Shown: piece after piece, positions 1 to 64,000 of the stretch
Layout: every line of letters begins with the position of its first letter
Position numbering within the stretch: position 1 is the stretch's first letter
NCBI GenBank assembly: GCA_964016885.1
Contig: OZ024740.1
Span: forward strand, 346,270,001-346,334,000
Length of the DNA stretch: 64,000 bases
Direction: 5' to 3'
Source: Eledone cirrhosa
Lineage: Eukaryota
Made by a program: the position numbers and the translations under genes
Notes under the pieces: generated by a model
The model's database searches: none
Told to the model about the DNA's origin: nothing
What the model saw: the letters and a program-made list of their open reading frames with translations, nothing else

Positions 1-810
1 CTCTATAGCTACTACCTGCAATCTCTCCCCTCTCTCTATCTACCACCCGGCACTCTCTCATGTTCTTCATTTCTATAACCGTAACCCCTAACCTCTGCCA
101 ATCACAATAGCTATCATACACCTACCTCTCCCAACACCACTCTCTCTATCTATTTGTATCTCACGAGAAACCCCACTATATCTGTAACCATTAATCTCCC
201 ACCTTCTTTTTATCTACCGTACAACACTCTCTTCCAATACACTTTTCTATATCTACTACCATCAAACTTCCTCCCTCTCTACATCTACTACACGCCAGTC
301 TCTTCTAATCCACCTCACTCTATTAATTACCAACATTCAGTAGTTCGAATCAAACACTTTCTTGAAATCAGGCATACATAGATATATTCTTGCACAAAGC
401 TTAGAAACGGCATATATCTGAAAGAGTTTCTACATCAAAGACTAAAACAGAAACCGTGCACTTGGAGACACCCAGTTGGGCATCTTTCTCAAATTGATGT
501 TATCATTCAAAGAAAATACATATCAATATGTGCATGCAAATAAAAACACACATTTAATGACGAAAACAAAATTTTTTTTATTCCAGAGTTGGGCCCGATT
601 GACACAGGTCGAACCTTAAGCTGATCAATCGCGTCACTCCACAATAAATGTAATCAAAATTGACACCTCGTCCTTTTTTTATTATTATATTCTGCTTAGT
701 ACAACCCCAAAATAAATACTGGAGACTACGCATAGAGTGCTCAGGTTGATGAATCTACAGTAACTTGACTTTAAAATCCATAAACTATATATATATATAT
801 ATATATATAT

Positions 811-1240
811 TTCGTTTCTGAATTTGTTTAGCAAGATTCTTTATCTGAAAACGTGTGTTGAAACCGATATTGTTATACTTTAGGAGGGTCATGTTGCCAA
901 TAAAAAACACACGCACTAGTTGCTTTCACTTCCATTTATTATACATTTCCGGTTGGTTGGTTGTTCATATATTATCAAAGTTCTTTCGTCACACACTATG
1001 TGCCCTCTTCAGTGACTGGGGATTATTTTCTTTGTTTTGTGCCTCTCCTTTGTTCTACGCCATCTTGGTTTTGTGTGTGCTGTGTGCTTAGTTTGCGCAT
1101 GTGTTACATCCGGGTTTCTGTGTGTGTTTTTATTTGTTAATTTATTTGTTTATTTACATGTTATTGTTTTTTTTTTGTTCTATGTGTGTGTGCTTTCATG
1201 TTGTCCTTAATTGTAAGTTGCTATTCAAAATGGCGTTTAC
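811..1240 (-). mobile_element. PLE 3'-terminal (pseudo-LTR) fragment abutting (TA)n
   Basis: The same terminal sequence recurs at 6420-6642 (+) and 42784-42892 (-), always ending in a (TA)n tract. It contains a degenerate hammerhead core. Confidence 0.6.
974..1016 (-). ncRNA. Degenerate type I hammerhead ribozyme
   Basis: The minus strand reads GTCA-CTGAAGA-gggcacatagtgtgtgac-GAAA-gaac-TT-TGAT. Stem II is imperfect. The related copy near 6420-6460 is further decayed. Confidence 0.45.
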
Positions 1241-1249
1241 ATATTTTTG

Positions 1250-2876
1250 CGTTAAACTTCTTTAGCCTCCACGAAAAACTCTTTCCACCACAACACCGCT
1301 ACCACAACATAATAAAAAAAATCACTATCAAGCTATCCTACAGCCCCACACCTAACTTCGCACAAGACATCGTTTCCTCAAACAACAAAAAACTCAACCC
1401 CTATGGAAGAAACAAACTAGAAATTAGTGGAGAGCCGACCAGGCGCTATAACTGCCCTGATAGATCACGAAGATAACAGATGCCGAGAACGTAGCGTGAG
1501 CTACCAGTGCAAGGTGAGGACGGACACCTCCAACAAAGCTTATATAGGATTAACCGCTTGTGACTTTAAGACCCGCCTCTACCAACACCGACATACGTTC
1601 TGAAACCCGGTCCGGCGACATGCCACCACACTTTCGGGCCATATCTGAGATCTCCAAGATAATAATATAACTTACCATCTTACTTGGGGCTTACTGTCCA
1701 GAGCTAACTCTTACACGGGAGGACGCCGTCCATGTAACTTATGCTCGGAGGAAACATTACAAATGCTGTTTACGAAGGATCAACTCCTAAACAAAACAGA
1801 TGAACAGATAACTGCATGCAAACACAGATTGCGGAAGACTTAGCTCGCCCTCAAACTCCCTACCGATCCGGGTGGGTAGACAAGGGCTGAAAGACCCCAC
1901 TTGCCGAATAAGATAGGGAAAACCCCAACTTATATAGGTAGGTATACCCCTTTTCTTTTCCTCTATGTTTTCTCCTTCCCTTTGTCTCCTCCTATCACTT
2001 CTTTCCACCACCGAACTTCTTCCTCGTTCGTTCCTTTGTTTATTTTGTTTTTTTTCCCTTCGCCTACCCCGAGGCAGCTCATCGGGACTCTTTAGCCTCA
2101 GTACCCCCACCCCAGTAACTTACAGATAGCATTCGCCGATTACGCTATACTAACTAATCATAGTAGCTGTGTTAGACCCCAGAGATGTGGTATTCATTTT
2201 TAATACACAATTCTAAATTTTCAATAATTCTCATCTAGCAACCCATTCTATAGCATTGGCCAAAAAAGCAGCACCAACTAAATATGGCAGCTGTATTAGA
2301 CTCCTTAGTTTTTGTTTTATTTCACTTCTCACTTTCCAATCTTACATTCTGATATATCTGTCTCTCATTTTTTATTATATTCTTTATTATATTTTTTATT
2401 TGTCCCCTAATCTCATTTGATTCACCTTTTCTATAACGTCCCTCCTCCATTTTCTAAAGAAACCTTTATTTCGCCTAACTCCCCTCACCTACTTTCATAC
2501 ATTTTCCTTAGAATTTGCCGTGTAGATTTCTCCTTCAACGCTTGACCGGCTCTATCCACTCCCTATTGTTCTACAGGCAAGTTCAGCCACCCCACCCCGC
2601 ACCCAATGCCATGATACACTTTTCTGTGTCTGCTACACATTTTGACCAATCCTCTTGACAACTACAATCTTCCCATATAAGGAAGTAACCCTTGAAATGT
2701 TCGGGTATTTATTTACCAGATTAAAAAAACTCTTACTTTAGTCCAGAAATAAGCCGTCGAAATGGCTTGAGCTCTGCCGTCGGGGTCATACTTTCTCCTA
2801 TTACTCACTCTACTACCCTAAGTATTGATTACTCTGGTGCGCTATGGTCCATCTGGTTCTTACCACAACTCCTTCG

Positions 2877-2880
<4 letters not shown>
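1250..2880 (+). mobile_element. 5'-truncated PLE (GIY-YIG domain plus 3' UTR)
   Basis: Translation gives LFPPQHRYH..IKLSYSPTPNFA, YQCKV..KAYIGLT..FKTRLYQHRH and CNLCSEE..LLNK..ACKH, stopping at about 1843. The reading frame is broken by stops and frameshifts. A pyrimidine-rich UTR ends in ccttcgtta(TA)n. Confidence 0.85.
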
Positions 2881-2917
<37 letters not shown>

Positions 2918-2920
<3 letters not shown>

Positions 2921-4118
2921 GTTGAACACTGGAAGGTAATATCCGTAGTGGTAGAGCACTCAGTCCATGGGGCGAGTTAGGTAGAAGTGGTTACACAACA
3001 GTTAGTTCACCATCCGAGAACAATTGTTTCACCTTAGCGGATCCTCAGCTCGTAATGGGCTTGGTTATACGGAACAAGAAGGACGACCGTACGAACGCGC
3101 AATGGCAGAAACCGTCACTTCCCACAGGAAATACTAAAATGCGAGCGAGAGGTGTAAGGGAGATAACTGCGAAAGTCCGAAAAGTTTTTAGTTGATAAGA
3201 AATATTATGATGTTGTTACGATAATTCAGTCAATCCGGAGCTTTGTAGTTATGCAATAGGAATTTCGAGACCTGTTGACAACGTGTGAAAAATTCATTTC
3301 TCCTGTTTAGGCAATCACTATTGCATAATCTCTTTAGAATATGTATTCGTTCGTCAATACATAGTATATACGACGGATTTCCCCTTGCGTATGGCTTGGA
3401 CTTAGTAATGGCTTTCTATTGAATGGAGTAGTCTATACTTGAGTCCTTGAGGGACCATACGTGGATCGCTGTCCGGGTACCTAAAGGTCGACTGATGGTT
3501 CAGGAAACACTCCTTAAATCGGCCCTCCGCAATGCCCACATAGGATTTGACCTCCTGTGGTTCGTTTGGTCGGTTGGAAGTGACCACAGCTTCATAAATT
3601 AAATCGTAACAATAGACAAACTATGTGGTTCTCTCCGCCCTTCTCACTCAACGTTAAAACCAATGTAGGCAAAACATTTCTAGCCCTCTTAGATAGACCC
3701 TTTCCCATAATTCATAAATACAGCTCCATCTTTAACCGACACAAAGTTAAAGTAGGATACTCCTGCGCTAAGAACATGAAGGCCCACATCACCAGCAGCC
3801 CTAGGAGCAACACACGACCAGGGTGCTCTTGCCGTAAGCCCGAAGCTTGCCCCCTTCAACAGCAATGCAAGACACCAGCTGTAATTTATGAAGCTGTGGT
3901 CACTTCCAACCGACCAAACAACCACAGGAGGTCAAATCCTATGTGGGCATGACGAAGGGCCGATTTAAGGAACGTTTCCTGAAACATCAGTCGACCTTTA
4001 GGTACCCGGACAGACGTTCATCCACGAAACTCGTGAACTACGTATGGTCCCTCAAGGACTCAAGTATAGACTACTCCATTCAATAGAAAGCCATCACTAA
4101 GTCCAAGCCATACGCAAG
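2918..4118. mobile_element. PLE fold-back insertion (minus copy 2918-3600 with 3' end; inverted plus copy 3600-4118)
   Basis: The plus frame gives WFSPPFSLNVKTNVGKTFL..CSCRKPEACPLQQQC..IYEAVV..SYVG. Segment 3360-3600 is a near reverse complement of about 3880-4118. Confidence 0.85.
3015..3052 (-). ncRNA. Minimal type I hammerhead ribozyme
   Basis: The minus strand reads CGAG-CTGAGGA-t-CC-gctaa-GG-t-GAAA-C-aatt-G-TT-CTCG: 4-bp stem I, intact core, palindromic loop 3 (AATT) and a GUU triplet. Confidence 0.8.
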
Positions 4119-4144
4119 CTGCAGCCATCATGTATGCATGTATG

Positions 4145-6228
4145 TTCTTCTGGTTTTATAATTTCAGAAATGTTTACCAATAGAGAGAGGGTGTCGGTTT
4201 CTAACATAGACACAAGACTCTCTCATTGGAATTTATACATCATCAACTTGGTAGATGATGTATGCATGTCTGCATGTATGCATCTGTAGATATGGTTGTT
4301 ATTGTATGTGTGGATGTGGATGTTGTGAGTTGTATGTTTGCATGTATATATGCTTTGTATCTGTACATGTGTATATGCAGTCATTAAATGCAACATTTTT
4401 GGAAGGTTTTACATATTTTTACTGTTCCATTAATGGATTGTACTTGTAATTTCCTAACTAGTTGTGTTCTTTCTGTTCCTGTGAAGCCTAGCTTCTCAAG
4501 ATTTGTATTGAGGCAGTTACTAACAAACCCCAGTGCCCCAATAATCACAGGCATACATTTAAAGGTGTAATCAGGGTGGTGTATCTGCATTTTTCTCATC
4601 ATTTCTGCATAAATATTCTCCTTTTCGCTAATCTTTTATATTATATTGGCATCTGCTGGGCAGCTAACTTCGACTACTGTGCATGCTTTCTTTTCCCTGA
4701 CCCATATCATAATATCTGGTATGTTATGCCTTCATTTTTGGGGGGTTTTTACTGTAACATTCCATCAGTACTGTTTCATATTATGTATATGGATGTCTTC
4801 CACATTGCTGTAGCATTTAATGTGTTTATTATCAGGGCTATCTTTTCTACGGATTGCATTGTACTGTGTTTTGGCCTCTACATCATGCCTCATAGGTAGA
4901 TAGTACCGCGATGACATCTTTGGACAGCTGCTGATGACATGGGTGATATCCTCGATGTTAGTTCTGCAGAGCCTACACTTGTTATCACATCTAGGTGTTT
5001 TTCCTGCATCCCTATCTCTTTTGTAAATCAGGTATTTCGTGTTAGTTTCCTGTTCTTTGATTGCAAAAGCGTATCGTTCAAATTGGGAGCCAATATAGAG
5101 GTTGTTGGTCCAAGATAGACTACTTCGCTTATCTATATTACTCTCACCCTGGAGCTTCCTGGCAACATATCCAGGCATGATTGTTTTGCTGATAAGCATG
5201 CAGTTTTTCATCCATGGATTCACTGCGGTACTGCTGGGCAATTTCCCTGGGTGTAAGTGTTTGACTTTAATGAAGGGAGTATCTTTCAAGGAGTTCCTTC
5301 CCATCTCTCATATTATCTGTCTCATGCAGACAGTCTTGTTCAATAGATGGGATTCTATTCCTCGAGGTTCGTAAATGTCGGAGGGATATGATGCGACACT
5401 CAAATGGTATCTGGACTGATGTTAAGCCTCTGCCTTCCTGTTTAGGTTTCAAGAAGAGGCGGTCTATGTCACAGTTGATGTGGAATTTTCCGGTGTTGCT
5501 TAACATTTTTCAAGTTTTAACATCAATTACTCGGATTTCGTCTAGCATCCAATCGAGTTTTTCCAAACGTTGGTGTTAGGACAGACACAGAAAACACATT
5601 GTGCGTAGTGAGTTGCGATGACCATGTTTTTCTTAATCGGGTGTAATATTCGCTGGGTCCGCGTACCTTATTACAAATACTATTATTGGATATATTCTCA
5701 TCTATCCCCAGTTATCTGTAGCAGTCCTCGTCAAATATCGGTGAGAGTTAGGTCATTGATAAAAATGTTGCTGAATTGTGTTGTAGTTTTTTCCCCGCTT
5801 TACAATCATATTTGAACATTTATCTTGGCCTAAATCCATGCCTATATACTTTGAGAATGGTGTAACCATGTCAAGATTTTTCTTCCTCCCACTTATGTTC
5901 TTGGCATCGAGTTTCAGGTCATCCACAAAGAAATTATGGTTTAAGCTCGTATTTCTGTCCTCCTGTGAGCCAATGATGTATCCTTCAATATTTCTTGAGT
6001 AGAAAGGCTAAGGAGTTTAATGACAGGATAAATAGAACCACAGATAGACTGTTTCCTTGAAGTATATCCCTGTGATATTCTATTTTATCAGTGAAAATAG
6101 AGTCTGCCTTCTCTGTTTTTAACGTTAGGATAGTAGCCCGAGAAGACAGCTTCTTTATTGCTCTGATAACAATGTCTGGGCCTTTAGCAAGTCGGAGGGC
6201 CTCTATCATCCAAAAGTGGGGAACAGAA
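4145..6228 (-). mobile_element. R4/Dong-like non-LTR retrotransposon relic (RT C-half, CCHC knuckle, REL endonuclease)
   Basis: ORF pieces give YSVPHFWMIEAL..ILQGNSLS, DIDRLFLKPKQEGRGL, FAIKEQE, CRLC..EDITHVISSC..RHD and PVIIGALG. The element is frameshifted and flanked on both sides by (TGTA/CATA)n-like repeats. Confidence 0.8.
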
Positions 6229-6259
6229 TAATGTATGTATATATGTATGTATGGATAGA

Positions 6260-6638
6260 TGGACGGATGCATGTATGGCACAAGATAAATCACAAAAGAA
6301 GATCAATAAAAAGAGAAAATAAAACGTTGTTTTGTAGTTTAACGCTTATATTAAAGGGAAATAAATGTGTACACCAACAGGTTAGAACAAAGGAGGGACA
6401 GAAAATAACAAATCAGTTACTGAGAAGATAACAGAATGTGTGACGAAAGAGCTTAGACAATAAATAAGCAACCATCCGGTCATTGAACCACCCAACCAGA
6501 ATGTTTGTCATAAATTGAAGTGAGAACCAACAGCTGCATGTATTTTTGTTATCAACATGCCCCTCTCAAAGTATAACAATATTTGTTTCAACACACATTT
6601 TCAGATAAGAAATCTTGAAAAGCAAATTCAAAAACGTA

Positions 6639-6642
<4 letters not shown>
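6260..6642 (+). mobile_element. PLE 3'-terminal fragment (same family as 811-1240)
   Basis: Diverged reverse-complement match to 811-1030, ending at (TA)n. Confidence 0.6.
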
Positions 6643-6724
<82 letters not shown>

Positions 6725-6832
6725 GGTAAACAGAAATAACAACACAATCGGTACAGTATATGGAAGGAATATATTAGGTTAACGCTTGAAATAGCAGGAA
6801 GATGGTCTTACCGTTTCGGACGCTAGTCTTTC

Positions 6833-6871
<39 letters not shown>

Positions 6872-7779
6872 TAAAGGGGTCTTGAATATAAGCGACAACA
6901 CACATGTACAAATGTCTCGACTACATACATATTTGATTGACCAGTTTAATTTAAGTTTCAGTTGACTTGTACACATTTTTGCTGATACTGTTGTAGCATC
7001 AATTAATTAATCAATCAAAATAATAAATAATGAAGAAATCTCTCTATTTTTCTATCTATCTATCAATCTATCTATCTATCTAATCTATCCATCTTCTCGC
7101 AATTTATCTCTTTCTCTTTCTGTATTTATTATAATATATGGTACATACATTAGACGTTTTTTGCAAACGTTTCAGTCTAGAGATGTTGAACACACGTATT
7201 TAAGTTTGGGGCTGACAATAATGAGGAACGTATGAATCTAACTTGGAATTCAATGATTTATCAAAACAATAAATATAAAAATGTATATGTAAAGTAGATA
7301 TGATTACTGCTTCTGACTTAGAAGCATATGTTATGGAAAATTTAACCTGTAGATTTGCTCAGAACAAAAATAATATCCTTATGCAATTTAAAGTTTGTTC
7401 TCTCTTTTTCAGAAGAAAACTACTTGTATGAATATTAATACACAATATATTATATACCATATTTTCTATAGAATTTTCTGATGCGGTTAGTTTAATTTGC
7501 ATCTGGTGTCTGCTTGATTCTGGGAATATATCAACCTAATTAGAATGGATGTCATAGCTGCATTTACTGCATTGGTTAGTAGATCGTAGTAGAATCCATA
7601 TCGACACCAACTTACGATTCAAATTCAGAGGAATATCTGACTATATGATGTGTATGAAAAAAAAAAACAATGTCATATATTTCTTAGCACAAACCTCAAA
7701 ATACTAGATATTTACGAAGGAGGGACATAAATTTAGACCTTGATTCGAACACACATTCCGGCCTTAATGCACCATGAAT

Positions 7780-8345
<566 letters not shown>

Positions 8346-9536
8346 ATGTATGTGGATGTTACTCTGCACTTGCGTGTGCGCCTGTGTCTGTGCGTGCGTC
8401 TGTAAAAAGGAAATAACGCTCAGGTCGGAAGTGACAGTGTGATAAGAAAGACGAGCAGCTGCAGGCGAAAAGATGACGGACAGAATTAGAGGCGGGTCAT
8501 AGTACGTGTGTGTATGTTTACCTGAGTGTATATATGCGTGAGCGAGTACTTGTTTGTGTATGTGTGCGAGAGAGAGAGACATAGAGGGACAGTGACAGAG
8601 AGTGAGAGAGTGAGATGGTGAGAGAGAGAGATAGAGAGAGAGAGACAGAGAGGGAGGGGCATAGAGTGAAAGAAAGACAGAATGAGAGTTAGCGTTTGTG
8701 ATCTTATGAATTAATAGAAAGATGACGAAAGCTGCTGACGGCAACATAGCATGGGGTGAAAGAGATAAACAGGCAGGTAGATAGATGGAATGATACATTT
8801 ATAGAAACATAGATAGAATAAGAGCGTGAGAGAAAGAGATAGATAGATAGAGAGAGAGAGAGAGTGAGAGAGAGAGAAAGAGAGAGAGAGAGCGATCAAG
8901 GAATATTGGAGGAAGAGCGCTATATATACAGTGAGAGGAAAGTAAAATATGGGAGGGAAATATATAAACGTGATGCTATAAAGTAGGAAGTGAGAATGAA
9001 GATTATGATAATGGATACGATCATGACGACGGCGACAACGACGTCGAAGAACGGCCACGTCGCAATACGACGATCACGATGACGATGATGATGATGATGA
9101 TGATGATGATAATGATAAAGATAAGGATGATGATCATAATAATGATGATGACGGTAAAGATGGCGATGGTGGTCATGTTAAAGGTTGTGCTGATGATGGT
9201 TGAGAAGCGTATAAATAGGTGGAGTATGATATACATGTTGGTGTGCTGTTAGTGGTGTTGACAGGAACGATGCTCATGACGCTGTTTGGGAAGGAGTTTG
9301 AGATTGAAAGAAGCAGCAGCTATAGCAAAAGAAAGTTTGAAACATAGGAAATGATAAAGTTGTGACGTAAAGCAGCAGACGTGAACTGATTGTGGGTGGA
9401 GCTGTTTGGAGAGAATGACAGCGAAAGATGCGCACATAGAGAAGAAGATAAATAAATGGGACTAAAACTAGGAAGATATTGACGAATAGTTGAAAATATT
9501 GATACGTATGTATGCATTTATATTTATATATGTATG

Positions 9537-9574
<38 letters not shown>

Positions 9575-9592
9575 TATACCTATATATATATA

Positions 9593-10735
<1,143 letters not shown>

Positions 10736-10796
10736 ACCAGTAATACTCTGGGTAGTTGCTGGCCTTGTGCCAAAAGTAGAAACAGTTATTATATTT

Positions 10797-10874
<78 letters not shown>

Positions 10875-10895
10875 GAACGAGTAGGACCTTCGTTA

Positions 10896-10936
<41 letters not shown>

Positions 10937-10976
10937 CGAAGGAAGTGTGGTAAGGAACGTCGGGGTCCTACTCGTT

Positions 10977-11090
<114 letters not shown>

Positions 11091-11107
11091 AATATATATG
11101 TATATAT

Positions 11108-12066
11108 ATAAATTGTTAAAAACTTATAACGAAACGATCGTCTTGAAGGAAAGAGATATTTATTTAATTATGTCTCATATAAAATAATACAACCAGCTAT
11201 AGATGAAATACTGATTAGTTAGCACCTCAAACACTAAATTGGGAAAATACTTAGGTACATCCTAATGTTTGTTGAGTAGATGGAGTTGGTCAGAGTATCG
11301 CTTAAGGCTTTCTCTGTTAATGTATTAAATAAATACTCTTGGTTGTCGGATATGATTTCCAGATATAAGGTATGACTTTTTATTATTATTATTTGTTATA
11401 TGAAATACTGATTGATCTTCCTTATATTCCATGTCAGATTTAGCCTTAGAGAATAACTATGTGTGTATATGGGTTGTCCATACATGTATTTATCATATTC
11501 TAATATCTCTATGTGCGCATTGGGTGTGTATAGATATAGTTATTCTTTTAATATCCAATTGAGTTCTTAAACACGTGGTTATAATACATTACAGATTTAA
11601 ATGACCAGCGTGTATATTGTTTTATATTTTAAGATGACCTCCCCTTACCCACTTGGGTGCAGCGTGTAATTCATCTTTGAGAGGACTGCTGGATTTTCGA
11701 ATCTACCAGTCTCTTTTTAGAGCTGAAGGAGGCCATCACTAATCTATTAATGTCGATGTAATTTTTATATCGATATTATTTGGGCATCCACTGATGAGTT
11801 TATAATAGCCCGCTTGTGTATAAAACTATGGACATTATTTATCTCAAATTGTAGAAATCTTATAACGAAACGATCGTCTGGAAGGAAAGATATATTTATT
11901 TAATTATATCTCATATAAAATAATACAATCAGCTATCCACGAAATACTGATTAGTTAGCACCACAAACACTAAATTGGGAACAGACTTAGGTATATCCTA
12001 ATGTTTGTTGAGTGAGATGGAGTTGGTCAGAGTATCGCTTCAGGCTTTCTCTGTTAATGTATTAAT
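11108..12066 (+). mobile_element. Tandem PLE pseudo-LTR segment
   Basis: A ~215-bp direct repeat (about 11110-11325 and 11847-12065) is flanked by (TA)n and overlaps a hammerhead. Confidence 0.7.
11787..11882 (+). ncRNA. Type I hammerhead ribozyme with long stem II
   Basis: TCCA-CTGATGA-gtttataa..(about 70 nt)..ttataac-GAAA-C-gatc-G-TC-TGGA. It has a GUC triplet and a palindromic GATC loop 3, with predicted cleavage after 11878. Confidence 0.8.
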
Positions 12067-12278
12067 TATATATATATATATATATAGTTAAAAGAATAGA
12101 GGTGTAACACACAAGTTATTATATATTGGTAAACGGAATAGAAAATGCTGACAAATTGTTCACAGTTGAAAAATGGTTTAATTAGGAATAAAAGAGTATT
12201 AGTGATTGTATGGGTTGGTATTCAGTTGTGGTTTTAAGTTTTTAAGCTTTTACCGGTTGCGCATTTCTAAATGCTTTT

Positions 12279-12364
12279 CAAAAATAATTTTGAGATAGAG
12301 TGTCCGTGCTGTTTGCTCAGATCAGAGCAAACAGCACGGACACTCTATCTCAAAATTATTTTTG
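12279..12364. repeat. Perfect 40-bp inverted repeat with 6-nt loop
   Basis: caaaaataattttgagatagagtgtccgtgctgtttgctc-agatca-gagcaaacagcacggacactctatctcaaaattatttttg. Confidence 0.95.
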
Positions 12365-12653
12365 CCAGAAATAATAATAAAATACACTCATTATTTGATT
12401 TGGATTGGTTTTCGTTTCTGTATATTTTATATCTCTATAGTTAATTTAGCTGGCAATCAATGTTTATCATTGATTGACCAACAGTTAAAAATATAGATGT
12501 AAATATATATATAGTCTACCAATGTCTTTTCATGACACACCTGTGACATCGTCAGGGGAACTATTATGTTTCCTCCCGTTGAATTGTAATTTCTATCAAA
12601 TTCTAGACATTACAATATCGATCACAGACACCTACATATTTCTACACACACAC

Positions 12654-12806
<153 letters not shown>

Positions 12807-13059
12807 TATACACACTCACACATTTATATATATATAAATACATACACACACATATATGCATACATTTCACATTATATACATGTCTGTGTATATTTTAATT
12901 ATTTAAAGATTATTTGTAAATGAACAATGGGTCACGGGTAGTCTTGTCTAAAATAAATATCTGAATCGGCAACCACTCTGTTTAATCAGCTCTTAAATAA
13001 TATTGGAATTCTATAAGAATCCACCTCCTATAACCCTGGGCAGAAGCAACGGAATGAGA

Positions 13060-13100
13060 GGTCTTGACAAACGCTAACGAGCGAGAAACAGCTGTCGATC
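13060..13100 (+). ncRNA. Hammerhead variant (U3-A8)
   Basis: GGTC-TTGACAA-a-CGCT-aacg-AGCG-a-GAAA-C-agct-G-TC-GATC, with a GUC triplet and a palindromic AGCT loop 3. Confidence 0.65.
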
Positions 13101-13363
13101 ACTATTCTTTTCTTTTGCCGAGAATAAGTATATAACATAGTCACTACTTTAAAACTTATAGCGAATGGTTTTAAAATTGTTTTTAATTAAACATACTGTA
13201 TGTTGCCATGTATGCTATACATACATTCAAATATCATTATTTTCTAATAACGTATTTCATGCTTATTTCTCTGGTTATTTCGAGACTATATAAGACTATC
13301 TATTTTTCAGTATATGTGCACACAAAGACAGACCCCCCTCCCCCCACCACACAGTTGTATACA

Positions 13364-13456
<93 letters not shown>

Positions 13457-13664
13457 CTTGGGGAGGGTCATATTTGTGTAATATTGCCAGAATTAATAAC
13501 AGAACACACTCACTGTTTGGTTGGTTTTCGCTTTTCGCTTCTGTGTCATTTATATCGGTAATCTAATTTACTCGGTCCTCAATGTTGCCATTGACTGACC
13601 GACGGTCAAAAATAATACATATATATATATATATATATACAGATATATATATATATATATATAC

Positions 13665-13735
<71 letters not shown>

Positions 13736-13736
13736 T

Positions 13737-13941
13737 ATAACGAAGGAGTTGTGGCAAGGAACCAGTTGGACCATAATGCAACAGTGTACTCAATACTTAT
13801 GCTAGTAGAGTGGGTAATTGGAAAATGTATGACCCCGACGTCAGATCTCAAGCGGTTTCGACGGCTATTTCTGGAGTAAATATAGTCCCAAAACAGCCGT
13901 CGAAACGGCTTGAGCTCTGATGTAGGGGTCATACATTTTTC

Positions 13942-13944
<3 letters not shown>
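13737..13944. mobile_element. Short PLE fold-back insertion (3' end of the 1250-2880 family)
   Basis: 13737-13878 is the reverse complement of about 2738-2880. 13884-13941 is an inverted copy, giving ~58-bp arms. Confidence 0.8.
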
Positions 13945-14028
<84 letters not shown>

Positions 14029-14141
14029 TTAGTAATAATAATAAATTTGAAGACTAAAATCCAAAGAGGGCTCGATAAGGATAAATATATATCAAATATA
14101 TAAGAACCGTAGAGCAAATATTTATTAAAATAACAGATTAA

Positions 14142-14192
14142 AATTTAAGCAAAGAATCGCTGCTTTCACCCTTAACGGGATCTTCTGAAACT
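14142..14192 (-). ncRNA. Hammerhead-like motif with CAGAAGA core (other copies: 17426-17476 -, 19536-19586 +, 23872-23921 -, 25002-25052 +, 25326-25375 -)
   Basis: Consensus AGTTT-CAGAAGA-t-CCC-gttaa-GGG-t-GAAA-GCA-gcgattctt-TGC-TT-AAACT. All three stems pair, but U4 is A. Confidence 0.6.
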
Positions 14193-15142
14193 AACAAAGT
14201 CAATCTGTAAACGCAGAAGTGGATATTCCAAAAAACATTGCAACTGGAGGAAGACAGGAAGACGATACTTTGGTTCGTGGAAACGTTCCCTGGCAAAGAA
14301 CGGGAAAAAACGAATATAATACGTCATTAGTAGGAGCGGTGAAAAACAATTACGCGCAAATACAGAACCACGTTTATGGTATAAAAGAGGTTGTAGACTA
14401 ATGTTCTCTTAGGTGGTTCATAGAGACGTTCTCTGGAAATGAACGAAAAAAACGAAGATAATACGTCATATGTGGGGCGTGGAGAACAATTGCACGCAAA
14501 GACAAAACCACGTAAATGGCATAGCAGAAGTCGTAGACTAAAATTCTAACTAGGAGACCGAATGATTCTCCGCTTCAGAGTTAAGAACAAAGTAAATAAA
14601 TACAATGCAGAAGTAATAGAAATTAAATAAATACATACGCGCATACAAATACGTACATACACAAGCATACGCGAAAGCACTTACATAAGTATACAAAACC
14701 ACGCACATATAAATATGTGTGTGTGTGTATGCGTGTATACAAATAAATAAATAATTAAAAATATAATTAATTAAACGTATATAAATAAATAAATGCGTAT
14801 ATATCAAGCGCACACACATACCTACATGTAAATACATAAATGTTCGGAGACGTAAGTCAACCAACACATGAAGTACACATATACACAAACCCTACGTACG
14901 TGTGAACCTGCATACTCACACAGACGCAAAACTCCCATATACACATAACCAAACCATATGTACCAGAATATATTAAATTATACGCCATAACATATACAAT
15001 CAAATATACGAACGAGAATGTATACGTACCTTCACAAAACATACAGGTAATATATACTTACCTATGCAAATAAGTAATGGTATAAACAAAACATATACTT
15101 AGCTACCACATCAAGACGTAAAATATCCACGTATAGATCGTT

Positions 15143-17271
15143 CTATCCGTTAGGGTATAACGTGGGGCTGTAATGCAGGAGAGTGTTGTGTAATTTATGT
15201 TTACAAGCCGAAATTGCCTCAGATTTGTTGTTTAAGATGTGGTCTGTGGCGTAGAGTATTTCCAGGGCCTCAGCGGCGCAGAGGTCACATGTTCTTTTAT
15301 TTCCGTTATACGATCTAGCCTTAGCTAGGATCTCCCACTGTAACTTATATTGGGTGTGGTTGTCTTTTAGACTCCAGATATAAGCTGAAAGTGACGCCAT
15401 ATTCCTTCTTAGAGGGTAACGAAAAGAATGGGTATGCATGTAAAGACGCTGCTTGAATCTGTTGGCGGTTAACCCTATGTAGGCTCTACGGGACGTGGGT
15501 GTTTCAACCGTACATTTGTAGACAATGTTACTAGAGAGGCATTTCCCGGATAGGGGGCAATCATCCCGATTCCTACAATTACAGTTAGTACTAATTACAG
15601 GGTTGCACGTGTTACTACGGCTAGGTAGTTTAGCTAAATTTGAATCTGTGATGTTATGTGCAAAGTTAGGAGTCGTAGAGTAAGACATTTTAATAGTATT
15701 TCTATTAAAAACTTTACTATATTTATGTGTAGGGGGAAAAAGCTTCGTAATAAGGGAAAGAAAGATCCTAGCTAATGGTGTGGCCACATCCATATTATAA
15801 TGGTGGGTTATACCAACAAATGCGACGGGATCTATTTCTTCTAGGTCTATTTTCGTACTCTGTATATGCTACCTTATCGACAAATCCACTCCGAGCAAGA
15901 GCTTCATTGTAATAAGTGGAATGGTCGTTGAAAATATGCTCGTTAGTAGATAGACGGGAAAGCCTCAACGAAACGTTTCTTACCATGTTCTTGGTTATGC
16001 TGGCAGGATGGTTGGAATGCTTACTTATGTAATTAAGCGTATCATTCGGCTTTCTATACGGGAAATAAAACCCATTCAATAAATTGAGGGTAACGTCGAG
16101 GTAATTAACGAGCGAGAGATTGGCCTCAACCTGTATAGAGAGGTTGAAGCCTTTAAAGAAGGCTGTGAGTTATTTTCTGAAACTGTCGCAAGCACGAGGT
16201 CCGCACTTAGTCATGGTCAAAAGACCATCATCACGGTACAAACCACCGCCCGCGTTGGGGAATTCGTCCTTGATAGAGAAAATAAGGAAAAGGCCGATAA
16301 GATCGGTAACCTCCGCAGAATCATTGGCGCCCATACTCACTTCGAATGGGGTACTATTGGATTGTTTAATCCAAACAGAATCGTCGAAATTAATCACCGA
16401 CTTACGGGCATTGAGGATGACATCAACTTCGAAATCCTTGACCACTGTGAGTGTTTTAGCGAAATTGATAGCTCTAAGGAGAAGTGGTAAAGTGATGGAG
16501 GAGTAGTAATTGTTGATGTCGAATGGGATAAAACGGCAGTGTTCCTTGTTACATATGCCGTTGAACCAATCAATCACCGCGAAAGAATTATTCCACAGTG
16601 CAAGAGGGGCCAAACTCCTAATATCAGGTATCATTCTATCAAGAATCGTTTTACTAAGTCTACTTAAATCGGACTTCGTAGGGTTAATAAGCCGAATAAA
16701 GGGGTTGTTCGGAAAATTGGATTTGTGATCCTTCAGGGTAAAGTGGGGAGAAATAGGTCCAGAGGTTCGGTCCGGTCCAGGATGTTGAGATCAGATGTGA
16801 TGTTAAACCCAGCATCGTTGATTTCATTGATGGCACACCGATTAATTTTACGGTAATCCTTAGTTACAGCATTATGTAGTAGTTGATGGTAAATACTGCG
16901 CTCCACTTGATATAGGTTGCCAGTTTTGTCGGAATGTACATGCACGGCATTAGAATCCTTAATAGAACGAATTCTATTCTTCAGGTCCTGCTGGAAGGCA
17001 TTGCACCTATTCCGAAATTTGATACTCCGTATGAGTTCCAAGACATTATTTTCGAAGGGTAGCAATGCTGGGTTACACGGGGGGTTATTATAGATTTTAA
17101 ACCCAAATTTATCCTGTTTGTTGTCTGCTTTCGCGGATTATCGAAATAAAAGGCACGCCAAAGCAACCTTTTAATGAACGCATCTGTTTTCTGTATCAGG
17201 AGTTATAGGTATGTTTTCCTGCTGGGTACGGGTATGTTCTTTGTTGAAATATTCAGATGTTGTTTCTGCAT
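15143..17271 (-). pseudogene. Disrupted PLE polyprotein (RT + CxCx5Cx5C linker + GIY-YIG)
   Basis: ATG at 17271 begins MQKQHLNISTKNIPVP. Motifs follow: DKTGNLY, RFIPFDINNYYSSI, SMGANDSAEVTDLIGL, GLYRDDGL, WYNPP, CNCRNRDDCPLSGKC, IVYKC..AYIGLT, CDLC..CKH. There are several frameshifts and stops. Confidence 0.92.
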
Positions 17272-18401
17272 GATGAATATAAGTCAATAGAATGCTCAAC
17301 CGAGGGAGTCAAATAGTAATAATAATAAATTTGAAGACTAAAATCCAAAGAGGGCTCGATAAGGATAAATATATATCAAATATATAAGAACCGTAGAGCA
17401 AATATTTATTAAAATAACAGATTAAAGTTTAAGAAAAGAATCGCTGCTTTCACCCTTAACGGGATCTTCTGAAACTAACAAAGTCAATCTGTAAACGCAG
17501 AAGTGGATATTTCAAAAAAACGTTGCAACAGGAAGACGATACTCTGGTTCGTGGAAACGTTCCCTGGCAAAGAACGGGAAAAAACGAATATAATACGTCA
17601 TTAATAGGAGCAGTGAAAAACAATTACGCGCAAAAACAGAACCACGTTTATGGTATAAAAGAGGTCGTAGACTAATGTTCTCTTAAGTGGTTCATAGAGA
17701 CGTTCTCTGGCAATGAACGACAAAAACAAAGATAATACGTCATATGTGGAGCGTGGAGAACAATTGCACGCAAAGACAAAACCACGTAAATGGTATAGCA
17801 GAAGTCGTAGACTAAAATTCTAACTAGGAGACCGAATGAATACCCGCTTGAGAGTTGAGTTCAAAGTAAATAAATACAATACAGAAGTAATAGAAATTAA
17901 ATAAATACATACGCGCATACAAATACGTACATACACAAGCATACGCGAAAACACTTACCATAGGTATACAAAACCACGCACATATAAATATGTGTGTGTG
18001 TGTATGCGTGTATACAAATAAATAAATAATTAAATAAACGTATATAAATAAATACCTATATAACAAGCGCACACACATACCTACATGTAAATACATAAAT
18101 GTTCGGAGACGTAAGTCAACCAAAACATGAAGTACACATATACACACACCCTACATACGTACGAACCTGCATACTCACACAGATGCAAAACTCCCATATA
18201 CACATAACCAAACCATATGTACCAGAATATATTAAATTATACGCCATAACATATACAATCAAATATACGTACGAGAAGGTATACGTACCTTCACAAAACA
18301 TACAGGTAATATATACTTACCTATGCAAATAAGTAATGGTATTAACAAAACATATACATAGCTACCACATCATGACGTAAAATATCCACGTATAGATCGT
18401 T

Positions 18402-19510
18402 CTATCCGTTAGGGTATAACGTGGGGCTGTAATACAGGCAAGTTTTGTGCAATTTATGTTTACAAGCCGAAATAGCCTCAGATTTGTTGTTTAAGATGTG
18501 GTCTGTGGCGTAGAGTATTTCCAGGGCCTCAGCGGCGCAGAGGTCACATGTTCTCTTATTTCCGTTATACGATCTAGCCTTAGCTAGGATCTCACACTGT
18601 AACTTAGATTGGGTGTGGTTATCTTTTAGACTCCAGATATAAGCTGAAAGTGACGTCATATTACTTCTTAGAGGGTAACGAAAAGAATGGGTATGCATGT
18701 AAAGACGCTGCTTGAATCTGTTGGCGGTTAACCCTATGTAGGCCCTATGGGACGTGGGTGTTTCAAACTTACATTTGTAGACAATGTTACTAGAGAGGCA
18801 TTTCACGGATAGGGTGCAATTAATCCGATTCCTACAATTACAGTTAGTACTAACTACAGGGTTGCACGTGTTCCTACGGCTAGGTAGTTGAGCTAAATTT
18901 GAAGCTGTGATGTTATGTGCAAGGTTAGGAGTCGTAGAGTAAGAAATTTTAATAGCATTTCTATTAAAAATGTTACTATATTTATGTGTAGGGGGAAAAG
19001 CTTCGTAATAAAGGAAAGAAAAATCTTAGCTAATGGTGTGGCCACCTCCATATTATATGGTCGGTTATATCAACAAATGCGACGGGATCTATTTCTTCTA
19101 GGTCTATTTTCGTACTCTGTATATGCTACCTTATCGACAAATCCACTCCGAGCAAGAGCTTCATTGTAATAAGTGGAATGGACGATGAAAATATGCTCGT
19201 TAGTAGATAGACGGGAAAGCCTCAACGAAACGTTTCTTACCATGTTCTTGGTTATGCTGGCAGGATGGTTGGAATGCTTACTTATGTAATTAAGCGTATC
19301 ATTCGGCTTTCTATACGGGAAATACAACCCATTCAATAAATTGAGGGTAACGTCGAGGTAATTAACGAGCGAGAGATTGGCCTCAACTTGTATAGAGAGG
19401 TTGAAGCCTTTAAAGAAGGCTGTGACTTCTTTTCTGAACCTGTCGCAAGCACGAGGTCCGCACTTAGTCATGGTCAAAAGACAATCATCACGGTACAAAC
19501 CGCCACCCAC
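18402..19510 (-). pseudogene. 5'-truncated second copy of the PLE ORF
   Basis: ORF-track peptides GGGLYRDDCLL.. and ..AYIGLTANRFKQRLY..CDLCAAEALEIL are near-identical to those in 15143-16250. Confidence 0.88.
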
Positions 19511-19602
19511 GTTGCGTTTACAGATTGACTTTGTTAGTTTCAGAAGATCCCGTTAATGGTGAAAGCAGCGATTCTTTGGTTAAACTTTAATCTGTTATTT
19601 TA

Positions 19603-19686
<84 letters not shown>

Positions 19687-19749
19687 CATATATATATATA
19701 TATATATTTTTAGTATATTTGCACTCAAAGACAGACAGACACACACACA

Positions 19750-19797
<48 letters not shown>

Positions 19798-19920
19798 GTA
19801 ATAATATTATTAATAATTATAATAGTAATAATAATAATTTTGAAGACTAAAATCCAAAGAGGGCTCGATAAGTATAAATATATATCAATCGGTTGAGCAC
19901 TCTATTGACTTATATTCATC

Positions 19921-21893
19921 ATGCAGAAATAACACCTAAATATTTCTACAAAGAACATACCCGTATCTAGCAGGATGACATACCTAAAATTTCGGATACA
20001 GAAAACGGATTCGTTCCTTAAATTGTTGCGTTGGCCTGCCTTTTATTTCGATAACCAGGAAAAAGCGGACAATAAACACGATAAATTTGGGTTTAAAACT
20101 TATAATAACCCTCCGAGTAATCCAGCATTGCTACACTTCGAAAACGATGTCTTAGAACTCATACGGCGTATCAAATTTCGGAATAGGAGCAATTCCTTCC
20201 AGCAGGATCTGACGAATAGAATTCGTTCTTTTAAGGATTCTGCCGTGCACGTCCACTCCGATAAAACTTGCAATGTATATCAAGTGAAGTGCACTATTTA
20301 CCATCACCTGCTACATAATGCTGTAAGTAAGGATTACCGGAAAACCAATCGGAGTGTCATTAATGACATCAACGATGGTGGGCTTAAATCACCTCTAAAC
20401 TCTTCATCCAGGACAGGACTGAAATTCTGGACCCTATTTCTCCCCTCTTTACCCTTAAGGATCACAAACCGAATTTCGCCAACAACGCCTCTATTCGGCT
20501 AATTAAACTTACGTAGTCTGATTTAGTGAGACTTAGTAAAAGGATTTTAGATAAAATGTTACCTGAAATTAGAAGCATGGCCCCTCTTGCAGTGTGGAAT
20601 AATTTTTTCGCGGTGATTGATTGGTTCAATGGCATATGCAACAAGGAACATTGCCGTTTTATCCAATTCGACATGGATAACTACTACTCCTCTATCACTT
20701 TACTACTTCTTCTTAGAGTTATCAATTTCACTAAAACGCTCACGGTGGCTAAGGATTTCTAAGTTGATGTCATCCTCAATGCCGGTGATTAATTTCGCCG
20801 ACTCTATTTGGATAAAAATCTAATAGTACCCCATTCGACGTGAGTATGGGCGCCAGCGATTCGGCGGAGGTTACATATCTTATCGGCCTTTTCTTTCTTT
20901 TCTTTATCAAGGAAGAATTCCCCAATGTGGACATTGGTTTGTACCGCGATGACGGGCTTTTGACTATGACAAAGTGCGGTTCACGTGCTTGTGACAGGTT
21001 CAGAAAAGAACGCAATGCCTTCTTTAAAGGCTTCAACCTCTCCATACAGGTCGTGGCGAACCTTTCGATCGTTAATTACCTCGACGTTACCCTCAATTTG
21101 TCAAATGGCTTGCACTACCCGTATATTACAATGAAGCTCTTGCTTGGAGTGGATTTGTCGATAAGGTAGCATATACTAAATATGAGCATAGACCAAGGAA
21201 AAATAGATTCCGACGCATTACATCGTATAACCCACCATATAATATGGAGGTGGCCACACCATTAGCTAAGATCTTTCTGTCCCTTATTAAGAATTCATTT
21301 CCCCTCAGCACATGTATGTAATAGAATTTTTAATAGAAATACCATTAAAATATCTCACTCTACGACTCCTAACCTTGCACATAATATCAGTGCTTCAAAT
21401 TAAGCTAAATTACCCAGCAGTAGGAACACGTGCAACCCTGTAGCTAGTACTAACTGTAATTGTAGGAATCGGGATGACTGCCCGCTCTCCGGGAAATGCC
21501 TCCCAATAACATTGCCATCAAATGTAAGGTCGTAACACCCACGTCCCATAGGGCCTACATAGGGTTAACCGCCAATAGATTCAAGCAGCGTCTTTACATG
21601 CACTCCATTCTTTTCTTAACCCATTAAGAAGGAATATGACGTCTCTTTCAGCTTATATCTGGAGTCTAAAATACAACCACACCCAATATAAGTTACACTG
21701 GAAGACCCTAGCTAAGGCTAGATCGTATAACGGAAATAAAAGACCTTTCGATTTTTCCGCCGCTGAAGCCCTGGAAATACTCTACGCCAATGACCACGTC
21801 TTAAACAAAAAATCTGAGGCAATTTCGGCTTGTAAACACAATTTGCATAACACATTCCTGTATTACAGCCCCACATTATACCCTAACGGATAG
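19921..21893 (+). pseudogene. Disrupted PLE polyprotein
   Basis: Motifs RFIQFDMDNYYSSI, SMGASDSAEV, GLYRDDGL, CNCRNRDDCPLSGKC and AYIGLT are present, with many frameshifts and stops and an internal deletion near 21125. Confidence 0.9.
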
Positions 21894-22598
21894 TACGAAC
21901 AATACGCGGATAATTTACGTTATGATGTGGTAGCTAAGTATATTTTATGTATATACCATTACCTATTTGTATAGGTAAGTATATATTACCTGTATGTTTT
22001 GTGAAGGTACGTATACTTTATCGTACATATATATCCTTGTATTTGTTATAGGTGTATATATTATATTATATATACTGGTATATGTGTATATATGGTTATC
22101 TGTATATGTGTATTTTGTGTTTGTGTGTGTATGCGTGTATGCGTGTTTGCAAGTATTTAAGGTGTGTATATGTGTACATTGTGTTTTAGTTGACGTACGT
22201 TTGGTAAACATATGCGTATTTACCTGTAGGTATGTGCGTGCGTGCGTTTTAAACGTATTTATGTGTGTATACTTATATACGTTTATATAATTATATGTAT
22301 ATATACACACAGACATATATTTTTTTATATGTATTTGGTGTATACGTTCGTATGTGTACGGAGACATGTGTCACGCGGGTTTATGCATGTGTGCACGTGT
22401 TTATGTATACGTGCATATATATGCATGCATGGCGGGTTACCTTAACGGATAGTACGAACAATACGCGGAGAATTTACGTCTTGATGTGGTAGCTAAGCAT
22501 ATTTTATGTTTATACCATTACTTATTTGTATAAGAACGTATACCTTACCCGTATGTTTTGTGAATGTAAGTATACTTCCTCTCCTATTTATATATATA

Positions 22599-24235
22599 CT
22601 AGCTGAGGTACCCAGCTTCGCCAAGGTTAACAAATGATAAGAGAAGACTTGTAGAAGAGAAAACGTCTGTATTGAATGCATTGTCTTGTTTACAGTGTGT
22701 TTGTGTATTGTGTATGTGTGTGTGTGTGAGTGTTCGTGTGTCGTGTGTGTGTATATATATGTGAGTGTGTGTGTGCCTATGTGAGTGTTCGTGTGCGTGC
22801 GTGTGCGTATGCGCGTGTGTGTGTGTGTAAATCACCGTTGGAATCGGAGACAGCCCGCGAAACACGATCATTACTGACAACGAACTCGCAGAAAGAATCC
22901 CTTATGGTTGATTCCCAACCTGCTATAAATATCAGTCAGGTTGGTTAGCATACGTGGTATGTCTTTCTTCTTCTTTGGTGTTATATAATTAGTATCAATA
23001 AACTTTCCTTGATATACTCTTATCCCATCCTGTACATACTTTCCGATTCTCACTTGTGTGATACGCGAAGGAACCAACCAACAAAAATCTCTCTTTTATA
23101 ACTGTTTTATTTGTTATTTCAAAATATGTTTCAGCTAATTCTGTTGTACAATATACAGCAGCAATCGTTATCTAATGTTTAAAACATATCAATAGCTGCG
23201 ATATATGCACCATATCAATAAAAAACGATATGAGAATTGAATACCATAGTAAGCTTGCTAAGAAACTGCAGATAGAAATGTTAATAAATACAACATTTGG
23301 CTTGGGTAAACTTGATGTTCTATCATTGTAGGTTTCTTTTCTCAGCCACTACGTTAAAGAAAATTGATAGTTACAACAATAAAGGTTGAAAAGAGAACAA
23401 ATCGTTTAACAAACTTTACAATAATTTTTACTACCATAATGGAAATTCCAAGTAACAGAAAATACATAAATTACATTGTTAGAGTCTCAGAGTATACAAT
23501 ATTTTTTGTTCGGCCCTCGGGAGCAAAGTTGCAGAGATTGTTTGGCGAGCTCAACCTTGAGCATCCTACATACAATTGACCATGGTTTTCCCAGATGAAG
23601 ACCAGCCACTTTTAGGGTTTGACCCTGAGTTTTGTTGATGGTAATCGCGAAGCTTAGTCTCTCTGTTGCTCTAGTAACATTTTTCTTTTGGAAAATCTGA
23701 TCTTGCGGTCAGGCTGTGACATTTTGGATGGCATCTCGGCAGTAACAATGACGATGAGCCGTCTGTGCTTTCGTGAAATAAATACGTTTGTTTATATTTT
23801 GTTTTTGTGTATGCAAAATCTCTGTACGCGAATATATAAATAAATATATATATATTAAAATAACAGATTAAAGTTTAAGCAAAGAATCGCTGCTTTCACC
23901 CTTAACGGGATCTCTGAAACTAAAATAATCAATCTGTGAACGCAGAAGTAAATATTTCGAAAAACGTTGCAACCGAAAGAAAGCAAGAAGATGATACTTT
24001 GGTTCGTGAAGACGTTAGGAATGTCGTATAACCGGAAGTGTAGACATTTGAACATTTTAAAGAAGTGAATATTTAAATAATGTCTTTAATCTTTTAACAA
24101 AATTCAGTAGACAAAATACCCTCAATTTCTTACTTGGAAAAAGTTACATCTATGGTACAAATTTAGTGCCGTTTGGCCCAGCCGCTTGGCGGAAAGTTTG
24201 TTACTTACATACGGCCGTCAGCTTTATAGTATAGA
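22599..24235 (-). mobile_element. Non-autonomous Helitron
   Basis: The minus strand begins A|TCTATACTATAAAG and ends ccttggcgaagctggg-tacctcag-CTAG|T (subterminal hairpin plus CTAG). There is no TSD, and the flanks rejoin to match the uninterrupted UTR unit at about 22000-22070. Confidence 0.85.
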
Positions 24236-25075
24236 TATATGCTTGTATTTGTTATAGGTGTATATATTATATTATATATACTGGTATACGTGTATATGGT
24301 TATGTGTATATGTGAATGTTGTGTTTGTGTGCGTATGCGTCTATGCGTGTTTGCACGATGGTAAGGTGTGTTTATGAGTACATTGTGTTTTGGTTGACGT
24401 AGTTTGGTACATATACGTATTTACTTGTAGGTATGTGTGTGCGTGCGTTATATACGTATTTATGTGTGTATATTTATATATGTTTATATAATTATATGTA
24501 TACACACAGACACATATATTTTTTTATGTGTATTTGGTGTATACGTCCGTATGTGTGCAAATGTAGATGTGACGCGGATCTATGTATATGTGCGCGTGTT
24601 TATGCGTACATCCATGCATGCACGCATGGCGGGTGTTTTCGCGTATGCACGGGTATGTACGTATATAGATGCGTGTATGTATATATTTGATTATTTATTG
24701 ATTTGAATAACCTGTGTCATTTTCGTTCTACTAATTTATTTACATTATTCTTAACTCTGAAGCCGAGAATCATTCGGTTTCCTAAATAGAATATTAGTCT
24801 ACGACTTCATTTATACCATACGCGTGATTTTGTCCTTGTGTGTCATTGTTCTCGTAGCACCACATAACGACGTATTATCTTTGCTTTCTTCCGTTCATTG
24901 TCAGGGGACGTCTTCACGAACCAAAGTATCGTCTTCCTGTTCTCCTTCGGTTGCAACGATTTTCGAAATATTTACTTCTGCCTTCACAGATTGATTTTTT
25001 TAGTTTCATAAGATCCCGTCAAGGGTGAAAGCAGCGATTCTTTGCTTAAACTTTAATCTGTTATTTTAATAAATA

Positions 25076-25103
25076 CTAGCAGAATGGCCGGCGATGCTCG
25101 GGA
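25076..25103 (-). mobile_element. 28-bp Helitron remnant (micro-Helitron)
   Basis: The minus strand reads A|TCCCGAGCATCGCCGGCCATTCTGCTAG|T. It is inserted precisely in aataaata|tttgctc, which is uninterrupted in the paralogous copies near 14110-14130 and 17395-17412. Confidence 0.75.
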
Positions 25104-25224
25104 TTTGCTCTAGAGTTCTTATATATTTGATATATATTTATCCTTATCGAGCCTCGTGAAATAATTAAGTTTGTTTATATTTTGTTATTGTGTATGCAAA
25201 AATATCTGTACACGAATATATAAT

Positions 25225-25312
<88 letters not shown>

Positions 25313-25589
25313 AATAACACATTAAAGTTTAAGCAAATATCGGTGCGTTCACCCTTAACGGGATCTTCTGAAACTAAAAATATCAATCTGTGAAGCAGAA
25401 GTAAGTATTTTGAAAATCATTACACACACTATTTTTATATATATACAGACTATATATACATATATATACACACACACACATATAGCGTCATAGCGTCATA
25501 GTGCAAACAGCCAGACATAAATACAGATATTATAAGGTCGCAACGTTATTTCTATGTATCTATCTAAAAAGAAAGACTAAGAATTAGAG

Positions 25590-25757
25590 AGAGAGATCGC
25601 TAAATCGCATAATGCGATCACTAGGGCATTGAACATTTGAAATTATTTTTGCTCAAAACACCCACAGATCCATAAGTATTACATGTGTACAGTTTGAAAA
25701 CAATCGCTTGAGTGGTTCTCCAGTTTTAGGGAGTCAGATAGACAGACAGACATTCTC

Positions 25758-25775
<18 letters not shown>
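25590..25775 (-). mobile_element. Probable Helitron 5'-region fragment
   Basis: The minus strand starts tatataaaacagagaatgtctgtctgtc, resembling the (CTGT)n-containing 5' ends of invertebrate non-autonomous Helitrons. The terminal TC is lost in (TA)n. Confidence 0.4.
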
Positions 25776-25794
<19 letters not shown>

Positions 25795-25799
<5 letters not shown>

Positions 25800-28498
25800 C
25801 AAGATCAAAAGATGGCCAAAAGAGTTCCAAGTATTTTATTATGCGCACCCCAAAAACAAACATCATCATGCGATGACATCCGCGCCCCCATCAGACAAAA
25901 TAGGGAGTCACGATACGAAGCCCCCCAAAACACCCGTGAGCAGTGAAGCTCTAAATCAACATATGAAAAAACAATGTAAGATGGATATATGAGACTGGGA
26001 AAAAAATGAGGGGTAGGGTAGGAAAAGGCAACGAAGAGGTAGAAAGAAAATAAAGGACGGTGGGGGAGGAGTACAAGAAGGAAGAATGAGCGACAGAGAG
26101 AGAGAAATAGGCTCCACAACTGAGAAAACACTGTCTCACAGGGAGAAACCAAAAAACCGTTGGAAGACAACAGACAATTCAAAAAGACTTTGAAACCAAA
26201 GGTTAATGAGGTCTATGGATGTTGATGTCCATGATTGAAGAAAAAGGAATTAGGAATAGTATTAATTTAGGTTCACGCACTGAAGTGTTCTACAATATGT
26301 GCTAAAAAAAGGAGACCCCATCAACATATATCATTAAAGTAAAAATATTAATGACATCAGGATAGAATGTGACAGAGGAGAAGAACAAATGAGCTATGAA
26401 CCCAGAGGAACCATCTAGGGTTTAAGTTTGCTTTCATGTACTGCAACATGCAAAAGCAAACAGTAGGCCCAACATAAGCACGGAAGGAGAGAAGAAAAAA
26501 GAGAACCTAGGAAAGAAAAAATATCCAACGTCAAAAAACTCCCATGTCCACAAAAGTCCTCTAATGATAATATCATTATATATCAAAAAATATATAGCTT
26601 TTATGGCCAATAATATGAGGAAAAACGGAAAATGGAAAATGCTGCAGTTAGTAACAATATGAACTGAGAAGCAACTGGGAAGCAAAGGTTACAGATTAAA
26701 GATTAGAAATTAAAAAAGAAAAAAAAGAAAGAAAGGAAAAAGAAAAAAAAGAAAGAAAGGAAAAACGACAAAAAGAAGAAAGACAGAGGACCACAACGAC
26801 ACAGAGCGAGCAAATTGTACAACACAATATACCGAAACAAGGCAGAAAGATGGGCATATCTGCAAAAGACACAAAAGCCTTTGAGAAAAGAAGACCTCAA
26901 ACCACTTAGGCATTGAGACACCAGCTGCACACTTCATAGAATGCCCATGGGATCCATGCAAGCAGAGCGAAAATAAATCCGTACGTCCACCCACCACAGA
27001 ATCAAAATTAGATACAATGGCAAATTTCCCGGCCAGGCAGAGACCACATGCCCCGGACAGGGAGGAACCCAGGAAAGGAAAGGCGCAGCAAACCCTCCAC
27101 CAAGAGATGCCATAGCCAATATTTTTGTCTCTTAAGGACCACACGAGCTCCGAGATGCCGTGCCAGTGTGGTCTCTGCATGGCCGGGAAATTTGCCATTG
27201 TATCTAATTTTGGTTCTGTGGTGGGTGGACGTACGGATTTATTTTCGCTCTGCTTGCATGGATCCCATGGGCATTCTATGAAGTGTGCAGCTGGTGTCTC
27301 AATGCCTAAGTGGTTTGAGGTCTTCTTTTCTCAAAGGCTTTTGTGTGTTTTGCAGATATGCCCATCTTTCTGCCATGTTTCGGTATATTGTGTTGTACAA
27401 TTTGCTCGCTCTGTGTCGTTGTGGTCCTCTGTCTTTCTTCTTTTTGTCCTTTTTCCATTCTTTCTTTTTTTCTTTTTTAATTTCTAATCTTTAATCTGTA
27501 ACCTTTGCTTCCCAGTTGCTTCTCAGTTCATATTGTTACTAACTGCGGCATTTTCCATTTTCCGTTTTTCCTCATATTATTGGCCATAAAAGCTATATAT
27601 TTGTTGATATATAATGATATGATCATTAGAGGATTTTTCTGGACATGGGAGCTTTTTGACGTTGGATATTTTTTCTTCCTTAGGTTCTCTTTATTCTTCT
27701 CTCCTTCCGTGCTTGTTTTGGGCCTACTGTTTGCTTTTTCATGTTGCAGTACATGAAAGCAAACTTAAACCCTAGATGGTTCCTCTGGGTTCATAGCTCA
27801 TTTCTTCTTCTCCTTCTGTCACATTCAATCCTGATGTCATTAATATTTTTATTTTAATGATACATGTTGATGGGTTCTTCTTTTTTTAGCACATATTGTA
27901 GAACACTTCAGTGCGTGAACCTAAATTAATACTATTCCTAATTCCTTTTTCTTCAATCATGGACATCAACATCCATAGACCTCATTAACCTTTGGTTTCA
28001 AAGTCTTTTTGAAATGTCTGTTGTCTTCAAACGGTTTTTTGGTTTCTCCCTGTGAGACAGTGTTTTCTCAGTTGTGGAGCCTATTCTCTCTCTCTGTCGC
28101 TCATTTCTCCTCCTCTCTCATTCTTCCTTCTTGTACTCCTCCCCCACCGTCCTTTATTTTCTTTCTTCCTCTTCGTTGCCTTTTCCTACCCCTCCATCCC
28201 TCCTTTTTTTCCCAGTCTCATGTATCCATCTTACTTTGTTTTTTCATATATTGATTTAGGGCTTCACTGCCCACGGGTGTTTTGGGGGCTTCGTATCATG
28301 CCTCCCTATTTTGTCTGATGGGGGCGCGGATATCATCCCATGATGATGTTTGATTTGGGGGTGCGCATAATAAAATACTTGGAACTCTTTTGGCCATCTT
28401 TTGATCTTATATTATTTATACTTCAGCCCTATAAACTGTAGAGTGCTACATATCCGATATTAGCATTGCGTTATTGTGCTACAATAAAACTCACCTCC

Positions 28499-28502
<4 letters not shown>
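25795..28502. mobile_element. PLE fold-back (minus copy 25795-27165; plus copy 27166-28502) with A-to-G hypermutated segments
   Basis: Inverted arms of about 1.25 kb surround a ~118-bp spacer. The GIY-YIG C-terminus is recognisable (LVWSLRDKNI.Y.ISW..CGLCLAGKFAI..VVGGRTDL..CLH). The same 3' tail occurs alone at 43001-43072. Confidence 0.85.
28307..28377 (+). ncRNA. Hammerhead fossil with core A replaced by G (mirror copy 25832-25902 on minus strand)
   Basis: TATTTTGT-CTGATGG-gggcgcggat-atcatc-ccat-gatgat-gtttgatttg-GGGG-T-gcgc-A-TA-ATAAAATA: 8-bp stem I, long stem II, palindromic GCGC loop 3. CTGATGA reads CTGATGG and GAAA reads GGGG. Confidence 0.75.
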
Positions 28503-28543
<41 letters not shown>

Positions 28544-28549
<6 letters not shown>

Positions 28550-31500
28550 TAACAAAAGCAATTAAATAAACACGAAGAACAACTTCTTTATATTAAAACA
28601 TTCATCATTTTACGATTTTTTCTGGGATGTATATGTGTGTTGGTAGGCATATCATATAGATCTACGTAAAAATATTACGAATTATCAGAGGAAATATACA
28701 TACCTTCACATATACATGCCGTCCTCAGAAATGATGAGATGTGTTTATTGAAAATAACAAAGAATTAATATAAAGGGTCTGTTTGGGAACAGGTTTTGAA
28801 TTGACCAATATATATAAGGAAAATCTGAAGTAGATAAAATAATTTTTTATAAAGAATATTGTATCTATAGGGACATTGATGATATTAAAGATATCAATTA
28901 TATTTCATAATCATAGGTATTAAATGTGATAAATAGGGGATGCGAATAAATGAAGTAGTGTGGTTAAAACTAATTTTAGGAAGTGAGAGCTGTAAGAGCC
29001 AAAACAATATCAACTTCACTGTAGTAAAATACTAAATATAGGTTAACTAAATTAAAAACCAATTATAATAATTTGTAAAATATAAGAGTAAGGTGTATAT
29101 TAATTAGGTTTATAATATTTGAAGGTTCTTCTAATTCTATGACTGCAATATATAATTAATTGCTGTTGCTTATTTAATAGGATATCCTTAGATTTCATGA
29201 TTTCTTGAGAGCATAACCTACACTCGTATCTGCTATGTTGATAAGGGTGGCCATTTTGAGCACGTTCCAGGTCAGGTTGTAATCTATGTCCTTTTTTCTA
29301 TAATTATTAATTGTTTCAGCCAAGGATGTTGTATTAGCTAATGCGGCATTTTTAAAACTATGTTTGTGGGTATTAAATCTTACTTTAAATTGCTTAGACG
29401 TAGCTCCTATATATAAATAAATATAGTCCTTAGTGCTAACGTTACATTTAATACTATGTTATTAATAAGACAATTTCCCTTTAATGGGCAATTTCTTTTG
29501 ATTCTACAGTTACAACCATTCGTGAATATTATATCAGGGGAGTTGGTTAAATTTGGTGTGGAATTTACAGGACATGTTATAGGTGAAGGAGATGGTGGTT
29601 TGTTATGGTTTATTTTAGTATTATTATGGTGGGTTTGATGTGTTGGTGGTATATTTATGTTTTTTTTACACTTATATGCGTTGTACGCACTTATATTCTG
29701 TTGTAAATATTTGGTAGTGGAGTAGGATTATTTGACTGTCGATCTATTTAAAATTTGATGGTATTTATGGTTTGGTGGGAAGTTTTTCTCTAGGATAGCA
29801 AATGATTTTTTAAGGATATTGTCTTTAATTTGTAGATTAAATGGAGCATTATGCCAAGTAACCCGTCTATTATGGTTTCGATATTTGTTCTTATATTTAT
29901 ACGATGTATCAGGAGGTTTACTAAGAGAGTTACTATTAGTGATTTTATTATATATAGGTTTAGTTAGATTAACTGATTTAGGTGTTTTAGTCTGATTACT
30001 AGAATTGTGTTACTAGTGCAGTTAACATATGTTGGAGTATTAGGATAAATGGTTTTTTGAAAGTCATTATATTTTATGTGAGAAGAGGTAGAAAAATTAA
30101 GTTTAGGTTGGTGTTTTCGGTGTAGTATGAGTGGCATTTAGGTGTGGGTATTTCATTTGGTGTTCGTTGGTAATATTAGGTTGTATGTTTGAAATATTAT
30201 TGGTGCAAGGTATGTATACTAATTTGTTTTTGTGGCCACTTCTAGCTAAAGCTTCGTTATAAAAGGGCGCATTTTTATCGAATACATCCTGATTTGATGA
30301 AAGGTTAGGGAACCTGAGTGAGATGTTATATGCTAGGTTTTTAAAGATAGATCTAGTGTGATTAGATTGTGAGTGTATGTAATGCAAGTTTTGGTTAGGT
30401 TTATGGTAAGGTTGGTAGATACCCGTAGATAGGTCCAAAGTGATATCTAGGAAATTGACTATTTTACTGGTGTTTTCAAATGTGATAGTGAGATTATAAT
30501 ACTCTTTGGGAAAAGTTCTAAGTTTTTTATTTCTTTCAATTTCGGATAGGCTAAGATTAGTGGATAGAAGAAGACAGTCATCACGATATAAACCACCGTT
30601 AAGGTGGAGGAAAGATGAATTAATGTTAAATAGAAGAAAGAGGTCCACAAGATCGATAATTTGGGCGGAATCACTACAGCCCATAGTTATATCGAAGAGA
30701 TTACTATATGTATTTCTGGTCTAGTGTTCCTTCTGAAACTCCAGTAGTGTTTGTCTAGCGTGCGTGATAATATTTATGTCATCCTTTTTATAACGAAGAT
30801 TTAGCTAGAAGTGGCCACAAAAACAAATTAGTATACATAAATTGCACCAATAATATTTCAAACATACAACATAATATTACCAACAAACACCAAATGAAAA
30901 ACCCACACCTAAATGCCACTCATACTACAACTAAAAACACCAACCTAAAACTTAATTTCTCTTCCTCTTCTCACATAAAATATAATGACTTTCAAAAAAC
31001 CATTTATCCTAATACTCCAACATATGTTAACAACATTACTAACAGAATTCCTAGTAATCAGACTAAAACACCTAAATAAGTTAATCTAACTAAACCTATA
31101 TGTAATAAAATCACTAATAGTAACTCTCTTAGTAAACTTCCTGATACATCGTATAAATATAAGAAACAATATCGAAACTGTAATAGACGGGTTATTTGGT
31201 ATAATGCTCCATTTAATCTACAAATTAGAGACAATATCCCCCCAAAATTAGTTGCTCTCCTAGAGAAAAACTTCCCACCAAACAATAAATACCATAACAT
31301 TTTAAATAGATCTACAGTCAAATTCTCCTACTCCACAACCAAAGTTTTACGACAGAATTTAAGTGCGTACAACGCATTAAAGTGTAAAAGCCATTAATAT
31401 ACCACCAAATATACCAACATCACATCAAACCAACCATAATAATACTAAAATAAACCATAACAAACCACCATCCCCTTCACCTATAACATGTCCTGTAAAT

Positions 31501-33247
31501 TCCACACCAAATTTAACCAACTCCCCTGATATAATATTCACGAATGGTTGTAATTGTAGAATCAGAAGAAATTGCCCATTAAAGGGAAATTGTCTTATTA
31601 ATAACAGAGTATATAAATGTAAAGTTAGCACTAAGGACTATATTTATTTATATATAGGAGCTACGTCTAAGCAATTTAAAGTAAGATTTAATACCCACAA
31701 ACATAGTTTTAAAAATGCCGCATTAGCTAATACAACATCCTTGGCTGAAACAATTAATAATTATAGAAAAAAGGACATAGATTACAACCTGACCTGGAAC
31801 GTGCTCAAAATGGCCACCCTTATCAACATAGCAGATACGAGTGTAGGTTATGCTCTCAAGAAATCATGAAATCTAAGGATATCCTATTAAATAAGCAACA
31901 GGAATTAATTATATCTTGCAATCATAGAATTAGAAGAACCTTCAAATATTATAAACCTAATTAATATACACCTGACTCTTATATTTTACAAATTATTATA
32001 ATTGGTTTTTAATTTAGTTAACCTATAATTAGTATTTTACTACAGATAAGTTGATATTTTTTTTGCCTTTTACAGCTCTCTCTTCCTAAAATCATTTTTA
32101 ACCTCACTACTTCATTTTTTCGCATCCCCAATTTATCACATTTAATACCTATGATTATGAAATATAATTAATATCTTTAATATCATCAATGTCCGTATAG
32201 ATACAATACTCTTTATAAAAAGATTATTTTATCTACTTCAGATTTTCCATATATATATATTTTATTTTTATTGCTTCAATTTCTTACTTCTTTAACTATC
32301 ACATTCTTTAATTATCACATTCTTTAATAACATCAAGTTTTTATTTATCACATTCATATGAATTAATATAACTTTATCCCTGTAAGTATACCTATAAATT
32401 AATTTAATTTCCTGTTATGTATTTATATTCCTTGTAGTTTAAATAAGATTAGTATTTCTCACTAATACCCTTTTCCCAAAATTTTATTTTCCTTCGTTTT
32501 TAACAACACTCTTTAATAACATCAAGTTTTTATTTATCACATTCAAATGAATTAATATAACTTTATCCCTGTAAGTATACCTATCAATTAATTTAATTTA
32601 TTGTTATATATCTAGATTCCTTGTGGTTTAAATAAGATAGATATTTCTCAATAATACCCTTACACTAAAATTTTATTTTCCTTCGTTTTTAACAATATTA
32701 TTTAATAACATCAAATTTTCGTGTACCCTTCACAATCTTCATGACTTGATATCATTTCATCTCCACGGTATTCTTTTCATTCAAAGCATAAGTCTGCACT
32801 CCTATACCCCTAGATTTAATCTCTACTACTGTCATTCTATCAACTTGACCTATAACTCCTTTTCTTTTGGTCAATTCAAAACCTGTTCCCAAACAGACGC
32901 ATTATATAATTCTTTCTTTTTTTTCAATAAACACATCTCATCATTTCTGAGGACGGCATGTATATGTGAAGGTATGTATATTTCCTCTGATAATTTGTAA
33001 TATTTTTACATAGATCTATATGATATGCCTACCAACACACATATACATCCCAGAAACAATCGTAAATGAAATAAACACAAAGAACTTGTTCTTTGTGTTT
33101 ATTTCATTGCTTTTATTAATTTATCTTGACTCAGTTTTCCTATTATTTTTATCGTAAATTTTGTAATGTATCTTCACTATTCATGATATCTTATATATTT
33201 GGATTACATTGAGTTCTTCATACGGATTTGACACTACCGTAGACTAC

Positions 33248-33248
<1 letters not shown>
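28544..33248. mobile_element. AT-rich PLE fold-back (minus copy 28544-30785 reaching into RT; plus copy 30786-33248 with tail)
   Basis: The minus frame gives MGCSDSAQIIDLVDL..GGLYRDDCL..NFLDITLDL..PYHKPN. The plus frame gives VIWYNAPF, CNCRIRRNCPLKGNC and YIGATS. The arms are reverse complements, except that the right arm has an extra ~630 bp (32230-32865) containing a ~190-bp tandem duplication. Confidence 0.88.
32938..33069 (+). ncRNA. Type I hammerhead with ~100-nt stem II (mirror copy 28602-28737 on minus strand)
   Basis: The two-arm consensus is TCATCATTT-CTGAGGA-cggc-ATGTATATGTG..CACATATACAT-ccca-GAAA-C-aatc-G-TA-AAATGATGA. Stem I is a perfect 9 bp in the left copy; stem III is intact in the right copy. 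Confidence 0.7.
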
Positions 33249-33343
<95 letters not shown>

Positions 33344-33392
33344 TTATATATATTCATATATATTCATATATATTCATGTATATATATATATA

Positions 33393-33467
<75 letters not shown>

Positions 33468-33681
33468 CTGCTCTGTAAAACACCCGATGTTTTTACAATG
33501 AGGTATTTATCTTACTGGTAATAAGATAGTAATTAATGACTATCTTTCACTATTTAAGGTTTGTATAAAAAATATATTACCATAAAAGGTTTTATTACAT
33601 ACATAACCATAAATAGTATCCTTAATACTATATATATATATATATATATATATATTTTACAAATTCCTTTGTCATATTCCA

Positions 33682-33722
33682 ATACCTGATGATATTACCG
33701 GTCATTGAAATGATCATAGTAT
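33682..33722 (+). ncRNA. Minimal type I hammerhead in a short PLE end (about 33655-33780) between TA tracts
   Basis: ATAC-CTGATGA-tattaccggtcatt-GAAA-T-gatc-A-TA-GTAT. Confidence 0.8.
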
Positions 33723-33775
33723 AATAAACCTTTCAAGGATTTACACCAGTCCAGCCTCCTGTTATTTTATTTATT

Positions 33776-33865
<90 letters not shown>

Positions 33866-34807
33866 CATATATAAATCTATATACACACCTGTCTACAAGC
33901 TGAATTAATGAAGGCCCGCCCGAGATATTTCAACAAAACATTCAGATATCAATCTACCCAAACTATGAATGTGAACACATATATATATAACGAAAACAAA
34001 AAACAAATTATTAGTTTGTTAAGTTTATCAACAAAATGTGACGTTTAAAATGTGTTTTTCACTGTAAGATTAGTCTTAGTTTGGTGATAATTCATCATAC
34101 TCGACGGAATTGGACAGTGAGAAAGTTTTGTCTCCTCACGCCGATATGTAGTCTCGAACATTTAATCAAATAAGTTTTAATTAAAAGATGGCCATGGATG
34201 GTGCGAGCGCACGATTATATTTATATAAGTATAAATAAGTATAACTCTTTTGAGATATATAGTTCAAAATGTTTTAGAAAATCCACAACAACACATGCTA
34301 GCTTAATAAATGTTTATATGTATATATTATTCAGAAATTCACATTCTTAAATATACATACTGCAATTAGGTGAACATTTTCTAAAAATGCCATCTGAAAT
34401 TCAAGCGATGATTCTTTCTTCCCCATTACAAATTAGATTTCTGGAATGAATAAAACTGGCATGAAATTGTATGACATTTAGTACCAAGTATACTATCTTC
34501 CTCTTTCCTGCCTTAATCTATTTCATATTTAAATGTCTTTTGTCTTAATTCGATCACAAATCTGTTTTTTAATTATTTCAACTCGTAATATTTTGTATAT
34601 ATTCAGTTTAGTGAGATTTGTTATATACAAAATAGTTAGATAATCTACAAAGCTTACAGAAAATGTGATAAAATGTCTATACATTAAAATGTCTATACAT
34701 TAAAAAAAAAAAAGGAAAAGAAGAACAGGAGTAAGAAAAAAGGAATTAAGAAACTAGAGTGAGAAGAGAAAGAGCGACAGCATCTACGCCCTAGTCAAAG
34801 TCGTGTT

Positions 34808-35690
34808 TCAGCTGCACTCCGCAGACAAAACGACAGAGTTATTGCCGCGAAATAGGGCTACCAACACCCGTTGCAACCCGCTGGGCCTGGGTGCTCTCCT
34901 TCCGATTTTACAAAGGAAATCAGCAATGCAAGGACCGAGAAAACATGAGGTCTCGACGGCGACTAGTACGAAAAATAAAAGGTCCGTCAACCACTGGTAT
35001 TGAGTTATCTTCCTCTCCTCAGCGTTACGGGCTATGGAGGTTGGGTTTGAGGCTGAAGCTACAACGCTGGAGACTGAGAACGAGTCGTAATACGACACGA
35101 CAAGATAAAGGATTTTTCTCGTCATCACAGTCGGGGTTAGCTGAATCCAGTTGCAAAGGGAAACCGGATGCGATGAGGCTCCTTCTGATTATATCTTTCA
35201 GAGTGGTGTGTCGTTGGAACAAGCCCATGCTGTCGCGGCCTGATAGCGTGTGTAGAGCAAACGTGACAGCAAAAGCTCTGCAATGGTATTTTTGTGGTTC
35301 ACATAAGTGGAGGCCGAGGTTCTGGACCTCTCTGATGCTCATCAAGATGGGTAGCAGTTAATGAGGTGAGCATCGAATTGAGCCACGTGTCGCTGTTTGG
35401 TCGTGATACGGAAGAAATTCAGGGCAGACGAATTTGGAAGGAAGATTCTATCCGCATGATGATGGATTATGCACTTGACGTCATTCCAGTTACGTTCGTC
35501 ATCTCTGTACCTGTGGTCCAATGGCCAAAGCTGGCTACAGTTCACAGGACACTTCAGGTTCTATCATCATGCGGAGAGTCCCCTGATGAAATGCCACAGG
35601 AGGACATTGAGGAAAAATAGGCACACATAAGCAAGTCAAAACTGTACCTGAGGCAGAAGGCACCGAATATGTATGTATTTGTCTCTGTTG
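34808..35690 (-). mobile_element. CRE-like non-LTR retrotransposon relic (REL endonuclease C-terminus)
   Basis: RHTTLKDIIRRSL..SGFP and AEERKITQY..FVLVAVETSCFLG..FL.KIG..LQRV.VALFRGN match the CRE-type REL C-terminal pattern. The sequence is degenerate. Confidence 0.7.
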
Positions 35691-36523
35691 TTGTCGAAAG
35701 ATAGTTGTAATTTTCTGTCCAATCTTTGTTGTTATATTATATCACAGGAATCTTACAAACTTATCTTCTCTTGCGACAAGAATGAGATGTTTAATCTGAG
35801 ATGCTCAAGCTTGCACTATCACACAAATGCACTATATGCAAATAAGTATATTCCTGGAACCTGTGTTTTGAGGTTCTATGATAGCTGATGAAATAACTGT
35901 TATATAATCATAGACTAAAATAAGACATATTTATGATAATTATACAAAAATGTGAGGTCAAATCCTATATGTACGTATGGGTTTACCGAACATTTATTAT
36001 AATGCTCGGTACATATATATGTGTGTGCATGTATGTATATATATACATACTACTGTACATCTGTATACATATATGTAATACGTATACATACTTACATTTA
36101 AGTATCAGCCGTACTAAGAGTGAGAAATGAAATTTCATTTCATTATTTTCCATTTATCGTTTTCGGTACGCCCGGCCGACTAACTCACTCGATATGCAAA
36201 TTAGACTGCTCAGCCGTTAATATTCATAAGGAAAGTATATACTTTCAAACGTTCAATCATCTGACAGGAAGGTATACGATGCTGACTATTGGTAATAAGC
36301 TTGAAACTAGTTCATCGTTCTTTTGTCAGTGTTGAACAAAAAGGGCGACGATGGTTGCCGAACACTGTACGGCTTAATTTGGGCTGTTTGTTTAAAAACA
36401 AACCGAGCATTATAATAAATATATTATAATAATAATGTTCGGTAAACCCATACGTACATATATATATGTGTGTGCATGTATGTATATATATACATACTAC
36501 TGTACGTCTGTATACATACTTAC

Positions 36524-36561
<38 letters not shown>

Positions 36562-37539
36562 GCACAGCTATATGTTTATATGTATGCACACATGCATATG
36601 TATTCGTGTGTACAGAGAAACAAGCAAGTAGTTATGTTCATATATAGATACGTAAATATTAACCAATTATGGTTTTATGTTTGCTATACTTTGATATTGA
36701 CAGAGATTTTGCCTGCTTCTCTTTGTTTCTGTATATGAGTAAGATTATCATTGAGGTGTAACTTAAAAACAGAGATAGACTAATGCAAGGCCGGAAGAAA
36801 ATTTAATGAATTTTTGCTTTCATGTGGTGAGTTTCATTAAAACAATGACTGTAGGGGTGTACAACAATTTCCTAATAAATGTGCATATTGTTAGCAGCAC
36901 ACTGAGACTGACAGGAAAATATCTTACCGTATAAATACAAGCCCGTATTCACAAGTATACAGATAATGAGAGTAAAAGGAAAAACAGAGAGAGAGTGTGA
37001 GAGATATAGAGAGAGCTAAAGGCGACATAGAATGAGCGGCAGACGATTAAAGAGTGTAGCAGTTGAAAACAAGGTACAAATGTGAAGACACGTGTTAGAC
37101 AACAAATATATACAAAAATCTTAAACAATGTATGTACAATGAACATATTTACCCTGAATATAAAGAAGAAAATCCTGACGTCCACGTTAGAACAAAAGAG
37201 GAAAGGGAAATACGAAAAGGCTTAACAGAGTACGAAGCTAGAGAACAGATATGTTTCGAGTGTGTGTGTGTGTGCTTAGATGTATGTGTATGGGTAAGTC
37301 ATATGCAAACCCATACGCATACATGTGTGTTTATTGCGTGTGTCCGGCTGTACCTATTTTTCTGTGTCTGCGTACGTCGTGTGTGTTTCTAATTTTAGTC
37401 CACGAAATGTTTGAATATATAAAAATGTATAGCGTAAATAAATTAGTTTACTACGTAAAGAATAAGTTAAAATTCTACAAAATATTTAGAATTTTTCTAG
37501 TATAATACATTGTACTATAATCTCAATACTGGTGTAGAC

Positions 37540-37960
37540 TATGAAACCCATCATGCATAGAGAGAAGAATACTTAGCAAATCTATACTTAGAGGAATAGT
37601 CGGGACCATTAGGAATAAATCCTACATTTCTCAGTGTGAAAAGAGCGAATCTGCAGTTAAGCGGTTGAACTCCTTTAATATCAACAAAGCTAGATTCATC
37701 CAGTTCGACAAAGTGGACTTTTGCCCGACTCATTTGACCCCTCCCCCCCCCCAACCTATTAGATAAAGATTTGGATTTCGCCACTACGAACAGCTCCGTC
37801 AATGACTTGGACAGCCAGATCATAACGTACAACAGGAAAGCAGTCATTTTCATTCACGGATAAGCCTAGACTAAAAAAAAAAAAAAAAAAAAAATGAAAA
37901 AAAAAAATCAATTTTCTTTGAAAGAATCCTTATATTGCGCAGCCCATTTATTGGGTCATC
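37540..37960 (+). pseudogene. Old degenerate PLE RT fragment
   Basis: The plus frame KARFIQFDKVDFCP..LLDKDLDFA..QIITYNRKAVIF parallels HCRFIPFDINNYYS..LLLRAINFA..DVILNARKSVIN of the 15-17 kb element. Confidence 0.6.
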
Positions 37961-38413
37961 AGCCATTGGTATGTGTTTCTGGCGCCAGTTCGGTCAGTTT
38001 CCTTGAATTTCCTCTATTTGATTCGTTGATGGAGACTTTCAAATGACCGACAACTATCAATTGTGCATACTTTGTCTCAAACAAAGCTCATGATTAACTT
38101 TAAATGATCCTTTCACTGCTTGATACATACACAAGTCTATAAATTTTAAGGTGGGTCATAGATATATAAGAATATCTATGAACTAAATTCCATAACCCAA
38201 TTCATATTCATTCCACTAAGAATGTACCTTTATACAATTATAATGTTTTGGGTTGCTAAGTCGCAGGTCGGCTCTGATTGAGAAGAAATGTATTTCAAGA
38301 ATTCCATCCATGACAAACTCTTCATTTCAAAAGTATATAGGAATTCCTGAAGAATGCAGTTAATATTATATTTTTCACGAGTTCAGATATGTTGACTATT
38401 AAACGTAGATCAT

Positions 38414-39068
38414 TGGCAGTATCGGTAGAGAGTCGGACACCATGCTTTGACGTATAGAGTTACGGCCCTTTCCATTCTGAGTTCAAACCCCACCGAGGTC
38501 CACTTTGCCTTTCATCCTTACAGGGTCGATAAAATAAAGTACCAAAAGTAGAAACAATTATTATAAAATCTCTGGCGGTGGATGAACAGTATTGGTAGAA
38601 GGTCAGAAGCCATGCTTCGCAGCATAGAGTTACGGTCCTTTACGGTCTGAGTTCAAATCCCGCCGAGGTTAGCTTTACCTTTCATCCTTACGGTCGATAA
38701 AAAAATGTACCAGTAATGCACTGGGATAATTGATGGCATTGTGCCAAAAGAAGAAACAATTATTATAAAATCTCTGGTAAAATAATGCAAACATGTATTC
38801 AAGGGCGGTGCCCCAGCATGGCCTCTGCCAGATGGCCGGAACAAGTAAAAGAGTAAAAGAGTAAAAGAGTATGTATAATAAATAATTGTTTCTACTTTAG
38901 GCACAAGGCCAGCAATTATCCCAGTGTATTACTGGTACTTTATTTTATCGACCCCGTAAGGATGAAAGGCAAAGTTAACCTCGGCGGGATTTGAACTCAG
39001 ATCATAAAGGGCCATAACTCTATGCTACAAAGCATGGCGTCCGACCCTCTACCGATACTACCAATCCA
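38414..39068. mobile_element. SINE cluster: two + copies (38414-38560, 38572-38765), a different SINE tail (38790-38870) and one - copy (38880-39068)
   Basis: A-box-like tggcagtatcggtaga, B-box gagttcaaatcc, core gcctttcatccttacggggtcgataaaataaagtaccag (Meta-domain-like) and tail ggccttgtgcctaaagtagaaacaatta. Confidence 0.88.
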
Positions 39069-39749
39069 TGTATAATAAATAATGGGGTCTACACGCACTC
39101 CCAAAGTAGCAGCCAAGTTTCTCAAACTCTACCGTCTCGGAAAGTGATGGTTACATTGTATAATACAATTTGATGTGCCACTCTAATAAAAAAAAATATT
39201 CGGAACCTGATTGACCTTGAGGAAATACTCATTCTTTTTTTCTCCCAGGTAAACGCTTGTGGTTAACCAGCAACATTTAAAAATAAAAACGATATTAATC
39301 ACCTACAAAATATATATATATAGACCAAACATTATATGAGGTATTAAACATGGCTCTCCAAATGCTAAATATGCTGGAAATTCGAAGGGTGTGAAAGGAC
39401 ATTTAGGCCAAAACCTCATATTACTTAAAATGGAGAACGTTACGCAGTACATGGACTTATATAAAATACACCTTGTTTATAGAGTTTTCAGATTTATATA
39501 TAATTTGGCATTGTTGTCTATTTATTTTATATTCTGTTTAGTGATTTATTTAGATAATTCTTTATGTTGTTAACAAGTAAGCCTGGGGCGGTGAAGAATG
39601 GCAAGATGTCGGTGGCAGAACATTTCTGGGTCCATGAATTTTGCGGTGAATACATAAACAAAAGTAATCATCAAAAATGAAAATACTGGTGCAAAAATAG
39701 GATTAAAAAGTGAACAATAAACCATTGGTGAGAAAGGCCTTTATATATC

Positions 39750-40075
39750 CAATATCCGACAAGAATAGTCACTGTGGAAGTTGATAAAGATAATTCCTAT
39801 CTGTATTGTCATCGGAAACGCCTCTCATAATCGATGTATCAGTTATAACGCACGGTAATATAGCTCGAAAAGCAATGGAGAACCTTTCCTATTGTAAATG
39901 CCTGGAAATAGAGAAATCTAGTATGTGGGTATTGAAAAGGTATATAATCCTCAGAATAATAGGCGCCTTGGGAACGGAAAAGAAAAGAGATGTGTACAAA
40001 TATCTCAAAGTAATCCACAAGACTTCTATCCATACAAACAAAAACAACACACAGAAAACATTTTGAGACACTGTA
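39750..40075 (+). mobile_element. R4/Dong-like REL C-terminal relic
   Basis: LIIDVSV..NIARKAMENLSYCKCLEIEKSSMW..IIGALGT resembles the R4 REL tail, as at 4384-4602. Confidence 0.6.
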
Positions 40076-41529
40076 CATATGCTACGAAGAATGCTATCAA
40101 TAAAGTGTCGCACGCACACACACATACAAACACACACACGCTCATGCAAACACACACACACACACACACACACAGAAACACACAGAAACACAAAAGTAAC
40201 TATTGCAGACGGAGCAGTTCAGAGTTTCGCAAGGTTATTACATCTACAGGAAAATAAATTGTTTCTGACTTAGAAACAAGGCCATCATTTTGTGGGAGAG
40301 ACAAGTTGATTAAATCAACCAAGTATTTGATTTGTGCTTTATGTATCGACTTCGGAAGGAAGAAAATTGAAGTTGACGTCAGCGGTGTTTGAAATCCGAA
40401 CGCAAGGAAGGGGAATAATGCCGTAATTTTGAAATGTATTTCATTTATACGCCACCAACACGATTGGAAAAAACGGGGACATTACAAGGACTGGTTACCA
40501 AAACTTCTCTTTTTGGGGGAGGGGGGAGGGGCGGGGTTATTTTAAATCGGTTGGAAAAGAAAAATATATTATTTTGCAAAAAAACTTAAAGAGAATAAAA
40601 ATAAATAGCATGATGCAGTCCCTGTATGTAGAGCTGATACTTAGTCGTTAAAACCTAAAAATTAAGGATCTGCCTGAGTATCGTGGACAAATTCCCTCTC
40701 AAATGTATTAATGCCCAACCTACTGGCGTATGATATATTTGTGCCCATTTTTGAAATATTGTCTAGACAAAGCATATTACCTACAAAAGGGAACCTGAAA
40801 AAGTTCTTCAGCGTGGTGGAAGAGAAAAGTATCTTCCCGGCCGTTTTAATCACCGAATAACATCGTCGATAAGTGGCATTTCCCATATCTTTATAGAGAC
40901 TCATGCCTTTTTAGTGAGATTGGTGAACGGAAATATTTGGAAGTCTGTTGAATGAACTGCACCTGTAAATCATTCGGCCAGCATCGTCACATTCCGTGCC
41001 ATTTTTAATTTCCTCATGAATTACAGAAACAGTACACGTGTCTGGAGAATTACACAAACATCTTACCCCTATAACATGATTTGTACTGAAATGTTCAATG
41101 TTATAAACTTTTCATTCGTTCGCTATATATATATTTATAGAAATGGTTTTAAATCAGAAATTCTGGAATCGAAACATTGAAACGCTAGAATGATTATAGC
41201 GTTGGAAAACTGGGTAATGTAACCTTAAGGGCAGAAAATAAGTTATCAGTACCACTACGGAGAATCGAAACCTGTATTGACTGCTGGCTACATATTTAGT
41301 GTCCCTAGGGTATTTCACCCGATTTCCTAACGTCATGATCATTGTAGCGAATCTGTGTTTAGATTTCACATTTCTGATGTCTAATAATATTATACATGCA
41401 ATATATACATATGTATGTACGTACGTGCGTGTGTGTATGTACGTTTGTGTGTGTCGGTGTGTGTGTGCGTGTGTGTATACATTTATATATATATATATAT
41501 ATATATATTATTACTACTACTATTACTAC

Positions 41530-41618
41530 TGCCTTTCATCCTTACGGGGTCGATAAAATAAAGTACCAGTAATGCACTGGGTAATTGCTGGCCTTGTGCC
41601 TAAAGTAGAAACAATTAT
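41530..41618 (+). mobile_element. SINE 3' half
   Basis: Core and tail match 38880-38975 in reverse complement. Confidence 0.85.
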
Positions 41619-42074
41619 TACTACTACTATTATTATATATATAGTGATATCAATCTATACATGCACAACTACAGATCTTCTTCCTTCTTATCATCGTCCT
41701 CCCATTCCTCTATATAGTTTGAGTACATATTTCTCCTTACTTCTCACTCGCTGTCTACCTAGTGCCTCAGTACTCTTCATTTTCTAGCGCTTATCAGAAG
41801 TAGCTAATATAGATTCTGAAAAATGTCTTATCACTACTTATTGCTAGCTTCAAGAGAATATTTAGCAATCACAAGTATACCCAACGAATGTGATTGCCAC
41901 TCAATAGAGAAATGGCCCATTACAGTGTATTTGCTGATTCTGGGAATATATAGTGCAAGGCAGATGTTCAGTTCAAAATCTGGAAAGAGATAAAATGGAA
42001 GCTACATATATAACGTCATGTATCTACTCCCAAACCCACTCGCATGAACACTACTTTGTAAACACACAGTATGT

Positions 42075-43109
<1,035 letters not shown>

Positions 43110-43396
43110 TAATTTGTATATGTTTCTTTCTATATCATACATTCTCTCTACGTATATATGTATGTGCGTGTCTCTGCACATAGAATTTGAAAGGTGTGCG
43201 CCCCAAAGCAGACGACCTTATTAGTAGTTTATTAATATATGTAATAGTGGTGTTGAATTTTTTCGGTCTCCAAGGGCTACTTTATCCAATAAACTCAATT
43301 CCCATATATTGGTCGAATATTATGGTCAGATGCTTTGAGACGCAGACATTTAAAATCTTCCCCGCTTTTTCTGTTATAGTATATACAGGTATATAT

Positions 43397-43508
<112 letters not shown>

Positions 43509-43559
43509 TTATATACGCAAACAAATTTTCACAAAAATGTCTTTTTTTCGTACCTTCGT

Positions 43560-44030
43560 CTTCCTACATCTTGATATACCGATGGGTCTTCCATCGATTT
43601 GTTTTACCCGTAAAATCTGTTCAGTGATTCTTTCTGGAATCATTCTAAACCATGACGTTAATAAAGAAGTTATGATCTCTCAATTTGTAGATGTAGCGAC
43701 TCTAGGAGTAACAATTCTCTGATCTCCGAGTTACACAGTCTATTTAAGACCCTTCGGAGGAATCCCATTTCGGTCGCTTGTATTTGCCATCGTAGTCTTT
43801 CCGGCATTTAACAAGAATCTTGAATATAAGGAAGAATACAGAATTGGAGCTAGCGAGTTTACCTTTTACACATTCCAGCCTTTTTCTGATGACCGAATGC
43901 TGAGGGTGGAGCATTACTTCCCCAACTCTAACAATGTTTGCACATATTTCCGCCGCCCGCATTCCACCACTCGTAAAGACGCCCATGAGATACAAGGATT
44001 TCTCCACTTGCTTCTACACTCATCGTTAAG
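43560..44030 (-). mobile_element. RTE-clade LINE relic
   Basis: VEKSLYLMGVFTSGGMRAAEICANI..VM..SVIRKRLECVKGKL resembles the RTE/Rex3 motif VEKFKYLGV.FTS.G....EI..RI..VM..SVV.KREL..KAKL. Confidence 0.6.
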
Positions 44031-44611
44031 TGAATTTTACGGGCTTCCTTAAAAAAGTACAACATTATTAGGGGTGGGTAGTCATTTCAGAGCCCATTGT
44101 ATAAATCGTATCATATGATACAGATACATGTTTGTAGGGGGAATTGATTTGATTGATAATAGTTTGACCAACACAATATATACATCCATAAGTATATATA
44201 GAAGACATCTTTGCAAAGTCGATACAACTACGACTATACGGTTAATTATTCGTCCTGCCTATGTTCTCCTAGTTTTATTGTACTGTCAATGTCTGTTGAG
44301 ATCTGAACTGCTTCCACTTTATTACCAGCCTTGTGAGTATAGTTATCGGCAAAGAGCGAAAATTAGTGAAGGCTAGGTAAAATAGCGTATATATATATAC
44401 GCGTATAAGCTGAGAAATATGTGCATAAAAAATCGACAGTAACATTTAGTATCGACTTATATCCGAGATCAATATTTTGCTGATATTCGCTAACTACGAA
44501 TTCCATTTAAATAAGGTGTTGCAATATCATGGGTGATTGTTTCACAATGTACCTTCCCTTCAAAATATTTCCCACAATTCTTTTATAATTTGTACTTTTT
44601 AATACATCAAA

Positions 44612-45101
44612 TTGGCAGTATCGGTAGAGGGTTGGTCGCCATGCTTTGCAGTACAGTTACGTCCCTTTACGGCCGAGGTTAACTTTGCCTTTGATCCTTA
44701 CGGGGTCGATAATATAAAGTACCAGTAATACACTGGGATAATTGATGGCCTTGTGCCAAAAGTAGAAACAATTATTTTCTATTCAAATCCCGCCGCGGTT
44801 AACTTTGCCTTTCATCCTTACGGGGTCGATAAAATAAAGTACCAGTAATGTACTGGGATAATTGCTGGCCTTGTGCCAAAAGTAGAAACAATTATTTTCT
44901 ATACCAGGGTGGTGAATTGGCAGTATTGGTAGAGGGTCGGACATGCTTACCAGCATAGTTACGCCCCTTTACGTTCTGAGTTCAAATCCCGCCGAGGTTA
45001 ACTTTGCCCTTCATCATTACGGTGTCGATAAAATAAAGTACCAGTAATGTACTGAGTAATTGCTGGCCTTGTGCCAAAAGTAGAAACAATTATTTTCTAT
45101 A
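44612..45101 (+). mobile_element. Three head-to-tail SINE units
   Basis: Units at 44612-44781, 44782-44902 (starting at the B box) and 44908-45101, each ending gtagaaacaattattttctat. Confidence 0.9.
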
Positions 45102-46099
45102 CCATCTGTTGGTGTCAATTGATTAATGAATATGTGAAGTTTATGAAATGTTTAACTGGATACGTAACATTACTAAATGCATTTGATCCAGCATTAAATA
45201 TCAACAGAAGAGAAAGTTACAAACACGATAGAGTGGACTTCATTCGTCAGGCATGTAAAGTAAAATAATGGTATTCGTTTCATTTTCGTTATTTATCTAA
45301 TCCCGTTAATATCTTGGAATTCATTTCAAATCATTACATATATTAAATTCTACGCAGATTTCCACTACATTTATTTATTCATTCAATCCATTCACAAATT
45401 TGTTTCCTTTTATATTTCATTTCTCGTTAATAACTATTTCATATTATTTATCTATTTACCTATTTATTTTTTTATGCAGTTAATTTTAAAGTTTATTTAT
45501 TTAACTGCAGGTGAGTAATTACAACAGCTTGTTGTAAAACCACGAACGTATCGAGAGTAATTTAAGTAGCAAGTATATATTTATTCGTAGCAATCTGAAC
45601 GACAGAGAAGACTACAGTTAGTTGTCATGAATATAAATATATATTGTTGTTATTGATGTTATTGCTAAGTCCAAGTCAGACCCAATTATCCTGGAAGCGG
45701 ATTAGACATACACGGATAGACATCGCTTTTTCCTGTTTTATTTATTCAGGTATATACTAGAACAGAGACTATTTTTTCTCTAATTATTGGTAGATCACAA
45801 AAGGTGTTAAAAATATATGAAGCCACCCCCGTTTCCTTTAATCAGAACGAGTATAGCTTGATGTTAATACAACAAAATATATATAAATCAAATTAGTTTC
45901 AGATAATTGATGTTCTAATGAAAGAATATTGAACAAATAGTCAAAAAGCCTTCTAGAATCGAGAAGCGAATAGAGTAGGGAGGGTATATCAACAATCATG
46001 AGTCACTGGTTTGATGAAGTCAATGTTGTTTATGTGATTATTATCAATACTATCCCAGATAGAAAAGTGATTATTAACGTGGAGTACATTAATATATAT

Positions 46100-46210
46100 A
46101 ACTGTTTCTACTTTAGGCACAAGGCCAGCAATTACCCAGTGCATTACTGGTACTTTATTTTATCGACCCCGTAAGGATGAAAAGCAAAGTCAACCTCGGC
46201 GGGATTTGAA
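46100..46210 (-). mobile_element. SINE 3' portion
   Basis: Reverse complement of the B box, core and tail. It is flanked by a direct repeat tacattaatatatataa, a possible TSD. Confidence 0.85.
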
Positions 46211-49200
46211 TTACATTAATATATATAATGTAAGCCGACATGACTAGCGTTTTATAGATATTGATGTGATAACAAAAACATATCCTCATGATTGAGCGGT
46301 CGATCTAAAATACGTCTTCCACATTGGAAGATATGCTTTCCTGGCTCCTGGCAAAATAGGAAATATGGTGTTATTTCACCAATAATTTTCTTTATATTTA
46401 ATACAGCTACGGACACACCACGAACATATACGTTGTAAATACACCCATATACACATACACACCATGACGAACAATGTATGCAACACTCCTACAACACATA
46501 TGAAAATACATACAAATTCACCAGGAAAATGTGTATTAACTTGTAATTAAGTTATCACCGCAATGTCTTATTCAAACGCATAGGTTTTAAAATTTAATAA
46601 AGCCAGAGCTTTATATCATTTCAAAGACTAAAATCACTTCTCCGCAAATTAGATGGAGATATTTGAAGAGAGAAATAGAGCTTTGTGTATACCAGCTAGC
46701 ACAATTGCAGACTTCTCGTGAATAATAAGAATCAGGGAAGATTTCCATACATGGAGGCTAGGCTAATGTTGTCATGACGTGTAGACTTATGTAGGGCTGT
46801 GTGGGTGCTAGAATATGAGCTTATGTGTGTATATAATTATAAGCAGAATGTGTAACAAATATGGTATTGTTATTCGTCACCTTTCTGGAAAAGTTATATA
46901 CAATCATTATCAATCTGTAGCGTAGTCTAAAGAAACGAATGTTAGAGTGTCAGATTATGGTTTCATCTATTTCATTTCTTCAATTTTCACTCTGCTTTCA
47001 AATTCCAGTTGGTTTCATATTTTTCTTTGATCGTTCATGGTCAAGGAAACAAGTTATTAATCTATTTCTGTAATCAAATGTTATGTGCCATAAAATAAAT
47101 ATTTTGGTTATACCAAATAAATACCTTGACGGGAACATGTAATGCACAGTTTACTTCGCTGTGATTTGAACTCAAACATTGACAGTGTATAACTAAGGAG
47201 TCGTAACAGATATCACCCACCACTTCACTGTTCATCCCAATGCACCACCTTCAACAAAACCATATTATCAACTATTAGTGTTTGTAGTATGTATGATATA
47301 ATGGTGAGTTGTATTATTATCATGATCTTATTGTTATTGTTCCACCTATTTATTCTTCCCCCCACTCGTTGTGTATATAATCCCTTGTAACGTAACTGAC
47401 CTGATTTAGACGTGTTTATATTGCTTTAGTAGAATTCGTAGGCACAGAATCTCCCCGCCCTCCATCTGGCCTTATTTTATACGACCAATACACGTGACAT
47501 CATTTCCGCTTTATATATGTCGCTGATCTTCAGCACATGTCAAAATATATGATTTAGTTTGTGCCACGTACGCCCTTCTGAATCACTGTCCTTTCATATT
47601 AAACGGTTTTTTTTCTTTACTTCTTTGCTTTAATATTCACGCCTAGACGCTCTCAAAGATACAGCCATTCAATCATACAACCAGCGCATTCAATATGCAT
47701 TCAAATTATCGAATGCAAAATGAATGAATGAATGTCAGAATATTTGTGGAAATAAGTATATAAATATATACAAGGGGCATTCAAAAACATATTTTCGCAC
47801 TCATACGTTGACGCAACCACACTCCTCTCAGAGACGAATACACACGCAAGCGCGCGTGTATGTCAACTAGGTGTTATCAGAAAGTTCCCAAACAAGTCAA
47901 CAAGGCTACGTCATTGCTCCAGTAAATAACGGGTTTCGTATATTATTTATGTTCTTGCGGCAGTCTGTTTAAAAAGTCTCAATGAGATTGTACACGGTAA
48001 ACCTATCCGATCTCAACGCCTGAACATCATTATGGAAGCCCCGTTCTTCGAGACCACAAAATGCCATTTACAACTCTATTAGAATTCTGCAAATATTTCC
48101 ATGTACTTTTTTTCTCAGGAGCATTCTTCTTTGTTACATCGTCTTCGTGATTTTAAATAGAGTACCAGATCTGCGGCTAGGTCACATCCATTTATATCTG
48201 AATTTCCTAAATGCAATCACAAATTCGATTCTGATAGTTTCTTTTTTTCCCTCGAACATCTCACCTATGGCATTTTCCCCGTCAAGCTGCTTGCTTTCCT
48301 GAACCCTTGTCTAGCTTCTTTGATCCTCATTTCTGACGTTCGGGTAACATGAACAATTGCACAAATACTTCTCAATGTGATGTCGCATGTCCATGATTCT
48401 TGTTAGGAAAAACTTTGATGCCATCACTAATTCAGAAGCTGACTTACAAGCCGCAGCTCATCCGCTTTCCTTACAATGATAAAGCGGTTGGCCACATGAA
48501 ATGTTGTCACCAAGGTAATTGTAAAGTCCCAAACACTTTGGGTTTTAAATGAGGGGGAACCTTTTCCTTAGACATCCAATCAACGCTAATGCGTTCTGTT
48601 TGCTCATTCTTTTTTTTTTAAAACTCGTCTGGATCGTCTTCGATTCTCGTGAATTCCTCCGCCGTCTGACGAGTTTTGTTTTTCAACCCAAACCGTGTCC
48701 AAAATTTACCCTCTTTACCAAGCAAGCTTTTGGGATCGCTTTTTTATTGACCCTACTAGGTGACATTTTGTACTGTGTGCATAATTCTTCCCATTGAATT
48801 ATGTTCTCGCTTTCTTGTCATTCCCCCTTCTCAGTAACGCATTGCATTTTAGTGCATTTATTTTCTTGTTTGGGATGAGTAAATTAAAAAAACATTTCGA
48901 ATCGCCGAAACCTCAAGTTGAATTAGATGCTCCGAAATAAAGCAGCCCTAGCGGGAAAAAAATCAGTTTAATTCGCGCAACCAAATGCATGTTACTGCTT
49001 CTAGTAAGTTAGTTTACTGGCAGATCGCAAATCTAATCATGTAAGAAAGCAGATGACTTCTGGGAGATAGTTGAACAGTTGAGGATTGTTTGCACTCTTA
49101 CTTGGTGGGATTGTTCGCCCTGAACTCATAGCATATTAAACAGATTCTCGATCAGGCTTGTAAATTTCTTCGATATGAAGACAATCGCCATAATTTTATC

Positions 49201-50837
49201 CATGACTTTCGAGGATTTTGGTTGCAAATTTTCCACTGATTATGCAAAATTACTTTAATACGTCACCCATCGTAAATTTAGATCAATCAATAATTTACTG
49301 CAACGGAAATAAGAGGGAGAAAAAGGGTCACCGTGTAGTTTTTCTATAATCCGCTCACAGACTCACACATACACACACACGCATACACACACACACATAC
49401 ACACACACACGCACACGCACACACATATGCGTGTGTATGTGTGTGTGTGTGCGTGTGTGCGTGTGTGTGTGTGTGTGTGTAGCTTATATATACACATGTA
49501 TAAACATCCACGATTTTTCTTCCTTCTATTCCCCCTTTCTCTATCACTTTTTCTTTTATATCTTCCTCTCACAGGAGCTTCCTACTCCAACAAAACCTAC
49601 TATAAAAATCTTCTTCAGCCACTGCCTTCATCACTCCTTTACACGCGTGGATTTCGTTTTTAATCCCATTCGCCCCATATTTTGAGCCAATCCTCATCCA
49701 TCTCTTCCGCTTTCTCATGCTCACCACTCTACGTTCCACCTTCGTCTAAATCTGTAAATCAACCACGAATTTCACAAAAACATTCCCCCATTCTGTTCCA
49801 CCTGTTACCCTTTCCTCACACATTATATCCTTCTACTCCTCCACTAAACACCGCAGTCTTAAATTTCTCCCTCACTCAACCACTTGGAATCTTTACTCTC
49901 ACTCATCACAGAACCTATCAACTTCCTACATGTCCTTCCATGTTTCTGAAACGCCCTTCATAACCACAATATATCCCCGTCCTACTATCCATACGTATCC
50001 AAAGCTATCGACCCAACCACAACCAGATAATCGATCACCCATCCAAAACTTGTTGTCACTCTATCTCCCGACAGTCCTCTCTCTAAATCTTAACGTTCCT
50101 TTCCCAGAAAATTCCGGCGTAATGTACACCTCACAACATCCAGCGTGGGATTTGAGACCCATACGGACGTTGCACCGTTTGCGCTCTGCACAAAATTGCA
50201 AGCATATTTTTACGGAAGCCCGCTGGTTCCGAAAATATTAGACAATTCAATACCATAGACACCTTCTTCGACACATGCCAACACGCATTGAATAGGTTCA
50301 ATTTCCTGTCTAGCCCTCCAACTTGCCACTACAAAGAGAATCCTCACATTCTTCAATCGCCTAAAGTCGGATCCATCAAATTCCATCATTTTCCGATCCT
50401 AGTGCATTCTCCTTTAAGCAAGCACACAACATTTGGAACCTCCGCATCCGCAGTTCCTTACACCTCGCATATTCTCTCCTGTATCTCACGCCTGCACCCG
50501 ACCATGCTTCAAACATACAACTTCATCAACCACACCACCACATCCATGAAACTTGACGGCCGCTTCTTGTATATTAGGGACCCTTTTAGTTTCATATACA
50601 CAGACCTTGAGTATGGGCTCCATTACATTCTATGTGAAGCCATACTAGATTGGGCAAATTGCGGTCTACTGGCCGACAGTTTCAGCGAATATTTTTGGGA
50701 CAACTGACTCGGCATTTCTTCTCCGCTGCCCATTCTGCACGCCGTCTTATTTTGTTCCGCTTCGCATCCTCACCGGAACCGCGGACTCACACTGCCACTG
50801 GAGACAACAGTACGTACATTTACACCCTATAGATATG

Positions 50838-53800
50838 TTTCTTTTTATTTGCCACCAGGGCATCAAAAAGTGGGACAAGTACAATGGGGGGAGTTTACAC
50901 AAAAAGGCGAGTAAGGAAAACAAATAACAAATATAAAATTAACAATAAAGTCCTCAATAGGGAGGGGGCGTTTGGGGGCTCGCACACACCCCCGAAAAAA
51001 GTGTGCAACCCCTTCTCCTTAGGAGCACAGAGAGAGGGTGCTCCCTCGTTCCTTCCTCTTTTCCACCTACAGGCTGATGTAAAGAGAAGGCCCATTCACA
51101 CGGGCCATTCTCGCCACTTTCACCCACCTTTCATAAAAACGAGTTGGGTGGAGCACCTCTCTCTCCATCCTGATCCTTCTTCCGAAATGATATCGGAAGA
51201 AACGGACCAGTTGTTGGCCAGAGAAATGGTGCCTGACCTCAGCCCTTTCAGACGCGTCCACCATACAACCTCTTTCACCATGGCTATTACGCACAGAAAC
51301 ACCGCCTCTCCTTCATTTTTGAAGGGGGGAGGCGGCTTGATCGTTACAATAGACTCGGTGGTCAACACCGGATCCGTCCCACTCTTGACAGCAGTTGTTC
51401 GACATAGCCCCACAGATCGGCTACGCCCGAGCAGTGTACCAATGCGTGTGCAACGGTTTCCTCGTCGCACACGCATCTGGGACAGATCTTTTTGGCGGGG
51501 TACCTACCCGGGCACACGTGTCTGTAGAGCTTTTCTCGAACGGGTAGAGCCCCTAAGTTGCACTGCCAGGCCAGGGACTTCTGGAAGTTGTCCATAGGTC
51601 CCGGGCTGAATGTCCTACCGAACAGGCTGGCCAGTTCGTCTTCCTCCATGTCTAGGGCTTCTCCGAGGGCACCGTCGCACCTGCTGCGTACTAGCCCTCT
51701 ATAAAATGTTGCGGTGGAGTCTCCACTGATAACCGGGTCCGCCTGCCAGAGGGCGGTGAGCGCCTGGGCAGACTCAGTGTGCCAGGCGCCCAGTTTTCTC
51801 GGTCTTTTCTTGACCCAGGATTGCAGCTCGGTGAGTGAGACGAGTCTGGGAAAGGTTCCTCTCACAAACGAGGCTCACACCGGTTGACCGGTGAGGAATA
51901 CGTGGAGGGGCCGTAGCCTTAATGCGTGTGTACGCATCATTAGCCACGGCATCCCCAGCCCTCCTTTCGAAGGGTGTTGACAGCAGATGGATCTCCTCAC
52001 CAAAGGAGCCCGCTTCTTCCAAAGAATTGGAAGAGTGCGCTCTCCATCTTGGCGAGGGTTTCCCTTGGGCAAGGCACGACGGTCAGGCAGTAGTAGATGA
52101 CGGACGCTATATAGGTGTTTGCCACCTCCGCCCGACCTTTCAGGGATAGTTTGCAACTGGCCCACTTCTGGGTCAGTGCAAACACCCTGTTCGTAACCTC
52201 AGCCCAGTTCTTCTCCACCTGGAGGTCTGGTCCGAACCAGACCCCGAGCAACTTCACCGGGCCCTCCGTCCAGCGTCCGACGACGCCATCGGAGGGCATC
52301 GGTCTGCCCCTCCACGTGCCGAGTTGCAAACCGATCGACTTGTCCCGGTTCAGCTTAGCCCCTGTGAACCTTTCGTACTCCTCCAGTAAGGTGCCGATCG
52401 CCCCGATTTCGGAGGCCGTCGACACCATTACTGTCACGTCGTCGGCGTAGGCCGACACCGCTTTCCGCAATCCAGGTTCCAAATGGATGCCCTGCAACAA
52501 ATCCAACTTCCGCAGTAGTGGCTCGAGAGTCAATACATACAGAAAGGAGGAGAGAGGGCACCCTTGTCGGATGGGTCGCGCGATTTCGAACGGCTCCGAG
52601 AGGTAGCCGTTCACCTTGACTCTAGAGCAGATGCGGCTGCTGTGCATAGCAGTGATCCAGACCCTGAAAACGGGTTCGAAGCCTGCCGCCGCTAGCACCG
52701 CATCCAGGTAACCATGGTCGACCCTATCGAACGCCTTAGATTGATGCAAGTTGATCAGAGCCCCACAAAAGCCGGGTTCGTTCCCAACCCTCTCTATGAT
52801 GTATCGCATGAGGTGGAGGTTGTCATGGATGGACCTGGACGTGATAGCACACGTCTGCGCATTTCCCACCAGGTTTCCCACGACAAGCGCCAACCTCTCT
52901 GCTAGCACCTTGGCCAAAATCTGTAACTCTGTATTTAGCAGAGTTATGGGCCTGAAGTTACTTATTTCGTCCCCCTTGTTCTCGTCCTTCCTCACTAGCG
53001 TGACTACGCCCGTGGTCACAGCACAGGAATTCTCCCGTTCTGTTGCCAGTTGCAGTAGACCGCCTCGAGGAGATCGGGGAACAAGTCCGGCATAGCTAGA
53101 TATAGTTCGTATGGAAGACCATCGAGACCCGGAGATTTGCGTTTGCCGCATTGGCTCAGCACGTCCTCTATCTCAGCGGCTGAAATCGGCTCCTCGCAGG
53201 ATTTCGCCTCCCTGTCCGAGAGACGAGGCAGGCCGTCGAGGTATGGACCGAAGTCCACATCCCCGCCCCTTCCGAACAATCGGGCAAAGTGCCTTTTTAA
53301 GGCCTCACACATCTGCTTAGGTTCAAAGATCGCCCGTCCATCCTGGTCTCGCAAAGACTGGATGGTGGATTTAGTTCCACTCTTGGCCTCTGTCACGCGG
53401 GCCTAGCTAACAGCTTTGGTCCCCTCGTTCCCTAGAGCACGTATTTTACTTCAGACAACGCAGCCTTCGTGCTTCGCGTCGAAAAACTGGCACAAAGCCG
53501 TTCTCGACGCTAGCACTCTGGCCACGTCGCCGCTTCTAATTGCCTCTTCTACTCTATCTATCAGCTCCCTTTCCTTCCTATTCCTATCCGCAGCTAGAAC
53601 CTTACTAAATTCTATCGAGACTAATCTAATCTCTCTCTTTAGAGATACCCACCACCTGCTGTTGGCGATCGCTCCAGTCAACCGCTCCTTAACTAACGTA
53701 CTAATCCGGTCCCTGTAAGCTTTACTTGCCGGTAAGGACAAGTTCAGCTTCCAGTAACCGGGGCCCTGTCTATGCGTTCTATCAAGGTTGACCATGCAGG

Positions 53801-55260
53801 TCACCAAATTGTGGTCTGAATAGCCAACCATGAGCATTTCTGGACAACTTAAAATGCCCCTGTCCTTATTTCTAACTAAGAACCTATCTAGGCATGATCT
53901 AGATTGACCGCTGCGATTTGACCAAGACCAGGTTGGCACCGTCGGAAAATCTAGTCGAAATCTATCGGCCAGGTCAAATCGGCCGAGTAACCCCTTGAGG
54001 CTGTTGCACCCCTCTCTATCGGGACATGCCCCTGCATAGTCCCAACGTGCATCCAGGATACCATTCCAGTGTCCCACTAAAAGCAGGGAACGGGACGTCC
54101 CTAGAAAAGACTCCAGATGCTGGAAAAAGTCGGGCCGCTCTGTCCCAAAAGGGGCATATGTGGCTACCAGCCTAAAGGCCCCACATTCACCACTGCCGAG
54201 GTCCAGCAACACCAGTCGATCCCCCCGGGTCCAAGTGAACTATCTGTGTGGCGAGACCCAGATGTTTTTGCAGCAGAAGGACAACCCCACCCCCACCTCC
54301 GGGCTGAGAGAGAGATGCGTGCATCTCAAAGTCATCAAAGGTGGGGGCTAGCTGTCGCATGCTGCTGATCCGGGCCTAGCAGATAACCATCACATTTATA
54401 GATCGTGCCCTAAGGTCATTTAGAAGCATTGTTTGCTTCCAAGATGAGCCCAGGCCACGCGCATTTAGACACCCTACTCTCAGCACAGCCATGTTGGTGG
54501 TAAGGAGAAAAGGCACTTACCTCTCTGCGTCCCGGGGAGCGGGCCGCTCAATTTCCATGAGGGTTGGGGATGGGTTGTTAGGTGGGGTGGTGGTTTGTGG
54601 AAGTGTAGGGGCATCAGTGTGTTGTGGGGTTGGGGTATTTGTGGTTGAGTGGGTGTCTGGGTGAGGGTTGGGGAAATGTTTTAGGAGGACGCGGTTGATT
54701 GGCTTAGAGCAGGGGGGGGGGGGTTAGCACGTCCTCCGTGAAATTTATTTTCAACGTTTTGTATAAGTTCATTGGGACTTTAATCATTTGTAAATGAGGT
54801 AGACCCACAGCAGTTAGAAAGTTAGGCCCTTCAGTTTGGACCGAAGGGTTTGACGAAATTGTGTTCATTAGTTCTTTGTTGTCTGTGTTCATGTATGTAT
54901 ATTGTAAAGTCTTTTTTTGCGTAGCAGTTAGTGTTGTGTGACGGGGAGGGGTGGTTTGTATATAGTTTGTTTTCTCTTGGAGAGGGTTAATGTTAATAAG
55001 TGTGTCTGTGGTGCGCTTCCTCTTCATTCTTTTTACCATTTGGAAGGGTTCTTTTTCGTCTTGCGACAAAAGGGGTTCGTCTTCCTTGTTGGGTGGGAGG
55101 GGTATATTTTCTGCTAGTGTTTGCGGTGTGTGTGTTTTTGTATTTGTTTTGGGTGGGGAGGATAGATAGTCTGCTCCACTCTCCTTTTCTAATATTCTTT
55201 TACTACTGTAGTCCACATCCACGTCCCATGCATGTGCGCAGCACCGACCGACGCTCATTC
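50838..55260 (-). mobile_element. L1/Tx1-clade LINE, near full length and degenerate
   Basis: GC-rich island with an ORF1-like remnant (54704-55258), an APE-RT ORF2 and a 3' UTR with AATAAA near 50845. Confidence 0.88.
51067..54492 (-). pseudogene. Tx1-like ORF2 (AP endonuclease + RT + C-terminal Cys motif), frameshifted
   Basis: Motifs: MAVLRVGCLNARGL, YAP, SCLDRF, YSDH, GPGYWKLN, KSPGLDGLPYELY, NFRPITLLN, KAFDRVDH, RQGCPLS, AYADD, KGGLG, CPRC..EETVAHALVHC. Confidence 0.9.
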
Positions 55261-55504
55261 AACATTCCTGCACCACATACATATACTCACACATACATTC
55301 CGATACATTACACAGGCAACAAAAAAAAAACTAACACAATTACTAATAAACACACAGGTAGAAATACACACAATCACACACACGCCCATACATCCATGCA
55401 TGTACACACGCATTCTCACTTAGTGATGTATATTTTTGCTTTGCTATGACGATGCAATGTTCGCTATAGGTTTACTTTCACACCTGTTATTTCACCGTTT
55501 ACAG

Positions 55505-55676
55505 TTCGGTAGAGGGTCGGACGCCATGCTTTCCAGCATAATGACGTCACTTTACGATCTGAGTTCAAATCCCGCCGAGGTTGACTTTGCCTTTCATCCT
55601 TACGAGGTCGATAAAATAAAGTACCAGTAATGCACTGTATAATTGCTGGCCTTGTGCCTAAAGTAGAAACAATTAT
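55505..55676 (+). mobile_element. SINE copy
   Basis: B box, core and tail as in the 38.4-39.1 kb cluster. Confidence 0.85.
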
Positions 55677-56306
55677 TTCCCCTACAATTTTATTTACATT
55701 TGATTCTCACACACAGACAAATCACGTCCATATACGATAGTAATGCACACAGGTACATATATATGCAATCAAGAACAAAGTATGCACCACTCCATCAACA
55801 TATACGCATATACACACAAAGAATAATTAAATAAAATACACAACACACCTGCACCTTTTTATGCTCTTCTAATCTATGAATCTCATCTTTGTTGTTTCCC
55901 CTCTCATATTCTCTGAAATTCTCTTTGTATTTTCACCACTTTTGATTAAGGATTAGCATTCGATAAGTTTGATTTTCATTTTATCCTCTTTCAAAAATGA
56001 AATTAATAATACTAGTTATGGTGTACACACACACACACACATACACACACACACACATATATATATATATTTATATATAAATATAATATATCCGTATGGG
56101 ATTTACTGCAGATTGAAAGGAGAACTCAATACAGGTGTTTTAATATACCTTTTATATTAAGGCTCAAAGTGAGTCTTCTTACTCTGGAGTTTTGCCTCTT
56201 TATCACGGAATCATAAGACCTGTAATAAACAGGTGAAACTCTAAAGTAACAAGACTCTGTTACCCTTTATATATATATATATATGAGAAATTGCCGTACG
56301 TATATA

Positions 56307-56368
<62 letters not shown>

Positions 56369-56699
56369 TATTACTCATATATATATATATATGAGTATTC
56401 ACATACGTATATATATATATATATATATATATATACGTACGTCAATACTCATCTTTCTTCTATTTCCTAGAGGGTAACAGAAACTAGTGCCTAGTCCGGG
56501 GAGAGACAAGTAAATTCTCTACCCACACGAAATCATTTCTCTCACTATTAACGTATAAGGTTGGTACCCTAGTGATGCTGGCTTAATTAAAGCATCAGTT
56601 TTAATTAAATAGTCAGTAATAGAAAGTAACAGAAAATAGCAGAGAGATACACAGTTTATTCCGATGACTTCTTTTTAATATTGTTGTCCATTGCTTTCT

Positions 56700-57018
56700 A
56701 GCATAGTTACGTCCCTTTTCGGTCTGAGTTCAAATCTCGCCGGGGTTAACTTTGCCTTTCATCCTTACGGGGTCGATAAAATAAAAAACCAGTAATGCAC
56801 TGGTAATTGCTGGCCTTGTGCCTAAAGTAGAAACAATTATTATATATACAGGCAGTGAACCGGTAGAACGTCATACGCCATACTTTGCAACTTAGAGTTA
56901 TGACCCTTTTTGTTCTGAATTCAAATCTCGCCAAGATTAACTTTGTCTTTCATACTTACGGGTCGATAAAATAAACTGGGGTAATTGCCGGTCTTGTGCC
57001 AAAAGTAGAAACAATTAT
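56700..57018 (+). mobile_element. Two tandem SINE copies
   Basis: 56700-56842 and 56850-57018 each have the B box, core and gtagaaacaatta tail. Confidence 0.85.
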
Positions 57019-57142
57019 ATATATATATATATGGCTAAATATATATATATATATATTCTAAATATATATACATATGACTAAATATATATATATATATGTG
57101 TGTGTATATGTGTGTGTATGTATGTATATATATATATATACG

Positions 57143-57982
57143 TAGGTCCCGGGTTGAGTCGGGGATAACCACAGTAAGTAAGGTACTCAATGCATGGCAG
57201 AGTAAATTTTTTTTATTTTATAGAAGGAGCTTCTACAAGACTAGTACTGTTTCATTCAGATGAAATCTTCAGGAAGCTGGGTGTCATATTAAGTTCTGGT
57301 ATTTATACATTTAGGTAGTGGTAAGGGAGGGGTGGTGGAAGGGGGGGGTGTATTTAGATACACAGGACCATTTCATGGCACAGGCCGTTTTTTCTTTGGG
57401 GAGTGGTCAATTAGCCAGAGTGCTTTTTTGAAATAAATAAATAAGTAAATAAATAAATAAATGAATAAATAGATAAAAGAATAAATAAATAAATAAAATA
57501 AATAAAAAAATTAAATAAAAATAAATAAAGAAAAGCCCCAAGAATAGTAATTCAACAGATATATAGTAGGGAAATTTAGGTGGGTTGGTAATAGAAATTA
57601 AACATTTAACAAGACCGAATCATGGCACAGACTGGGGTGAGTGGTCAAGTTAACATACAAGCCACAGGTGGCCAGAGTGTTTTTGTAGGATGCAAAGAAT
57701 AAAATATATTTACATACTCACAACCACATACACAAACACTTACACACACATATATATACACACACATATTTAAACACTTACACACACATATATACCTATA
57801 TATATATATATATATATATATAGTAAAATATTGAGAAAAATACTGCAGGTAGCACATGGGTAACATGTAATAAAATAAGTCCCTCATCAGTGATTTGCCG
57901 AAGATCATAGATATTTCATTGCATTAATATATATATATGTGAGTGTGTGTGCACACCTACACATTCACACACATATACATAC

Positions 57983-58045
<63 letters not shown>

Positions 58046-58282
58046 TATGTGTGCGTATACACATACACACACACACACACACGTACATACATGCACACAT
58101 ATATACATATATTCACAAGAAAATCACAAACACACAAATATACACACACACAGATATACACACACACACGCATACACATACACACACATATATATCTACA
58201 CATACACACACATATACATATATACATATATATATACATATATACATACATATATACATATATATATACATATATATTTTTC

Positions 58283-58343
<61 letters not shown>

Positions 58344-58464
58344 CTACATGTACGTATGTCTCTCTCGTGTAAACTATACTATGCATACACATACATACAC
58401 GCAAACACATACATTCACACATATATATACATATATACACATACACACTCACAAACATATAAAA

Positions 58465-58505
<41 letters not shown>

Positions 58506-58534
58506 CCCATACACACATATATATATATATACAC

Positions 58535-58567
<33 letters not shown>

Positions 58568-60848
58568 TTTACAAGCACACGCATACATACACATACATAC
58601 ATACAAATAAGTACACATAAACGCATATGCACAAACACGCACTCGTTCGCACTCATACATGATAGTATAGTATAAAGGTAGTGGGACAAATTTTAATTTT
58701 AAATTTTAAATTTTATACTGGGCCTGATAGAGGATAAAATAATTAATGTCACTATTAAGTTATTAATATTATCATCAAGTAATTAATTACTATTTATTAT
58801 TTATTACTTACCATTTACCATTCACTATTCGTTACCTATCTCTTATCCCTTATCTATTCATTACCTAATCATTCACTCATAAATTAATAAATAAATGATG
58901 AGTTAACTAACAAACAAACAAACGGACAGATAAACAAATAAACCAGTAAATAAGTAAATAAATAAACAAATAAATAAATAAACAAATAAATATACAGTTA
59001 AATAGATAAATAAATCATGAACGTGTGCGTGCATCAGTTCATAACTGCGCGTATGCAAACATGAGCAAGTATATACGTGAATTTGTGTGTGCGGCCGCGG
59101 AACTTTACTCAGAGGCATACAACACAATATATAAGACCTGAAGGGGAGGAAAGAAGGTAATAATGAGAGATAGAGGGGAGGATAGAGGCTAATAATGAGA
59201 GATGGAGGGACGGAAATGGGATAGGTGGTGTGATATGGGGGGGGGGTCAGTCGGGCGGGGGGGTCAGTCGGGGGGGGGGGGTCTGTAGTTTTTGTAATTT
59301 GCATAGTTCTTGTGCATGCAATTAGGGGAGTGTTCCGAGATCTTGTTGAGGAGAGGGCCTTTGGTGAATAGAATCTCATAGCTCTTGGAGATACAGAGGT
59401 CACAGCAATTATGCCTCCCGTGTACGATCGCGCTCTCTGGAGTAGTCTCCATTGGTTCTTGAAGGGGATGGAGTTCCTTTTTAGGTGCCAGATGTGGGCG
59501 GCGAGTGTAGTTTGGTTAGATTTGTCTGGGCGCCGGAACGAATGTGTGTGGGCGTACCAGCGAGTCTTAAAACTATTAGAAGTCATCCCGATGTACGAGT
59601 TTCTTTTTTCATCGGGGCCTGAGAGTACATCGCATATATACACGAGATCTTTTTTTAGACAGTTGTTGTTGAGAGGGCAGGTCGTCTTATCAGGGCAATT
59701 GCAGTAGCTATCGGTTGCTGGATGGGCTTCCGAAAAAGTAGGCTTATTTAGCTTCTTGATGTTGTTGTTGGCTAAGTTTCTAGCTAGAATAGGTGTGGTA
59801 GAGTAAGAGAGTCTAATGGTATTCTTATTAAGGATAGTATAGTACCTATGTTGGGTGGGGAAGTGTTTTTGTAAGAGAGTGAAGAAAATTTTAGCTACAG
59901 GTGTTGAAACTTCTCGGTTGAAGGGGGGGGGGGGGTTGTACCGGCTAATGTGCCTTCGCCTATTCATCCTGGGTGGGCGTGGGGCTATAGTAAGGTAGGT
60001 GATCTTATCTCTAAAGCCGCTGCGGGCCAGGGCCTCGTTGTAATAGGGGGCTGCTGCTCTAAAGATATCTTCATTGGCGGCGAGGCTAGATATCCTAATG
60101 GAGACACTTTTTACTAGGTTGTCTAATATATTTTTGGGGTGGTTAGAATTAACGTCTATATATCTAAGGGATTCATTAGGTTTGTGGTACGGGTAGTAAA
60201 GGGAAGTTTCTAAGTCGAGGGTAACGTCTAGGAAGTTAGCTTTAGTTAAGTTCGAATCTAAGGTCTAAGTTATTAAAGAAGGTGTAAAGGTTTTTCCTGA
60301 ACCCATCCGTGGTCCTGGGGTTGATTTTGTGGAGGGCAAAGAGGCCGTCATCTCGGTAGAGACCGCCGGAGAGGCCTGTGAAGAGGGTCTTCAACCTGTG
60401 GAGGATGAACAAGCCCACAAGGTCACTAATTTCAGCTGAGTCGCTAGCACCCATGCTAACGTCGAAGGGGGTCTCAGATTTTTTGTTGATCCAGTGGGAT
60501 CTGACATGGTAAAGAAAAGTATTACGTGCATGGAGGATCACTTCCTGCTCGGCTTCGGTAATAGTGGTTAAGTTCCTGGCGAAGTTAATCGCGTCAATCA
60601 GCAGGCTCTCTGATATGGAGGTGTAGTAATCCTCGATGTCTAGCTGCAGGAAGCGGGTGTTGCTTTTGTCGGGCAAGTCCCGGAACCATGTGATTGCCTC
60701 TGATGTCCTATTCCAGAGTGGGAGGGGTGAGGCAGCACGTAGTCTAGGTAGAATCCTGTCCAAGATCTTCTTACTGACGGATCCTATGTCAGACTTGGTC
60801 GGGTTAATCAGCCGGACCGACGGTTTATTGTCGAAGTTGTTCTTGTAA
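57143..60848 (-). mobile_element. 5'-truncated PLE (RT + GIY-YIG at about 59264-60848, long microsatellite-laden 3' UTR)
   Basis: Motifs RFLQLDIEDYYTSI, SMGASDSAEISDLVGL, GGLYRDDGL, YNPP, CNCPDKTTCPLNNNC, LVYIC..SYIGMT and CDLC..CMH. Both ends lie at (TA)n. Confidence 0.88.
57228..57278 (-). ncRNA. Type I hammerhead ribozyme
   Basis: AGCTTC-CTGAAGA-t-TTCA-tc-TGAA-t-GAAA-CA-gtactagtct-TG-TA-GAAGCT: perfect 6-bp stem I, GUA triplet, ACTAGT palindrome in loop 3. Confidence 0.82.
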
Positions 60849-60854
60849 GTATGG

Positions 60855-60922
<68 letters not shown>

Positions 60923-60959
60923 AACAAAATATAAGGACGCCGAATTATATTTTCATATC

Positions 60960-61240
60960 GATTACACAAAATACCTGTTCAGTATTGTGTTTGCAATAAT
61001 CGAATATAGGCATTTTTCCATATGATAAATGTTGGTCTCCTTATGATTACTAATAGCAGAATAAGTCAAGACAACCAACATATAACTTTTCCTCTCTTTG
61101 TGTCCGCCTTTTTCCTTTCTAATTTCAAACCGCACAGAAGGGAAATTTCGCTTTTGTCCTTTCAATATTTTAATACTAAAGTCGAATTTAACAGTAATGT
61201 GTTCGTCTCCCCCAAATGTGTTCCCTCTTCCCTATGAAAT
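60960..61240 (-). pseudogene. Possible old PLE N-terminal fragment
   Basis: HKETNIYHMEKCLYSIIANTI weakly parallels DKTGNLYQVERSIYHQLLHNAV. Confidence 0.35.
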
Positions 61241-62744
61241 AAATAAATAAATATCATTATGTTAATAAGATCACGATATTCGTTATTTCCCCGTCCATTA
61301 CTACCACCACTCGCAACACAACCATTATCATCATCATCATCTTCATCATTTAATTACAACGATCAACAATAATTGCATAGTTTCAGCGTGTCTCTTCAAG
61401 AGCACATGTTAATCTGTCTGTGGCTTTAGCCATAATATCTTGAACAATGTTTGCCTGTCACACAGATGATGTATTTCCCGCTGGAAGCATGTTCTGTCAC
61501 GTGTTCGGTTGCAGCACTTGTGTTCGTCAGTTGCAAATAACTCTGGAACAGCTTGTTTCTATGTCACCTTGAGGCAAAGAAATAAAATATTTTAAGTAAT
61601 ATAAAATATAAAATGAAAATATCAAAACACACATAATAAAATAACCATATTCTACTTCCTACAACTACTAATTATTCTATATGGTTGATACTATTATTCT
61701 TGTGTTGCTGCTGATGTTATTGGTGATGGTGTTGTGGTTTCCATTTGCTTCTGTCTATGTTTGTTGCGGTTGATGTTTACAATCTTATAATTAATTAATG
61801 TTTGTGTTCATCAACACCTTTATTTCTCTTAAGGATTTCGCTCATCCTTCATTTTCTCCTTTGCTCATAATACATATATTATTATTGTTGACATGTAAAA
61901 GAGGTGCACTTCCAATAGAATCATTGTAGTTATTATAAGACACACAGATACATTCAATTTAACTTCCTTGATATTTTCTAAAAGTACTCTTGATGCTTTC
62001 GAATAGTTAGAAGATGAGAACTTTTGAGGGATTGGTTCCTCGATTAAATCGATCTTAGTACTTGAATGACACTTTATGTTATCGACAATGAAATGATGGA
62101 TGTGAATGTTGACCACAATGGGAATAAAACTTTGAACGTAGCGAATATATTCTGTTAGGCGCTATAACACATTAAACACTCACTATTTTTGTTTGTTTGT
62201 TAGTTTTTATAAGATCTAATAAAAGAAAAGAAAAACATCGGCCCATCCGGGAGAGAATTTCTTGTGCTGCATTATCTAATACGTTCTTTAATTTTTTTTT
62301 AAAAAGAGCAACTTATTTTAATGAAATGGGTACTATGTCTAGCAAAGTACGTGGTCATGGGAGGCTACTTGTTTGTTCTAACATCGTATTGTTTCTATTG
62401 TTTCGCCTCGCATCCAATCTGAATGAACTGATCTATGCTCAAAGTCATTCAAGTGTGACCGTCCAGGAATTGCTAGATGCAAAGAATATCTAGGATTACT
62501 TTATCCAATATCGAGATTGTCTTTTATATCTGGAAGGTCGAGTAATCACGTAGCGTTTTTTTTTTTGTGAGTGGCTCAAATATTTTAATATATATAATCA
62601 ACAGGGCAACAACACACGGCAATACACAAAGTAGCTTCAAGGACATGAACAAGATATACGTGTTTAACTATCAGAAATCAAAGCAAATTTTCTGGTAATG
62701 TTGTATATTGTTTATTTTCATATTTTATGACTTAATAGGATAGT

Positions 62745-62955
62745 AGATTAGCAGTATCGGTAGAGCGTCGGTCAACATGCGTTGCAGCATAGAGATACGA
62801 CCCTTTAGATTCTGATTTCATATGACACCGAGATTAGATTTGTTGTTCACCCCTATGTGGTCGATAAAATATAATACCAGTCTCGCACAAGAGTCAGTTT
62901 AATCGAATTTACTTTCCCTCAAGTGTGTTGCTCTTGCGACAAAATCAGAAACTAG
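62745..62955 (+). mobile_element. Older, diverged SINE copy
   Basis: Diverged head (agcagtatcggtagagcgtcgg) and core (gtcgataaaatataataccag). Similar decayed copies lie at about 40265-40420 (-), 46930-47110 and 63100-63220. Confidence 0.65.
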
Positions 62956-63786
62956 TATTTTACGAGTTATACACGTTTACAGGGGCCTTAGGGAGCTTTG
63001 TATATTGACTGTGGTTGAAGGAAAAACCGCAAATTTTGCATAGATATATTTGCGTGATGTATTTGCATTCATTTCTGTTCAAGTCTGACAGAAATCGATT
63101 TCATGCGTTCATTACTCTATTGTCGTTAGGATAAGTACCAGTCAAATACTTTGGGCAATCTAAATGAATGATTCCTTGAAACAAAATCTCTGTTCTTATA
63201 TCTCTATTAGAAAGCATTATATTAATCAACATCATTCTCATCATTATGATCATCATAATCTATCTCATTTATCGACATCCACTTATGCGTTATAATTCTT
63301 ATCCTCATCCTCCCAGTGTGATTATTTCTTATAATTGACATTTACCCAAAGCTGAAATTTAATTGTTGATGAGAATTGTGACTGTCAAAAGAGATTATAC
63401 ATGATTTTCTTTATTTCCTACGAAACATAAAATACAAAATATAAGAAAACACAATGCAGACAATTTTGTATTGTTTTACTCGTGATAATTATATTATATC
63501 ACTTTGAGAATGTATTTGGGGATCACCGCAAAGTTTCATGGGAATTGTACGCGGTTTTCCAACGATGATCAATTATGTTGCCATAGATTTTAATGGAATT
63601 ATTTGAAATTGCGTTTCCTGGTAGCAGACATGACTCTGTTGTTAAGAACTTCATTTATAAACACCAGAGTTACCTGTTCGAGATCCATGCGCAATAAATC
63701 CTAGAAATATTTATTTCTAACGTAGCGAGAGTTTCACCAACATTTTGCCAGCGATACAATAATGAACGGAACATTTGTTAAAGTTC

Positions 63787-63860
<74 letters not shown>

Positions 63861-64000
63861 CGTGCCCGCGTGAGTGTGTGTGTGTATGTATACATATATA
63901 TATATATATTGTGTTGGACAGACATTTCCCGCCGTTTTACAAAAGGAGGTATTATGGTTGAATTATCTGGACAAAGTATAGTAGCATCGAGTCGATGCAT

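Follow-up and report, generated by a model that had tools for sequence, protein, structure and literature searches.

In A-to-G hypermutated avian retroviral proviruses, edited RNA has been reverse-transcribed and fixed in DNA, and in plants the retroprocessing of edited organelle transcripts fixes edits in DNA as well. The avian proviruses derive from exogenous viruses in culture and the plant cases concern C-to-U site editing; neither carries a two-arm barcode on the insertion of a Penelope-like element (PLE). G>A 'DNA editing' by APOBEC enzymes is fixed in vertebrate LTR retrotransposons (Knisbacher and Levanon, PMC4866542), and fixed G>A deaminase footprints of APOBECs in retroelements are described in PMC2873906. 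The screen of Knisbacher and Levanon was filtered against A>G, and the 19 invertebrate genomes in it were blank (PMC4866542). Dense A-to-I editing of inverted-repeat RNA has been reported from RNA reads, among others for the Penelope RNA of a lizard, which is heavily edited at over 40,000 sites (Porath et al., PMC5625713). PLE hammerhead ribozymes are of type I, lie in the pLTR/3' region and were predicted to act as dimers (Cervera and de la Pena 2014, PMC4209133). A literature search, in main texts and with few subscription journals, revealed no account of genomic A>G hyper-edited PLE copies, and a text search of a 2026 preprint on PLE-derived retrozymes found no mention of ADAR.

The window analysed here is a stretch of 64,000 nucleotides from the 3.0 Gb genome of Eledone cirrhosa (contig OZ024740.1, positions 346,270,001 to 346,334,000). 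Comparison of the window with itself showed that positions 25794-28501 form an inverted pair, the arms of which are 93% identical over 1,281 aligned bases and differ at 43 of 1179 columns and by indels of every type (Table 1). Arm 2 contains, in this order, the end of an endonuclease ORF, the 3' UTR/pLTR, a hammerhead motif and a tail. Arm 1 has the same parts except for the tail and starts with ~118 nt of 5' sequence absent from arm 2, the translation of which agrees with the unedited family ORF found at another locus, L123. Head-to-head 5'-truncated copies with a tail on one arm and (TA)n targets are known from other PLEs (PMC3846280; PMC8557442; PMC11167929), and the tail of ~87 nt compares with 30-40 nt in known PLEs. 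The locus is a head-to-head pair of truncated PLE copies, very probably derived from an RNA that ADAR had hyper-edited in its double-stranded form before reverse transcription into the germline, with the ribozyme core changed as a bystander.

That the hammerhead belongs to a PLE, as proposed in an earlier sequence-only reading, is supported by the family ORF. In L123 this ORF is an open frame of 520 codons in which an RT YRDD motif, a Cys-rich linker between RT and endonuclease, and a GIY-YIG-like end with a C-terminal CxxC region were recognized by eye; the translation of the window tracks it with many substitutions. Pfam and PDB scans of the family ORF gave no direct match. It has 43 homologues at 29-49% identity, and one of the three that were scanned matches GIY-YIG (PF01541) above the cut-off. 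An RT followed by a GIY-YIG endonuclease in one ORF, and inverted 5'-truncated arms with a single tail at microsatellite targets, which in the window are (TA)n runs on either side, are both as expected of a PLE. A zinc-finger-like linker between RT and endonuclease is a feature of the Neptune/Nematis clade (PMC8557442). Many family loci, among which L082-L099, hold short pairs of 400-500 nt that are near-perfect palindromes and share a start preceding the ribozyme cleavage site by ~130 nt, which suggests that the 5' end of the RNA is fixed or that these loci form a non-autonomous subfamily. Other fragments with PLE-like RT and GIY-YIG sequence are present in the window at 14987-22049, 28998-32066, 58903-60952 and 3584-5307, two of them as large inverted pairs. 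The window also harbours LINE-like endonuclease and RT open frames in GC-rich surroundings (51362-54239, minus strand) and, within 38443-62859, a SINE-like dispersed repeat of 65-165 nt in 5-8 copies (families D18-D20).

Table 1 Features of the inverted pair in the window and of the source-daughter pair elsewhere in the genome
Feature	Position	Strand	Basis
(TA)n microsatellite, left end, likely target site	25762..25793	.	sequence
Arm 1: inverted copy without tail, same edits	25794..27165	-	A>G 137/330
Mirror hammerhead motif in arm 1, core changes identical	25832..25902	-	motif layout
5' extension, arm 1 only, GIY-YIG coding region, also edited	27049..27165	-	A>G 20/41, T>C 0/33
Arm 2: 5'-truncated Penelope-like copy, A>G hyper-edited	27167..28501	+	135/332 yardstick As
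Type I hammerhead motif, core A9, A13, A14, A15.1 read as G	28307..28377	+	motif layout
Stem I 5' strand	28307-28314	+	motif layout
CTGATGG	28315-28321	+	motif layout
Stem II	28322-28357	+	motif layout
GGGG	28358-28361	+	motif layout
TGCGCA	28362-28367	+	motif layout
TA of AUA triplet, putative cut after 28369	28368-28369	+	motif layout
Stem I 3' strand	28370-28377	+	motif layout
3' tail, ~87 nt, arm 2 only, unedited	28415..28501	+	A>G 0/23
(TA)n microsatellite, right end, likely target site	28502..28547	.	sequence
L119 edited retrocopy, ~2 kb	L119:4224-6270, G000:C1 ~284.01 Mb		alignment to L123
L123 unedited source	L123:3790-5837, G000:C3 ~318.63 Mb		alignment to L119

A motif scan and a part-by-part reading confirmed the type I hammerhead layout with a CUGAUGG...GGGG core that had been described for both arms. 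A canonical type I scan of the window gave zero matches, and a scan relaxed for A/G on both window strands found nothing besides this motif. Both arms lack the CUGANGA / GAAA / UH core: A9, A13, A14 and A15.1 are G, and A6 (28318) is unchanged. The U-rich stem II strand gtttgttttt of the earlier description was recovered in the mirror arm only, as 28348-28357 reads gtttgatttg. Rfam hammerhead families were unmatched at E<=5 in the window as well as in the unedited copy L005. A DNA search for paralogues yielded 818 candidates, of which 40 were scored and 30 fetched, and 28 served as yardstick. All 28 of these top paralogues align across the motif, most with CTGATGA and GAAA. Counted by motif, 46 of 55 paralogue motifs are fully canonical (CTGATGA..GAAA..TA) and the other 9 differ by one or two letters. 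The unedited relatives that the sequence-only reading had proposed to look for are thus present, and its reconstruction of the ancestral core bases as adenosines is borne out. As the paralogues carry CTGATGA and GAAA, the core Gs are derived, and by this comparison the window hammerhead is a derived, core-mutated copy. The long helix II and the very short helix III with palindromic loop are as in known PLE hammerheads; core variants are described there, whereas the core in the window was hypermutated by an A>G burst in a genomic copy (PMC4209133).

In ViennaRNA predictions natural family copies form an 8-bp stem I and a 15-bp stem II within 1.3 kcal/mol of the free minimum, and TGCGCA pairs between molecules in the predicted dimer fold. 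The edited motifs lose the closing pairs of stem II beside the core, and their hammerhead fold lies 3.3-5.0 kcal/mol above the free minimum instead of 1.3 kcal/mol. Unconstrained folding of 86-nt pieces gave weak and uninformative z-scores of -0.6 to -1.6. With A9, A13, A14 and A15.1 changed, the edited hammerhead is predicted to be unable to cleave; hammerhead mutagenesis is the basis for calling such a core dead.

The A>G change had been thought to be confined to two patches, but it is spread over the whole element. Compared to a column-by-column consensus of the 28 paralogues (1,220 columns), 135 of 332 adenosines in arm 2 and 137 of 330 in arm 1 read as G (~41%), on the transcript strand only. 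Each of the 28 unedited paralogues shows 0-4 A>G changes, and no other substitution type exceeds 9 in an arm (T>C 8 and 9; A>C 2 and A>T 1 in arm 2). The excess of A>G is far greater than chance would give. Edits occur in 25 of the 26 scored 50-nt bins, the sole edit-free bin being the last one, in the tail; the tail is unedited (0/23) versus 137/330 in the body (p=9e-6). Ten consecutive unedited As lie across the cleavage site (28367-28384), a stretch often edited in other loci. A longer unedited run, of 14 As, is found elsewhere in the element (permutation P=0.05). The family stop codon has become TGG at 27292-27294, and close by the reading frame departs from that of L123 through a 1-nt gap. 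Grouped by 5' neighbour, edited As in the window number 73/131 after U, 41/95 after A, 6/54 after C and 5/16 after G; in 15 other edited loci pooled the figures are 60/92, 85/147, 11/69 and 14/63, respectively. Hyper-edited sites in RNA show strong depletion of upstream G (PMC5625713). The lowest class in the window (C 11%, G 31%) and in the pooled loci is C; only the young source-daughter pair described below has its minimum at G (4/17). The bias for U and A over C and G fits the reported ADAR motif only in part.

The 3' half of the hammerhead motif has 21,673 matches in the genome, often as close pairs on opposite strands. Patterns forcing one or two Gs gave 70 matches, repeats included, from which 15 further hyper-edited loci were obtained. 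The resulting ~16 edited loci amount to roughly 0.1% of the family motif matches, which is a lower bound for loci found by G-forcing patterns. One such pattern had 27 matches, 7 of them hyper-edited and the rest with isolated changes, and the pattern for A9>G had 12, namely the 2 window arms and 10 copies with one or two changes in the matched text. A pattern forcing G in the 3' strand of stem II was rejected as an editing signal: its 9,677 matches represent a subfamily variant, 30 loci of which were used as a second yardstick. Locus L109 (3/21) was too weak to be kept. The edited loci fall into five read-through pairs with A>G on one genomic strand in both arms (L032, L040, L103, L106, L132), five mirror pairs (the window, L039, L048, L049, L137) and six loci with single or uninformative arms.

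A flank of L032 matches another contig at 100% identity and led to L123, an unedited locus from which a 2-kb daughter, L119, is derived. Source and daughter are on different contigs, and the daughter has new flanks while the source is intact. Over ~2 kb, 160 of the differences between them are A>G and 14 are of other kinds. Adenosines in inverted repeats were changed at 82 of 155 positions (53%) and unpaired adenosines at 2 of 234 (p=9e-38); in self-complementary TA repeats 76 of 227 were changed. Two edited short repeats have their inverted partners up to ~4 kb away in the source, indicating that a long read-through transcript had been formed. In three of the five read-through loci the edited hairpin is directly followed on its 3' side by an unclassified repeat of 600 nt in the same orientation, 'element B' (L122:5216-5840; L119:3640-4225; L120:3193-3784). 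It occurs near only ~6 other fetched loci, is absent from L123 within 9.9 kb and gave nothing at gathering level in Rfam; it may act as a mobiliser by template jump at TA repeats. In L119:4224-4620 and in the L120 flanks of 4730-5150, (TA)n has become mixed TA/TG (CA) through A>G on one strand, and editing plus retro-copying may generate compound microsatellites in this way.

ADAR editing follows RNA pairing and affects both sides of a hairpin in transcript sense, sparing loops and tail. The attribution to ADAR-type editing in the sequence-only reading agrees with the data, since A>G occurs only on the transcript strand and depends on pairing in L119/L123. Confinement to double-stranded RNA is evident from the L119/L123 counts and from the five same-strand hairpin loci, and in the window from the spared tail only. 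Adenosine-deaminase-domain genes (ADAR, ADAT or ADAD class) are found at four places in the genome. A search of sequencing runs for words from the family sequence listed no RNA run; 65-69% of the sampled words occur in three runs of one sample, which may be that of the assembly itself and is not counted as support. A head-to-head pair would have been transcribed as a read-through RNA that folds into a long hairpin; as family pairs have one tailed and one tail-less arm, such an RNA can fold with the tail unpaired. Adenosines in the duplex would be deaminated and the tail spared, as seen in the source-daughter pair, and the reverse transcriptase of the element would have read inosine as G while copying the RNA into an AT-repeat target. 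The spared tail of the window is as expected if the partner arm had no tail. The best paralogue among those compared shares only 3 of 20 diagnostic non-A>G variants with the window, so the source locus was not found and its duplex partner is proposed by analogy. Dense A-to-I editing of inverted-repeat RNA was likewise observed by Porath et al., in RNA reads, whereas in the present case it is the genome assembly that contains the edited sequence (PMC5625713).

The two arms of the window share 134 of 141 edited sites, with 3 and 4 private ones. In the other mirror pairs all edits are shared (L039 12/12, L048 11/11, L137 8/8, L049 1/1), while for 120 arm pairs from different loci the median Jaccard index is 0.28 and the maximum 0.73. 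The 7 discordant A/G sites in the window fit later mutation (4.3 expected, P=0.14). The near-identical edit sets indicate a common origin of the arms in one molecule, which had been edited on its sense strand. Furthermore, the arms overhang reciprocally, the tail being present in arm 2 only and the ~118 nt of 5' sequence in arm 1 only. Exactly one tailed arm is found in all 37 head-to-head pairs of a set picked by the searches, with one source-daughter couple counted twice. In this set the tail-less arm is longer at the 5' end in 19 pairs, equal in 11 and shorter in 7, and it has the longer 5' end in four of the five mirror loci. Fold-back of cDNA would make the tailed arm longer; as the tail-less arm more often is, two primings on one RNA are inferred. 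A single sense RNA would have served for priming from both target ends, with one start at the tail end and the other immediately upstream of the tail. It is fairly probable that this is how the shared edits and the reciprocal segments arose. The two starts proposed here are in line with in vitro work on a PLE protein, which cuts both target strands, extends them, and initiates reverse transcription at two sites that bound the tail (PMC11167929). Double priming needs an RNA that survives its first copying. The PLE RT is not known to have RNase H.

Less probable, but to be taken seriously, is that the edits came to be shared by cDNA fold-back with later loss of the centre, by conversion between the arms after insertion, or by transcription of an already edited DNA master. 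This alternative concerns the double-priming step only, and its likelihood does not exclude that of the ADAR-based explanation. Palindromic junctions have indeed been read as self-priming (PMC3846280), in L048 the tailed arm exceeds the tail-less arm in length, in agreement with fold-back, and equal 5' ends are seen in 11 of the 37 pairs; the excess of longer tail-less arms (19 versus 7) argues against it. Conversion is made less likely by the read-through pairs, which retain different edits in each arm and show that arms are not homogenised as a rule. For an edited master, no second locus with the pattern of the window was detected among the 40 of 818 candidates scored and in the pattern searches. 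Self-priming on an antisense template was also proposed, with the matter left open, but the edits described here suggest that the template was sense and that one RNA gave rise to both arms (PMC3846280). Both patterns for antisense-arm edits together gave 8 matches, only in the five read-through hairpins, versus 11 sense-only or mirror loci, which in these small numbers speaks against antisense self-priming. Priming of both target ends on one sense RNA remains the preferred reading of the mirror pairs.

Strand-specific hypermutation of a single type can also arise in reverse transcription itself. An A>G burst made by the reverse transcriptase, through pool imbalance or adenine-specific error, or made by DNA deamination, is nevertheless very unlikely. 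In one and the same retrocopy the unpaired adenosines are nearly error-free (2/234) whereas 53% of the paired ones are changed, and changes that follow pairing are not expected from polymerase error. The adenosine changes in the window are almost entirely A>G, and deamination of the cDNA strand would give sense T>C, which is at background. APOBEC-edited LTR copies resemble the PLE copies in having clustered, strand-biased changes of a single type with unedited sources present, but differ in that APOBECs deaminate cDNA, while the changes here are A>G, confined to paired RNA, and in a PLE (PMC4866542).

The sequence-only reading had also suggested that editing of the ribozyme forms a control or defence layer, in which ADAR would inactivate the ribozyme by acting on the hammerhead core. 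Four of the five core adenosines are G in both arms, and the predicted loss of the stem II closing pairs and of fold stability would fit such a role. Against the 41% background, however, four out of five is not significant (P=0.09), and the ribozyme as a whole is edited at 9 of 25 adenosines versus 126 of 307 in the rest of the element (p=0.68). Over 16 edited arms from different loci, with pattern-forced positions dropped, core (20/62) and non-core (95/292) rates are the same (p=1.0), and A6 is edited in 0 of 15 arms. Edited loci are also few, ~16 versus 21,673 motif matches. A hammerhead would probably not fold within a long duplex, and the edited RNA was integrated all the same. Edits 3' of the cleavage site (28392-28393) show that the template was uncut, and tens of thousands of canonical family copies span this site as well. 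The edited ribozyme, if dead as predicted, had no visible effect on insertion, and in vitro a PLE protein inserts RNA equally well with a dead ribozyme (PMC11167929). Targeting of the core is accordingly highly improbable, and the core was likely hit as a bystander of element-wide editing. Least probable of all is an artefact of assembly or polishing, such as edited RNA reads written into the assembly: the edited letters are known here from the assembly alone, but the arms differ by substitutions and indels as aged DNA copies do, one pattern runs over 1.37 kb and is mirrored, and the daughter L119 lies on another contig with new flanks alongside an intact source.

On balance, edit patterns in germline DNA appear to serve as barcodes of retrotransposition, in which one uncleaved sense RNA is primed twice, from the two ends of the cut target, and edited read-through hairpins are retro-copied to new chromosomes, flanks included, and editing would act as a heritable mutagen in this animal. 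For the PLE ribozyme this means that templates spanning the cleavage site are copied, whether the core is intact or not. The main value of the findings lies in the source-daughter pair and in the barcode of a single RNA, more than in the ribozyme. L119 and L123 document with unusual clarity how RNA editing has passed into inherited DNA, in a class of genomes that was blank in the earlier screen for edited retroelements, which concerned G>A in LTR elements. The origin of PLE inverted repeats, from a sense or an antisense template, is stated as open (PMC3846280; PMC8557442), and edited copies provide an in vivo test of their formation from genome sequence alone.
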